Below, piece by piece: positions 1-64,000 of a DNA stretch of 64,000 bases. This DNA is from Candidatus Methanoperedenaceae archaeon (GTDB lineage: Archaea > Halobacteriota > Methanosarcinia > Methanosarcinales > Methanoperedenaceae). Under the pieces are notes generated by a model. That model was not told where the DNA came from. It saw only the letters and a list, made by a program, of their open reading frames with translations, and did no database searches. The position numbers and the translations under genes were made by a program. The stretch is taken from NCBI GenBank assembly GCA_963753595.1, contig CAVWCX010000023.1, forward strand, positions 64,001 through 128,000, in the 5' to 3' direction. Position 1 is the first letter of the stretch; every line of letters starts with the position of its first letter.

Positions 1-1702
1 GGCAGCTGCTGCTATTTCCTGTACCATTGTGGCAACGTCTGCTGCTGCCTTTACGATCAGGTTGATGCCGGTCACTGATTCTTTCTCCATGCTCTCAACA
101 GCCTGCTTTGTGCCTTGCTGTATGCCTTTTATCAAATCGGTGATCTGATTTGCCGCGCCGCGGGATTCTTCGGCAAGTTTCCTGACCTCATCAGCAACTA
201 CGGCAAAACCCCTGCCATGTTCTCCCGCACGTGCAGCTTCTATGGCGGCGTTTAAGGCCAGGAGGTTTGTCTGGTCTGCGATATTTGTTATCACGCCAAT
301 GATTTCACCTATCTGCAGGGATTTATTATCAAGGTCTTTTATCAAAGTTGCGGACTTTGTCACATTAACCTGGACTTCCTGGGCAGTTTTATTAGCATTT
401 GTTGCGCCATCAGCCGCTTTCTGGGAATTGACCGCAACCTGCTGGACGCTTTCTGACATCTCTTTCATGGCTCGGCTGATCTCTGCCATCTTTGTCGCCT
501 GCGAGCTTACGCCTGTTGAAAGGTCCTGCGTGGTGCCTGATATCTGGTCAGTGGATGCTTTCATCTCTTCACTTGATGCAGAGAGTTCCTGGGCAGTGGA
601 TGCCACATTCATTGCTGATTGCTGCACTTTTCCAAGTACTCCTTTTAAGCTATTGGCCATTGTCTGTATGGCGTTGGAAAGCTGCCCGACTTCATCTTTG
701 GAGTCGTTAACAAGCTTTACTGTCAGGTCGCCTGCTGCAACCTTGTTGGCCGCCTGGAGCATTTCATCCATGGGTTTTGTGATCGCACGGGAGATATATA
801 TCCCGATACCAATACCTGTTACTATAGCAACGATAGAGATAATTATGATCGTGGTTTTGGCGGTTGAATTAGTACTGGCCATTTCGGCAAGTGCTGCTGC
901 TTCGTCAGTCTCTGCATCGGAAATTTTTCGAAGGCGGCCATGAGGCTCTATTCGTGAACGAAAGTTGTGAATTCAGTTGTTTTTGATGCTATCTTGGCAT
1001 CCGAATCCACAATCTTATCAAAAGCCGACTATACACATCAAGTTTGGCATTGATATCATCCTTTACATTTTGAGGCAATGTGCTTGCTGCGAGGTTTTTT
1101 TCAAGTATAATTTCATTATCATGCAATTTCTTCTGATACGCTACATCCTGCCTCATTATGTAATCTTTTTCATTTCTTCGCAATGTCAGCATATCGGCCA
1201 ATGAGCTGGTCATTATTCTGTTTCGTGATTTCTGCTTCAACAGCTGCACTGCGCTCCTCATTTCAACCTGCAGTCCCAGGTTTTCATCAAGGCCTTTTGT
1301 CTTAACGAGGTCAACAGTCTCAAGGAAATATTTTTCATAACCTTCAATATCGGTCACTATCTTTCCTGCTGACTCTTTTTCTGCCTGTGGGACATCAAGC
1401 GCCTGTATTGCATGGGCTTGCGTCTTAACATCTGCAACCGATGCTTTTACTTTATCCACATAAGTCAGGTCATGACGTGCAAAAAAGTCTTTCTCAGAAC
1501 GTCTTGCTTCAAGCATACTTACATCCATAGCAAGAGCTTTTTCTTTCATAGCGATCGTATTATCGATCACTTTTTTTGTTTCCTGGTCAACTGTACCAAG
1601 TGTGGTTATACTGACCACAGCTAATATTATGAGCAAAAGGCTGACAATGCCGAATCCGGCAAGAAGTTTCTTGCTTATTGACATATCTTTAATACTTACC
1701 AT
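1..1702 (-). CDS. Methyl-accepting chemotaxis protein 1 (HBM-like double-bundle sensor, HAMP, signalling domain); frameshifted near 950 and 1028, 3' end runs off the window
   Basis: ORF 989..1702 has TM1 plus duplicated MLxxRRxEKD(F/Y) sensor motifs. Manual translation of 1..950 gives TM2, HAMP and the MCP hairpin ([38 protein letters not shown]). Confidence 0.85.
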
Positions 1703-1775
1703 TTTAGTTTATTCCTCCATTGATTATGATTTTATCTGAGAGTACGCCCCTTCAGACAATTTATATATAAAGACA

Positions 1776-1816
1776 AATCCACCTCTTTATAAACGGATTT
1801 GTGAAAAAGGTGTGAA
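1776..1816 (-). promoter_or_regulatory. Promoter copy 1: TTCAC-N6-TTCAC-N7-TTTATAAA upstream of MCP1
   Basis: TATA box at 1786-1793. The same architecture recurs at 2005-2045, 4638-4678 and 6541-6571. Confidence 0.7.
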
Positions 1817-2004
1817 TTATAGCGTTTAGCAAGATGATATTAAAAAGCTATTAAAAACTATTTATATGATATCAAATTGCTAATAAAATCATTATATGAT
1901 TATTTGCATTGGGTAATAATAGCTTTTGCAGTTCATGAAGAGCATAAAGGAGGGATGATGCTTAATACATCATCAATAGGCGGTGAAAAAAAAGCTTTAA
2001 AGAG

Positions 2005-2045
2005 AATCCACCTGTTTATAGAAGATTGTATGAAAAAGATGTGAA
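2005..2045 (-). promoter_or_regulatory. Promoter-motif copy 2 (TTCAC-N6-TTCAT-N7-TATA-like), just downstream of cheW
   Basis: aatccacctgtttatagaagattgtatgaaaaagatgtgaa aligns ungapped to copies 1 and 3. Confidence 0.55.
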
Positions 2046-2069
2046 CGAAAAAAAAGAAAAAGCAACTTC

Positions 2070-2588
2070 TTAAGAAGTCGCTACTGCAGCTTCTGCTGCT
2101 ATGTTGTTTACATTGTGAAGTTCTTTTGCGCTGAGTATCTTATCAAGATCAAGGAGAATTAGCAGCCTGTCTTCCATCTTCCCAACGCCGCGCACGTATT
2201 CCGTGCCGATCTTATTGGCAATGACAGCCGGGGCCGGCTCAACACTGCTTTGCTGAAGGCGGATGACCTCACTCACTGAATCAACAATGAAACCCATTAC
2301 GGTCTCACCGATATCAGCAACAATGATACGGGTATTCTCATTCTGTTCTTTGCTTTCCATGCCCATTATCACATTGAGGTTTATCACAACGATTATCTTG
2401 CCTCGAAGGTTGATTATGCCCTTCACATAGCCCGATGCCTGCGGTATCTTTGTGATATTGGTCATGCGGATGATCTCCTGGACGTTCATGATCTCAACAC
2501 CGAACTCTTCAGTGCCGATATTAAAAACGACGAGCTGAAGCTCGTCGCCAGATTTTGCTTTTGCGTCCTGTGGTTGTTGTTCTGCCAT
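2070..2588 (-). CDS. cheW: Chemotaxis adaptor CheW
   Basis: LQLVVFNIGTEEFGVEIMNVQEII, GIINLRGKII and GFIVDSVSEV motifs; GGAG RBS. Confidence 0.95.
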   Translation of the reverse strand: MAEQQPQDAKAKSGDELQLVVFNIGTEEFGVEIMNVQEIIRMTNITKIPQASGYVKGIINLRGKIIVVINLNVIMGMESKEQNENTRIIVADIGETVMGFIVDSVSEVIRLQQSSVEPAPAVIANKIGTEYVRGVGKMEDRLLILLDLDKILSAKELHNVNNIAAEAAVATS

Positions 2589-2597
2589 GGTGTCCTC

Positions 2598-4562
2598 CTA
2601 TTTTGTCAGGTCTTCAAGACTTGAACCGGGGGAATTCACCCCGACATCAGCCCTCTCATCCCTGCTGGACTTACTGTCCGCTGTACTGTGTCCCTTCGTT
2701 TTCTTCTGACTGCTTTCAGGTTTATTTTTCGCAGGCTTGCGTTCTGCAGTCTTGTGTTCAACTGTCCTGGGTTCGACTGTCTTGTGCTCAACAGTTTTGT
2801 GTTCAGGTTTATACTCGACCCTTGGTGGTTCATAATGTTTCTGTTCTGTTACAGATTCATCGATTTTAAACCTGGCAACCTCGACCTGCAAATCATTTGA
2901 GAGTTGGGCCATACTCTGGGCAGCACTTACAAGCTGTTCCATTGTAGCTGCCTGCTCTTCTGCGGCGGCTGATGTTTCCTGTGTGCCTGCCGCTGATTGC
3001 TCGCTAATGGCTGATACATCCTCAACAGACGCTGTTACTTCTTCAACCGAGGCAGACTGCTCTTCGGCCGCTGCTGCTATTTCCTGTACCATTGTGGCAA
3101 CGTCTGCTGCTGCTTTGACGATCTCATCTATTGCAGTCACAGTATCCGCTATGTTCTTTGCGCCTTCGCCTACTGTCTTTGTGCCCTGTTCCATTGAGGT
3201 TACAGCCTGTTTTGTGCCCTGCTGTATATCTTTTATCAATCCTGTGATCTGGTTGGCAGCGCCGCGGGATTCTTCAGCGAGTTTCCTTACTTCATCTGCA
3301 ACTACCGCAAAGCCTCGGCCATGTTCTCCTGCACGTGCAGCTTCTATTGCTGCGTTTAAGGCCAGGAGGTTTGTCTGGTCTGCGATATTGGTGATTACAC
3401 CGATAATTTCACCGATCTGCTGCGATTTGCCATCCAGCTGTTTAATGACAGTTGCTGAATCATCCACAGTTGACTGGATCTCTGACATCTTTTTGGCAAC
3501 ATCGTCTGACATCTTACCCACCTTCTGGGCTGTCACGCTGGCTGAATTTGCGCCTTCTGCTGCCTTCTGGGAGTTGCCTGCGACCTGCTGGACGCTTTCT
3601 GACATCTCCTTCATGGCGCGGCTGATCTCTGCCATCTTGGATGCCTGTGAACTTACACCAGTTGCAATATCCTGCGTGGTGTTTGATATCTGGTCAGTGG
3701 ATGCTTTCATCTCTTCACTTGATGCTGAGAGTTCCTGGGCAGTGGATGACACATTCATTGCTGATTGCTGCACTTTTCCAAGCACTCCTTTTAAGCTATT
3801 TGCCATTGTCTGTATGGCGTTGGAAAGCTGCCCGACTTCATCTTTTGAGTCGTTAACAAGCTGTACTGTAAGGTCACCTGCTGCAACTTTGTTCGTGGCA
3901 TTAAGCATTGCATCAATGGGTTTTGTGATAGAACGGGAGATGTAGAAACCGATACCTATTCCAATGATTGCTGCTATTATGGCTACTGATAAGATTAGCA
4001 AAGTTGCATTTGAACCGTCAGCAGCAGCATGTTCTTCCGCCTCATTCATCTGGGTTACCTGCATGCTTTCAAATTCAGCAAGAGCTTTATTCAACTTTAT
4101 TCTGGTTTCATCATATCCTAGCATGGCAGTATCTACCCCAGCATCCTGTTTGTATCCAGCTGCTGTGATCGCATCCCATAGCTTCTGTCCTGCCTGTTTA
4201 TTTTCACTCGTCAATGTTTCTATCGTCGCTATATCCTGTTTTTCTTCTGCAGTTAAGGACATTGCTAATATTTTTGATTTATACGTCTCAAAATCTTGAT
4301 AGGCTTTATCCTGCTCCTTTTTAGCATCAGGATTTGCAAGGAGATGTTCAATATAGGCATCATTTGCTTGCATATTGGCATCTTTGAGGTCCTTTACAGC
4401 AATAGTCATAACTACATGATCCCCAGTAATTTCATTGAGTTCAGTAGTTATTTTACTAATACCATTATACCCAACATAACCTACAATAGTAAGAAGTAAT
4501 ACAACGAGAACAAACCCGCCGATCAACTTCTTGCTTATTGACATATCTTTAATACTTACCAT
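2598..4562 (-). CDS. Methyl-accepting chemotaxis protein 2 (four-helix-bundle sensor, HAMP, long signalling domain, low-complexity C-terminal tail)
   Basis: Two TM segments, HAMP (DEVGQL) and canonical MCP hairpin-tip motif. Confidence 0.95.
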
Positions 4563-4637
4563 TTTAGATTATTCCTCCATTGATTATGATTTTATCTGAG
4601 AGTATGCCCCTTCAGATTGATCCTGAATATCAAGAGA

Positions 4638-4678
4638 AATCCACCTGTTTATAAACGGATTTGTGAAAAAGGTGTGAA
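4638..4678 (-). promoter_or_regulatory. Promoter copy 3 upstream of the MCP2-cheW operon
   Basis: aatccacctgtttataaacggatttgtgaaaaaggtgtgaa, one mismatch to copy 1. Confidence 0.7.
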
Positions 4679-4870
4679 CTCGATGGTGCTTTTTGAGAAA
4701 AAGGCTATTTTTGGTGTTAGAAATTTAGCTGTCGGAACATTTCCCGGGCGAAATATTGCAGAATTATTGATATCTTATTGCTAGAAAAACGATATTAAAT
4801 GCTATATTTCTACTACCATATTGCTAAATCGATAGCTATAGCAATGATAATGAAATATTTGAAAATAGGA

Positions 4871-5024
4871 AACTGCAGATTCCGAGTCGCGCCGGAAGGG
4901 CGCAAACACAATGCCTGCGGGATTATGTAGGCACACTATCGACTGGCGTGGCAGTCGACGTGTATCCTGCTCCCGAAGGGTAATCGGCGCCGATAAACGC
5001 GGATTCGTGATAGGGTATCTGCGT
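4871..5024. repeat. GC-rich multi-hairpin element: a 9-bp-period GCAGAT/GCCGAT/GCGGAT repeat carrying a ~107-bp nested palindromic insert
   Basis: 4988-5024 matches the reverse complement of 53705-53741 at 34/37 nt. Internal stems GCGCC/GGCGC, TGCCTGC/GTAGGCA and TCGACTG/CAGTCGA. Confidence 0.6.
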
Positions 5025-5285
5025 CAGGCTGTGTGAAAAGTAATAAAAAATAACATTGAAATTGATAATTGTATTATTTATCACCCCATATCCCGGATTC
5101 CTTGATTGATTTTTTCAAGCTAGTTTTTTCAGCTATTCTTGCTAATTTGTTAGCTAGCAAATTGCTATTCAACCATAGTTTTGATATAGCAAATTATTAG
5201 CATTGATCCATTCAAAGGAATTGATGGTAAATTAAAACAGTTATTATTAAATCGAAATCAATTAAAAAATGATGAAAAAAATCTC

Positions 5286-5740
5286 TTATTTTCTTTTATT
5301 TGGCCTGAATCCTTCAAGGAAACTCGGAAGTTCTGTAGCTCTGCTTTTCTCTACTAATTTTGGTATCTCGTTAAATGAGGGTTTTTCCAGGCGACGATCA
5401 AATCCCGGTTCCTCTTTGCGAATATTGGGTAATTCAACTATTGGGTCGCTAACAATGACTTTCCTTACTGCCGGAGGTTCTTTTTTGGGGATCTTTGCTG
5501 CCTCAATAGTCTTATTATCCTTACTCGCTTTGCCTTTGATCTTGCCGTCAGAATAATAAGAATCAGGTGTTTTGATACCCAATGTTGAAGCTTTGGTCAC
5601 GAGGTCATTATATTCTCTTAAAACCCAGCCAATTTCAGAATGGTTCTTTAGCCCCACTTCAAAGCCAAGCTCATATATTTTCTTTAAAACCTCGGCTTTT
5701 TCCTTTTCTGTGCTTTTACTGGTAATACCTAAAACCCCTT
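5286..5740 (-). CDS. Hypothetical protein coupled to the KaiC-like ATPase; true start probably near 5740 (indel/substitution at the start)
   Basis: The frame of ORF 5286..5657 is open upstream to ~5738 (LGITSKSTEKEKAEVLKKIYELGFEVG), directly after the ATPase stop. Confidence 0.6.
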
Positions 5741-5743
5741 AGT

Positions 5744-6496
5744 TTACTTTTTAATCGGTTTTCCAACTTTTAAACCTTTATCAGAAAAGTCAATGGATCG
5801 CATTTCACAATCATGCTTTGTTCCACGCATTTTTATGATCTGCAAAGCACGGACCATACTTCCCTGCTTATCCATGTAATTATGCAGGAATATCACACCA
5901 TGAGATGCGAATTGTTCTATTGTATAAGCATCAGGTTTTGTAAGTTCGGATAGCAGGAAAGTTGTACATCCAAGAGTTTTCAGATTACGGATGAACCTGC
6001 CTATGGAACGCTCTTCAGCTGCAGGATTTTGTGTAGTGAACCTGATCGAAGATAAAGAGTCGATGACCAATCTCTTAATTCCGAACTGCTGTACCTGTTT
6101 TTCCACCTCTTTGAATACAGAAAATGGAGTAGGCGCTTGATTCGCAGGGGTGTCCCCTGATTGCTGGTGATAATCGGGAGTGATAACATTTGAAATCTCA
6201 TCATATTCCCCATAATTTGCAGAAGGACCAAGGTCTATAAAAAACAATTTTTTATTCTTGATAAGATCACCAATCGGTAGATTATATCTAGACATGTCTT
6301 CTACAATTGTTCCGATACTCTCGGATAATGCAAGGTATGCTCCCGCTTCTCCTTCCAGCGCCCCTGCCACAAGAAATTGGACGCCAAAAGTAGTCTTGCC
6401 GCTCCCCGGGGAACCGCTCAATAAGTATTGTCTTTCACGCAGCAATCCTCCTTCGACCAACGCATCAAATCCTTCAATTCCTGATTTTATTCTCAT
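5744..6496 (-). CDS. KaiC/RAD55 (FlaH-like) RecA-superfamily ATPase
   Basis: GSPGSGKT Walker A, RLVIDS Walker B, IIKMRGTKH arginine-finger motif. Confidence 0.9.
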   Translation of the reverse strand: MRIKSGIEGFDALVEGGLLRERQYLLSGSPGSGKTTFGVQFLVAGALEGEAGAYLALSESIGTIVEDMSRYNLPIGDLIKNKKLFFIDLGPSANYGEYDEISNVITPDYHQQSGDTPANQAPTPFSVFKEVEKQVQQFGIKRLVIDSLSSIRFTTQNPAAEERSIGRFIRNLKTLGCTTFLLSELTKPDAYTIEQFASHGVIFLHNYMDKQGSMVRALQIIKMRGTKHDCEMRSIDFSDKGLKVGKPIKK

Positions 6497-6540
6497 AATA
6501 AGCCTCGTAATAGCTAAGTATACGTGTTTAATTTTTTCTG

Positions 6541-6571
6541 TATATAAACACAGTTGTGAAAAGTGTGTGAA
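6541..6571 (-). promoter_or_regulatory. Promoter copy 4 upstream of the KaiC-like ATPase
   Basis: tatataaa-cacagtt-gtgaaaagtgtgtgaa has the same spacing as the MCP promoters, 45 bp from the start codon. Confidence 0.6.
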
Positions 6572-6660
6572 TTATCCTTAATAACCTGTACTATCAAAAC
6601 TATACTAAATATAATAACCCCCACTAAAATAATAACAAAAAAATATATACAAGGTGAAAA

Positions 6661-7842
6661 ATGTTTGAGGATATTTCAGAAAAATTAAAAAAATTTAAGA
6701 TGCCTGAAGAGTCCCTCATAAAGAAGATCGAGCGCATCAAGAAGACTCCAGATGCCGGAAATTCATCTACTACTCCTACAGTTCCTTCTTCTGAACCTGG
6801 TACGGGCACTGATCCTGGCAGTGGTCCTGCATCACCAAATGCACCCGATATTACAGAGCAGGTCAAGAAAGCCCAGGAGGAAATGACCCAGAAGATCGAA
6901 GAAATTATCAAATCTAAAACAGACCAGCTGAATTCAAGTGGAGAAGCCATTAAAGAATTTGATGTTAAAATAAACAAACTGGAGGGCGCTGTTTCGAACA
7001 CCAAAACTGCAGTTGGTGAATTTAAAGACAGGCTGGATAAAATAGATGAAAGTCTTCTAGAATTATTATCATTATATGAAGTCGTTTCAAGTACTGTAAA
7101 TCCCTTTGTAGGGGATAAGGGAATGGTTCCCAACGAGAAGTTGGATCAACTCGAGAAAAGAATTGATGTTATAAGCCAGAAACCGTCTGAAATCCCTGCA
7201 AATATCAAAGAAGAATATGATATTAAATTTAAAGCGCTTGAAGGGAGCCTGGAGGAGTTAACGCAGTTCATAGATTCAGCCCCGTTAAATCAGGAAGATA
7301 TGATCAAGAATGTTGCAGAGCAGGTAATGGAAAGAATAAAACCCATGATCGAACAAATAAAACCAATGATCGAACAACAACTGCAACAAACTGCGGCTGC
7401 ACAAGCATCGGCATTGCCCATCACACCTGATAATATGGGTTCTATGGATAATATGGATAATATCTCTCCTGGTTCACGATATAATGATGAAAATATAAAA
7501 CTGCAATATCTCGATAATAAAGCTGAAACTTCGATAATACTATTGAATTGGATTGAATTCTTACTGGAAAAGGTAGGAAGGAACAATCTCTCTGAGGTCC
7601 TTGAGTATTATATTGATATAGGCTGGATAAGCGAGGAAGTCTGCGAGAAAATGATAGCATATGCTAACGGCATAGATTATTATGTTGAAAGGCCCACCTG
7701 GAAACTGCTTCCCGACGACCATACAAGATCTTTGATGTTCATAGAACAGCTCAAGGGTAAGAAACTTGATAAGTCCATGCTATCAAAACTCGAAAGGGAT
7801 GTTGAAAAAGTAATCCGGACAAATGAAGTGTATGTTTCATGA
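6661..7842 (+). CDS. Archaellum accessory/switch protein with FlaC and FlaD/E (ArlCDE-like) domains
   Basis: LLSLYEVVSSTVNPF (FlaC-like); WIEFLLEKVG...LEYYIDIGWISEEV...DHTRSLMFI (FlaD/E). Confidence 0.85.
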   Translation: MFEDISEKLKKFKMPEESLIKKIERIKKTPDAGNSSTTPTVPSSEPGTGTDPGSGPASPNAPDITEQVKKAQEEMTQKIEEIIKSKTDQLNSSGEAIKEFDVKINKLEGAVSNTKTAVGEFKDRLDKIDESLLELLSLYEVVSSTVNPFVGDKGMVPNEKLDQLEKRIDVISQKPSEIPANIKEEYDIKFKALEGSLEELTQFIDSAPLNQEDMIKNVAEQVMERIKPMIEQIKPMIEQQLQQTAAAQASALPITPDNMGSMDNMDNISPGSRYNDENIKLQYLDNKAETSIILLNWIEFLLEKVGRNNLSEVLEYYIDIGWISEEVCEKMIAYANGIDYYVERPTWKLLPDDHTRSLMFIEQLKGKKLDKSMLSKLERDVEKVIRTNEVYVS

Positions 7843-7909
7843 TAGCTTGATCCTTGGCTATTTGATAGTAATTAGATAGCAATTACATATCAATTACTTA
7901 GAATCAATA

Positions 7910-8308
7910 TCATAATTCATTATCAAGGGCATTATTCACCATGCTATCAGTATAGCTATTTTCATCCCTTTTGATCCATTTGAAATCAATTTTCTTGAAA
8001 GTCCCGCATAATTTCCTGGCTTCGTTGAATAAAGGGATGAGATTTTCACTTTTAACCTTGTACCGCCCCGATATCTGCCTTATTATAAGCTGGCTGTCCC
8101 CTCTGACTTCAAGCTCTTTACATGCATGAGCATGTGCGAGCTTTAATCCCTCAATCAGCGCGTTCCACTCCGCAATATTGTTTGTCCCGATACCGATATT
8201 TTTTGAGATTTCACCTACTTTCTTCCCATCTTCCAATAACACCGCACCAATCGCCATCGGCCCGGGGTTTCCGCGGCATCCCCCGTCAAAGAACAATATG
8301 CAGCTCAT
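7910..8308 (-). CDS. rnhA: Ribonuclease HI
   Basis: FDGGCRGNPG, TNNIAEW, GDSQLI and WIKRDEN motifs. Confidence 0.9.
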   Translation of the reverse strand: MSCILFFDGGCRGNPGPMAIGAVLLEDGKKVGEISKNIGIGTNNIAEWNALIEGLKLAHAHACKELEVRGDSQLIIRQISGRYKVKSENLIPLFNEARKLCGTFKKIDFKWIKRDENSYTDSMVNNALDNEL

Positions 8309-8862
8309 ATCGGGATATCCCATAGCGGGTACCAGCGCTCTGTTTCTTTTTCTATCGGCAGTTCTTTTTCCATAATAGAGCGAAGCCTGAATTCATATGA
8401 TGAATCTCTTTTTTTCCCGTCAGGCACAAATGGATAATATTTTCCCTGCTTGAAGTTATAAATCCAGAAAACTTCTTTTTCTCCTTTGAATTTAAAAACC
8501 GCACACAACAACTGTTCACCAAAACCGTTGTCTGTAAGGGTCTCACTTACCATATAGATGGTGCTTACAAGATCTTCAAAATCCGGGTCGGAGAGGATGA
8601 CCCACAGATACCCATAAGAATCTTTTTTCATATTATGAAGGGTATTTGTTTCTTTGCAGCTTTGTTGCAGCAATTGGTTTATTTCAAGTTCCGCATTCTG
8701 GAACCCTGAAGCTTCAAGCGGCTTGAAACAAATACCGGCGCCGTTAGATGTCATGCCAAGATTGGAACTCAAAGTTACGTAAGCTGTTGACATGGCAAAA
8801 AGTTTATCCGATTTTGGCTTTGGAAGTTTACTTTTACCAAGAAGCGTATCAAGGAAACCCAT
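8305..8862 (-). CDS. PspAB-like protein, typical downstream partner of htpX
   Basis: MGFLDTLLG N-terminus, DSYGYLW, YNFKQGKYYPF and WYPLWDIP; overlaps the htpX stop. Confidence 0.75.
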   Translation of the reverse strand: MGFLDTLLGKSKLPKPKSDKLFAMSTAYVTLSSNLGMTSNGAGICFKPLEASGFQNAELEINQLLQQSCKETNTLHNMKKDSYGYLWVILSDPDFEDLVSTIYMVSETLTDNGFGEQLLCAVFKFKGEKEVFWIYNFKQGKYYPFVPDGKKRDSSYEFRLRSIMEKELPIEKETERWYPLWDIPI

Positions 8863-9750
8863 TAAAACTCCATTTTTCGCTCCATCTCCGTAAGTGCGCG
8901 TATGCGTGCTTCAACTGATGGATGTGTGGAAAAGAGATTCATAAAGGATTCACCTGAGATCGCAGGTATAATAAAGAATGCATTCATTGATTCAACTTCC
9001 CGCAGATCACGTGAAGGCACACGTTCCATGACGCCACTTATGGTCATAAGGGCGGATGCAAGGTGTGACGGCTGCCCTGTTATTATCGCCGAACCCCTGT
9101 CAGCAGCGAATTCCCTGTATCTTGAAAGTGCGCGGATAAGCAAAGAAACTCAGGATCCATACGATGATCGATACAATAAAAATGATCACACCCGCGCTGC
9201 CGTTTTTACGGTCATCCCTTCCACCCATTCCGAAAAACAGCATGTTCCTCACAAGTAAAGCTGCAACTGTGGACAGGAAACTTGCAATTGTGATAACAAG
9301 CATGTCACGGTTCTTTACATGGCTTAACTCATGGGCAAGAACTGCTTCAAGTTCAGGCTGGCTCAATCTTTGTTTCAGGGATGTGGTAACAGCCACAAGT
9401 GCGCTTTTCTTGCTTCGGCCTGTTGCAAAAGCATTCGGGACATTACTTTCAACAATAGCGATCTTTGGTTTAGGCAGATCAGCGATTGCACATAGCCTTG
9501 ATATAGTTTCATGAAGACCGGGCTCCTCCTGTTCGGTGACCACCCGTCCGCCGGTGCTCCAGAGTACCAGCTTGTCTGAATAGAAGAACTGGACAAACAG
9601 CATTATCATCATAAAAATAACCAGGATATTTGTCCATGCCCCGCCATAAGTCAATATCACTGCAAGAAAGACAAGATATAATCCGGCAAGCAGGAACATT
9701 GTCAATAACATGCGTGCTTGAAGCCCGTAATCACTGTACCATTTTTTCAT
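8862..9750 (-). CDS. htpX: Zinc metalloprotease HtpX (M48B), single frameshift near 9143
   Basis: PNAFATG and HELSH in ORF 9100..9750; SRYREFAAD and FSTHPS in ORF 8862..9143. Confidence 0.9.
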
Positions 9751-9782
9751 ATTGCCCTTATATGCGTTCGCTCATATTAAAA

Positions 9783-9820
9783 ATTGGCGATTGCCAATAT
9801 AGGAGACGTGTATATTGGCA
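9783..9820. promoter_or_regulatory. Inverted-repeat operator candidate upstream of htpX (TGCCAATATA-N9-TATATTGGCA)
   Basis: Perfect 10-bp arms at 9792-9801 and 9811-9820, plus overlapping ATTGGC-GATT-GCCAAT. Confidence 0.5.
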
Positions 9821-9935
9821 TTGCAAAAAAGGAAAAAGGGGTAACAGGTAAATAGAGATATTTGATACTACAATTATATCCCTATTGTCCCCTTTCTTTT
9901 TAAGTCTTCAACATTTCAATTAACTGCATCTGAAG

Positions 9936-12185
9936 TTATGTTCGTTCCTCCTCTGCTGCCAGTTCCGGTGTATTCCCGAAATCTTTTGTTATGCTTGTTA
10001 TGGAATTGGGGAGAATTACTCTATTTATCGCTGGTGTTGTAGGAATATATCCTGCCGGTATTTCCTCAGAAAGACGATAAATACCTGCCCGGATGTTACT
10101 TAATTCATAGTATCCTGAAGCATTTGTTTGAATATTCTTATTGATATTAACATCCGAGCAGACGTCCCTTCCATTTAGCTTTACAATCCGGTTAGACATT
10201 CCCGGTTCATTGGCTTCCTGCAGGCCATTGAAATTATTATCCTCGAACACATGCCCGCTTATTGTCGAATTCTGGCATTCCAGAACCCCCCACTTATGCG
10301 GGAAGAACCGTAAGGTGTCACTCTGAGAAACAATGAATCCCATGCTGCCCATCAAGTTTATCATATTGCCTTTATTCAATGGTATCGGGTAGTAGTCGGT
10401 GTTTCTCAACTCTATCGTTGAGGAATTTATTCCGGTTACCCTGAACACACCGAACCAATCGCCGACCCCGATATAAGTTACATTGGTATCTATTGCCCAT
10501 GTATATTTGAATTGTACCATATCTGATGTCGGGCCTGAGAATATGGCATCTACATAAGTCACGAACAGCGGAACATTTGATTCTCCTGCATGATTACTCC
10601 TGGCATATGTGTATATCTGGCCATTTTGCATTACTTTTTCAGATATAATTCCATCCTTGCTCAATGTAAACCAGACCTGTCTTGGATTACTTCTTGCGTC
10701 TATTGAATTTATGGTCATGCTCCAGCCCTGTCCGATATCCCAAGTCTCACCTGTTGTGAGTGTCTTTTTATCAGCTGAACCTTGCTCTATAACGAGCGTT
10801 GAAAGTTTGCCGATTTTATTCTTCACAGCGACATATTTCTCTCCCTGCCAGCCAATTATACTGTATTTGCCATCTTCAGAACTCATGTTTCCCGCCTGAA
10901 ACCCGCCAAGTCCTGCTTGTGCAGCAGCAGCATAGTTCCCATTGAAGCCATACTTTACGACATTTAGCATCTTGTTGGTGCTGTTTGTGGAATACCTGAG
11001 TTTGTCCTGAAGGATCGTTCTTGCCCCCACCAACGAGGGGCTATCAATGATTGTCACTTTTTCGTTTCCAAACTCGTCATTCAGGTCATAGAATAATCCG
11101 GGAAAGTTCTGGGGTTGCCATGAGACTATTCCAATTGAAAGGTTGAGATTCATTTTTTGACCTGTAGTTTCATTTGCTATCCTGCCGCTTAAATCACCGG
11201 TTGGATAAAATCTCAATGTTTCGGCATCCGCCACTTTGAAATTCAGAGTAGAAATCAGGTTAATTGTACTGCTTCTTGTAAGCGTCACAGGAAATTTTGA
11301 GTTTTTCATTTCAATAATTGATTCATCAGCTTTTGTAGTGTTAAATATGGAATATTCATCCCCTTTTTTCACTTCTTTGACAATCGTATCAATTAACCAG
11401 GTGTACTTCAAACGCACCTTATCTGATGTTGAACCAGAGTAGATAGCATCTACATAAGTCACGAACAGAGGAACATTTGATTCTCCCCCAAGATTACTCA
11501 TGACTTTTGTGTATAGATCGCCAGGTTGCGCTATTCCTTCATCTATTACAGCCCCATCCTTCCTCAATGTAAACCACATCTGTCTTGGATTGGTTCTTGC
11601 ATCGATGGCATTGACAGTCAACTCCCAGCCCTGGCCGAGAATCCAGGTCTCACCTGTCGTAAGCGTCTTATTATTACGTCCCTGCTCGAAAACGAGATTT
11701 GTTAGCTTGTTGGTTTTATTCTTCACAGCGACATGTTTTTGCATCTTCCAGCCCACAACCTTATATTTTCCGTCTTCAGAACTCATGCTGCCTGCCTGGA
11801 ACCCGCCAAGCCCTGCCTGTGCAGCAGCAGCATAGTTCCCATTAAAGCCATACTTTACGACATCTAGCATCATGTTATCGCCGCTTGTTGAATAAACAAG
11901 TTTATCAACATCTATCGTTCTATTTCCTATCAACGAAGCACTGTTAAGGATTGTCAGCTTTTCACTTCCAAGTTCATTATCCGTATCATAGAAAAACCCA
12001 TCAAAGTTGCTTCGGTTCCAGGATACTGTCCCACTCGAAAGGACAAGATAATCCTGTATGCCATCGGTCTCATTTGCAGTCTGCCCCCGACCTTCCAGTA
12101 TCGCGGCTTGTGCAGGTACTGTTGCCAAAAATAATCCCAGTACCACAAGTCCGGCGATCATTATTTTCATAATTCTTTGTATCAT
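9936..12185 (-). CDS. Secreted S-layer-family protein: two DUF1608 repeats plus a C-terminal SdrD-B/Cna-B-like domain, no obvious anchor
   Basis: Signal peptide; duplicated F.G.FYD, KTLTTGETW and TLRF(Y/F)P motifs; ISGHVFEDNNFNGLQEANEPG SdrD-B motif. Confidence 0.85.
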   Translation of the reverse strand: MIQRIMKIMIAGLVVLGLFLATVPAQAAILEGRGQTANETDGIQDYLVLSSGTVSWNRSNFDGFFYDTDNELGSEKLTILNSASLIGNRTIDVDKLVYSTSGDNMMLDVVKYGFNGNYAAAAQAGLGGFQAGSMSSEDGKYKVVGWKMQKHVAVKNKTNKLTNLVFEQGRNNKTLTTGETWILGQGWELTVNAIDARTNPRQMWFTLRKDGAVIDEGIAQPGDLYTKVMSNLGGESNVPLFVTYVDAIYSGSTSDKVRLKYTWLIDTIVKEVKKGDEYSIFNTTKADESIIEMKNSKFPVTLTRSSTINLISTLNFKVADAETLRFYPTGDLSGRIANETTGQKMNLNLSIGIVSWQPQNFPGLFYDLNDEFGNEKVTIIDSPSLVGARTILQDKLRYSTNSTNKMLNVVKYGFNGNYAAAAQAGLGGFQAGNMSSEDGKYSIIGWQGEKYVAVKNKIGKLSTLVIEQGSADKKTLTTGETWDIGQGWSMTINSIDARSNPRQVWFTLSKDGIISEKVMQNGQIYTYARSNHAGESNVPLFVTYVDAIFSGPTSDMVQFKYTWAIDTNVTYIGVGDWFGVFRVTGINSSTIELRNTDYYPIPLNKGNMINLMGSMGFIVSQSDTLRFFPHKWGVLECQNSTISGHVFEDNNFNGLQEANEPGMSNRIVKLNGRDVCSDVNINKNIQTNASGYYELSNIRAGIYRLSEEIPAGYIPTTPAINRVILPNSITSITKDFGNTPELAAEEERT

Positions 12186-12502
12186 ATTTTTTCCTCCGCC
12201 TTTTTACATTCATTCCATCTGTAAAATAAACAAGCCAGATTTCATATAATTGAGTTAAACTTAATTTTTTAATAGCTTGTCTATTTATAGACATGTTTTG
12301 CTTTTTACTTTTAAATACTTTTCGGTCAAGTTTAAGCTGTGTAGAGTACGGAAATTATTTCGCCGGGATTTTCCATTGGAAAAAAATTTTTATGTATCAT
12401 CAAGAGTATAGAGCAATTGGTGAAAATGAAGAAAAATATGAAAGAAAGATGCTGAAAAAATCAGCGAAAAAATATCGGGATTATATAATAATATTTTATT
12501 TC

Positions 12503-13234
12503 TTACATCTCTCCCTTTTTCTCTTTTACCTTCTGCACAAGGTCAAAAATCTCATCGACATTTTCCCCGACAACGCACAGAGTGATCGAGCCTTCACCGC
12601 CATTTATCCCTCCTGCTCCTATCGCAAAAGCATCATCGGCGCCAAGCAGCATCAATGCTTCCGTTTCAGTGATAACTTCACCGAACAGCGGCATCATGCC
12701 CACTGGTAGCCCCATGGCTTTACTGCATCGCTGGATTCCGATGGTTTTTGATATCTCTATTACCGAATAAGGAATTGATTTTTCAAGGCCGACCGGAATT
12801 ACAAGATTAATGCCTTTTGCCATCACAATTCCCATGAAACCACCAGTCGTTCCACCAACCGGATTTGCCATCATGACACCTGCAACCCCATCCGGGTCAA
12901 GTGCATTTGCTCCCTTAATAACAACATCACTGGATATCATCTCATTCAGGATAGTATCTGCATTTACAATTTCTCCATCTTTAAGTGCAATTGCAGGCAG
13001 GCGCTTATCGTTCGGAACAACAGATGCAGTTTCGCCAATGTAACCTGCTGCATATCTGAAATGGTCTACCTTCCGGCCAGTAAGTTCTTCTGCAACATAT
13101 GCATTTGTCGTGCCAAGGGTAATCAAAATAATTCCCTTTTCAAGCGCTTTCTGGATAACCGGGAGATTTTTAACTCCCATTGCTATGATCCTTTTAGATT
13201 CGGGGGGTGTAAGTGTGATCTGTATCTGTTTCAT
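12503..13234 (-). CDS. Conserved hypothetical protein (TLGTTNAYV / KGANALD / PVGLEK family)
   Basis: Long ORF with natural composition; likely start MKQIQITL. Confidence 0.75.
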   Translation of the reverse strand: MKQIQITLTPPESKRIIAMGVKNLPVIQKALEKGIILITLGTTNAYVAEELTGRKVDHFRYAAGYIGETASVVPNDKRLPAIALKDGEIVNADTILNEMISSDVVIKGANALDPDGVAGVMMANPVGGTTGGFMGIVMAKGINLVIPVGLEKSIPYSVIEISKTIGIQRCSKAMGLPVGMMPLFGEVITETEALMLLGADDAFAIGAGGINGGEGSITLCVVGENVDEIFDLVQKVKEKKGEM

Positions 13235-13525
13235 GAATTCGTCACCGAATCTACATAATACCTGTGAGTATAAAAATTTGACAGATGGAGTGAATATCTT
13301 TTTCTTTTGGGTTAAAAAAATAGTGATTTTATACAATTATTTTGACCTGATAGTTATTATCATTATTATTAAAATTTTAATAGATAAATTTAAATAACAA
13401 TATAACTAAACTCAAGATTGTGTGTCAAACCCGACATGTTGGATTCACTGCAAATTGATTAAAATCAACAAAGAGGCCAACAACTCGAGGAAGTATGAAA
13501 TGAATGGATAAAAGGAGGTTTCAAA

Positions 13526-13786
13526 ATGGGAATATATGCATGGATGCAACCAGTGGATAGGATATGGAAGGTAGTTTCAGATCCGGAAAAAGGGACACTT
13601 CTCGTATATAATGAGAAAAATGAGTTGATCCTGGACCAAAAAGGAATGACTAAAGAAGAAGTATCCTTCATCGAGGATAATTTCCTCCAGATAGTTGCCA
13701 CAAATCTCAATGCGGATAAAGTGAGCCCGCCTCAGGTAACTGAAGTAGCAAAGCCAGTCCGTGAAGTTAATTACATGTATGCGTGA
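13526..13786 (+). CDS. Small hypothetical protein
   Basis: 86-aa ORF with a strong AGGAGG RBS 6 nt upstream. Confidence 0.7.
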   Translation: MGIYAWMQPVDRIWKVVSDPEKGTLLVYNEKNELILDQKGMTKEEVSFIEDNFLQIVATNLNADKVSPPQVTEVAKPVREVNYMYA

Positions 13787-13835
13787 TATTTGGAAAAGGG
13801 ATAGCGTTCATTTGGATTCATGGACGGCATTATCC

Positions 13836-14589
13836 TTATTTCGATGCCATTTTTATTTCAGTTACAAGTGATTTCAAAACGCTGTCCCTGATAATATTGG
13901 CTTCAAGGCTTGTCCGTATCCTGGGGCGCGTCAATTTTACATCGAATATCTCTTTAACCTTACCAGGCCGGGCTGACATGACAACCACTTTATCAGCCAG
14001 ATAAACCGCTTCATCAACACTATGGGTAACAAAAAGTACGCTTATGTGTTCTGTCTCCCATATCCTGAGTAATTCACCCTGCATGAGATTTCTTGTTTGC
14101 GCATCAAGCGCCCCGAAAGGTTCATCCATCAACAGAAGCTTGGGGTTATTTGCATAAGCCCGCGCGATCCCGACTCTTTGTTTCATTCCCCCTGACAATT
14201 CATTGGGGTAATGGCTCTCAAACCCGCTTAAACCTACAAGGTCGATATAATGTTTTGAGATATTTTCACATTCTGCTTTAGTCATTCCTTTTACCTGGGG
14301 TCCGAATTCGATATTCGCTTTGACGGTTCTCCATGGGAATAGTGCGTATTCCTGGAACACAAAACCACATTCCTTATTTACCCCGTTTATTTTATTACTA
14401 TCGAGCGATATTGATCCCATCATCCGGCGCAACAAGCCCGGCAGCAAGACGAAGTACAGTGGTTTTTCCGCATCCGCTGGGGCCAAGAAGGCATACAAAC
14501 TCCCCATCTGCAACTTCAAAATTTACATCAAGAAGCGCCTGGAAATTATTGAATTTCTTGGAAACCGACTTCAAGATCAATCTACCCAA
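13836..14589 (-). CDS. ABC transporter ATP-binding subunit (NrtD/TauB/SsuB type), frameshift near 14418
   Basis: GPSGCGKT in ORF 14398..14769; LSGGMKQR, LLMDEPFGALD and VTHS in ORF 13836..14519. Confidence 0.9.
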
Positions 14590-15383
14590 TTTATGAACCT
14601 CCTCTGCAAAAGAAGAATGCTGATATTCATAATATATCCGATCACGCCTATTACTATCATTCCTGCAACCATTTCCGAATAGCGGCCAAGGTCTCCCATG
14701 TTCCAGATAAAATAACCAAGGCCGACAGGACTCCTTATGACCATCTCGGCTGCAACAATTGCCATCCAACCCACGCCAAGGCCGATCCTTAATCCTGTCA
14801 TAATGGATGGAAACGCTGACGGAATAACTACTTTTTTTACGATCATTGATTCTGAAGCCCCAAGTGTTTTCGCAGCATCGATCAATCGTGGGTCTGTTGA
14901 TTTTACTCCCTGGATGGTATTAAGGATTATTGGAAAAACAACACCAATAAAAACAATAAATATCGATCCGCCTGAAACGAAAATAAATATTGAAAGCGGT
15001 ATCCATGCCATGGGAGGCATATTGCGAACGATTTCAATTATAGGATTAAATAAATTTCCCAGGAACTTTGAATATCCTACACCAATCCCTACAGGTACTC
15101 CGATGATAAATGCAATTATCCCACCTTCTATCACCCTCTGGAGACTGGCATAAACGTGATTGATTATACCGTAAGTGAGGGACGGGCCATATATTCTTGT
15201 AAACATCGAATCAACAAGCGCATACCATGTTTCAACAGGTGTGGGGATGTCCCGGAGGCGAATGAACGGAATATTGAAAATATCATTCCTTGCAAGTATT
15301 ACAAGTATCTGCCAGACAAAAGCAAAAATGATAAGGGAAAAGATGTTTATTAACAATCCTCTTTTCCCGGCATCGAATTTCAT
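14577..15383 (-). CDS. ABC transporter permease (NrtB/TauC/SsuC type)
   Basis: Multiple TMs, EAA-like loop DAAKTLGAS, and AAEM motif. Confidence 0.9.
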   Translation of the reverse strand: MKFDAGKRGLLINIFSLIIFAFVWQILVILARNDIFNIPFIRLRDIPTPVETWYALVDSMFTRIYGPSLTYGIINHVYASLQRVIEGGIIAFIIGVPVGIGVGYSKFLGNLFNPIIEIVRNMPPMAWIPLSIFIFVSGGSIFIVFIGVVFPIILNTIQGVKSTDPRLIDAAKTLGASESMIVKKVVIPSAFPSIMTGLRIGLGVGWMAIVAAEMVIRSPVGLGYFIWNMGDLGRYSEMVAGMIVIGVIGYIMNISILLLQRRFINWVD

Positions 15384-16483
15384 TAATAACTGACCTTAAG
15401 TCCTTCCTTTTCGGCCTCCATAAGGAAAAGGACATGCTGTATCGTCCCTTGTCCGGGGAATCCAACGGTCTTTCCCTGCAGGTCCTTTAATGAAGTTATG
15501 TTTTTACCAACAACTATGACCGAACCTTCATTGTTCATCCCTGCGATAACACCGACCCTGGCATCATCGTTGGAAAAATCATTGCTGTTGATCCGGTGGA
15601 TAATTACCGGAGGTATTCCAAGACTACCTACATCAACCGTATTTCCTTTAAAGCCTTTCTGCATTTCAAAAGCGCCATTCTGGAACGGAGCTCCTTCGGC
15701 TATGACAATATTTATCCCTAAATCCCGATAATATCCTCTTTGCCATCCTACATAGAATGGAAGTTCATGGATATCATTTACAAGATAAGCATATCGAATG
15801 TTTACAGGTTCTTTCAATGCGATCCTGGTAACATTTTCATCTTTATTATTGACCGCCCAGTCGACATAATCGTTGGTTACAAGCGAATTGGCATAATCAG
15901 AAGCATTTTTGTATCCTGACTGGTTCCATTTCGCCATGTCAAAAATTCCAAAATCCTCTATCCTCTGGATAAATATAGTAGTTCCGGCCACATTTGTATT
16001 GTAAACGAATTCAACGTCAACAAGGCTCAGGTTTGCAGCGGCCGGGTCTGTCATCCCGCCAAATTGCATTGTATAATTTATTAGTTGGTCATGGTCAGGT
16101 GAATCGCTTTGCTTGGCATTATTGATATATTCGACTGACTTTAACTGCACAAGTGCCATTCGCTTCAGGATATCGTCAGAATTATTGGTCTTCTTATACC
16201 AGTCGTCATCATAGGCTACAACACAGCAGGGATGATCAGTCCATATTTTTCCTGAAAATATCAGGTTTTTCCCATATCCTTTGGTTACAGCTATTGCAGG
16301 ATAAGGTTCCCACATAATGAATCCGGCAATTTCACCTGTTCCCAATCTCTGTATCATTTCCTGACCGCTCATTTTCACAAGGTTAATAGGCTCACTAACT
16401 TCAGGAGTTTTTTTACTTTCAAGGCATCCAGCTACAAAAATTGCTATAATGACCACAAATAAGATCTTCACCAAATTTTTCAT
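15383..16483 (-). CDS. ABC substrate-binding lipoprotein (NrtA/TauA/SsuA type), motif order circularly permuted
   Basis: Lipobox VAGC; WEP and HPCC motifs precede GSVIVV...DLQGKTVG. Confidence 0.8.
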   Translation of the reverse strand: MKNLVKILFVVIIAIFVAGCLESKKTPEVSEPINLVKMSGQEMIQRLGTGEIAGFIMWEPYPAIAVTKGYGKNLIFSGKIWTDHPCCVVAYDDDWYKKTNNSDDILKRMALVQLKSVEYINNAKQSDSPDHDQLINYTMQFGGMTDPAAANLSLVDVEFVYNTNVAGTTIFIQRIEDFGIFDMAKWNQSGYKNASDYANSLVTNDYVDWAVNNKDENVTRIALKEPVNIRYAYLVNDIHELPFYVGWQRGYYRDLGINIVIAEGAPFQNGAFEMQKGFKGNTVDVGSLGIPPVIIHRINSNDFSNDDARVGVIAGMNNEGSVIVVGKNITSLKDLQGKTVGFPGQGTIQHVLFLMEAEKEGLKVSY

Positions 16484-16655
16484 GTTCTACCTCAATAAAA
16501 TTCAATCAACTATTAATCAATATATAGATTCAAATATCGCTATTTAATGGTTTCCGTTTTTTCATGAAAAACCGTTTTTTGTGCCTAATAATTCGCAATC
16601 ATATACACTTAAGTCCGCAAACAACAACTATTTATTATGATGTGACAATGTAGAT

Positions 16656-16904
16656 ATGGTGGTAAATGTGCCATATAAAACGATAAAGATCAGGGATGAA
16701 ACATACGAAAATATAAACGTCTTAGTAGGTGACCTGATGAAAGAACTGAAAAGACCGGTATCCATGGATGAAGCGTTGAGATATTTGCTCAAATGCAGGA
16801 AGAATAAGCCAAGTACGTTCGCTGGCGGCTGGAAAATTGATGAAGTGGAAATTGAAGGAATCAAAAGGGAATTAAAGGAAAGCTGGAAAAGATGGGAATT
16901 GTAA
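16656..16904 (+). CDS. Antitoxin (VapB-like)
   Basis: Small KTIKIRDETYE DNA-binding-type ORF overlapping the PIN toxin gene. Confidence 0.75.
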   Translation: MVVNVPYKTIKIRDETYENINVLVGDLMKELKRPVSMDEALRYLLKCRKNKPSTFAGGWKIDEVEIEGIKRELKESWKRWEL

Positions 16905-17284
16905 TAGATACCGATATACTGATTGACCTTCTCAGGGATAGGGAATACGCGGTCAGAAAGATAAAAGAGCTTGAGAAAAACGAAGAACTTTTCACCACGG
17001 ATATAAACGCCTTCGAGCTGTACTTCGGAGCCTATAATTCCAGGGATAAGGAAAGGAATATCGCAGCAACTAAAGGCCTTCTTAAAACTATGCTGCTGCT
17101 CCACACGCAGGAGGAGAGCATGGAGACGGCCGGAAGGATTTTCGCGCAAAGAAAGAGCAAAGGAAAAATGATTGAGATCAGGGACTTGCTCATAGCTGCA
17201 ATTACCCTGCAGAATGGATGCAGGCTTTTCACAAATAATAAAGACCATTTTGAAGGGATTGAGGGATTGTCTCTTCATGATTAA
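16892..17284 (+). CDS. vapC: VapC PIN-domain ribonuclease toxin
   Basis: IDTDILID, EL, DLLIAA and TNNKDHF PIN motifs. Confidence 0.9.
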   Translation: MGIVIDTDILIDLLRDREYAVRKIKELEKNEELFTTDINAFELYFGAYNSRDKERNIAATKGLLKTMLLLHTQEESMETAGRIFAQRKSKGKMIEIRDLLIAAITLQNGCRLFTNNKDHFEGIEGLSLHD

Positions 17285-17396
17285 GAATTATACGAACATT
17301 TCATGTCTCAAATGAAGACAGTTTAAATTATTTGTTATTCACGATGGATACAATTAATAATACATCTTCCCATTTAGCCTGAAAAACAGAGGTAAA

Positions 17397-20300
17397 ATGC
17401 CAAAAAGATCCGACATCAAGAAAGTACTGCTTATAGGTTCAGGCCCTATAATGATAGGACAGGGGGCAGAATTTGATTTTTCAGGCAGCCAGGCATGCCG
17501 CTCCCTTCGGGAAGAGGGAATAAAAGTCGTTCTGGTCAATAGCAATCCTGCAACCATTATGACAGATACCGATATGGCAGATGCGGTTTACATCGAACCC
17601 CTTGAACCTGAGATCGTGTCAAAGATCATTGAAAAAGAACGTCCTGATGGCATAATTGCGGGTCTTGGCGGGCAGACAGGCCTTAATCTTACTTCTGAAC
17701 TTGCAGAATTAGGAGTGCTTGAAAAATTCGGCGTGGAGCTTCTTGGCACATCATTGCAGGCGATCAAGGACTCGGAAGACAGGGATCTCTTCAAGAGAAA
17801 AATGATTAGCATCGGTGAAAAAGTCCCGCGCTCAAAAGCTGTGAACACACTTGAAGATGCTGAGGCGCTGATAGAAGAACTTGGTCTTCCGCTTATCATA
17901 CGTCCTGCATACACTCTCGGAGGCGCAGGAGGAGGTATCGCATATACCCGGGAAGAGCTTCTTGAAATAACCGAGCGGGGACTTAAACGTTCACGGATAA
18001 ACCAGGTACTTATCGAAGAGAGCATTATGGGCTGGAAGGAATTTGAGTATGAGGTCATGCGTGACAAGAACGATACCTGTATTGTTATATGCAATATGGA
18101 AAACATAGACCCGATGGGCATACATACGGGTGAATCGATCGTAGTAACGCCTTCCCAGACGCTTTCGGATAATGATCACCAGAAACTTCGAAGCACATCT
18201 ATTAAGATCATAAGGGCCCTTGGAATTGAAGGGGGATGCAATATCCAGTTCGCTGTGCGCGATGATGAGGTTCGGATCGTGGAAGTCAATCCGCGTGTTT
18301 CACGCTCATCGGCTCTCGCGTCAAAAGCAACAGGTTACCCGATAGCCCGCGTAACTGCAAAGATCGCTATCGGTATGACGCTTGATGAAATAACCAACGA
18401 TATCACCAAGAAAACACCCGCCTCTTTTGAACCCACTATTGACTATACTGTCGTCAAGATACCACGCTGGCCATTTGACAAATTCGTGACTGCTGATAAG
18501 CATCTTACCACTGCCATGAAAAGCACGGGAGAAGTAATGGCTATCGGGCGTACTATTGAAGAAGCGCTCCAGAAAGCTGTACGCTCACTTGAAGTGGATA
18601 TGGACTTCGGCTTTAAGGAATGGAGCAAGGAGGAGAGACTTGATATCCTGCGCCATCCCACTCATGAACGCCTGTTCGTCATTTACCAGGAATTACGCGA
18701 TGGAATGCCGGCTGATGAGATTTCACGAATTACCAGCATCGATCCCTTCTTTATCCGAAAGATCCAGAATATTATTGATATCGAGGACACAGTAAAAGCC
18801 GACCTGTCTCCGGTCAATCTCAGGAAAGCCAAACGCATGGGCATAAGCGATGAAAGAATAGCGTTTTTGACAGAAAAGACCCGCGAAGAAATAAACGATA
18901 TGCGAAGGCACAATTGTATCATTCCAACATATAAGATGGTTGATACATGCGCAGCAGAATTTGAAGCCGCAACCCCATATTATTATTCGACGTATGAAGA
19001 ACAATGCGAAGATATCCCTTCGAATAAGAAGAAAGTCCTCATAATTGGTTCAGGTCCGATCCGTATCGGCCAGGGGATTGAGTTTGACTACTGTACGGTT
19101 CATGCGGTAACGGCGCTTCGCGAGATGGGGATAGAGACCCATATATTGAACAATAATCCTGAAACAGTTTCTACGGATTACGATACATCAGACAAATTAT
19201 TCTTTGAGCCGTTGACGCTTGAAGATGTCATGAATGTGATTGACAGGGAACGCCCCTTTGGTGTAATGGTGCAGTTCGGGGGGCAGACATCGGTGAACCT
19301 TGCCATACCCCTTAAGAAAGAACTTGACAGGAGAACTGACATTAAAACGGTCATCCTGGGAACCACGCCTGATGATATGGATGTCGCGGAGGACAGGGGA
19401 CGTTTTAATGCAATGATGAAAAAACTTGGCATATTCCAGCCTGAAGCGGGATGCGCTACAAATTATTCACAGGCTTTCAATGAAGCTAAAAGGATCGGAT
19501 ATCCTGTACTCGTGCGACCATCATACGTTCTTGGAGGACGAGCCATGGAGATCGTATATGATGAACGCGACCTTGACCGCTACCTGAAAGAAGCGGTAAA
19601 GGTCTCAAATGAGCATCCAGTGCTTATCGATGATTTCCTTGATAATGCCGTTGAAATAGATGTTGATGCAATTTGTGACGGCAAGGATGTGCTGATCGGC
19701 GCGATAATGGAACACATTGAAGAAGCAGGCATCCATTCCGGGGATTCGGCCTGTGTAATACCTCCGCAATCCCTCAAGCCTGAGATCATAGCGATTGTTC
19801 GCGATTATGTGAAAAAGATCGCCCTTGCCCTGCATGTAGTGGGGATCATTAACATCCAGATGGCGACAAAGAACGGAATCGTTTATGTTCTTGAAGCAAA
19901 TCCCAGATCAAGCCGCACTATACCATTTGTGAGCAAGGCGACAGGGGTCCCGCTTGCTAAAATCGCTGCAAGGGTTATGGCAGGGCACACGTTGAAAGAG
20001 CTTGGGATCACGGGTGATGTTACTCCAAAACACGTTTCTGTAAAAGAGGTTCTCCTGCCGTTTGATAAATTACCGGGCGCTGATCCGTTGCTTGGGCCTG
20101 AGATGAAAAGCACAGGAGAAGTGATGGGAATAGACTACGACTTCGGAAAGGCGTTCTACAAGGCCGAATGGGCGGGAGATAATAAACTTCCTATGTCAGG
20201 AACCGTTTTCATGTCGATACGCGGTGCCGATAAATCGCTAATTGTCGGAGTAGCAAGGAAAATGCAGGAAGCTGGACTTCATATCCTGGGTACCCAGGGA

Positions 20301-20600
20301 ACAGCGCAGTTCCTGTCTGACAGGGGAATAAAGATAGAAGTCATAAACAAGGTCAGTGAAGGCTCACCAAATGTAGTAGACTTGATCCATAATAAGAAAG
20401 TAGACCTGATAATAAATACTCCAACAAGCAAGGAGGCTGTTAAAGATGGTTTCCAGATACGGCGAGCAGCTGTTGATTTCAGTGTGCCTTATATCACAAC
20501 GATACAGGGTGCGCTTGCTGCCGGCGATGCCATAGAAGCAATGAACAAGGGTGAAATTTCAATAAAATCGCTTGGTGAATACCATTATCAAAAAGCTTAA
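17397..20600 (+). CDS. carB: Carbamoyl-phosphate synthase large subunit
   Basis: [18 protein letters not shown], duplicated ATP-grasp domains and MGS domain. Confidence 0.98.
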
Positions 20601-20634
20601 ATCAAAGTACGCCTTTACAGGTTCGCTTGACAAT

Positions 20635-20707
20635 GCCGCCATAACTCAGTTGGTAGAGTGCCTGGCTGTTAACCAGGATGTCACAGGTTCGAGCCCTGTT
20701 GGTGGCG
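20635..20707 (+). tRNA. tRNA-Asn(GTT)
   Basis: Acceptor GCCGCCA/TGGTGGC, anticodon arm CCTGG-CTGTTAA-CCAGG, T loop GTTCGAG. Confidence 0.95.
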
Positions 20708-20750
20708 CTCTAGTATTTAATTCGTTCAATTAAACCACAATGATTTTTGA

Positions 20751-20825
20751 GGGCCTGTAGCTTAGTCAGGTTTGAGCGCCCGGCTCATAACCGGGCGGTC
20801 ACCGGTTCAAATCCGGTCAGGCCCA
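20751..20825 (+). tRNA. tRNA with CAT anticodon, probably tRNA-Ile2 (agmatidine-modified)
   Basis: Acceptor GGGCCTG/CAGGCCC, anticodon arm CCCGG-CTCATAA-CCGGG, no intron. The GGGCC start fits archaeal Ile2 rather than initiator Met. Confidence 0.85.
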
Positions 20826-20897
20826 CTAGATATTTTATTTAATGAATACTCCAAAGTAATCCAGGTTGAAAAAAAAAGATTCTAAACCGCAATTCTA

Positions 20898-21503
20898 TTA
20901 TTTTTTTCGTAATACTAACATTGCAATGGCAAAAGCAGCAAGAATTGCCTCAAAGCCCGAAGTTTTCTGAGCTTGTGTTGAGGATTGGGTTGATGATTGG
21001 GTTGCAGAGGATTCTGATTGAGTTGAACCGGATGTTGAAGGCGGTTCAACTTTTACTTTTAAATTCATTTCCACCTGGTCAAGAGGCGATCCGCCTCCTT
21101 TTGGCACATCTGTATTATCTAATACCAGATGATAATCTCCTGCGTCCTGGAATGTATATGTGTACTTTATAACTCTTTCACTTATTATAGAACCATCAGG
21201 AATATAGTTGATATTTCCCCTTTGTGCAATGGCATTCTTATAATTCTCAAAATCGGCTGGTTTCATTAACAAAACATCAATATCATTGCCAGTCGCAACC
21301 TGTATTTCAACATTGAGTATAGATCCAGCTTCTATTTCCTCAAGGAAGACATCATTATATTTGTTTAGATTTATTAAAACTGTTTTATCGATATTTATTG
21401 TTTTCGCAGATGAGATGCCGCTTAATGTAATCAATAACAAAAAAGCTATTCCTGTGTATATCAGATATCTCCGATAACCTTTCATTTCTTTTTTTCCGGT
21501 CAT
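20898..21503 (-). CDS. Secreted beta-sandwich protein with Ser/Thr linker and PGF-CTERM-like anchor
   Basis: Signal peptide; C-terminal TSGFEAILAAFAIAMLVLRKK. Confidence 0.75.
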   Translation of the reverse strand: MTGKKEMKGYRRYLIYTGIAFLLLITLSGISSAKTINIDKTVLINLNKYNDVFLEEIEAGSILNVEIQVATGNDIDVLLMKPADFENYKNAIAQRGNINYIPDGSIISERVIKYTYTFQDAGDYHLVLDNTDVPKGGGSPLDQVEMNLKVKVEPPSTSGSTQSESSATQSSTQSSTQAQKTSGFEAILAAFAIAMLVLRKK

Positions 21504-21661
21504 AATTTATATCACCTGTTAAAAGTGTATGATAATTTATAGTGCTTCAGTTTATAAAAGTTTCCCTTTGCTTTATACCATTGGTTAAGTATATATCTTA
21601 ATACAGAAATAAAAAGTCATTAGATTGGAGTACAAGGAAAACATTTACAAGGAGATTTTTA

Positions 21662-22639
21662 ATGACACTTGATTCAAGAATATCAGAGCTGGCAAAAGCA
21701 GCTAAACCCACTGTAGCGATCATTGGTCTTGGAGGAGCAGGCTGCAACATAGTCTCATGGATAGCCCAAAAAGAGATTGCAGGAATTAAAATTATCGCGG
21801 CTGATACCGATGCCCCTCATTTATTAGAAGTGAAAGCCGATGTGAAGATCCTGATGGGAGAAGAGGCTTACCAGGGAAAGGGGTGCGGAGGTTATGCCGA
21901 AAGAGGTACAGAAGCGGCAAGACAGAGCATAAAAGAGATAAAAAAGGAACTTATTGGCTCAAGCCTGATATTCATTATCTCAGGGATGGGGGGAGGTACC
22001 GGCACGGGTGCTGCTCCAATAGTCGCAGAGGCAACACAGGAAGCAGGAATATTGACCATAGGCTGCGTCATGATGCCATTTTCTTATGAACTTTCAAGGC
22101 GAAAGAAAGCTATCATTGGAATAAAATCCCTTGCCGATAAATGTGATTCCCTTGTCGTGATCGATAATTCAAGGTTGAGGGATGTTGCGGGGACCCTGCC
22201 TTTACGAGAAGGTTTTGCCGTAGCGAACGAGTTCGTGGGTGCATTCATAAAGAATATTTCTGAAACTATAACTCATGCAAGTCTTGTGAACCTTGATTTT
22301 TCAGACCTTCGAAGCGTAGTTGAGCGCGGAGGAATATCAGCTGTCGGAATAGGGCAAGCGCAAGGTGAGGAACGAATACGGAAAGCAGTGGAACAGGCTC
22401 TCGCATCACCGCTTCTTGATGTATCTGATATTTCGGGTACCTATGGGGTACTTATTCATATTACCGGCGGCGAAGATATGACCCTTGGTGAAGTAACACA
22501 GGCAGGTGAGATCATTCTCCAGAAAGCGCCAAATACAGGCCGCATCGTATGGGGCGCAAAAATTGATGAATCCCTGGAAGGAACCGTCAAGGTTACGGCA
22601 GTGCTGACAGGAGTTCTTGACCCCAAGAAACTTGTATGA
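21662..22639 (+). CDS. ftsZ: FtsZ-family tubulin-like GTPase without a C-terminal tail
   Basis: GLGGAGCN, GMGGGTGTG tubulin signature and T7 loop VNLDFSD. Confidence 0.85.
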   Translation: MTLDSRISELAKAAKPTVAIIGLGGAGCNIVSWIAQKEIAGIKIIAADTDAPHLLEVKADVKILMGEEAYQGKGCGGYAERGTEAARQSIKEIKKELIGSSLIFIISGMGGGTGTGAAPIVAEATQEAGILTIGCVMMPFSYELSRRKKAIIGIKSLADKCDSLVVIDNSRLRDVAGTLPLREGFAVANEFVGAFIKNISETITHASLVNLDFSDLRSVVERGGISAVGIGQAQGEERIRKAVEQALASPLLDVSDISGTYGVLIHITGGEDMTLGEVTQAGEIILQKAPNTGRIVWGAKIDESLEGTVKVTAVLTGVLDPKKLV

Positions 22640-23651
22640 CCTGCAATACAAACTTTTTTTAAGACATATCAACAGTTTGAATCCTATGTTCCTGGCTTTG
22701 AAAGACCGCGTTGATAACCTGTGCGATTATACATACAATTTCACATGGCAGAACAATAAAATACGCCCCGGAAGCATCATCCCTTCCCAGGCGGGTTCGA
22801 ATTACACATTTTCCGACCTGGTGGATGAATTGAAAATGGGAAAAGAGGTGCATATTTCAGGTAATGCAGGTAAAGGCCTGGGTTACAGCATGGGAGTAAA
22901 TCTCAAGCATTTTGGAGGGACAGGAGCTATTGAAAATGCAGGAAAACTCTTCATCGATGGGGATGTCTCATCAGAAATGGGGATGGGTATGGTTTCAGGA
23001 ACCATATATGTTAAAGGAAATGTAGAGCAGCCGCTTGGAAATGTGATAGAGGTAGTATCTGATGAAGCAGGTTACAGGAAGTTTCGGTCTATAACAGATA
23101 TCCTGTGCAAAGGAACAGGAAAAGATGTGATTATTAAGAATAATTATGATGAGCGAAAAAAACATTTGCTCCTCGATGACGGCATCCTTCGCGGTACAAT
23201 AGCCTCAAGATGCAATTGCGAGGCTGTAGTCATAGTTGAGGGGGATGTTTACAACGGAACAGGACTTTTGATGCAAAAAGGCAAGATCCAGGTCACAGGA
23301 GATGCAGGCATGAACACCGGTGCGCATCTTGATGGAGGGCTAATAATCGTGGAGGGAACCGCAGGTGAATTTGCAGGCGCATATATGAAGAAGGGCACAC
23401 TCATTTTAAATGATGCGAAAGGATACGCTGGCGCCAATATGAAGGATGGAGTGATCTTATCAAAGAAAAAAGTAAGTGTCTCGCCTCCTGTTGAAGAACT
23501 TAACATGGCGCAGGAAGAGGCTAACCTGATAATGAAACACCTGGGTCTCGGTCACGTCGAAGCTATGAGTTATCATAAATACGGGATAGTGAAGGAGAGA
23601 CTCATCAGGATGAGGGATGGGTCGGTCGTTGTGAGAAAAGTTGGGGAGTAA
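22617..23651 (+). CDS. GltB/FwdC-like GXGXG beta-helix protein
   Basis: Repeated G.AG..G..M.GG.I.V.G motifs; overlaps the ftsZ end. Confidence 0.75.
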   Translation: MTPRNLYDLQYKLFLRHINSLNPMFLALKDRVDNLCDYTYNFTWQNNKIRPGSIIPSQAGSNYTFSDLVDELKMGKEVHISGNAGKGLGYSMGVNLKHFGGTGAIENAGKLFIDGDVSSEMGMGMVSGTIYVKGNVEQPLGNVIEVVSDEAGYRKFRSITDILCKGTGKDVIIKNNYDERKKHLLLDDGILRGTIASRCNCEAVVIVEGDVYNGTGLLMQKGKIQVTGDAGMNTGAHLDGGLIIVEGTAGEFAGAYMKKGTLILNDAKGYAGANMKDGVILSKKKVSVSPPVEELNMAQEEANLIMKHLGLGHVEAMSYHKYGIVKERLIRMRDGSVVVRKVGE

Positions 23652-23738
23652 GGCAGTGCCACATCGTTAAATTTATATATTGTCACTTCCATGTCAGTGT
23701 GTCACATACTAACATAACATTGATTAAAGGTGAACATA

Positions 23739-24536
23739 ATGTCAGAAATTGGTAAGAAAATAAGACTTGAACGGATCATGGACAGGGAAAGCAGGAACAT
23801 GGTTATAATTCCTATGGACCATGGGATTTCCATGGGGCCGATAACTGGAATTGTAAATCTTGCAGAAATGGTGAATAAAGTTGCGGATGGCGGCGCAAAC
23901 GCGGTTCTCCTGCAAAAAGGGATGGCAAAACACGGCCACCGCGGCTATGGAAGGGATATCGGACTTATAATACATATGAGCGCATCCACAGCGCTTGGAC
24001 CTGATCCCAATGACAAAGTGATGGTATGCACTGTTGAAGAAGCTATCAAAATGGGAGCGGATGCCGTGAGCATACACGTTAATATCGGTTCAGGGACAGA
24101 AGCAAAACAACTCAAGGAAATGGGCGATGTTGCAGAACAATGCGACACATGGGGAATTCCCCTCATCGCGATGATGTATCCGCGCGGGAAGGACATAAAG
24201 AATTCAAATGATGCAGAACTTGTCGCCCATGTGGCAAGAGTAGGGGCGGAATTGGGCGCAGATATCATAAAAACAAATTTTACAGGAGATATTGACAGCT
24301 TCAGGTCTGTTGTGGAAGGCTGTCCTGTGCCTGTCGTTATGGCAGGAGGCCCGAAGGCCAATACCGATGAGGAATTCCTCATAATGGTTCGCGCTGCGAT
24401 AGATGCAGGCGGACGCGGCGTTGCAATTGGCCGCAATGTATTCCAGCATGAGAATCCAACAGCCATGACGCGTGCACTGACGCTTGTCGTGCATAAGGGC
24501 CTGAGCGTGGAAGATGCCATGGAGGCTTTGCGGTGA
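23739..24536 (+). CDS. aroA': 2-amino-3,7-dideoxy-D-threo-hept-6-ulosonate synthase (class I aldolase)
   Basis: PMDHG, MMYPRG, GADIIKT and GRNVFQH motifs; upstream of aroB'. Confidence 0.9.
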
Positions 24537-25663
24537 AAAAAGCCAAATCAGTATGGATAAAAGCAGACGCAAGTTCCTGGGAAGAAAATAAGCCGCTTGT
24601 CACCACCGGCCTTGAATCCGGGGCTGACACTGTATTTTTAAATGCAGATGATATTCCAAAAGTCAGGGAACTGGGAAATATCAAGATAGCTGCCCCGTCT
24701 GAAGACGCTGACATAGTGGTTGTTGGCAAAGATAGCGAAGGCGATGGAACGACCAAACTCCCGGACTTTGCAAACTCAGCGGATATCGCGAAAGCGCAGC
24801 ATTTGACAAGGGAAGGCAAAACCGTTGCAGGCTATGTAGTTATCAAGAATAAGAAATATGAGCAATTTGCGGTGGAACTTGGGAAATCATGCGATTACCT
24901 GGTCGTGATCGGAACTGACTGGAAGGTCATCCCGCTTGAAAACCTGATCGCAGGTTTGCAGACGCTTGATGTTGAGATTATTGCAGGGGTCAGGAATGCA
25001 GAGGAGGCAAAACTTGCACTTGAAACACTCGAGCACGGCTCAGATGGCGTGCTTCTTGATACCGATAATCTTTCCGAGATAAAGAAAGTTGCTGCTGTCA
25101 GGGACAGGTCAGGAATGGAAAATATCCCTCTCGTTAAGGCCACTGTTACCAAAGTGAAACCCGTCGGAATGGGCGACAGGGTATGTGTGGATACAGCTTC
25201 GCTGATGGTACTGGGTGAAGGAATGCTCATTGGTTCGCAAAGCAACGGATTGTTCCTTGTGCATTCTGAATCCGAAGAAAGCCCGTATGTAGCCGCGCGC
25301 CCGTTCAGGGTAAACGCAGGAGCTGTGCATGCTTATATCAGGGTCGGTGAAAAAACCCGCTACCTCTCGGAACTTGCATCGGGTGATGATGTCCTGGTAG
25401 TGGATTCGCAAGGCGAAACCCGTCCCGCAGTTGTCGGGAGAGTAAAAATAGAGCGCCGTCCCCTGATGCTTGTAGAAGCAGAGGTTGAAGGAACACGGAT
25501 AAAGACTCTACTCCAAAATGCAGAGACCATAAAGCTTGTAGGAAGCGACGGGAAGCCTGTGCCTGTGACCGCACTAAAGGAAGGGGATGAGGTGATGGTG
25601 TATTTTGAGGCGACTGCGAGGCATTTCGGGATAAAGATAGAGGAGACGATCATTGAGAAGTAA
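24533..25663 (+). CDS. aroB': 3-dehydroquinate synthase II
   Basis: [25 protein letters not shown] and LQNAETI motifs. Confidence 0.95.
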
Positions 25664-25717
25664 AATGTGAGACTAGAAAGGGATTCGAATGTGGGAACTC
25701 ACAGAAAAAGGAAATTT

Positions 25718-25850
25718 AAGACAGGATAAACAGGATCGACAGGATACGAGCCAATTGCATAAATCCTGTTCATCCTGTAAATCCTGTCAAAAAAATTGAG
25801 GGGAGTAAGGAATATCGATCATGACCACAGTAATCATCGGCGGCGGCCTT
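25718..25850 (+). repeat. Direct repeat copy 1 (133 bp): 3x ACAGGAT / 3x ATCCTGT hairpin plus a dead copy of the oxidoreductase 5' end
   Basis: Aligns to 26891-27023 at offset 1173; the first 85 bp are identical. Confidence 0.9.
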
Positions 25851-26060
25851 ACCACTACCTACAAGTGCTCTCAGGCAGTAGCTTTATTGAATCCATTCAA
25901 ACTGATGCCTATGAAAATTAGGTAGTATCCTAAAAAACATGACCTAATTTTTTGTGAGACTTCATAAATCGGGCGCAGAAATGACCGCATGATATGGAAT
26001 TGTCTGAGTTTTGTGCGTGGTTGTTTTGAGTGATGAAGTAGTTTTCATAAAATCGAAAAG

Positions 26061-26282
26061 GGAACGCGGATGCCGCGGATTGCGCGGATACGCGCAGATT
26101 TGGGATTTCTGACCCAAATCTTTCGTTTCTAAAAAGTAATATTTCATATGGAATCAACCACAGAGTACACAGAGATCTCAGAGCTTTGCCATTTTTCTCT
26201 GTGTCCTCTGTGCGCTCTGTGGTTTTAAAACCAGATCGATCGCATCCGTGTGCATCCGCGTCATCCGCGCAATCCGTGTTCC
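26061..26282. repeat. Nested palindromic element: outer arms of 4x GC(G/A)GAT / 4x ATCCG(C/T) enclosing an inner hairpin of 3x CAGAG / 3x CTCTG (26156-26224)
   Basis: GGAACGCGGATGCCGCGGATTGCGCGGAT...ATCCGCGTCATCCGCGCAATCCGTGTTCC and AACCACAGAGTACACAGAG...CTCTGTGCGCTCTGTGGTT. Confidence 0.85.
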
Positions 26283-26316
26283 ATGTCGTTTGCACCTGGA
26301 ATTCACGCACATGTTA

Positions 26317-26706
26317 CTACAGTTGTGTGCTAACCTTTTCCACCGTAATAACCAGTGCCCCTCTTGCCCAGGGAAATTTCGATTTTGCCATATCAGCGAA
26401 TTTTCCTGAAGTTTGAATTTCACCCCTTCCAGAGATGCTACATCCCTGTCCAGGGTGGCCATTGGTCCCTTTGACTTGCTTTGTAGCAATCAGCAATTCC
26501 ACCCGGTTATTCTTCTTCAGATTCTCCTCGGTTATATGATAATATCCGGCTGGAATAACGATTATTCCGCTATCATTAATGCCTAATGCCTTCACATAAC
26601 CTCCCCATGTCCCCACTATATGTGGGCCGCTATCACCACAGGTTGCAATAGCAACCCATTCGGTTTTATCTATAACTTCTTTGCATATCCCTTCTATTTT
26701 TACCAT
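26317..26706 (-). CDS. FMN-binding split-barrel protein (pyridoxamine 5'-phosphate oxidase family)
   Basis: VAIAT..GPHIV.TW, PAG...TEENL and FPWARGAL...QL C-terminus; GGAGG RBS. Confidence 0.85.
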   Translation of the reverse strand: MVKIEGICKEVIDKTEWVAIATCGDSGPHIVGTWGGYVKALGINDSGIIVIPAGYYHITEENLKKNNRVELLIATKQVKGTNGHPGQGCSISGRGEIQTSGKFADMAKSKFPWARGALVITVEKVSTQL

Positions 26707-26890
26707 ATCCGTTCCTCCATTGGATTAGATATATAATTTCAATACTCCCTTAATTACATCACGCTTATGTTATTTAAATTATTGTAGCAGACAATAAACC
26801 TTACGAAAAGTACAGTTTAAAGATTGAAAGAATTAATAAGGTTACAGGAAAACAAAGAAAAAAGAGCAATAAAAAGCTTCAAAGATTGAA

Positions 26891-27023
26891 AAGACAGGAT
26901 AAACAGGATCGACAGGATACGAGCCAATTGCATAAATCCTGTTCATCCTGTAAATCCTGTCAAAAAAATTGAGGGAATTAAGGACTAACAATCATGACCA
27001 CAATAATCATCGGCGGCGGCCTT
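26891..27023 (+). repeat. Direct repeat copy 2 (hairpin plus the live oxidoreductase 5' end)
   Basis: Matches 25718-25850. Confidence 0.9.
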
Positions 27024-28265
27024 GCAGGTCTTGCTGCAGCATACAAACTTGCAGGTAAGGACGAAATAATCCTCATCGAAAAAGAACCTGAACTAGGAGG
27101 CATGGCATCAAGTTACAAGATCGCTGGCTACCACATTGAAAAATACTACCATCATATTTTTGCTAGCGATAATGAACTCATTTCATTGATAGAAGAACTC
27201 GGCATCGGGGCCCGGCTTGAATGGCTAAAAGGCACGACTGGATATTATTTTGATGGTAAAATATACCCGATGAACACTCCCATTGAGATCTTAAAGGCTT
27301 TGCCGCTCATGGATGTTATCCGATTGACATTCCTTGTGCTAAAAGCCAAATCCATAAAAGACAGGACTCCCTTTGATGAGATCACTGCAAAAAAATGGAT
27401 CATAGATACAGCGGGTGAATCTGTTTACAATAATTTCTTCCTCCCCCTCCTCCAGAGCAAATTCGGTGACAATTTAGAAAAAGTGTCGGCAGCATGGCTT
27501 CTGGGGCGTGTGCAAATTCGCTCCAACAGGGGAACAAAAGGAGAGCGATTGGGTTACATGCGCGGGGGATTTGAAGCGCTGCTTGAGAAAATGGTGGAAA
27601 GTATCCGAAAAAGGGGAGGAATTATAAAACAGGGGAATGTATCGCGTATTGAGACCGCTGGAGATTCAATAAAGGGCGTTATTGTGGAAGAGGATCTTAT
27701 CGAGTGCGACAGGATTATTTCAACCGTTGCTCCTCATGTACTTGAAAAAATAATGGAAACAAGGCTCCTTGGGCTTGATATGAACATCAGCTACCAGGGT
27801 ACTGCATGCGCGCTTTTCGGATTAAAGGAAAAGGTCATGGATGATATTTACTGGCTCAACATAAAAGAGGACGTTCCATTTGGCGCGGCCATAGAACATA
27901 CTAACTTTATTCCTGAATCTGATTACGGAGAGAGACTCATGTATGTAACAACATATTTCCAGGATCAGGAAAGTATATTGTGGAAATCAAATGATGAAGA
28001 GGTCATCGAATTATACATGAAGGGTCTTGAAAAATTGTTCCCCGGATTCCTGGAAAAGGTAAAATGGTGGCGCCTTCGAAGGGATATGGATACGGCGCCT
28101 GTTTATGAGGTTGGATATGGAAAAAAAGTCCTGCCATATGAAACTAAAATAAAAGGGCTTTACCTGGCCGGTATGTTCTCGGATTCAAACTACCCCGAAA
28201 GGAGCATGAACGGCTCGATATTGGCAGGATTCAAGTGCGCTGAAGCGATTTTAAACCGGGGCTAA
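26994..28265 (+). CDS. NAD(P)/FAD-dependent oxidoreductase (amine oxidase / protoporphyrinogen oxidase-like)
   Basis: IIGGGLAGLAAA Rossmann motif, LGGMA, YYHHIF and YPERSMNGS. Confidence 0.85.
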   Translation: MTTIIIGGGLAGLAAAYKLAGKDEIILIEKEPELGGMASSYKIAGYHIEKYYHHIFASDNELISLIEELGIGARLEWLKGTTGYYFDGKIYPMNTPIEILKALPLMDVIRLTFLVLKAKSIKDRTPFDEITAKKWIIDTAGESVYNNFFLPLLQSKFGDNLEKVSAAWLLGRVQIRSNRGTKGERLGYMRGGFEALLEKMVESIRKRGGIIKQGNVSRIETAGDSIKGVIVEEDLIECDRIISTVAPHVLEKIMETRLLGLDMNISYQGTACALFGLKEKVMDDIYWLNIKEDVPFGAAIEHTNFIPESDYGERLMYVTTYFQDQESILWKSNDEEVIELYMKGLEKLFPGFLEKVKWWRLRRDMDTAPVYEVGYGKKVLPYETKIKGLYLAGMFSDSNYPERSMNGSILAGFKCAEAILNRG

Positions 28266-28291
28266 GGGACATAAATATAAGGATAAATTAC

Positions 28292-29215
28292 ATGCATGAA
28301 ACAAATCATTCTAATAAAAAAATTAATTTCTTCATCACTTCGGACACTTTCCCTTCCATATCTGTCACGGGAAGTTCATGTTCGCTTATGTGCCAACATT
28401 GCAAGGGCAAATTACTGGAGAGCCTGATCCCTGCAACCACAAGCGAAGAGCTTGAAAAGAAAGCTCTGGCGCTTCACAGGTCAGGTGCAAAAGGAATTCT
28501 CCTGACCGGCGGCTGTGATGAGCGGGGGCGCGTGCCAATAAAAAGTTTAATACCGGCAATAAAAAAACTAAAGGGAACAACTGACCTTATCCTTATCGCG
28601 CATACCGGTTTCATATCCAGGAAAGAAGCAGGAGCATTAAAAGACTCAGGCCTTGATGGTATCGGTTTTGATGTAATGGGCGACATGACTTCTGTATCGG
28701 ATATTTACGGGCTTCATATATCCGAAGAAGAATATCTGGACAGCCTCCAGGCAATTTCAGATTCAGGACTATGCATCTTTCCCCATGTTTGCGTGGGCAT
28801 ACATTTCGGGAAATTGAGCGGGGAATACCGCGCCCTTGAAATGATCCGCTCGATAACGCCCACAACAGTAATTATAACCGGATTGATGCCAGTTGCAGGG
28901 ACGCCGATGGAGCATATGAAGCCAGATCCATTAGATTTTGAAAAGATCATAAAAAAAGCGATCGTTATGTTCCCTGATATTCCAGTCATATTAGGATGCG
29001 CCCATTCAAGCGGAAAAGACAGGGCTGATATTGAAAAGATGGCGCTTCTTTGCGGTGTGCCAGGCATTGCAGCGCCCACTGTGAGTACTATTAAGTTCGC
29101 AAAGGAAAATGGATACCAGATAAATTATTATGGCACATGTTGCGGCTTAATTCCGGATGAAAAAATGAAGATAAATTATCCGGTCTTTCCTCCAAGCCTC
29201 AAGGAGGCCTGGTAA
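28292..29215 (+). CDS. Radical SAM protein, biotin-synthase-like (archaeal LipS1/S2-like)
   Basis: CSLMCQHC motif, LTGGCD, LGCA and C-terminal TCC. Confidence 0.75.
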   Translation: MHETNHSNKKINFFITSDTFPSISVTGSSCSLMCQHCKGKLLESLIPATTSEELEKKALALHRSGAKGILLTGGCDERGRVPIKSLIPAIKKLKGTTDLILIAHTGFISRKEAGALKDSGLDGIGFDVMGDMTSVSDIYGLHISEEEYLDSLQAISDSGLCIFPHVCVGIHFGKLSGEYRALEMIRSITPTTVIITGLMPVAGTPMEHMKPDPLDFEKIIKKAIVMFPDIPVILGCAHSSGKDRADIEKMALLCGVPGIAAPTVSTIKFAKENGYQINYYGTCCGLIPDEKMKINYPVFPPSLKEAW

Positions 29216-30378
29216 TATACCCAGATTATGTGAGATTTCAAGAAATAATAAACCTCTGAAGATATACCGGTACTTCTAAGATTCTTTATCAGGTCGGGAA
29301 TATCAAGTTCAAGAGGGCAGTTTTCCATGCATTTCCCACAGCCAAGGCACAGCTCCAGTTTCTCATTCGGTTCATTAGAATATGCCGAATAATAAGCTAA
29401 TCCCTTCCCCCCCAGGTAGCTATCTATTGCGTACTCATTCCCGATAGTATTATACATGGGACAATGCAACAAACAATTCCCGCATCCTATGCATTTAAGA
29501 AGTTCCCTGAATCCTTTCTTTGCAAGGTCGCTCCTTCTATTATCTACCAGCACAACAACGACCTCAGATGGATTATGAACCCCCTTAATGAATTTCTTTT
29601 CCACATCTGCTGTCTTGCTGACACTGGTTATTATATCCACAAATGAAGGGATTACCGCACCTGTGGCATTAAAACACAGTATCTTTATCATATTTATAGC
29701 AGATTCAATATCAGGATATATCTTGTCAATTGAAGTCACTACAATATGTTTTTGTTTTCTTTTGACCTCATCGATATTCCCTTCGTTATGTGTAATGATA
29801 ATAGAGCCTTCCTCGGCAGTGATGGCATTGGCCCCCGTAATTCCGATTTTTGCCTTATCCAGGCTGGAAACGATATCCTCTTTTACTATTCTCACGATAT
29901 CTTCAGGTGTTTCTGTAACTGGTACATCATAATATTTTGAGATCCCTTTTGCAATTTGTTTTGCGGAAAGGTGTGTCACAGGACCCGTGGGGTGCGAAGG
30001 TTTTGCATGCAATATCTGTAAGATCCTGTCCCCGATATCTGTTTCTACAACAGTCGCCCCGTTTTTTTCAAGAAATTTTGTTAATTCAAGTTCCTTGGTT
30101 ACATTGGATTTAGATTTTACTATGAAATTTTCCTTCCCGATCTCATTCAATATTATATCAAGCGCTTCCTGCTTTTCCCTGGCAAGATAGACCTTTATTC
30201 CGTTTTTCCTTAACTTTCCGATAGCCTGTTCAAGAAGCGCTTCATTCCCCACACAAAGTTCTCTTGATGAAATAAGCCTCTTTGTTCTTTCAGAAAAGCC
30301 TTTTGACTCGTTAGAAGCCTGCCTTTCTTTAACTGAATCAAATGCTTTACGAAGGGCTCTGACTTCTTCATGGTTCAT
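29176..30378 (-). CDS. LUD-domain 4Fe-4S protein (LutB/YkgF-like)
   Basis: KSKS, ETDIGD, NEGN, SKTADVE, CIGCGNCLLHCP and CLGCGKCMENCP. Confidence 0.85.
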   Translation of the reverse strand: MNHEEVRALRKAFDSVKERQASNESKGFSERTKRLISSRELCVGNEALLEQAIGKLRKNGIKVYLAREKQEALDIILNEIGKENFIVKSKSNVTKELELTKFLEKNGATVVETDIGDRILQILHAKPSHPTGPVTHLSAKQIAKGISKYYDVPVTETPEDIVRIVKEDIVSSLDKAKIGITGANAITAEEGSIIITHNEGNIDEVKRKQKHIVVTSIDKIYPDIESAINMIKILCFNATGAVIPSFVDIITSVSKTADVEKKFIKGVHNPSEVVVVLVDNRRSDLAKKGFRELLKCIGCGNCLLHCPMYNTIGNEYAIDSYLGGKGLAYYSAYSNEPNEKLELCLGCGKCMENCPLELDIPDLIKNLRSTGISSEVYYFLKSHIIWVYYQASLRLGGKTG

Positions 30379-30410
30379 GATGTTTTTTAATAACTAAAAC
30401 GTGTTTTATA

Positions 30411-31706
30411 TCATACTTTTAAACTATTTAACCCTGATGAAAAACAATAAATGGTATACATGATGAGGACAAGGTTAATCCCTGCTGTAAAAGGTATTAA
30501 GAAATCACCATTCACAAATGCAATTCCTGTATTTGCCATCTCCAGGACAAAGTGCAGGTTGAACAAAAAAGTTATTGTCGCTAATAAATACACATAAGAA
30601 AGACGCCTGTCAAAGGCCATTGCAACCGCAAGAGGTGCAAAAAGAGAAAAGAGATACCTTTCATGTATCCGGGTAAAGAACATGAAAAACCCGAAAAATA
30701 ATATCGCTGAGGCGATATATATCGATCTTTCGTCTTTTCGTTCCATGATAATGTGTGCCACATAAACAAAAAGTATGCTGAATAAGATATATCCCCATGT
30801 TCGATATGTCAAAAAAAGGAAAATCGTATTATCAGGCTGGAACAGACCTCCAAAAGCCCATATATTGTAAGCGTTTAAAGAATTGAACGGATATTGGCTA
30901 TATGATGAAAAATATAGCTTGAAAAGTTCAAAAATCGACGTATGCAGATAGAAAGGCAATGCCAGGATAACAAACGCAGAACATGATGCGGTTGATACTT
31001 TTACAATTGTGGATGGTGAATGTTTTTTTAGCATTACCAGGGCAAAAAGAGGAACAAGCACAAGACTCTGGGGCTTGGTCAGGACCGCCAAGGCAAGAGA
31101 CGTTCCTGCGATCACAGGCTTTCCTGCGACAAATTCCATAAGAGCGAACATTATAAACAGAGTGTAAACTGAATCCACCTGCCCCCATATTGCAGAGTTG
31201 TAGATGATGGCAGGATTGAATGCATAAACTGTCATGGAAAGGAAAGACATATTGAAACTCCCATATTTCCTTACGATCAAAAATATCAATAAAGCAGTTG
31301 CAATATCAGCTATTATAGCAGGAGTTTTTAGTAAAATCGTAAACACAGGGGAATGAATATCAAAGGATGAAGAAATGAATGATTGATAAAATGCTCCTAC
31401 TGCCCACAGAATATAGATATATAATGGGGGATAATCGGACTTTACACCCTGATAAAAATTAGAAATCCCTGTAAAATGAACTCCACGGCTCCATGTCCGA
31501 AACATTGAAATATCGAATTCAAATCCCTCCAATGCAGATAGATACATTCGTACAAGAAAGGCAAAAAATAAAATAAGGGCAACCGATATATATTGATTTC
31601 TTGTAATGCTAAACCAGGCGTTGATCTTTGATCTAATATCTTTTCCAGTAATCTGGAAAATGTTTTTGAGAATAATACCATCCCCAACGTTTAATTGTGA
31701 AACCAA
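30411..31706 (-). CDS. GT-C membrane glycosyltransferase (Gpi18/mannosyltransferase-like)
   Basis: DYPPLY, NSAIWGQVDS, KPQ and HERYL motifs; many TMs. Confidence 0.8.
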   Translation of the reverse strand: MVSQLNVGDGIILKNIFQITGKDIRSKINAWFSITRNQYISVALILFFAFLVRMYLSALEGFEFDISMFRTWSRGVHFTGISNFYQGVKSDYPPLYIYILWAVGAFYQSFISSSFDIHSPVFTILLKTPAIIADIATALLIFLIVRKYGSFNMSFLSMTVYAFNPAIIYNSAIWGQVDSVYTLFIMFALMEFVAGKPVIAGTSLALAVLTKPQSLVLVPLFALVMLKKHSPSTIVKVSTASCSAFVILALPFYLHTSIFELFKLYFSSYSQYPFNSLNAYNIWAFGGLFQPDNTIFLFLTYRTWGYILFSILFVYVAHIIMERKDERSIYIASAILFFGFFMFFTRIHERYLFSLFAPLAVAMAFDRRLSYVYLLATITFLFNLHFVLEMANTGIAFVNGDFLIPFTAGINLVLIMYTIYCFSSGLNSLKV

Positions 31707-31766
31707 TATTTAAGATTTTGTGTGCCACAAATTATATATCTTTTACCACTGTTTCCGTCTCCTGCA

Positions 31767-32525
31767 ATGGGAATAAAAGAAAATGCCATAAGGCAATTCG
31801 GGAAACAGGCGAAAGCTTACTCAAAAGGCAATATTTTTGTGGATGGGGTCCATCTTTCAAAAATAGTGGAAAAAAGTGGCGTAAAAGAAAATGACCGGGT
31901 CCTGGATATAGCCACAGGCTCAGGATTTCTTGCGCTTGAATTCGCAAAAAAATCAACTGAGGTCATAGGTTGTGACATTACACGCAACATGCTGCTTTAT
32001 GCCAGGGAAAAACAGAAAAATTCAGGGCTCAATAATATTGATTTTCTCCTTTCTGATATTGAATCATTGCCTTTTCCAGATGGTGCGTTCGATATCGTTT
32101 CATGCAGGTTTGCATTCCATCATTTTCCTGACCCGAAAAAAGCTTTGCTTGAAATGAAACGCGTCTCTCGGCAGAGCATAGTCCTTGTGGATGGTGTCTC
32201 TTCAGAAGAAACTGGAAAAAGCCAGTTCCATAATGAAATTGAAAAGATGCGTGACCCTTCACATGTCCGTATTAATACATTGAATGAAATAAAAAATATG
32301 TTTGAGGATATTGGAGCAGTTATCAAAGATATATCACACTGGGAAATTCCGCAGGATTTCGATGAGTGGATAAAACGCGCAGGAACAGATGACAAAAAGA
32401 TCATAAGAATCAGGGATTTGATGATGGGAAGTCTTTCTCACGACAGTACTGGTTTTCGGGTAAAAATTGAAAATGGAAAGCTGGGATTTACATACGATAC
32501 TGTCATTTTGATAGCAGAGATTTAA
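31767..32525 (+). CDS. Class I SAM-dependent methyltransferase
   Basis: VLDIATGSG, LPFPDGAFD, HHFPD and RDPSH. Confidence 0.85.
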   Translation: MGIKENAIRQFGKQAKAYSKGNIFVDGVHLSKIVEKSGVKENDRVLDIATGSGFLALEFAKKSTEVIGCDITRNMLLYAREKQKNSGLNNIDFLLSDIESLPFPDGAFDIVSCRFAFHHFPDPKKALLEMKRVSRQSIVLVDGVSSEETGKSQFHNEIEKMRDPSHVRINTLNEIKNMFEDIGAVIKDISHWEIPQDFDEWIKRAGTDDKKIIRIRDLMMGSLSHDSTGFRVKIENGKLGFTYDTVILIAEI

Positions 32526-32559
32526 ATGAATCAATATATACAAATAAAAAAGAATAAGG

Positions 32560-34065
32560 TTATTTCTTTTTCTTTATAGATTTTTTTAGTGATTTAAGAC
32601 AAAGTTCCATACCTTTTATCGCATTATTACTTTGCGGATTTAATTCATAAGCTGATTGAAAAGCCTTTAAAGCGTCTCCAGGGTTTCCCTTTTTATAAAG
32701 AATATTGCCTTTATTAATTAAGAATATGTGGTCATCCGGAGTTATTTCAAGCGCTCTAGTATAACAGGCCAACGCTTCATCAATTTGTCCAAGCCTTGCA
32801 AGCGCAAGTCCTTTGTTATTCAATGCGATGCTATTTTGCGGGTCTACCCTGAGTGATATGTCAAAATAATCAATAGCCTGGATGTATTTTCGCTTTGAGA
32901 AATATGAATTTCCCTTGGTAAGGTAATCCTTCGATTCGTCAGATATTTCATGCTTTATCAGCTCATTTTTGGTTATTTTGACTTCGGGTATAGCATGCTC
33001 TTGTTCCGCAGCCGCATGTTCTGGTTGCTTTTCAATTATTTCAATAACAGGTTCAGGTATTGGTTTTACTGGCACTTTAACCACTGAAGCTTCAAATGGT
33101 TTGGCTTGCATTGTAGTCTCGAAAGACTTTTCAATAAATGGTTCGGGTAAAGGTTTTACGGGTTCTTTAACCACTGAAGCTTCAATTTGTTCGGCTTGCA
33201 TTGTGGTTTCGAAAGACTTTTCAGTAACAGGTTCGGATAAAAGTTTAAAAGGCTCTTCAACCTCTGAAACTTCAAATTTTTCCGGTTCAATTGTGTTTTC
33301 TAAAGACTTTTCTATAAAAGGTTCGGATAAAGGTTTAAAAGGCTTTTCAACCTCTGAGGCTTCAATTTGTTCAGGTTCAATTTCTGTCTTAACCTGCATT
33401 TCTTCAAGCTCTTTCTCTTCTTTGGGCATGGATGATGCTATTTTTTGTAAATCGATTTGAACACCTGCCTCTCCCATTTTTGCGATAGCCAGCCCTTTAT
33501 TACTCCATATTTTCTCAACTTTCGGGTTAATTTCAAGAGCTTTATCGTAAGATTCTATGGCTTCGGAAAGTCGATTGAGTTTAACAAGGGTCAATCCCCT
33601 GTTATTCCATACAGTCTCATCCCTGGAATTTGCCTCTATCGACCGGTCATAAGCCCCAAGCGCCCCTTCAAAATCCCCGCTTTCAAATAATATATCTCCT
33701 TTGATACACCATGCTCCGGCATCCAGGGGATTTTTTTCAAGTATCTTATCATAGCACTCGATAGCTTCTTTTGTCCGCCCGAGATGGGCAAGTGCAATGC
33801 CTTTATTGTAAATTACTTCTTCATCATTCGGCCTTAGTTCTATCGCTTTATCATAACACGCCACAGCGTCTTCATATTTGGCAATTCTTGCCAGGGCAAG
33901 ACCCTTATTGTTCCATACATCAGCAACTCCTGGATTTATTTCAAGTGCTTTATCATAACATTGGATGGCTTCAGAATACATCCCGGTTTCCACAAGCTTA
34001 TTGCCTTTGTTGATCCAGGCAAAAGCATCTGTTAATGCTTTATCCTCAGATATTTCTAGTACCAT
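32560..34065 (-). CDS. TPR-repeat protein with a central disordered 30-aa tandem repeat
   Basis: WNNKG..L...YDKALEINP TPR units at both ends. Confidence 0.85.
   Translation of the reverse strand: MVLEISEDKALTDAFAWINKGNKLVETGMYSEAIQCYDKALEINPGVADVWNNKGLALARIAKYEDAVACYDKAIELRPNDEEVIYNKGIALAHLGRTKEAIECYDKILEKNPLDAGAWCIKGDILFESGDFEGALGAYDRSIEANSRDETVWNNRGLTLVKLNRLSEAIESYDKALEINPKVEKIWSNKGLAIAKMGEAGVQIDLQKIASSMPKEEKELEEMQVKTEIEPEQIEASEVEKPFKPLSEPFIEKSLENTIEPEKFEVSEVEEPFKLLSEPVTEKSFETTMQAEQIEASVVKEPVKPLPEPFIEKSFETTMQAKPFEASVVKVPVKPIPEPVIEIIEKQPEHAAAEQEHAIPEVKITKNELIKHEISDESKDYLTKGNSYFSKRKYIQAIDYFDISLRVDPQNSIALNNKGLALARLGQIDEALACYTRALEITPDDHIFLINKGNILYKKGNPGDALKAFQSAYELNPQSNNAIKGMELCLKSLKKSIKKKK
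33040..33385 (-). repeat. 90-bp (30-aa) tandem repeat, ~3.8 copies, inside the TPR gene
   Basis: EPEQIEASEVEKPFKPLSEPFIEKSLENTI / EPEKFEVSEVEEPFKLLSEPVTEKSFETTM / QAEQIEASVVKEPVKPLPEPFIEKSFETTM / QAKPFEASVVKVPVKPIPEPVIE. Confidence 0.85.
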
Positions 34066-34190
34066 ATATCAGTCTCTTATATATATTGAGTTAATTAATA
34101 TTGCTTATCCTATTTAATGTTTGTTTACTTGGAGCAAAAATTTATCCGTAAAAGAGCTATTAACATAAAATCTAAAAGGCTGGACATTAA

Positions 34191-35100
34191 ATGGAAATAT
34201 TCTCAATTGTACTGGTTATCGTGGGTCTCATAATATTTGAGACCATCAGCAGTATAGACAATGCAGTAATTAATGCTGAAGTTCTTTCAACGATGTCCCA
34301 GCGGGCCAGGAAATGGTTCTTATTCTATGGATTGTTTTTTGCCGTTTTTGTAGTGAGGGGAATGCTTCCCTGGTTAATCGTATATGCGACAAATCCATCA
34401 CTGGGACCTGTCGGTGCGCTTACGGCTACCTTTAGTAATGATCCGGCGATCGCAAAGGTGATCGAAGAATCATCGCCTTTCCTGCTCGTCGGGGGAGGAA
34501 TTTTCCTCATTTTCCTGTTTTTCCACTGGCTTTTTATTGAAGCTAAGAACTACGGCCTTCGAGGCGAGACGGTTTTTCCATAAGCATGGAGTCTGGTTCT
34601 TTGCGGTTGTTTCCATAATTCTTACTGTAATTGTCTATTTCGCATTAAAAGAGCATCCATTTATGGCATTAGGCGCAGTTGTCGGATCAACGGCATTTTT
34701 TATAACCCACGGGTTTAAACAAAATGCTGAGCAGCAGGAAAAGGTGTTAATGGGCGGAGGGAAGATGAGTGACTGGAGCAAGATCCTGTACCTTGAAGTG
34801 ATAGATGCTACCTTCTCAATAGATGGCGTTGTTGGCGCTTTTGCGTTCACCCTTTCAGTCCCGCTTATCCTCATCGGTAACGGGATAGGAGCTTTTGTTG
34901 TCCGTGAGTTGACTTTAAAGAATATTGAAAACGTGAAGAGATACATCTACCTGAAAAACGGTGCGATGTACTCGATATTTTTCCTCGGGATCATAATGGT
35001 GCTTGACAGTTTCGGAGTTCACATACCAGAATGGGTCTCACCTGTTATTACAATAAGTGTGATAAGTTATTTCTTCTACAAGTCCAGAAAGTGCTTATAA
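34191..35100 (+). CDS. DUF475 / TerC-like membrane protein, frameshift near 34570
   Basis: FETISSIDNAVINA in the first ORF; YLEVIDATFSIDGV in the second ORF. Confidence 0.85.
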
Positions 35101-35126
35101 ATCATGATGCAAATATAAGTGATTAG

Positions 35127-36326
35127 ATGAAAACTATCCTTTTTGATCCTTTCTGCGGCGCTTCGGGTGACATGACTATAGCTGCTCTTATCGATCTGGG
35201 AGCAGATGCAGGAAAGATCAAAACAGCAATGGAACTTGCCGCCAATGTTGATGTCGAAATATCAAGATCGAACAAGTTAGGAATATCTGCCTGTTCTGTC
35301 GAGGTCTCAACGAAAAAAGAGGGCAGCCTTGCATTATCGCAAATCGTTACCAGGATAAAAGCCCTGGATCTTCCTTCAATTGTTATCAATGACGCAATTG
35401 CAGTGTTTAATATCCTTGGAAAAGCTGAGGCAAAGATCCATGGAACAAGTCTTGAAAAACTGCATTTCCATGAACTGGGGCAGGAAGATGCGATCGCGGA
35501 TATTATAGGGGCATGTACCGCATTCAATGATCTGGGTTTAAAGGAATATCGGATTTACTGCACACCTGTTTCAGTGGGAATGGGATTTATTGAATTCTCG
35601 CATGGGAAATTTCCTGTACCTGCGCCGGCAGCGCTTGAGATATTAAAGGAATATTCCCTTCCGTGGCATATGGGGCCGGTTGATGGGGAATTGCTGACTC
35701 CAACGGGAGCCGCGCTTCTTGCCCATTTTGTGAATGAGTTGGGAATGATTCCAGTGATGAAAGCGCACAAAATAAGCTATGGGGCAGGAAGTAAAAACAT
35801 TTTAGTACCAAATGTATTGCGAATTATCAAAGGCGAGATCGATGATGCGCTTATTACAGATATGATCGAAATGCTCGAGACAAATGTGGATGATGTCACA
35901 GGACAAGTACTTGGGAACCTGATAGAAGAATTATTGAAGGCCGGAGCAAGAGATGTCTCAATTATTCCGGCAACCATGAAAAAAGGACGAAGCGGTCATA
36001 TTATCCAGGTGATCTCAAAACCTGAGGATTCACCAAACCTTGCAAGAAAGATCATCGAGGAAACGGGCTCACTTGGCGTGAGGATAATACCAATAAAACA
36101 CAGGTTGATCGCCCAAAGAGTTATGGATAAAGTCTCAATTATTTTAAATGGCAAAGAGTTTGAGATCGCAGTGAAAATCGCCAGGGATATGAAAGGTGTT
36201 TTGCTAAATATATCCGCAGAATTTGAGGATTGTAAGAGGGTTTCAAAAGAGTCCGGTATTCCTGTAAGGAATGTTATCCGGCTCACTGAGGAAGATGCAA
36301 GGAAGAAGTTTTCCGTGAGCGTTTAA
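35127..36326 (+). CDS. larC: Nickel-pincer cofactor biosynthesis protein LarC
   Basis: GASGDM, HFHELG, HGKFPVPAPA, TPTGAA, LETNVDD and MKKGR. Confidence 0.9.
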   Translation: MKTILFDPFCGASGDMTIAALIDLGADAGKIKTAMELAANVDVEISRSNKLGISACSVEVSTKKEGSLALSQIVTRIKALDLPSIVINDAIAVFNILGKAEAKIHGTSLEKLHFHELGQEDAIADIIGACTAFNDLGLKEYRIYCTPVSVGMGFIEFSHGKFPVPAPAALEILKEYSLPWHMGPVDGELLTPTGAALLAHFVNELGMIPVMKAHKISYGAGSKNILVPNVLRIIKGEIDDALITDMIEMLETNVDDVTGQVLGNLIEELLKAGARDVSIIPATMKKGRSGHIIQVISKPEDSPNLARKIIEETGSLGVRIIPIKHRLIAQRVMDKVSIILNGKEFEIAVKIARDMKGVLLNISAEFEDCKRVSKESGIPVRNVIRLTEEDARKKFSVSV

Positions 36327-37075
36327 TATCCATCCTGTAAATCCAGTCATGATCCTGGTACTTTACCAATAATTGATCTGCGGTGTTGATCTCATTTTCT
36401 GTCAGTACTCCATGATATGTTCTTATGCCAAGCGCTGTTTCAAAACCTGCCTTAAGCGCTTTTTTCACACCATCGATATCCATTATTCCCATTTCCTTCA
36501 GGGTTATCATCCCTTCCCTCGCAGTAGCTACAGGATGAAGGTTTTTCGTGGGGTTTTTAAGTACATCTGTCCATAAGCACAAAATCAAAATCCATAAGGA
36601 GACTACCATTGATAAGCACCGCTCCATCAAGACGTCCCTGTGCGTTTCCTGAGATCTTTCGGCCTTTTGAATAAACTGCATTTCGTGCAGGTTCTATTTC
36701 ACCTCCGGCGCCAAGTGTTATTAAAGCATTCACCACCCCGCCGAGTACTTTTTCATATGCAGCCTGAATATCGGAGGGTATGATGCCGCCCTCTTTGCCA
36801 ATACAAGAGTAAAGTATCTGTCCCCCATCGCAAAATCCGCACCCTCCTCCCAGTATCCTTCGTATTATTCCGATATTGTTTTCTATGCAATAATCAGCAT
36901 TAATTTCATCTGCCACACATTGGTGATAACCAAGATATACTACCGGTGAGCTCACACGCCAGAAAAATATCGTGTCGGGAGAAAGACCAGAGCCGACATT
37001 TTTCGCAATGGATTCAAATAGCGCTGCGCTTTTGAAACCATCAATTTTATCAAGATCAATGTAACGCCATTTCAA
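36283..37075 (-). CDS. Lipoate-protein ligase family protein, frameshift near 36562
   Basis: LGYHQ, RRILGGG and RKISGNAQ in ORF 36557..37123; C-terminus in ORF 36283..36681; TTG start overlaps the upstream stop. Confidence 0.8.
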
Positions 37076-37872
37076 TTTTTCCTTCCTGAAATCATGAAAA
37101 ACCCGTTCCTGGTCCTGAACCATTTCAACTGTGTTAAAAAAGATCGAAATACTCCAATATCAGTATTAGGATATGACCCTATATACGAGATATCATTATT
37201 TTTGAACCACTGGATCACTTCTATGACCGAATGATAACTTTCGTACGGATTGGCGTACTTATCAGCCGCATAAGCTTGTTCGTTAATATTTTTGAATTTT
37301 CGCCCGTATATTGACTTCTCAACAAATAACATCCGCCGGTCAATATCTTCTCCTGCGTTCAGTTTTATCCACATCCTTTTTGCCCTGTGAAGAAAACGCC
37401 CGTACCTGTTATATAATCCGATCGTTATTGTTCCTCCGGGTTTACACAGGTCAGCAAGCACTCTGAATCGCCCATAAGGATCATTTGTATGATGCAGCAC
37501 CCCCATGCAGAAAATATGATCAAACTTTTTTTCAGTCTTAAAATCCTTGATATCACATCTATTGAAATCAACATCCAGATTGAAATCTTTTGCGAGTTTT
37601 TTTCCCTTTGCGAGTGAAGAACAGCTCATATCTACTGAGGTCACTTTTGCCCCGTGATATGCAAAATAACATGACTTTTCTCCAGTGCCGCAGCCAGCAT
37701 CAAGTATTTCTTTTCCGGATAATGAGGCTGTATCCAATCCTGCACAGGTGAGTATTTTTGACATTACATTGGCATGAAGTTTTTTTACCAGGTCACTTTC
37801 ATTCCGGATCGGAAGAGAGGGATATGGGTATCGTTCATACAATGAATTTACAGAACATGAAATTTTGTCCAT
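37072..37872 (-). CDS. Class I SAM-dependent methyltransferase
   Basis: YERYPYP, ILDAGCGTGE, GVLHHT and D.Y.NP.E. Confidence 0.85.
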   Translation of the reverse strand: MDKISCSVNSLYERYPYPSLPIRNESDLVKKLHANVMSKILTCAGLDTASLSGKEILDAGCGTGEKSCYFAYHGAKVTSVDMSCSSLAKGKKLAKDFNLDVDFNRCDIKDFKTEKKFDHIFCMGVLHHTNDPYGRFRVLADLCKPGGTITIGLYNRYGRFLHRAKRMWIKLNAGEDIDRRMLFVEKSIYGRKFKNINEQAYAADKYANPYESYHSVIEVIQWFKNNDISYIGSYPNTDIGVFRSFLTQLKWFRTRNGFFMISGRKN

Positions 37873-37913
37873 TGGCCTAATGTTAGAACAAATGGATTAT
37901 ATAGATTTGTTTT

Positions 37914-37948
37914 AAAAAAAAAAGAAATGTGAAGGGATTACTCCCTTC
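37914..37948 (-). terminator. Hairpin plus U-tract terminator after the S-layer gene
   Basis: GAAGGGA-GTAA-TCCCTTC followed by a T-run on the minus strand. Confidence 0.65.
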
Positions 37949-37961
37949 GGATTTTATAGAT

Positions 37962-40463
37962 TTACTTTCTCTGCCTCAATACGAGATATGCTACTGCGAA
38001 CAATCCTGCGATTGCAGTTATTATCCCAAAGCCCGGCTCTGTTGGAGTGGTCGTTGCGACAGGTTTACCTTCCGTGCCTGTTGGTTTGACTTCTCCTGCT
38101 GTTACTGTCGGGACTACTGTGAGGGTTTTGGTCGGTGCTGCTGTTGCTTTAACAGTTCCAGTTGCTTTTGCGGTACCTGTTGCTGTAACATCTGTTGGTT
38201 CGCCGATCGTGTATTCTACATATGGATAGAATCTCAATGTATTGTTATCTGCAATTCTGAATTTCATATTTCCCATAAGGGTTGTTTCTGAATTCTTAGA
38301 TAAGCTTACAGTGTTCTCGTTATCCATCACGATATTTGGTGTGAGTGACCTTACTTTGAATACACCGTATTGATCATCTGACTTGATTTCTTTTGCAGTG
38401 GTTTCATCGATCAACCATGCATACTTGAATTGTACCATGTCTGAGGTAGCGCCTGAGAATATACTGCTTACATATACTGTGAACAATAATGCATCAGATT
38501 CTCCGAGAATGGTCTTCTTCTTGTAATATACAGCTTTTGATTTAGCTACGCCTGTATTCTCTGTTGGGGCCTGACCGATGCCTTCATCGACTACTGCTCC
38601 GTCTTTCTTCAGAGTGAACCATACCTGTCTTGGGGTTGTTCTTGCATCTATGGCGTTGATATTTAACTCATAGCCTGCGCCGAGTGCCCATGTTTCACCG
38701 GTTGTAAGGGTCTTCTTATCATCTTTACCCATCTCCAATGTCAATTTGGCGATCTTGTTGGTTACGCCTTTTACAGCTACCCATTTCTCAGCTTGCCAGC
38801 CAACAACACCATAAGTTGCATCCTGATCTACTTTTACAGGATCTGTAACAGTACCTGCGGCATTGAATGTTGATTCTTTCTCATAGACTTTGAACTCAAC
38901 TGGGGCCTGTCCTGTTGTGTATTTTAACTCGTTCTTAGCGATTGTTCTGCCTGTATAGGAAGAAACAGGATTAGTTAATTGCAGTGTTTCAGTGGTTCTA
39001 TCGTATTTGATGTCATAGTAAAATCCAGCCCAGTTATAGGAATCCCATTTTGGTGCTCCGACTGTGCTTTCCTGAACTACTGTTCCCCTGGTTTCATAGG
39101 TTCCAGCGGTTAAATGTTCTACAAATGGATAGAATCTAAGTGTATTGTTATCTGCAATACTGAATTTCATATTTCCCATAAGGGTTGTTTCTGAATTCTT
39201 GGATAAGCTTACAGTGTTCTCGTTATCCATCACGATCTTTGGTGTGAGTGATCTTACTTTGAATACACCGTATTGATCATCTGACTTGATTTCTTTTGCA
39301 GTGGTTTCATCGATCAACCATGCATACTTGAACTGTACCATGTCTGAGGTAGCGCCTGAGAATATACTGCTTACATATACTGTGAACAATAATGCATCAG
39401 ATTCTCCGAGAATGGTCTTCTTCTTGTAATATACAGCTTTTGATTTAGCTACGCCTGTATTCTCTGTTGGGGCCTGACCGATGCCTTCATCGATTACTGC
39501 TCCGTCTTTCTTCAGAGTGAACCATACCTGTCTTGGGGTTGTTCTTGCATCTATGGCGTTGATATTTAACTCATAGCCTGCGCCGAGTGCCCATGTTTCG
39601 CCGGTTGTAAGGGTCTTCTTATCATCTTTACCCATCTCCAATGTCAATTTGGCGATCTTGTTGGTTACGCCTTTTACAGCGATCCATTTCTCAGCTTGCC
39701 AGCCAACAACACCATAAGTTGCATCCTGATCTACTTTTACAGGATCTGTAACAGTACCTGCGGCATTGAATGTTGATTCTTTCTCATAGACTTTGAACTC
39801 AACTGGGGCCTGTCCTGTTTCGTAAACTAACTTGTTCTTCTGGATCAGTCTGTCAGCTTGAAGGTTCGCTGGAGAATCATCGGCTTTTATTGTCAACGTT
39901 TCAGTTGATCTGTCGTATTTGATGTCATAGTAGAATCCCTCAAAGTTCAGGGCATTCCATACGAATGGGCTTGCTGGAGACGCTCCATTTGAATAAATAT
40001 AGCTCCAGATTCTGGGCGCTGTTGCGCTTGCTGTACCGCCTACAGTTACAACGGAAGTTGCCACAACGCCAGTATTTGTATCTGCGTCGACAAATGTTCC
40101 GGTGAAGCTATAAGCGCCTGGTGCTGCTGCTGGTGCAGTTACTGTATAAGTAAATGCCGTTGCTCCAATTTTAGTAAAGTCTAGTACCTGGCCAGTCTGG
40201 ACTACATCCGTTGCGGTTGTTGAAACATATGTAAAGCCTGCTGGTAAAGTCTCAACTACACCGTAAAAGTCTCCTGTTGCTACTACTCCGCCTGGTGTCA
40301 ACGTTACTATTATCGTCGAACCATTGGCAGGAGTTGTTGTTGAAAATGATCTCGTTACTGATCCTGTGCTGACTGCTGCCATTGCTGGTGTTGCAATGAC
40401 ACTTAATATAATAGTCATCACAATGAAAAGTAATGAGATATTTTTTAATGATACTCTTTTCAT
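37962..40463 (-). CDS. Major S-layer protein: signal peptide, cohesin-like N-terminal domain, two DUF1608 repeats, Thr-rich linker, PGF-CTERM
   Basis: Duplicated GFYYDI...KKTLTTGETW...TLRFYP; C-terminal EPGFGIITAIAGLFAVAYLVLRQRK; GGAGG RBS and terminator. Confidence 0.9.
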   Translation of the reverse strand: MKRVSLKNISLLFIVMTIILSVIATPAMAAVSTGSVTRSFSTTTPANGSTIIVTLTPGGVVATGDFYGVVETLPAGFTYVSTTATDVVQTGQVLDFTKIGATAFTYTVTAPAAAPGAYSFTGTFVDADTNTGVVATSVVTVGGTASATAPRIWSYIYSNGASPASPFVWNALNFEGFYYDIKYDRSTETLTIKADDSPANLQADRLIQKNKLVYETGQAPVEFKVYEKESTFNAAGTVTDPVKVDQDATYGVVGWQAEKWIAVKGVTNKIAKLTLEMGKDDKKTLTTGETWALGAGYELNINAIDARTTPRQVWFTLKKDGAVIDEGIGQAPTENTGVAKSKAVYYKKKTILGESDALLFTVYVSSIFSGATSDMVQFKYAWLIDETTAKEIKSDDQYGVFKVRSLTPKIVMDNENTVSLSKNSETTLMGNMKFSIADNNTLRFYPFVEHLTAGTYETRGTVVQESTVGAPKWDSYNWAGFYYDIKYDRTTETLQLTNPVSSYTGRTIAKNELKYTTGQAPVEFKVYEKESTFNAAGTVTDPVKVDQDATYGVVGWQAEKWVAVKGVTNKIAKLTLEMGKDDKKTLTTGETWALGAGYELNINAIDARTTPRQVWFTLKKDGAVVDEGIGQAPTENTGVAKSKAVYYKKKTILGESDALLFTVYVSSIFSGATSDMVQFKYAWLIDETTAKEIKSDDQYGVFKVRSLTPNIVMDNENTVSLSKNSETTLMGNMKFRIADNNTLRFYPYVEYTIGEPTDVTATGTAKATGTVKATAAPTKTLTVVPTVTAGEVKPTGTEGKPVATTTPTEPGFGIITAIAGLFAVAYLVLRQRK
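38222..39819 (-). repeat. Near-identical ~695-bp internal duplication (38222-38916 vs 39125-39819, offset 903)
   Basis: Direct comparison shows only scattered substitutions. Confidence 0.9.
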
Positions 40464-40637
40464 TTTGTGCCTCCTTTAATTCATATATTTTTCATGAGAA
40501 GTAATTCACCCAAAAGTGATTCACCCCTCAGGATCTCAACGGATTACTAATATGTAATTCCGTTAACATTACCCAAATAGTAATTGCCTTCTTAAAGCTT
40601 TTGTGGTCGATTCGACAAAAAAACAAGCATACGTAGG

Positions 40638-40655
40638 CACAATTGACGAATTGTG
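40638..40655. promoter_or_regulatory. Palindrome CACAATT-GACG-AATTGTG upstream of the S-layer gene
   Basis: Perfect 7-bp inverted repeat in the S-layer upstream region. Confidence 0.35.
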
Positions 40656-40783
40656 ATTCACTTAATGTCGATGTTGGGTCGAGTATATTTTAAAAATTTT
40701 TTCAGAAGTATTGCCCTCTGAAATAAGTCCTTGCTATTTTTAGTGCATATTCTTTTGGTTGGCATGATGCGGCTTGCGGTACA

Positions 40784-43700
40784 TCATCTAAAACGTCTCA
40801 AAACAAATACGATCAATAATATGGCTAATGTATCCGCCAATGTAAGCATACTTGTGTTTTTATTCTCCGGGACTTTCAAACTCCCGCCCTCAATTATGAA
40901 CTCATGTGAAGATGGCAGGCCCCAATTGTCTTTCCTTTCCATGGCTTCAATATACACCATATGTTTACCGGATGATAATTTTGATAGATCAATCCGGGCA
41001 AATACTTCCTCTGCCTGGGAATCAAAAACCCCATCCACAGGATACATCCTGAATTTTTCAGGCTGCAAATCAATATAATACCTTGTATCTCTTACCTTCA
41101 TTTTATATCCGGCAGATGCAGATGCTTTCAATATTGTCCTGTTATCTTCTTTTACCAAAGATATTTTCTTAATTGCAGGCGTCACATGCAACCGCGAAAT
41201 TTCATGAATATTTGATACATGGCAGGATCCACACCTTTCAAACCTGTGTTCCTCGTCACCTATGTAAACTGCGCCGTAATTATTCCCGGTTGCGGCATGG
41301 CAGCTTACGCAGGTCCTCGGGGTTTTGTAACCGGAAGGATGCGCAGTGATATTTTTCGTTCCCCCGTGGCATGCGCGGCAGGCATTGTTGCCCCCGCCAT
41401 CTATTGCATCATGCTTTCCAAGGGCTAGTATTTTTTTCACTGAAAAACCATCCTTCCCATGACATGAAAGACAATTAGCTCCACCGTTGCTGCCATCGAA
41501 TAGCTGGAGGGAATGGAAATTTTCAGGGATACTCCCAACATTAATAGTGGAATTTTCCCATAACCAGCTTGCATTATAACCCGCAAGTGTCTGGTTTTCC
41601 ATTATTTTCCTGATTTCAGGAGATATGCCGGCTACCTCATCGAGAATTACCATATTCTTTGGTTTTGCCTGGATTATTCCCGAAACCTTTGCCCTGAAAA
41701 TAGTAATATTCTTTGGCTGGTTCCCAAGATAATTTATGCTCGGGGTAAATTCAAATATGCCCCCCCGATTCACGAGATCCTCGTAAAAATAATCGCCGGT
41801 ACGCAACTGGAGGAAAGCCACTTCGTCTTTGGTATCCACTCCTTTAACTACAAGGCTTGTTCCATCCGAAATATTCCAGGTTTCTCCTTCAAACAGTGAC
41901 CTGCGTTTTTCCGGCTGGATGGTCACATGCAGGTCTTTATCTGTAAGAGCCCCTAATAATTGAAGAACAACAGTTTCATCGAAGATTTCATTATCGGTAA
42001 AATTGACAATTTCTTTCGTGTAATATATTTCATCTTTCTCACCGCTGACCCTTTCGATGACTTTATACTTTGCTTTTGGCATTGCTTTCACATGGCATGA
42101 ATAGCATGCTGTGGTTTTTTTCTCAGGATGGACTCTTTTTAACCTGAAACCTTCGTACTGGATAAAGCCAGTATCATTTCCTTTGAAAATGCCTGTGATA
42201 TTCATTACAATTACAGGCACTTTTTCACTTCCGTTGTCGATAGTGAGGTATTCCTCATATGTATAATTTCCAATACTTACAAGGCTCTTATCTACAGGGA
42301 TATTTTCTTTTATAAGTTCTATCAGCACGCTGTTTCTGACGAATGAGACTTCAAGTACTTTGAGGTTAAAACCGAAACCAAAGTCCACAGATTCCCCCTC
42401 CATGGCGGTGAATTTGTTATTTTCCCTGTTGAGTTCTACAAGTGCCGTCCTGTTCTCGTATATCAACGTAGCATTGCCCCACTTCCTGGAGTTGTCCTCG
42501 TTAATATGGCAGTAAATGCAATTGATACTGTCAAACAGATCGCCTGAGGCAAAATGGGATACGGTTGAATTTATGTTCCTGCCCTGTGAATTTACGCTGT
42601 TTACATGGCATTCCTGGCAGTCATTACTGGTTGTTACGTTGTAATTGACAACATTATTCGGATTGTCGATCATGCTTGCGTTCCTGAAATGTGAATATAT
42701 CATAGGAGCGCGGAATTTCTGGCCCAGGGAATGGCACTCATCATTGCTGCACTTTTTCGGTGATTTATATCCTGCTGGATGTCCCGAGGGCTTTGTCCCA
42801 TTGCCATGACAGGCCCAGCATGATGAACTTCCGCCACCATTGAGGCCATAATGCACGCTTTTATTGAATGCATCCATGTCTATTCTCTTATCGGGAGGTG
42901 CGCCGCCACCCCTGCTGCCATGGCATGAGATGCAATCAGGCCCGCCTCCGCCCGTTCCGACATTATGAATAAATAAAGCGGTTGTTGCAGGTGAATTTAC
43001 TCCATGGCAGGCCTTACATGCCGCATCTGAATATTCACCCAGGGAGTGGTTATAGAAAGCAGTTCCATCACTTGCTTTTTCGGGAACAAGCCCTGAATTG
43101 TCCTGTATTTCAGGCGGTACCGGATAATATGAGTCACCATTATAGGAATAATTTCCTGCCGGAACACCACCTTTATAATGACAGTTGGCACACCAGTATG
43201 ATGTATTTGTTATATTCTGGTTGGGTAAATTTCCAGATCGTATGTTTTCCACTTTTCCAAGCGCATTCAAATTGTGTAGAGCCTGTACATGGCAATATTC
43301 GCATGAACTGCTGGTATTGCCCCAGTACTCTGGTTGAGAACCGTTCCACAAGGTGCCAGAGTTGGGATTCACGCTATGGTTCATTGGCGGCAAGATCCAT
43401 GCTTCAGGGAACATTCTTAGCCCGCTGCCCTGATGGCAGGTCGTGCAATTTGCAGCAGGAAACGGCAGTCTGAATTTAACGCCACCCGTAAAGTTATGGC
43501 AGCTTGTACATCCGGTAACATTAATGGCGCGGTAGCTTCCGTCAGGCTGGATATATCTTATATTATGAATATCTGAAGGTGTTGCTGTATGACATCTTAT
43601 GCATTCAACCTTTCCGGAATGTTTGTTTTTCGGTATCCGATCATTTGAGTGACAGTTATTACAGAAACCAGATGATGGCACGGGTTTTACAATATTTTCC

Positions 43701-44339
43701 CCATGCAGTTTATCCTGCCCATGACAACTTGTGCAGTCGGGGGGAAAACCTGCAGGATGAAATGGATAGATAGAAGAAGCAGTATGGTTACTTATTCTCG
43801 TGTTATCCGGGTTTTGCATAACATCCTTATAAATGGTAGAAGAATTTTGATGGCAGAAAGTGCAATATGTTTTTCCTGGCGGTATGCCAAAACTGGAGTT
43901 CCTTCCGTAATGGGCTGCGCTTGCACTGGCGCTGAACCTGAAGAGATTTGATGTCTTGTTATGGCAATCAACGCAATCTGCGGTTACAGACAAGGGCAGC
44001 GTTCCTGTTGTGATTAGATACTCTCGGAGCAGACGGGACAATTCCGTCAACATGGCAATTCTCGCAGGTATATGTTGATACCGGAAATATTGATACAGGT
44101 ATCCGATGCGGCCCGGAGGTATTGACCGAATAATGGCACGCCATACAATCAAGGCTTGTGAGAATTCCTGCTCCATCTGCTGAATTTACATTGACATGAA
44201 CTCCGATTAGAGAAGTGTCAATAGCGGGGAATGAACCAATATCAGTCTGATGACATGCCATGCAATCAAGCACTGCACTTCCCGCGTATGCTGATGAAAG
44301 ATAAAACAATAATGATAGTAAGAACAGAATTTTTTTCAT
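40784..44339 (-). CDS. Multiheme cytochrome c / S-layer fusion protein (22 CxxCH + 1 CX4CH), C-terminal TM anchor; frameshift near 43995
   Basis: Signal peptide and 3 CxxCH in ORF 43968..44339; 19 CxxCH in ORF 40784..44176; DUF1608-like segments EGESVDFGFGFNLKV and EGETWNISDG. Confidence 0.85.
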
Positions 44340-44575
44340 ATTAAATACTCACGGATTTCCTGGGACATAATGAACTTCTCATTATTATTATGATATTGTC
44401 AATATTGATATATTAATCTTAGTGTTCTGAAATTGTTAAAATTCAGGATAACAATTCAGATTATATCAATCACTAATAATATTCTTCAGGAATTAAAGCC
44501 ATTACTTAAGTCGTCTTGTTTAGCATAAATAAAAAATTGGGAGATTTTATCTCCCCCATATTATGTTTGAAAGTT

Positions 44576-44890
44576 TCAGACATTCTTGCCAAATTTTTCT
44601 ATCCAGGAAAAATGCCCGCCTGGTGTTATTATTTTATTTCCACCATCTGTCTTGATTACTATTGCTTTTTCAGGAATTGCACTATCTGGATATAATTGAC
44701 CCTGGCATTCGGCATTTAGGTTACCGCCGCTTGTCAAAACTAACTTGTAATCTCCCGACCCGGTGTAGTGCATGCCATCTACCCATTCATTCAGGCTACA
44801 TGTTCCTGAATCGTGGGTTGCTGGCTCTGCAAGTGCAGCCGGAACCAATAAAGACGTTACGATCAGTAACGCAATTGTTTTTCCAATCAT
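44576..44890 (-). CDS. Small secreted hypothetical protein (2 Cys)
   Basis: Signal peptide ending ALA; GGAGGTGA RBS; downstream hairpin GGGAGAT/ATCTCCC. Confidence 0.7.
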   Translation of the reverse strand: MIGKTIALLIVTSLLVPAALAEPATHDSGTCSLNEWVDGMHYTGSGDYKLVLTSGGNLNAECQGQLYPDSAIPEKAIVIKTDGGNKIITPGGHFSWIEKFGKNV

Positions 44891-45113
44891 TGTTTCACCT
44901 CCCTTGAAATTTGATATTTATTGAGCGCCCACCTGATGCATACTGTTCCTAAAGCAGTTCTTCTGTTTTTGACTCCCGTTTTTCCCAATAATAAAATGCT
45001 TTTACTATATAAATACTTAATCAGCGTTAAAAAAATCTTTAAAATATCCCTTAAAAAAAAATAAAGTTGTTGATATTCCTATTGGAATACCAACTTAAAT
45101 TTTGTTTCTTTGT

Positions 45114-45242
45114 CTAACCGCGTAAGTATGCCCTAACTACTGCTATAGCATCTGCCTTGGAAATTCCACCGCCAGTTAAGTAGTTTCGGACTGCTGCCAC
45201 AGCTTCTGTCTTCGAGAAAGTTCCATTGTGGTCTGTGTCCCA
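45114..45242 (-). repeat. Dockerin-like tag copy 1
   Basis: WDTDHNGTFSKTEAVAAVRNYLTGGGISKADAIAVVRAYLRG. Confidence 0.85.
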
Positions 45243-47842
45243 ATACTGAAATGTCTCCAGGTGGCACTGTACCTCCGCCCGCGCCAACAGAAGCATTCAC
45301 TTCGTTAGCTAGCGTTAGTGAATCATCCAGTAGTTGATCTACTTTTGTTGGATTGTGTACGCCCCAGCTTTCGTCGGAATACACCAATCTGACATTCCAG
45401 TATGCCTGAGCGATCTTAACTTTAGCCGCGCTCTTTTCACCTGTATAGGCGTTATAATTCGCCAATGCAGACATAACCGATCCGTTAGTGGAATTCCACT
45501 TCGCCTGGGTATCAGACTTTATGGTTTCGATAACCTCAGGGATAGTTCCTACTACCGATCCTGCCTCATGGCAGCCTTTGCATGCTGTGAGGGTCTGAAG
45601 ACCAGTGGCATTAACTTTGAAACTATGTCCTTTTGTCTTCTGGCTATCATCAAGTATAGATCCTGATGCATCGGTTGTGTTTATATACATGTGACAATCA
45701 ATGCACTCGAATTTCATAATACTTGACTCTTTCCATGAACCAACAAAAATATCCTTTGCCGGGAAACCATGTGGCGCTTATTGGAGTAGTAGATGTGGCA
45801 GTTGCCCATCCAGGCCCTTCGCTGCCTATTCTGACATTCGAATGGCAGTTTCCGCACAACTCTACGGTATTTGGCATCATGGTATAGTTAGCTTTGTATC
45901 TGGTTACAGCGCCTGTTGTCGAATTCGTGGCCGCAACGAGTGCATCCCTGTTATACCATGCATAGTATTTTGCCGTTCCGAACGCCGCTTTGGTCTTTGC
46001 GAGCCAGTCACCCATGTCATGAAGATTATGACACACGTCACATGTAATACCCTTGAAGTTATCAGGGGTCAGTGGAACTGTAGCGGTGTTTGCAGTGCCA
46101 TTGCTGTAATAGTCAGTCAATGGGTTCCAGTTGAACGGGGAGTGGCATTTATTACAAGAGTTTGCTCTTGATTTTGTAGTGACTACACCAGTCGTTCCGT
46201 TGATGCTCCTATAGTAACTACTATTAGGATTTTTGCTTACCCCAACTTCCACGTCATTATGTGCGCTTGCCTTCCATTCTCTTATCACAGGGATAATTGA
46301 ATATTTGCTTTTACTCAGGTTTTGAGCGCTTGTGGTATGGCACCCTGAAGCTTTTCCGCATGAGTTGTTGCCCAATGCATTAAGATCATGTTTCTTCATA
46401 ACGATCCTCTCAGTGCTGCCTGCCTTTTCCATGTGGCAATCTATGCATGCTGCTGCAGCATCTTTGCCGTAATAGTAAGTACCATGCGACAGATTAACTG
46501 CTCCGATATGGCCAAGCCCGTGTCTGAAATGGCACTTTGAGCACAATATTGTTGATACGTCAGTACCTGGAATAGATATTCCTGCAGTACCATAGCTTGT
46601 ATCTTTTCTGTCAGATACTGTGCCAGGATATAACAGGGCAGGGAAACTGAGTTTATCGAAAATAGCCGAACCCGCTTCGAGTGAAGCAGTTGCATTGAAG
46701 AAAGCCAGCTTCGCTACTTTTATATTCGCTGCTGTTGCTGTATTGTAACCGCCTGGTGAATATAATGCTGCATACTGGTCATCAGTCATATCATGGACAT
46801 TGTGACAGACACCACACGCCACATTGGTAGCACTCTCTTCCGTTATAATATTGTTTTTATATTTATCAAATGGCGAATGGCATTGTGTGCAGCCGCTTGG
46901 TGTTTCCGCGGTCGGTGGTGCATGAGCGCCCTTTTCCCAATTAGTTGCATGGGATCCGGTTCCTGTAATATGGCATTCCTGGCACAGGCCGGCGGAGTAG
47001 TTTACAACTACCTGATGTCCATTGCCTGCAGGTTTATGACATCTCTCACATCCGATACCTGGTTCTGCGAAGGTTCCGTTTATGCCTGGTAACTTGCCAT
47101 TCAGGAGGCTTGCACTCCAGGTGCTGTTATCCCAGCCAGTAGTATGGCATTTTCCACAGGTGCCGTATGCGCCGCCAGCATGACTGCTGCTTTCAAATTC
47201 CTGGGTTGTACTATTATATTCATCATTCGCAGCAAGGAAATATCCATTTACGTCAATATAGTTCAGTACCGGCTTTGAAACTATAACATAGGATATGCCT
47301 GCCCAGCCAACACCTGGTGCTGGAAGACCCATCGCCTGGGCAGTAGTTCCTGGTGTCAACATGACGCGATGCATTGTGTTAGTCCAGTTATTGTATTTTG
47401 CACTGTGACAATCTTTGCATACTGAAGAATTCAGGTATGTTGGAGTGCCCGAAAGCAAATTGAAATTGTTTCCAGGCGCATTCACATGGCAGTTCGCGCA
47501 TCCGCCAGCTGGTAACATTTTTGCTGCCAGCGTGGTTGCACTATATCTGTGATTTGTATTATATGACGAACCAGTGGCTGTAAGCGGAAGAAATGCGCTC
47601 AGATCAGTATGGCAAGTTAAACAGCTTGATCCGTTTGATGGAACTGAAATTCCATTAAATTTATGAACATCCTTGAAATAGCTACCATCGGTTGTCAATG
47701 TATAATCGCTACTTACAATACTTACATGACAGTAGCCGCAATCTGCTCCCGCAGACCCATATCCTTGTTTCGCGCTTCCTGTACCTGCCAGCGCCAGCAG
47801 TAATATCAAAATTCCTATACCTAATATAATTTCTTTTCTCAT
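45114..47842 (-). CDS. Secreted multiheme cytochrome c (16 CxxCH + 1 CX5CH) with a c552/NrfA-like helical end and C-terminal dockerin-like tag; frameshifts near 45775 and 45260
   Basis: ORFs 45698..47842, 45133..45717 and 45114..45296 join into one frame by removing one base at each junction; DESWGVHNP motif. Confidence 0.85.
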
Positions 47843-48138
47843 ATTTCGATTCTCCTCCTTACCTAAAGTCTTCGTTTTTTATCATAATTCATGACAATAA
47901 AATTTTAGATTAAGCCCCATTTTTAATAATTATCCCTCTTTTCCTCGTCATTTTGACCGCCTTTAGAATTAGCGATAACAAAATACATTTTAAAATATAT
48001 TTTTTGCTTCAATATTCCATATCCTCCTTCTAATTAATAATACCATGATTATAAATTTTATAACTTACGTATAAAACTTATATCAAATAATTATGGTTAT
48101 GATGATATAAATAACTTTTGCTGATAAAATCCATGTGT

Positions 48139-49547
48139 GGTGGTTACCAAGACCCCCTTGAAACCATTGGTAGATTTTTTTTCACCTCCTATGTGAGATA
48201 TGCAACCGAAGAGAGATTTTCTTTTATACCATGCTGCAATCGTGCAAATGCTACTGCCAGCATGGCAATACAGCATTCTGTCACGTGAAGATCAATATTC
48301 TTCATACCTTTGCCATTCAAATGTGCCTCAACTTCAAGGTGATCTTTCAGATAGCTATTGATTCCTTCATTGCTGTTTCTTCTATGGTAAAGATCAAGAA
48401 CAGTATCGGGACACTCATCATATTTATTCATATAGTCATTTCTAAAATACATGGCAACAGGGTCATGAAATCCCTTTTTGACAAGAAATTGCATTTTATA
48501 TTCAAGAGAAGCATCTTTCTTATATTTTGAATCTTGCCAATTTTTTCTATAGAGATAATTAATCTCCTGTTCAGGGGAGTAGATATAGGTTTTTCCATTA
48601 AACCTATGCTCGTATTTTACATTTTCTCTCCAATCCTTGTCAATATGATAATGTGACATCAAACCCATTTCAACATGAGCAAATGCAATGTTTTTGTTGC
48701 TGTTATAACCGCCATCGAACCAAGTCTCTTCCATGTTCATCCCGGCAGATACTGCTGTCTTTCGGAGCATATCTTCAAGATATTTATCATCATCTTCAGT
48801 TCCACCGCATACCTTTTTGGCCAGGGGAATATTGTGCTCATAATCCATGGTTATTTGTGCTTTGACCATCTTTTTCTTATAATGGCCATTGTATTTTCCA
48901 TCAGGATCGTTATGTGTCTTGATTGGAGTACTATCTGTTCCAGTGCATTTTCCAATTTTTAAATCCAATCGGTTACCAGCTTCTACAACCTTTATACAAA
49001 AAAGTTGCATTATAGAATCCATCCCCTTATTACCCAGTCTCACTTTTTCGAAATGCCTCAAAGTTTCATGATCTGGAACTATGATATTTTCATCCGGATC
49101 AATATTGAAACCCAATTCTAGTGCCTCATCAGGATGTGTTCTTAAGTTTCTTTCCTCTTTCGTATAATATTTTATTGTCTTTATGTTTCTCCAGATAAAT
49201 GCCTTTACCATTGCCCTTCTTGGATACGTTTCCACTCCTTCTTTAACGGTATAATGTTTGTTGATTTCAGGCATTATCGGATCAAGGTTTAATCCTTCCA
49301 GAAATTTTGATGCCCGAACGCTGTTCTCGGAGGTTGCATCTGCAAACTCTTCATTATTTGCATCGGTCAGACCGATGAATTTGTTCCAATAGCTTTTTAT
49401 TTGCTTATCAACATTAAACTCCATTGTTCATCCCCTCTTTGGAATTTTGTGATTAAAATAATAATGGGGGGATGAATAATATAAATCTTACTGCAAGTAT
49501 AAAAAATAGTTAAATTTATAAGGCAAACCTATGAATTGGTAACCACC
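48139..49547 (-). mobile_element. Intact-looking insertion sequence (1409 bp) with 12-bp TIRs and a 6-bp target-site duplication
   Basis: GGTGGTTACCAA (48139-48150) / TTGGTAACCACC (49536-49547); ATGTGT flanks both ends. Confidence 0.9.
48189..49424 (-). CDS. DDE transposase (IS4/IS5 clan)
   Basis: DSTPI, FDGGY and YHRRNSNEGINSYLK (YREK-like) motifs. Confidence 0.85.
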   Translation of the reverse strand: MEFNVDKQIKSYWNKFIGLTDANNEEFADATSENSVRASKFLEGLNLDPIMPEINKHYTVKEGVETYPRRAMVKAFIWRNIKTIKYYTKEERNLRTHPDEALELGFNIDPDENIIVPDHETLRHFEKVRLGNKGMDSIMQLFCIKVVEAGNRLDLKIGKCTGTDSTPIKTHNDPDGKYNGHYKKKMVKAQITMDYEHNIPLAKKVCGGTEDDDKYLEDMLRKTAVSAGMNMEETWFDGGYNSNKNIAFAHVEMGLMSHYHIDKDWRENVKYEHRFNGKTYIYSPEQEINYLYRKNWQDSKYKKDASLEYKMQFLVKKGFHDPVAMYFRNDYMNKYDECPDTVLDLYHRRNSNEGINSYLKDHLEVEAHLNGKGMKNIDLHVTECCIAMLAVAFARLQHGIKENLSSVAYLT

Positions 49548-49713
49548 ATGTGTAGAATCCTGTAAAATACGAAGTCACTACATCAATAGCTTGTCGCCAG
49601 GTTAATGTTCCACGCAGGTAGCCAGTAGCTCCCCTTATTGCTTTTTCCCATCTATCCTGCCACCCAGTATCAAAAAAAAAAGAAGTAATTATATTTCAAC
49701 TTTTTGTTTCAGG

Positions 49714-49839
49714 TTATTTGAAGTATGCTCTAACAACTGCTATAGCATCTGCCTTGGAAATTCCACCGCCAGTTAAGTAGGCTCGGATTGCCGCCACAGC
49801 TTCAGTCTTTGAGATAATACCGTTCTTGTCTTTATCCCA
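49714..49839 (-). repeat. Dockerin-like tag copy 2
   Basis: WDKDKNGIISKTEAVAAIRAYLTGGGISKADAIAVVRAYFK. Confidence 0.85.
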
Positions 49840-52782
49840 GAATGCAACCTGGGACGATAATGTACCTGGTTCTGTCACAATAACCGTTGTTGTTCCGCTT
49901 GTGTAGCCTGTCAGGGTTGCAGTTACATTTATTGCGCCTTTGCTGGTAGCGTTCACTCCGGTTATGTTTACTAAACCATTAGTAGTTGTGCCGCTTTTGC
50001 TGACACCTGCCCCGCTAAGTGTAATTAAAACACCGCCAAGTGCCGGAGTGACAGTGAAGACTATATTAGTTGGAGTGCCTGCTGTTACTGTACCGGGTAT
50101 TGCGGATACTGCCAGTGTTCCATTATCCTCTGCCGCTACAGGTGATTTTAATGCGAAATCATCCACGATAAACGCAGTCAAATAACCGCTATCTGTTGTA
50201 GCGCTTAACTTTAACCGGACCGTCTGCCCTTTGAATTCTGATACATTATATTGTGCGCTTATCCTGTAGCCATAACTCCTGTTAAGATTACTCAGGTTCG
50301 CAAATGTTTTTAATAAAGTATTATCCGAAGGACTCCTTATTTCAAGTCCCATATTATCATAAGCAATATCAGTAGATACTTCATTTGTCTGGATCCAATA
50401 CCAGAATTGGAGATACACATTTGCTGCACTTGAGGGAATTGTTACATCCTGGTAAATATAATCATTGGCGTTGTCATACCCCCCCAGGTATGCAAACCTG
50501 CTTCCACTACGAGAATATGCCGAATTATTATTTATCCGGGGATTTCCATTGCTGCCATACTGTGTCCATCCGGTATTCCCGCCCTCAAAACCAGGATTGG
50601 CCAATACGCCTAAATTTTCTGATGGCGCAGGGAACATATTGCAGTAATTGGAATAAATCCCATGATTTGCATAAAATGCTGTGCAGATTTCAAAGATATG
50701 CGGCGTACCATCTCTCAGGTTCGCATTGTTATCATCTGCGACTAATACGTCTTCAAGGTATTCTGTAAAATTAAAGGGTTCAAGTTTCATTGCGTTAATA
50801 ATAAGTTCATCTGATGTTTTATTTCCCAACATCTCCCTTAGATCCCACGCAGCGCCTGATACTATACTGCTGTCATCGTGAACCTCGCCAACAATATCAT
50901 CCGGATATTTTTTTGTATTGTGGATATCCCTCAGGCAAACACCAAGAAAGCCTTCTCCAAAGCATGAATTGTCATTTACCGAACTTGTAAAATAATCTGC
51001 CCACCCTTCATCCAATGCACCGCTTTCATCGCGATAAGGCAGATTTGTTGTATAAATATGATCGACTACGCTATGGGTGTATTCGTGGTTGATAATATCG
51101 CCAAATAACGATGCTGCCTCGCAGCCACTACCGGCTCCATAGAAATAGAGATCTTTGCCATCGGAAAGTGCATTGCAGGTGCCAGGATACTGAACGTATG
51201 CCGTCGTCTGGTAGTTCATGGCATAAATATCAAATGGATATCCTTTTGTAAAGAAGTCATGCATTGCATTTATGTGATAGAATACATTTGACTGCTCTTT
51301 TTTATAAGATGTATCGTAATCATTCCAATCCCAGTTGTGAACAGATGGTGTTGTAATTGAAACCTGGTGATTAGCATCATTCCCGCTATAATTAAATACT
51401 CTTACATTCGGACCCTCAAGCGCTGAGGACAGGATAAAGCTGCCCGGAAGTCCCGAAATACTGTAGTTCCCATCTGCACCGGTCGTACCTATTGTCGTAT
51501 AAATTGGCACAATTTGTTGATTTATAGAAAAATTGTAGTTATCCCAATATCCAAAGTTGTCAGCATTATCTACAAAAACCACTCCATTGTTGGTTATAAC
51601 CTTTATTTCGTCTATATACCACCCATCATATGCTATGTAAGAATCAGTAGTATATTGAAATTCTATCCATATAGTATGTCCTATATAATCAGACAGGTCA
51701 AGGTTTATTGTTTTCCATGTACTGGAGTTGCCTGTAAACGATTTGATCCCATAATAATTAGTTCCATCTGTAGATATATATACAAATCCTTTATCATAGT
51801 TGGTCTCCATAGAATAATTTGCCCTGAATTGAAGAGTTGCAGAGGAAACACCGGCAAGATTAATGGGATTTTTGAGATACAACCGATTATCCAAATTGTC
51901 ACCTTTTCCTGACCAGAATACATTACTGGAAGAACTTCCATAATTATAGAGGTTCTCTGCCCCTGATCCTTTCACTACCATAGTCTGTGGGTTTTCCGGA
52001 TACATTGGCACTGTAACTCTTCCGCTTAACGTGTTGGATACGATCTTGTTGTATTTCTCAAGAATTTCACCGTTATTGGCATCAACGATATATACCCACT
52101 TTGCAGGAGGATTTTCGATAAGTCCGGGTTCTACCTTGTAAGCGAGGCGATATTCAACAACTTCACCTGTGTATCTGGGAAATACAAGAAGTGAAATTCC
52201 TTCAACATTTGTTTTTATCTCTTTTGCTGCGTTATTCTTATTTGCAGATTTTTGGATATTCTGGTTATTGATGTGTATTGGTTTTTGGAGCACAGCCTTT
52301 GTTTCCAGGGGAACTCCCAGATCATTCTCTACGATCCCTGTTGCATCTGATTCACTTAATACTGGTTTTGTGCTGATATCTATTTTAGGGCGGTGGGTAG
52401 ATTTCAGAGTCACTATCTTTTCATCTTTGACCCCTACTATTACACTACTTGAATAAACAGGCAGTCCATTATAGGTCTGGGTATATTTTAATATTGATAA
52501 TGACCCTTTTTTTGTATCGTTGTAAGAAGAAGACAGAACCAGATCATCTGGATTTATTTTATATCTTGAACCAAGTGCGGAACGGATTTTTGAATCCATA
52601 TCGTTGCGGGAAATGGAATTTTCGCTATCAAGGTCGAAAACTTCTCTTGTGATCATCTTTTTCTCATCTGGATGAATATTATTTCCAGGGTCAATACCGT
52701 CGTTAATATTTTTCCCAGGAACTGCGGAAGAATATCCCGCCAGCAACGCAAGAATTAACAAAACAAATATATATAGTCTCAT
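49714..52782 (-). CDS. Secreted M4/M36-type zinc metalloprotease with FTP/PepSY propeptide, two jelly-roll modules, an Ig-like domain and a C-terminal dockerin-like tag
   Basis: YTQTYNGLPV (FTP), YIVDANNGEIL (PepSY), HEYTH, GALDEGWAD and GEVHDDS. Confidence 0.85.
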   Translation of the reverse strand: MRLYIFVLLILALLAGYSSAVPGKNINDGIDPGNNIHPDEKKMITREVFDLDSENSISRNDMDSKIRSALGSRYKINPDDLVLSSSYNDTKKGSLSILKYTQTYNGLPVYSSSVIVGVKDEKIVTLKSTHRPKIDISTKPVLSESDATGIVENDLGVPLETKAVLQKPIHINNQNIQKSANKNNAAKEIKTNVEGISLLVFPRYTGEVVEYRLAYKVEPGLIENPPAKWVYIVDANNGEILEKYNKIVSNTLSGRVTVPMYPENPQTMVVKGSGAENLYNYGSSSSNVFWSGKGDNLDNRLYLKNPINLAGVSSATLQFRANYSMETNYDKGFVYISTDGTNYYGIKSFTGNSSTWKTINLDLSDYIGHTIWIEFQYTTDSYIAYDGWYIDEIKVITNNGVVFVDNADNFGYWDNYNFSINQQIVPIYTTIGTTGADGNYSISGLPGSFILSSALEGPNVRVFNYSGNDANHQVSITTPSVHNWDWNDYDTSYKKEQSNVFYHINAMHDFFTKGYPFDIYAMNYQTTAYVQYPGTCNALSDGKDLYFYGAGSGCEAASLFGDIINHEYTHSVVDHIYTTNLPYRDESGALDEGWADYFTSSVNDNSCFGEGFLGVCLRDIHNTKKYPDDIVGEVHDDSSIVSGAAWDLREMLGNKTSDELIINAMKLEPFNFTEYLEDVLVADDNNANLRDGTPHIFEICTAFYANHGIYSNYCNMFPAPSENLGVLANPGFEGGNTGWTQYGSNGNPRINNNSAYSRSGSRFAYLGGYDNANDYIYQDVTIPSSAANVYLQFWYWIQTNEVSTDIAYDNMGLEIRSPSDNTLLKTFANLSNLNRSYGYRISAQYNVSEFKGQTVRLKLSATTDSGYLTAFIVDDFALKSPVAAEDNGTLAVSAIPGTVTAGTPTNIVFTVTPALGGVLITLSGAGVSKSGTTTNGLVNITGVNATSKGAINVTATLTGYTSGTTTVIVTEPGTLSSQVAFWDKDKNGIISKTEAVAAIRAYLTGGGISKADAIAVVRAYFK

Positions 52783-52792
52783 TTTTTTCTCC

Positions 52793-53179
52793 TTATGTTC
52801 TGAATAATTGTTCTTTCTTGATCACTTCATTCCCCTGTTCATCGTAATAATAATCCCATGCCAGGCCTTCCCCTATTCTGACCTTCCATACTGTTTTTCC
52901 TTCCAGGGTTGCTGTTTCAATGTTCTTTATGCTTTCTTCTGTTACATTATAAGTGATCGGTCTTCCTGCAATATCATGGTAAACAATAGATGTTCCAATC
53001 AGGTTGTTTTTAATCTTTTCTTTTATGGCATCGCTGCCAACAGGTTCAGGAATTGTATATGTATTATTATTGGAATTGGCAGGCTTCTCCACGCAACCCG
53101 AAATGAATAATATAGAAAATACAATAATTGTTATTATCATAATCAGCCCAAAGACATTCATCCTTTTTTTTTGTAACAT
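52793..53179 (-). CDS. Small lipoprotein, possibly PepSY-like
   Basis: Lipobox ISGC; VWKV...YYYDEQGNEVI; 10 bp upstream of the protease gene. Confidence 0.65.
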   Translation of the reverse strand: MLQKKRMNVFGLIMIITIIVFSILFISGCVEKPANSNNNTYTIPEPVGSDAIKEKIKNNLIGTSIVYHDIAGRPITYNVTEESIKNIETATLEGKTVWKVRIGEGLAWDYYYDEQGNEVIKKEQLFRT

Positions 53180-53299
53180 TTTTTCACCTGAAACAGCAAC
53201 GACTGGAATTTAATTAGAGTAAAGACCCTATTTTAAGTATTCTTTGATACTATTTAATTATTTCGATACAAAAAATATTGTGTAGAGTCCTGAAATTGT

Positions 53300-53428
53300 C
53301 TAACCGGTTAAGTATGCCCTAACTACTGCTACAGCGTCTGCCTTGGAAATTCCACCGCCAGTTAAGTAGGCTCGGACTGCTGCTACAGCTTCTGCCTTCG
53401 AGATAGTTCCACTGTGGTCAGCGTCCCA
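53300..53428 (-). repeat. Dockerin-like tag copy 3
   Basis: WDADHSGTISKAEAVAAVRAYLTGGGISKADAVAVVRAYLTG. Confidence 0.85.
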
Positions 53429-53635
53429 TACTGCAACTTCAGGCGACAATTCAGTAGGTGTATAAGTAAAAGTGCTTGTACTGCCAGATGTAATAATGTA
53501 AGTGCCGCCAGGGGTCAATGTATCCACAATTGGTGTCTGGTCAATAGTCACAGCAGATGTAATCTGAAATGATATGATCAGGACCGTTAAAATGGTGAAT
53601 AAAATCTTAATGGACATAGCATTTATTATTTTCAT
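53300..53635 (-). CDS. Small secreted protein consisting of little more than the dockerin-like tag
   Basis: Signal peptide, ~40-aa Thr-rich segment, then the tag. Confidence 0.7.
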   Translation of the reverse strand: MKIINAMSIKILFTILTVLIISFQITSAVTIDQTPIVDTLTPGGTYIITSGSTSTFTYTPTELSPEVAVWDADHSGTISKAEAVAAVRAYLTGGGISKADAVAVVRAYLTG

Positions 53636-53701
53636 ATCATCGCATAAAGATAAAAGTATCGTAAAATTGTGGGTTTAAAATATGTCGGTGTTGGAATCAA
53701 T

Positions 53702-53787
53702 AAAACGCAGATATACTATCACAAATCCGCGTTTATCGGCGTTTATCTGCGGTTTCTTATTTCCGGCCAGTTATCCTGTCAAAAAAT
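53702..53787. repeat. Partial 9-bp-period element (ATCCGCGTTTATCGGCGTTTATCTGCG) plus an ATCCTGTCAAAAAAT end fragment
   Basis: Matches 4988-5024 (inverted) and the right end of the 25720/26893 hairpins. Confidence 0.65.
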
Positions 53788-53799
53788 CGCTATCATGCA

Positions 53800-55851
53800 T
53801 CACACCGGGCACACCTGCGCCGCGCAGCCACCTGAATATTCAGGATCGGCAGAGACATATTTATCTATCGCATCCCCCAGGTACAAAACCTGCCTGGATT
53901 TACTTCCATACCTGTAGACCGTGATCCCTTTACATTTTAGTTCATAAGCGAACATGAAGGCTTTCTCGACTTCTTTTATATCCACATCATTGGGAAAATT
54001 TATTGTCTTTGAAACAGCATTATCACAATATTTCTGAAAAGTTGCCTGCATCTTCACATGCCATTGCGGAGCTATGTCAAAGGCGGTCACAAATACCCGT
54101 TTCACATCATCAGGTATCTCTTTTATTCCTGCAAGTGTGCCGGTCTTTGCGATTTTCATCATCAATTCTTCGCTATAAAATCCCCTTTCTTTCGCTTTGG
54201 CTTCAAAATGAGGATTTACTTCAATGAGTTTTGTGCCCTCAAGTACATTCCTGACAAAAGAAACAGCAAACAAAGGCTCAATACCGCTTGAGCATCCACC
54301 TATAATGCTTATTGAACCTGTGGGTGCGACCGTTGTAACTGTAGAGTTGCGTATGGGTTTTTTATAGATACTTCCAGGGAAATTCGGGAATTCGCCCCGG
54401 TATAGCGCTAAATTTTCAGATGCTGAATGTGATTTTTCCTGGATGAAACCCATTACTTCTTCTGCGGTTTTTAGAGCCTCTTCTGAATCATAAGGGGTCC
54501 CCAGTTGAGCCAGCATATCGGCAAAACCCATAACCCCAAGGCCTATCTTCCTGTTCGCCTTTGTAATTTCCTCTATCCGGGGAAGGGGATATTTAGTGAT
54601 ATCAATCACGTTATCAAGGAACCTGACAGCAATATTTACTGTTTTTTCCAGCTTTTCCCAATCGATAGAACCATTATTCACGATTTTAGCAAGGTTTATC
54701 GAACCCAGGTTGCAGGATTCATAAGGCAACAAAGGAAGTTCACCGCATGGGTTAGTGCTTTCAATCTCCCCTATCTGGGGGGTGGGATTATGCCTGTTGA
54801 TCTCATCTATGAATATAATTCCCGGATCCCCTGTTCTCCATGCCATCGTTATTATGAGGTTCCAGATATCCCGCGCTTTAACTTTCTTCACGACATTCCT
54901 GTTTCGCGGATTGAGCAGCTCGTAATCGCTATCCTCCTTGACTGCATTCATGAACTTATCATCCACGGCTACTGATATATTGAAATTTGTAAGGAAACCT
55001 TCCTTTGTTTTTGCTGTAATAAATTCAATAATATCAGGATGATCAACCCTCAGTATTCCCATATTTGCGCCGCGCCGTTTTCCTCCCTGTTTGATTATGT
55101 CGGTCGTGACATCAAATACCCGCATGAATGAAACAGGGCCTGAAGCCACTCCCTGTGTGGATTTTACAATATCTCCCCTGGGTCTTATGCGCGAAAATGA
55201 AAATCCTGTCCCCCCACCTGATTGCTGGATCAGAGCCATGTTTTTCACAGCATCAAAAATGCTCATCAGTGAGTCTTCTACCGGAATTACAAAACAGGCA
55301 GAGAGTTGTCCGATGTCAGTACCTGCATTCATAAGTGTGGGTGTGTTCGGGAGAAATTCAAGGTTCATAAGCATGTTGAGGAATTCTTCCTCGGATTCAG
55401 GATCTAGAGCCACGGCTTTTGCAATTCGCCCAAAGAGCTGCACAGGAGTTTCCAAAACTTCCCCCAACTCATTTTTTAACAGGTAGCGCCGTTCAAGTAC
55501 CCGCACCGCATTTACACTCATTTTCAGTTCATCCCGCACACCAAAGAATTCTTTGGCTTTCCTGATCTGTGCCCGCTTTTCCCTGTATAATATGTATGCT
55601 TTTGCGATGCCGGTATAACCCTTTTTAATTAAGACTTCCTCGACAGCGTCCTGCACATCTTCTACACCGGGAATTCCAGTGATTCTTTTATCAAGAAGGT
55701 CAACCACATGTCCTGCAATTTCTTCTGCCCTTTCACCACCCTGGCTTTTTGTTGCGATAAATGCCTTGAAAATAGCTTTGGCTATCTTCGTTCTGTCAAA
55801 ATCTGCTATTCGTCCATCTCTTTTTCGGATTTTCTGCGGCATGAAAATCAT
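53800..55851 (-). CDS. nrdJ: Class II (adenosylcobalamin-dependent) ribonucleotide reductase with N-terminal ATP cone
   Basis: [33 protein letters not shown] and KGITVYR. Confidence 0.95.
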
Positions 55852-56081
55852 CCTGTTTAATAAGAATTAATTACTCTCATAAACATGGAGTATATGGGTT
55901 AATTATGAATTAAGCTTTTCACAGAAACCTATTTACTTTATGAAATTAGCATCCGGGGCGTGCAATCAATATTATCCAACAATACAATCCTGGAAGCATT
56001 GGAAATCAGGGATAATGAGAGATTTAATAAGGTTGTAGAGGATATTCTGACAAAAGAAATTGATATGAACAGGTTGGGAAC

Positions 56082-56897
56082 ATGATAGAAAATATCATCT
56101 GGCTGGCGCTTGGATTGCTTGTTATAGCTTCGCTTATCCCGCTTCATAATAAGATGAAACTTCCTCTTGCAGGAGTTAGCTGGCTGTTTTTTTCAATACA
56201 CTGGCTGTTACAGTGGAGGCACTATTATGAGCTGGAAGATTATGTCAATGTATTCCTTACGATCTTTGCAGCGGTTTTTAGCATTTTCATAGGTTACCTC
56301 ATGATAAAGAAAGACAAAAGATTGTTTGGGAAGATCAATGGAATAGACACCCTGACCTCTATTTCGATGATGACCACAGCGGCAGCAATAGGTGGTCTTT
56401 CTTATTTTCTTTTTTCCGAGATACCTTCAATGAATTCATGGATAATCTCGACAGTCACAGACCAGACCGTATGGATCGGATCGCTCCTTGGAATAACGAT
56501 AACAAGGCTTGATTGGAACCTGATAGCAGTGAACGGCTACAAAGTGGAGATAATCCTTGCATGTACGGCTATTGAAAGTATAGCATTATTTATCGGGATA
56601 ATAGCAAGTGTCAATGCGCCGGTAAAAAGACTGGCCCTGGCTTTCGTGATCTCTGTTCCTGTAATATATGGTTTGAATCTTATAAGAAATGTTTTTGTGG
56701 TTGATGCTTATGGTATGACATGGTTTGGCGATCCGGAAATGAGTTTTTATATCGCCCATACCGTGATAGCAAAAATAGGTTCATTGATAGCATTATTCAT
56801 TGTAGCTTACGCAGTCCTTAAAATACTTCCCGAGATTATTGATATGATCGATGGTGTCCTGAACCTTGTAGGAGGAATTTTTAAGAATGATGGCTAG
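56082..56897 (+). CDS. artA: Archaeosortase A
   Basis: VEIILACTAIES (catalytic Cys), NLIRN and H.VIAK; multi-TM. Confidence 0.9.
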   Translation: MIENIIWLALGLLVIASLIPLHNKMKLPLAGVSWLFFSIHWLLQWRHYYELEDYVNVFLTIFAAVFSIFIGYLMIKKDKRLFGKINGIDTLTSISMMTTAAAIGGLSYFLFSEIPSMNSWIISTVTDQTVWIGSLLGITITRLDWNLIAVNGYKVEIILACTAIESIALFIGIIASVNAPVKRLALAFVISVPVIYGLNLIRNVFVVDAYGMTWFGDPEMSFYIAHTVIAKIGSLIALFIVAYAVLKILPEIIDMIDGVLNLVGGIFKNDG

Positions 56898-57525
56898 AGG
56901 TTCTTTTTCATGGATATCGGGAATTTTTCTATTCACGATAGGGACATGGGTCGCATCCAGGAACGTAACCGGTTCATTATCATTGATTTTCTTTTTGTTA
57001 TTCGCTATCGGATTTTTGCTCTCGGTTTTTTTCATTGTTTTTTTTCGCGACCCGGAACGAATACCCTCAGGAGATGAAGACGATGCAGTCTCGCCAGCTG
57101 ACGGAAAAGTGATATCTATCCAGCACAGGACGGTCTGTATTTTTATGAATATCCATAATGTCCATGTGAACCGCGCGCCGCTTTCGGGTATGGTTACCCA
57201 CATCGATTATAAACCGGGAGGTTATATCCCGGCCTTTAACAAGGATTCTGATGTAAATGAAAGGAACCATGTTGTTTTTAATACGGCAGCAGGGACTCTT
57301 GAATTGACACAGATCGCAGGTATCCTGACACGAAGGATAGTCTCTTACATAAGCGAAGGGAATTATGTTAAAAGGGGAGAGCGTATAGGAATGATACGTT
57401 TTGGTTCCAGGGTGGATGTCACGATACCGGAAGGATATGTTTTTACGGTAAACCTGAATGATAAAGTAAAAGCTGCCGAGACTATAATTGCCAGAAAAAA
57501 AGATAAAGTTCAACAAAAGTCATGA
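56887..57525 (+). CDS. pssD: Archaetidylserine/phosphatidylserine decarboxylase
   Basis: FFRDPER, SPADG, HVNRAP and FGSRVD autocleavage motif. Confidence 0.9.
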   Translation: MMARGSFSWISGIFLFTIGTWVASRNVTGSLSLIFFLLFAIGFLLSVFFIVFFRDPERIPSGDEDDAVSPADGKVISIQHRTVCIFMNIHNVHVNRAPLSGMVTHIDYKPGGYIPAFNKDSDVNERNHVVFNTAAGTLELTQIAGILTRRIVSYISEGNYVKRGERIGMIRFGSRVDVTIPEGYVFTVNLNDKVKAAETIIARKKDKVQQKS

Positions 57526-57549
57526 GATGAAGAAAATAAGGGAAAATCT

Positions 57550-58236
57550 ATGGGACAAAATATTCTAAAACTCATTAAACCTGCCGATATCATAACGCTT
57601 ATCAATGCGTTGATGGGATTTGCTTCAATTATAATGACCCTGAAAGGGGAGATAGAATTTGCGCTTGTATTTATCCTTCTTGCGGTAATAGCGGACGGGG
57701 CTGACGGCGCAGTTGCCAGGTATTCAGGTTTTGGGGTCCTTGGCGCTAATCTTGATTCATTATCTGATGTAATATCGTTCGGGGTCGCACCAGCCGTTGT
57801 TTCATTCGCTGCACTTTCAAAGCTTGGAAATCTTGCTCTCGTTTTTCCTGCTTTTTTCATGATTTGCGGCATATTGCGTCTTGCCAGGTTCAATGTTTCT
57901 GGTAAAAAGGACGGATTCGAAGGAATTCCCATAACTGCCGGGGGATTCATAGTAGCATTATTTGTACTGGTAAAGGACATTGTTCCGTATTTTGAATATA
58001 CTTTTTCAGCGCTTCTTGTTATTTTATCATTATTGATGGTAAGCACCATAAGTTACCCCAAAATAAAAAATCCCATTGCCCTTGCGCCAGTGGTAATAGT
58101 CCTTGTGTTCAATATTGTAGCGTTTTACCTGGGATTAATCGATCTTGTAAAAAAAGGTTCATTGCTCCTGTTTATTCTTATCATGGCATACATTTTAAGT
58201 CCCATAGGTGTGAAATTATATGACAGAAATAAATAA
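57550..58236 (+). CDS. pssA: Archaetidylserine synthase (CDP-alcohol phosphatidyltransferase)
   Basis: DGADGAVAR...G..LDSLSDVISFGVAP and RLARFN. Confidence 0.9.
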   Translation: MGQNILKLIKPADIITLINALMGFASIIMTLKGEIEFALVFILLAVIADGADGAVARYSGFGVLGANLDSLSDVISFGVAPAVVSFAALSKLGNLALVFPAFFMICGILRLARFNVSGKKDGFEGIPITAGGFIVALFVLVKDIVPYFEYTFSALLVILSLLMVSTISYPKIKNPIALAPVVIVLVFNIVAFYLGLIDLVKKGSLLLFILIMAYILSPIGVKLYDRNK

Positions 58237-58576
58237 TCGTGACAGGGCTGTTTTTGAAGCCGGTATAAAGCTCGGGGCATTGTATCACCAATTTGTCGGC
58301 ACTCCAATAAATACGGAAATGCTTGATGGCCTGTCAAGGATGATAGAGGAAAGCATAGGAGTCCAGCCTTTTGTAAGAAGTATCAGTGTTACTATAGACA
58401 GCGAAATGGTCCATAAAAAACAGAATCCCGGATTCGGATATTGTGAACTGGAAGGGCGAATGCTTCATGTAAGTTTACAGGTGCTTTATAAGAATGTGAT
58501 AGCGCATGCAGAAATGTGTTATGATGAAGAAAAAGATTATCCACTTATGAGCATCAAGAAGATCGAGGAAATGTAA
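58220..58576 (+). CDS. mptD: Archaeal dihydroneopterin aldolase (DUF372)
   Basis: FEAGIKLGALYHQFVGTP and YPLM. Confidence 0.9.
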   Translation: MTEINNRDRAVFEAGIKLGALYHQFVGTPINTEMLDGLSRMIEESIGVQPFVRSISVTIDSEMVHKKQNPGFGYCELEGRMLHVSLQVLYKNVIAHAEMCYDEEKDYPLMSIKKIEEM

Positions 58577-58602
58577 GGTTCGTATTGCAGCTCTGCTTTA
58601 CT

Positions 58603-58965
58603 TCATCGCCAGAATTCCCACCATTTTTTCTTTTCAGGTTGCGGGGGTGAAAGCATTCTTTGTGTCTGGATATGAAGGACCTGTTCCTGATGGAGCAATT
58701 TTAGAAGGTCGTCTATTTTTGCTCTCAGGAAATCTACCTCCTGTTTAATTCGTTTCATTTCATCGCTTTCAGATTCCAGATTACTTACACTGCTTTGGCC
58801 AGGTTGGCTTTCATCCTCTTCTTTTTTAGCATCTTTTTTTTCCTTTATATCAAAATATAATTCAAGAGCCTCAATTACAATATCCACTTTAGGCCTGCCA
58901 CTTTTTTCAATTTTTTCCTGCAGTTCCAAAGGTATCCTCACATTAAGCTGCTTCTTTTCACCCAT
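58603..58965 (-). CDS. Ribbon-helix-helix / coiled-coil protein with C-terminal KKKWWEFWR
   Basis: QLNVRIP..L N-terminus, heptad region and aromatic/basic tail. Confidence 0.75.
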   Translation of the reverse strand: MGEKKQLNVRIPLELQEKIEKSGRPKVDIVIEALELYFDIKEKKDAKKEEDESQPGQSSVSNLESESDEMKRIKQEVDFLRAKIDDLLKLLHQEQVLHIQTQRMLSPPQPEKKKWWEFWR

Positions 58966-59063
58966 GCTTATATAAATGAATATCTATATTATAACTTTTT
59001 CTATCAGGATACTGCGTCCAGGCAAAACATAAAAACCTGAAGAAACGATTAAGTCACATACCC

Positions 59064-59779
59064 ATGCTTAACTTTCAAATTGTGCTTGTTGAACCCATCT
59101 ACAGCGGAAATGTGGGTTCAGTTGCACGCGTCATGAAAAATTTTGGATTCAGCGAACTTGTACTTGTAAATCCATGTGATCTTGACATGCCGGCACGCGT
59201 TATGTCAGTCCATGCTTATGATATTATCGAGAATGCCCGAATTGAATTTAATATAAAAGATGCCCTGAAAGGTTCTAATATCATTATCGGAATGACCGGA
59301 CTTCCAGGGAAAACAGATAATAAACACTTCAGGATCCCTGCATATAGCCCCAGGCAATTGAAAGAAAAACTATCCGGGAATAATGGAACAATATCGCTTG
59401 TTTTTGGAAGGGAAGATGCAGGGCTTCGAAATGAAGAACTGGAAATTTGCGATATCATAGTTAATATTCCCACAAGCCCGCTTATTCAAGTATGAACCTG
59501 TCTCATGCAGTTGCTGTCGTTCTTTATGAACTGAGCGATGTAAAAGGTGGAGATAGGTACATAGCAGATCATTTTGATATTGAACTCCTGTATGAGCATA
59601 TTGATGAAGTCCTGGATGATATTGAATATAAAGAACACAAAGAAGACAAGACAAAGCTTATGCTAAGCAGGATATTAGGACGAGCTGAATTAACAGCACG
59701 CGAGGTACAGACCCTTCGCGGGATACTGCGCCGCATCCAGTGGAAATTAAGGACAGGTGAATATGGGAAATCCGATTAA
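59064..59779 (+). CDS. trmJ: TrmJ-family SPOUT RNA methyltransferase, frameshift near 59480
   Basis: VLVEP..GNVGSVARVMKNFG, FGREDAGL and MNLSHAV. Confidence 0.85.
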
Positions 59780-61265
59780 ATTTGTAATTGGTTGCTTTTT
59801 TGGCAAGAAACCAAGAATCGCACAAAGCCAGTTCATCAAACCTTCCGAACTTAAAGGTGACATAAAATTAGGTGAGTTTGTTCCCTTCTTCATAGTTGCA
59901 TCAATAGAAGTCGGGAATACTACTACCAAATGCATCCTGACAGCTACGAATATGAAAGACGGGCACACGCGTGTTTTGAACAAGACCGTAAAAATGACCC
60001 GCGACGTAAGAAAACCAAAACCCAACGAAAGGATTTTTGGCTCGACCCTTAGCGGAGTATCATTGACCAGGGAATCGATCGCAGAACTTGTCCGGGACAC
60101 GCTCATTGAAGCTCATGGGGAGGTGAATCTTGATATCACGACAGACCTCGATTTCGCTGTAAGGTCAACAGGCGTGGTAGCAGGTTTTTCATCTCCGCAT
60201 GAAGTCGGGGAATTCATAAAAGCGCTTGCAGACGGGTGCCTGCTCGCAGGGATCCCGCCAAAAAAGATGGTGCCTGCCATGTCCATCGATAATATCCCGC
60301 CAAAATTCAAAGACAACACGCTGATCGAGAAGATCGTATTTACAGGAGCTGTTGGGGGTGTTCTTCCTCCGGTTGGTTCGACTGGCGTTGAGATCGTTGC
60401 AAATGAAATGGAAGGAGAACTTGCAACAGCCGGTATTAAAGAAGGCGCCAAATGGTCCGGGGTGGATTTCAGGAACCCTGTTTTTTCAATGGATTTCGGG
60501 ACAACCCTTAAAGGACGCATTACCAACGATGAAATACCTTATGCAAGAACCATTGCCAATCTTTGCGGGTTTGCCGGCGCCATTCCCGATGCTGTCATAA
60601 AAGGAACCGGTCTTGTGGATAAGAGATACGGCGCTGCGCTTGATCTTTTCAAAGACGGTAAAGAACGTATGATCTGGCTTTCAAAAGGAAGCTTTATCAG
60701 GAAATATGCAGACGAGATACTTTCCAGGGTCAAAATTGAGATCGTACCTGAAAATGTGAACAGGTATGGGAGCGTCCCGGTTGACCCTGCTGCGGCAAAA
60801 GAGATCGGTGTGATCCTTATAGGATGCGATGTCGGGGAGAACGGAAGTCTTCTGCCTGAATTGACAGATATTGGCTCTGAATTATACACAAAACATGGGT
60901 TAAAAACAATGTTTGCAACTCTTGACCTCGTATCTGCAAAGATGGTTGGACGCATCGTGAACCTGGCCATCGAACATAAGCTTGTAACAGGAAAAACCTC
61001 TATTGGCCTGACAGGAAGGGCTGCTATTACAGGCTGCAAACCTTACTTGATATTGAAAAGCATTGAAAAACTCGGGTTTTTTGAAGAACCCAGGGAACAT
61101 GTGGTGTTCGTGGATGATGGTCTTGCCCGCGGTGCCGCTGTCATGGCACGCTGCATGAACTCCATGGGAGTCCCGAAAAACCCCATCGGAGGCGTAAGAG
61201 GCGGTAGATGTGTACTGAAACAACGTATTGAATATTATGAAAGATCAAAAGAGAGGAACGTATGA
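59763..61265 (+). CDS. Methanogenesis marker protein 14
   Basis: VASIEVGNTTTKCI, RSTGV, NEMEGEL, DFGTTL and DDGLARGA. Confidence 0.9.
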   Translation: MGNPIKFVIGCFFGKKPRIAQSQFIKPSELKGDIKLGEFVPFFIVASIEVGNTTTKCILTATNMKDGHTRVLNKTVKMTRDVRKPKPNERIFGSTLSGVSLTRESIAELVRDTLIEAHGEVNLDITTDLDFAVRSTGVVAGFSSPHEVGEFIKALADGCLLAGIPPKKMVPAMSIDNIPPKFKDNTLIEKIVFTGAVGGVLPPVGSTGVEIVANEMEGELATAGIKEGAKWSGVDFRNPVFSMDFGTTLKGRITNDEIPYARTIANLCGFAGAIPDAVIKGTGLVDKRYGAALDLFKDGKERMIWLSKGSFIRKYADEILSRVKIEIVPENVNRYGSVPVDPAAAKEIGVILIGCDVGENGSLLPELTDIGSELYTKHGLKTMFATLDLVSAKMVGRIVNLAIEHKLVTGKTSIGLTGRAAITGCKPYLILKSIEKLGFFEEPREHVVFVDDGLARGAAVMARCMNSMGVPKNPIGGVRGGRCVLKQRIEYYERSKERNV

Positions 61266-61714
61266 AAGCACTTTTTATGATGGGATGCCCTGAACTGCCC
61301 GTTCAGACAGCAGCGGCATTGTACATAGCAAATAAATTGAATAAGGAGGGAATAGAAGTCACTTGCGCAGGAAATAAAGCTGCTATAAGCCTCCTTCTTA
61401 ATTCTGATCCTGAAAAACATTATATTAAAAAAGTAATGGATCTTGACAGATGCATCGGCGCTCTTGCTGAAAAGACAATTGATTTTGATCTTTGTTTTGT
61501 TTTTATACACAGCGATAGCGGGATCTCATATCTGGCGACAATTAAATCAATTTCAAAAGCAAAGACCATTGCAGTAATTTTTGGAAAAGAGATAGAACCC
61601 CTCATCGAAGCAAGCGGGGATTCTATCATCATTGCCGCAAAAGCGGTTCATAACCCGACGCCGCTTCGGGCACAGATAGACGGGGTGAAGTCATGGGCTG
61701 CGTTGAGGACATGA
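61262..61714 (+). CDS. DUF1890 family protein
   Basis: MGCPELPVQT, SDPEKHY and HNPTPL. Confidence 0.85.
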   Translation: MKALFMMGCPELPVQTAAALYIANKLNKEGIEVTCAGNKAAISLLLNSDPEKHYIKKVMDLDRCIGALAEKTIDFDLCFVFIHSDSGISYLATIKSISKAKTIAVIFGKEIEPLIEASGDSIIIAAKAVHNPTPLRAQIDGVKSWAALRT

Positions 61715-61965
61715 ATTATGATATATTGCTTCCGAACAGCTCTTTTAAGGAATGTGCGGAGTACATAAAGAAAAATTTCAAGGAAATTTATTATGTGCCT
61801 GCGGGTTACAAGATATTTGACAATTATCTTGTAGGAGTCCCGCCGATACCGATAGCTGTTGATAATGATAATATTATCATGCCTTATGTGAAGCCCTGCC
61901 ACGGGTGTTTTGTGCTGAGGATACCGGGAAAGGAAGAAATTGAGGTCTTGAAGGCTAACAAATGA
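61693..61965 (+). CDS. DUF1894 family protein
   Basis: MGCVEDMNY, GVPPIPI and PYVKPCHG. Confidence 0.85.
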   Translation: MGCVEDMNYDILLPNSSFKECAEYIKKNFKEIYYVPAGYKIFDNYLVGVPPIPIAVDNDNIIMPYVKPCHGCFVLRIPGKEEIEVLKANK

Positions 61966-62039
61966 ATAACTATCAGCTCGCGTTAGCCGTAAGAATTATC
62001 CAGATACATGAAATAACATTGTCTAATTATTTAAATCTG

Positions 62040-62365
62040 GTCGAAAATACGAAATCTCGGTTATAATTCTATTGCAGTAAATTCTTAACCCAAACTATTC
62101 TTTTATAACTGACCAATCCAGTTTCACAAAAACCGTCGCTCTCCGGAAAAAATCTATAAATGTTTATCGAGATAGCGAAGCTCCGGGTAAAAGTAAGGAG
62201 TCATTTCTTGAGGGAAATAAATTGGTGTTTTTCGTGAAATTTCTATTTTTTTTATTTCATCTGAAAGCTTAGATCATCTTCTTCAAAATATATCTTTATT
62301 TGATGTAAATCTTTTTTAATTGATACCAGATCTTTATGAATTTCTTTCAGAGTAACTTCAGCCAT
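62040..62365 (-). pseudogene. Probable decayed antitoxin/RelE-type toxin pair
   Basis: MAEVTLKEIHKDLVSIKKDL... start at 62365 is broken by frameshifts; downstream KLDWSVIK fragment. Confidence 0.3.
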
Positions 62366-62414
62366 ATTAATCAATTGAATTGTAGGTTTTGTTATATAAA
62401 AGGATTTCCAAATA

Positions 62415-63083
62415 TTACCCGCCTTTTGGCAAGAACGGCATCAGCCAATCCATGAATGAGTTCATGCTCCTTGTTTGCAGATAAAGAGTCCCTGTTCCCC
62501 GAAACTCAGCTACAAGCCCTTCTCCGCTAAATATTGTTGATTTGAGGCCGCCAACTCTTTTAACAGTATAATCCAATCCTTCAGTGAAAGCCACCATATG
62601 ACCGGTATCAATAGTGAATGGCTCTCCAGTCAGTTTGACTTCGTGTATCGCGCCGAAACTGGAAATGAAAGCATCACCGGTGCCCGCCATCTTCAGGAGA
62701 AATAAACCTTCGCGTGAGAAAAATGATTTTGCTCCACCCCATTTGGTATCAAGGCTCACCTCAGGGGATGAGGCTATATAACTTCCATTCTGGACAAAAA
62801 GCGTCTCCCCATTTAACCTGTGATGGGCGATATCTCCCTGGTATGGAGGCGCAAGTCCCACGATGCCTTTTGATTTTGCGGTGAACGTGTTGGTGAAGAA
62901 AGACTCACCTCCAAGTAAACCCCTGGTAAGCGCTCCGAATACGCCGCCTTTTGCTTTTGTTGCGATCTCGATCCCTGGCGACATATATACCATAGCGCCT
63001 GATTCTGCTTCGATACGTTCTCCTGCTTCAAGCTTTACCTCAAGCAAGGTATAAGCCGGTTTATACATTATTTCATGCTGCAT
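62415..63083 (-). CDS. AIM24 / TIGR00266 family protein
   Basis: AESGAMVYMS, GGESFF, IDTGHMVAF and SGEGLV. Confidence 0.9.
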   Translation of the reverse strand: MQHEIMYKPAYTLLEVKLEAGERIEAESGAMVYMSPGIEIATKAKGGVFGALTRGLLGGESFFTNTFTAKSKGIVGLAPPYQGDIAHHRLNGETLFVQNGSYIASSPEVSLDTKWGGAKSFFSREGLFLLKMAGTGDAFISSFGAIHEVKLTGEPFTIDTGHMVAFTEGLDYTVKRVGGLKSTIFSGEGLVAEFRGTGTLYLQTRSMNSFMDWLMPFLPKGG

Positions 63084-63086
63084 AAT

Positions 63087-64000
63087 TTACACGAACATTC
63101 CTGCTACTTCTTCTTTTGATTCTTTTATGATCATCTTATTGAAGGAATCCTTGAAGTCCTGCATGGTGACAGCCTTTCCTTTCCTTCGTATCACGAACAT
63201 GCCGGCTTCCGTGACAATCGCTTTCAATTCGGCTCCGCTTAGTCCATCCGTCATTACAACAAGCTCATCAATATCAACATCCTCAAGTTTCATGTTCCTT
63301 GTGTGGATCTTTAATATTTCTTTCCTTCCTTCTGCATCAGGCGATGGTATCTCAATAATCCTGTCAAACCTCCCGGGTCTTAAAAGAGCGGGATCAAGAA
63401 GATCGATACGATTTGTCGCGGCTACTATTTTTACATCCCCGCGTGCATCAAACCCATCAAGTTCAGCAAGTAACTGCACCATTGTCCTGTTCACTTCGGA
63501 TGAACCCGTAGTGCCGTCATAAGTCCTTCTGCTTCCCACTGAATCGATCTCATCAATAAAAACAATACTGGGCGCTTTCTCCCTTGCCATTTCAAAAACA
63601 TCTCTTACAAGCCTTGCGCCTTCACCGATATATTTCTGGACAAGCTCGCTTCCGCTCATCCTGATAAAAGTAGCCTTTGCCCTGTGAGCAACGGCTTTTG
63701 CAACAAGCGTCTTGCCATTCCCAGGCGGGCCATAAAGCATAATGCCATGTGGCGGCTCAACCCCGACATCAATAAACAGTTCAGGGCTAGTCAGGGGAAG
63801 CTCAAGAGTCTCAATGACTTCATCTATCTGTTTTTTCAACCCGCCGATCATATCGTAATCGATATTCGGGCTTTCAATAAGTTCCATGACCCGCGCTCTT
63901 ACATCGACTGATTTTGATAATACCCTTACGATCGCAAGATTTCCGGTGACTGCAACACGAGCTCCGGATTCAATATTGGGCAGAATATCATCCGGGATCT
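63087..64000 (-). CDS. pan: Proteasome-activating nucleotidase (AAA+), 5' end outside the window
   Basis: GPPGNGKT, FIDEID and RPGRFDR; the frame stays open to the window edge. Confidence 0.9.
   Translation of the reverse strand, partial: IPDDILPNIESGARVAVTGNLAIVRVLSKSVDVRARVMELIESPNIDYDMIGGLKKQIDEVIETLELPLTSPELFIDVGVEPPHGIMLYGPPGNGKTLVAKAVAHRAKATFIRMSGSELVQKYIGEGARLVRDVFEMAREKAPSIVFIDEIDSVGSRRTYDGTTGSSEVNRTMVQLLAELDGFDARGDVKIVAATNRIDLLDPALLRPGRFDRIIEIPSPDAEGRKEILKIHTRNMKLEDVDIDELVVMTDGLSGAELKAIVTEAGMFVIRRKGKAVTMQDFKDSFNKMIIKESKEEVAGMFV

Follow-up and report, generated by a model that had tools for sequence, protein, structure and literature searches.

A C-terminal single-loop EF-hand tag on secreted proteins of a Methanoperedenaceae archaeon: a candidate Ca-dependent docking module

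Described docking and anchoring systems

Canonical type I and type II dockerins, known from the cellulosome, from Archaeoglobus fulgidus and from ANME-1, ANME-2a and ANME-2c, are C-terminal Ca-binding helical modules of secreted proteins whose partner is a cohesin, a domain with a nine-stranded beta-sandwich (jelly-roll) fold. According to the available part of Duarte et al. 2025 (PMC12270676), these canonical modules have two Ca loops. The same text describes the group-2 dockerins of Ruminococcus flavefaciens (RfDoc2), which are natural single-loop modules of ~45 residues with a loop-helix-loop-helix layout, lie at the ends of varied cargos and bind cohesin. Two RfDoc2 copies pack antiparallel and thereby mimic a full dockerin. 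One position in these modules is referred to there as a cohesin-recognition position.

The dockerin-cohesin proteins of ANME listed by Chadwick 2022 and Timmers 2017 share with the locus described here, as far as the available parts of both sources go, the idea of a cargo clipped to an S-layer-associated receptor. An earlier note on this DNA knew of no description of such a system for ANME cytochromes. However, dockerin/cohesin had already been put forward for 'MHC adhesion' in the available part of Timmers 2017 (PMC5244752), and dockerin/cohesin display in ANME, including adhesion of haem proteins, is therefore not new as an idea. PGF-CTERM (archaeosortase) anchoring occupies the same C-terminal slot as the tag reported below. 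Unlike it, the tag has no hydrophobic helix and any attachment through it would be non-covalent.

The tag and its carriers in the window

The stretch analysed (64,000 nucleotides, hereafter the window) includes exactly three sites that combine an EF-hand loop, two helices and a G-G-G-I-S linker, all on the minus strand, as identified by a six-frame motif scan. The same three tags came out of a profile search that covered all 694 stop-to-stop frames (E 6e-36 to 3e-33; Table 1). They are ~45-50 residues long and their cargos are an M4-like protease, a 111-aa mini-protein and a 16-haem cytochrome. The three copies share 73% protein identity (30 of 51 columns invariant) and a mean DNA column identity of 86%, with a likeness that reaches silent positions in the second half. 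This similarity is far beyond chance, and the module was recently copied from gene to gene in the source genome.

Table 1. Coordinates of the features discussed (positions within the window)
Feature	Position	Strand	Description
S-layer protein, 833 aa	37962..40463	-	N-terminal domain, two S-layer (DUF1608-type) domains, PGF-CTERM
N-terminal domain of S-layer protein (proposed socket)	40014..40382	-	Residues about 28-150; one DUF11-type copy
Multihaem cytochrome with internal S-layer domains	40784..44339	-	C-terminal hydrophobic helix; split gene
Multihaem cytochrome, 16 CxxCH	45117..47842	-	Assembled in three frames
Tag copy 3	45117..45260	-	Frame differs from cytochrome body: one extra T at about 45242-45259
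DDE transposase (insertion-sequence gene)	48189..49424	-	Pfam DDE_Tnp_1, DUF772; between protease and cytochrome
M4-like metalloprotease, secreted, 1022 aa	49714..52782	-	FTP, PepSY, InhA-like MAM, Peptidase_M4_C (Pfam); in-frame tag
Tag copy 2	49717..49866	-	C-terminus of protease; motif scan and profile search
128-aa protein	52793..53179	-	Hydrophobic N-terminus ending in Cys, lipoprotein-like
Mini-protein, 111 aa	53300..53635	-	Hydrophobic N-terminus, about 35 beta-rich residues, then in-frame tag
Tag copy 1	53303..53452	-	C-terminal 50 residues of mini-protein; one EF-hand Ca loop and two duplicated helices

The earlier note had placed the same tag at the ends of three secreted proteins. 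This stands for the protease and the mini-protein, and in part for the cytochrome, whose tag is out of frame. The N-terminus of the protease is hydrophobic, and a homologue (P0002) is named from Ca. Methanoperedens. The mini-protein has relatives of like build (P0007, 105 aa; P0011, 123 aa; P0028, 101 aa). Neither the protease nor the mini-protein has a Pfam PGF-CTERM match. The neighboring 128-aa protein shows no significant Pfam or NCBIfam match, and a search for terminal inverted repeats around the transposase gave none that was convincing.

The tagged cytochrome carries 16 CxxCH motifs, in agreement with the ~16-17 haems first estimated. Its pieces lie at 45698-47842 (714 aa, 14 CxxCH), at 45133-45717 (194 aa, 2 CxxCH) and, for the tag, at 45117-45260; the second shift consists of a single T that the other two tags lack. 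The neighboring cytochrome with internal S-layer domains is also split: the part at 43968-44339 encodes a signal peptide and 3 haems, and the part at 40784-44176 encodes 19 CxxCH and one CxxxxCH. Since the window includes at least five frameshifts (in the M48 peptidase, the DUF475/TerC gene, the S-layer-domain cytochrome and twice in the tagged cytochrome), assembly error is the likely source of the frame breaks in the tagged cytochrome. Two relatives, P0238 (875 aa, 16 CxxCH) and P0008, show its architecture in a single frame. Across the homologous family of 78 proteins the C-terminal slot varies, with a beta-rich module in 39 members, a helical module in 8, an FG-GAP-like end in 3, a PGF-like hydrophobic anchor in 1 and the tag in 1. 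The anchor, in P0253, is a PGF-plus-hydrophobic tail recognized by eye, for which Pfam gives no confirmation at E<=0.01.

The adjacent S-layer protein has the features of Methanosarcinales S-layer proteins (PF07752/TIGR01567, two duplication domains and PGF-CTERM), with Pfam matches to S-layer (3.3e-111) and PGF-CTERM (1.2e-6, residues 810-830) and matches to TIGR01567 and TIGR04126. As noted earlier, it carries an extra N-terminal domain.

The tag family compared with dockerins and EF-hands

In the tag, a single canonical EF-hand Ca loop precedes two helices that are duplicates of one another. The loop consensus is D-x-[DN]-x-[DNS]-G-x-I-x-K-x-E. Among 97 domains, position 1 is D in all 97, position 3 is D/N in 96 and position 5 is D/N/S in 96, while G at position 6 is present in 87, I at position 8 in 86 and E at position 12, a residue typical of classical EF-hands at this position, in 95. 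The tag thus has the ligands (1, 3, 5 and 12), the Gly 6 and the hydrophobic residue 8 of an EF-hand loop. No second Ca loop was found in these 97 domains, the linker between the helices being limited to 3-5 residues. The residue patterns of both helices are in register, each with a conserved K/R (92/97 and 90/97) at the position to which PMC12270676 assigns cohesin recognition. An AF2 model of a 57-aa construct, built from a 30-row alignment (pLDDT 88.3), has helices at residues 11-14, 26-38 and 44-56, and a three-helix fold is predicted.

The earlier note had taken a Ca loop with a duplicated helix for the dockerin architecture. Both elements are present, but the canonical arrangement has two tandem duplicated segments, each with its own loop, where the tag has one loop. 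The tag was rejected as a canonical dockerin on this ground and on the absence of any dockerin in the PDB searches and of a match to Dockerin_1 (PF00404), the Pfam profile that canonical dockerins fit. Searched with Pfam Dockerin_1, the three tags gave no match at E<=10, although HMMER filters might hide very weak matches, and Dockerin_1 is absent from the 25 families listed for 30 members of the tag family. PDB sequence searches with the tag returned EF-hand proteins such as calmodulin and lanmodulin (best matches E 4.5e-4 to 2.6e-3) and no dockerin. Foldseek with the pLDDT-88 model, a weak method for helical domains of 50 residues, gave 11 weak matches at E<=10 (best 2.8), of which 5 were EF-hand and none dockerin. 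A language-model (Atlas) lead to Dockerin_1 scored 0.84, under the 0.9 line of the tool. Pfam EF-hand profiles (PF00036/PF13405) give the window tags 13-19 bits, below their gathering threshold of ~25-25.4; at E<=10, EF-hand_1 matches 20 of 30 members of the family, the best with E 1.3e-5. The tag shares the 12-residue canonical loop with EF-hand proteins (calmodulin, lanmodulin, bacterial members). However, it has one loop per module instead of a pair, its second half is a loop-less duplicate helix, and it is extracellular and C-terminal.

The closest layout is that of the group-2 dockerins. Judged against their description in the available part of PMC12270676, the tag has the same build (~45 residues, one Ca loop, helix, loop, helix, terminal position on varied cargos) and a basic residue at the cohesin-recognition loop position. 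It differs from them in the prevalence of Glu at position 12, in a second helix that duplicates the first, in its archaeal host and in its cargos, which are redox proteins and proteases and not CAZymes. Neither Pfam, nor PDB sequence searches, nor Foldseek with the tag model matched it to a group-2 or any other dockerin.

The tag family is widespread and has no Pfam or NCBIfam model. At E<=1e-3 the tag matches 335 cluster representatives, a count that takes in cross-hits to multi-EF-hand proteins; the full-length tag is present in 76 of the 151 proteins among the matches listed. Of 95 tagged proteins, 72 carry the tag within 12 residues of the C-terminus. Among the cargos are S8, M6 and M4 proteases, NosD/beta-helix proteins, Big_1/Big_2 adhesin-like proteins, a cupredoxin-S-layer protein and cytochromes. 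Low-complexity linkers join the tag to these very different folds, and it stands nearly alone in the mini-proteins and in two entries of 50-51 aa (P0121 and P0135). In P0042, an S-layer-domain protein, the tag takes the place of the PGF-CTERM of the S-layer protein in the window. By a crude heuristic, and with many entries possibly being fragments, an N-terminal hydrophobic run is seen in only 43 of 90 tagged proteins starting with M.

Possible role and partners of the tag

We propose, with a probability of about one half, that the tag is a portable Ca-dependent docking or retention module for secreted proteins. It would bind Ca2+ and dock to another protein in the manner of the group-2 single-repeat dockerins, of which it is perhaps distant kin, and this docking would keep the tagged cargo at the cell surface. 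Secreted proteins without an anchor would thereby be given an extracellular address. The N-terminal domain of the S-layer protein is only one of several candidate receptors, next to a second tag and a true cohesin whose gene would lie elsewhere in the genome. The terminal position on many unrelated secreted cargos, the layout known from the available description of group-2 dockerins and the swappable C-terminus of the cytochromes agree in spirit with the docking module of the earlier note, whereas its identification as a dockerin found no match in Pfam, the PDB or Foldseek (the last being weak for domains of this size).

Among specific partners, the first to be considered is the tag itself. 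On the premise that a lone EF-hand requires a second one to pair with, two tags may dimerize in a Ca-dependent way, either by themselves or next to each other on a receptor, and cross-link secreted proteins. The residue at position 8 of an EF loop bridges paired EF loops, and in the tag it is mostly Ile, as given above. Two or more tags in tandem occur in 11 of the 95 tagged proteins. The mini-protein would then serve as a cap or adaptor, and mini-proteins of this kind, devoid of cargo, are conserved. The antiparallel packing of RfDoc2 copies, as reported in the available part of PMC12270676, points the same way. However, a single tag is already modelled as a compact unit with high confidence, and most tagged proteins (84/95) carry only one tag. 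Mutual pairing is possible but unlikely.

The proposal that the N-terminal domain of the S-layer protein is a cohesin-like socket, into which every tag plugs in a Ca-dependent way, is improbable. The S-layer gene and the tagged genes lie in one gene run, the domain is found only once in the window (profile search of the 694 frames) and it is retained in the S-layer orthologues P0209 and P0190. In 30 of 310 proteins a DUF11-like module and the tag are joined in one chain: 18 come from the 81 proteins found with the N-terminal domain, and 12 from the 76 tagged proteins among the 151 matches listed. In 10 of these 30 the module ends 3-11 residues ahead of the tag, a fusion of a type that can indicate interacting domains. 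Their union in one chain is suggestive but is not evidence of binding. The domain is a promiscuous repeat present in 1-6 copies in many surface proteins, and co-occurrence may reflect only a common toolkit of extracellular modules. Moreover, a DUF11-like module is absent from 64 of the 76 tagged proteins among the matches listed, tags are found just as well behind Big_2, Big_12, fn3 and other beta modules, and a receptor fused beside its own ligand would tend to self-occupy.

The sequence of the domain also argues against a cohesin. Pfam Cohesin (PF00963) does not match it, its three PDB sequence matches are all unrelated, and the Atlas leads include no cohesin. Its only Pfam match at E<=10 is to DUF11 (PF01345; E 0.027, with 15.2 bits against a cutoff of 24.6). 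However, its 82 homologues (1-6 copies each) score as DUF11/BatD, full-length repeats reaching 77.6 bits in P0130 (1.2e-21), 43.9 in P0155, 36.8 in P0180 and 27.4 in P0163. Judged by these relatives, it is a DUF11-type, Ig-like repeat module. It aligns to the DUF11/BatD repeats (PF01345, PF13584) over its whole length, differing in being a single copy placed in front of S-layer domains. The cohesin suggested by the earlier note is therefore not supported. The fuller version, in which Methanoperedens-type archaea use a minimal single-loop dockerin analogue to clip multihaem cytochromes and proteases without anchors reversibly and in a Ca-dependent way onto this DUF11-type domain as a non-cohesin socket, giving an exchangeable extracellular electron-transfer coat, also appears improbable to us.

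We likewise give little weight to a further reading, in which the tag, as a divergent dockerin, pairs with a true cohesin whose gene lies outside the window. In the available part of the S4 Data of Chadwick 2022, two proteins of Ca. M. nitroreducens are entered as bearing a cohesin, and the group-2 layout and the weak Atlas lead to Dockerin_1 are consistent with such a divergence. However, neither PF02335 nor PF14522 (cytochrome Pfams) nor PF07504 (FTP) occurs in the available S4 text. The missing Dockerin_1 match and the PDB and Foldseek results free of dockerins also count against it, and the 64-kb window contains no cohesin.

Finally, a lone EF-hand could merely stabilize its cargo after secretion, which is a point against docking, and the canonical Ca loop and the many S8, M6 and M4 protease cargos, enzymes that are often Ca-stabilized, would suit a folding element locking the C-terminus once in the Ca-rich outside; but this non-docking role is improbable given the low-complexity linkers to very different folds, the near-solitary tags of the mini-proteins, P0121 and P0135, the surface K/R conserved in both helices and the position of the tag in a slot where one cytochrome relative has an apparent membrane anchor.

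The docking module we favor is thus a plausible role for a well-founded module family, and not a demonstrated plug-and-socket system. The tag would define a family unmodelled by Pfam and NCBIfam and spread over many secreted proteins. A natural half-dockerin whose receptor is not a cohesin, if that is what the module turns out to be, would extend the range of dockerin-like systems known so far. For Methanoperedens-type methanotrophs, the question touched is how soluble multihaem cytochromes are kept at the surface for extracellular electron transfer, and a small, portable Ca-dependent address tag that stand-alone mini-proteins have in common with a cytochrome and a protease would make this surface retention testable.

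Shared C-terminal module in a run of secreted-protein genes

Three secreted proteins encoded in the window, a multihaem cytochrome, an M4-like metalloprotease and a mini-protein, carry the same C-terminal tag of about 45-50 residues. The Ca loop, the glycine linker and the two helices occur together at exactly three sites in a six-frame motif scan of the window, and when its 694 stop-to-stop frames were all searched with a profile, the same three emerged and nothing else. The shared tag claimed in the earlier note is real, and its overall observation proved largely right. The three copies have 73% protein identity (30 of 51 columns invariant) and a mean DNA column identity of 86%. Their second half is nearly identical at the DNA level, silent positions included, which argues for a recent copying of the tag between genes, and the cargos of these near-identical stretches are unrelated to one another. 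The comparison indicates that the tag was probably shuffled as a module within the genome, or homogenised by gene conversion, in recent times. The names given at source to the homologues indicate Candidatus Methanoperedens.

Coordinates of the gene run, the tag-coding stretches and the frameshift regions (positions in the window)
Feature	Position	Strand	Remarks
S-layer protein, 833 aa	37962-40463	minus	S-layer domains and PGF-CTERM (Pfam, NCBIfam)
Multihaem cytochrome	40784-44176, N-terminus split off at 43968-44339	minus	internal S-layer domains, C-terminal hydrophobic helix
104-aa ORF	44576-44890	minus	
Second multihaem cytochrome (tag-bearing)	45117-47842	minus	cytochrome families (Pfam, NCBIfam)
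DDE transposase	48189-49424	minus	Pfam/NCBIfam; between tagged cytochrome and tagged protease
M4-like metalloprotease	49714-52782	minus	FTP, PepSY, InhA-like MAM, Peptidase_M4_C
128-aa lipoprotein-like ORF	52793-53179	minus	between protease and mini-protein
Mini-protein, 111 aa	53300-53635	minus	
Tag-coding stretches	45104-45274; 49704-49874; 53290-53460	minus	compared at DNA level
Frameshift regions	8862-9750; 34191-35100; 43968-44339 with 40784-44176; 45117-47842		otherwise ordinary genes split

A look for terminal inverted repeats around the DDE transposase gave no clear pair. The 128-aa ORF has no family match in Pfam or NCBIfam; that it serves the protease, say as its inhibitor or as a propeptide-like partner, is a guess only. 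The left of the window (989-7842) holds chemotaxis genes, for CheW and for an MCP with HAMP, together with genes for a KaiC-like ATPase and the archaellum accessory proteins FlaC and FlaD/E.

The tagged cytochrome had been described as a single protein of about 16-17 haems ending in the tag. Its 14 + 2 CxxCH motifs and its tag are present but, as assembled, the tag is out of frame with the body. The body itself is divided between one frame of 714 aa (14 CxxCH) and another of 194 aa (2 CxxCH), and the tag occupies a third. A tblastn search with the relative P0008 as query placed the second frame shift at about 45242-45259, where DNA alignment with the other two tags reveals one extra T. The relative P0238 (875 aa, 16 CxxCH) exhibits an identical architecture, tag included, in a single frame. 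At least five frameshifts occur in the window, affecting an M48 peptidase, a DUF475/TerC protein, the S-layer-domain cytochrome and, twice, the tagged cytochrome. The S-layer-domain cytochrome is split into a signal peptide with 3 haems in one frame and 19 CxxCH with one CxxxxCH in another. The genes broken in this way are otherwise ordinary, and the pattern suggests assembly indels as a likelier cause than gene decay.

Family and predicted fold of the tag

The only Pfam matches of the tags of the window are to EF-hand models and sub-threshold (13-19 bits, threshold about 25); Dockerin_1 went unmatched at E<=10, and NCBIfam returned no match. A profile of the three tags was searched against 1.84 billion cluster representatives and retrieved 335 proteins at E<=1e-3, many of which are multi-EF-hand proteins reached via the loop alone. 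The whole module was recovered in 72 of the 151 matches listed with this three-row profile and in 76 of the 151 with the family profile. Scanning the contig collection with the three-row alignment gave a lone locus, in the TPR protein of a high-GC bacterium, which was rejected as a chance resemblance.

The loop is canonical across 97 domains from 89 proteins: D stands at position 1 (97/97), D/N at position 3 (96/97), D/N/S at position 5 (96/97), G at position 6 (87/97), I at position 8 (86/97) and E at position 12 (95/97). In these domains the linker to the second helix comprises only 3-5 residues, and the tag therefore has no second Ca loop. Both helices follow the same pattern in register, with a conserved K/R in 92/97 and 90/97. 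An AlphaFold2 model built from a 30-row alignment (tag pLDDT 88.3) shows a short helix leading into the loop, followed by two more at residues 26-38 and 44-56. The single-sequence model of the mini-protein reached a pLDDT of 61; its Foldseek matches are meaningless and were discarded.

The comparison with dockerin structures proposed in the earlier note did not find a dockerin: the Foldseek search of the tag model against the PDB, a method of low power for helical domains of 50 residues, gave 11 matches at E<=10 (best 2.8), of which five belong to EF-hand proteins (two CDPK Ca-binding domains, sorcin, centrin and calpain) and none a dockerin. The top ranks of the PDB sequence searches went to calmodulin, lanmodulin and an 'EF-hand domain-containing protein', with no dockerin among the best 60 of 242 matches, nor among all 11 of a second search. 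At E<=10, 20 of 30 members of the tag family matched EF-hand_1 and 19 EF-hand_6, and Dockerin_1 is absent among the 25 families listed for them. An Atlas search, which provides leads only, ranked unnamed clusters first (0.92) and included Dockerin_1 as a weak lead (0.84). We consider that the tag is, judged by its sequence, an EF-hand-type module and not a canonical dockerin, the latter identity being rejected on account of the one loop and the missing profile match. Although it does not qualify for the canonical family, its layout closely matches the architecture of the half-dockerin, the single-repeat (group-2) form of Ruminococcus flavefaciens (PMC12270676). By analogy the tag may work like a half-dockerin. 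Thus, of the dockerin reading, a portable, putatively Ca-binding terminal module with a half-dockerin-like layout stands, while membership in the canonical family does not.

Parts of the literature already link such domains to these archaea. Dockerin and cohesin domains have been counted in ANME genomes (Timmers et al. 2017, PMC5244752), and proteins combining S-layer and dockerin domains are described in ANME-2c in the text of Chadwick et al. (2022, PMC9012536). For Ca. M. nitroreducens, parts 73-74 of supplement 4 (S4 Data) of that paper give three proteins, two with cohesins. The text available from S4 Data contains no occurrence of PF02335 or PF14522 (cytochrome), PF07504 (FTP) or PF01345 (DUF11), and cytochromes with recognised dockerins are therefore not listed in it. 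A Lake Cadagno study devotes one sentence of its available text to 'dockerin-like domain proteins' in Methanoperedens MAGs (PMC12246660). S-layer-domain cytochromes are discussed in the available text of Ouboter et al. (2024, PMC10874420), which has no occurrence of 'dockerin' or 'anchor'. The portions of the literature searched yielded no published description of a single-EF-hand tag on Methanoperedens cytochromes.

The N-terminal domain of the S-layer protein as a proposed partner

The PGF-CTERM-bearing S-layer protein does carry a real extra N-terminal domain (residues 28-150), as had been claimed. A search restricted to this N-domain gathered 82 proteins, most of them with 3-6 tandem copies of the same module, and the alignment with the homologous modules is good over the whole length. 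Homologous copies score as Pfam DUF11/BatD: in P0130 at 1.2e-21, over four stretches coinciding with the repeats, and above threshold also in P0155, P0180 and P0163. The copy of the window itself stays below threshold (DUF11 E 0.027). The domain has no match to Cohesin, no sequence relative of it was found in the PDB, and its Atlas leads include no cohesin (the top lead, at 0.86, is unnamed and DUF11 clusters appear lower down). Family membership assigned on sequence grounds indicates that the N-domain is a DUF11-type surface repeat and not a cohesin, a reading rejected on this ground. The proposal of a cohesin-like socket is thus unsupported.

The two S-layer domains of the same 833-aa protein have a reported DNA identity of 97% over 300 nt (38214-38513 versus 39117-39416, spacing 903 nt), a sign of gene conversion, of a collapse in the assembly or of an internal duplication of very recent date. 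A second S-layer paralogue (9936-12185, 749 aa) combines two S-layer domains with a C-terminal SdrD_B/SpaA-like domain and is devoid of a DUF11-type N-domain. SdrD_B modules are also present in some relatives of the tagged cytochrome, for example P0240.

The stronger model of the earlier note, in which tagged cytochromes are clipped to the N-domain of the S-layer, finds its best argument in fusions of the two modules, which can mark interacting domains. Among 310 collected proteins, 95 have the tag, 94 a DUF11-like module of the N-domain kind and 30 both. The tag starts 3-11 residues after the module in 10 of these 30, and one further domain of about 100 residues (Big_12 by Pfam in the two proteins scanned, P0035 and P0220) lies between them in 16. 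In the single chain of P0042, the N-domain is combined with an S-layer domain, a cupredoxin and the tag. However, the DUF11-type repeat is promiscuous, and Big_2, Big_12, fn3 and other modules likewise precede the tag. Of the 81 proteins that the N-domain search contributed, 18 are tagged; of the 151 from the tag search, 76 are tagged, and the N-domain module occurs in 12 of these 76 and is absent from the other 64. Moreover, the counts are uncorrected for taxonomy, and shared taxonomy could explain the enrichment. Clipping of tagged cytochromes to the N-domain appears unlikely.

A C-terminal cassette consisting of a DUF11-like module followed by the tag, either after 3-11 residues or after the intervening domain, recurs in P0075, P0096, P0131, P0134, P0142, P0147, P0210, P0215, P0221, P0232 and 16 others. 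It is borne by S8 proteases, LRR proteins, M6 peptidases and others.

Position of the tag and the C-terminal slot of the cytochromes

The tag lies at most 12 residues from the C-terminus in 72 of the 95 tagged proteins, and 11 of the 95 have two or more copies. Its cargos are unrelated and include S8, M6 and M4 proteases, NosD/beta-helix proteins, Big_1/Big_2/invasin-like proteins, the cupredoxin-S-layer-domain protein P0042, a cytochrome c552-like fragment and mini-proteins like that of the window.

The family of the tagged cytochrome (45698-47842) comprises 78 homologues (P0233-P0310), many of them named from Ca. Methanoperedens. Their C-terminal slot is variable: it is occupied by a beta-rich module in 39, a helical module in 8, an FG-GAP-like stretch in 3, a PGF-plus-hydrophobic tail in one (assigned by eye) and the tag in one (P0238), the remaining 26 being other or truncated. 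The PGF-type anchor of that single relative was without Pfam confirmation at E<=0.01. Pfam scans of two examples (P0250 and P0240) matched neither the beta-rich nor the helical 'YRRLG...EW' module to a model. The helical module was also considered as a loop-less relative of the tag and rejected, the hhalign comparison (P 0.054) not being significant. We infer that a terminal swappable slot, common to the tag and to what reads as an anchor, fits an address or attachment module.
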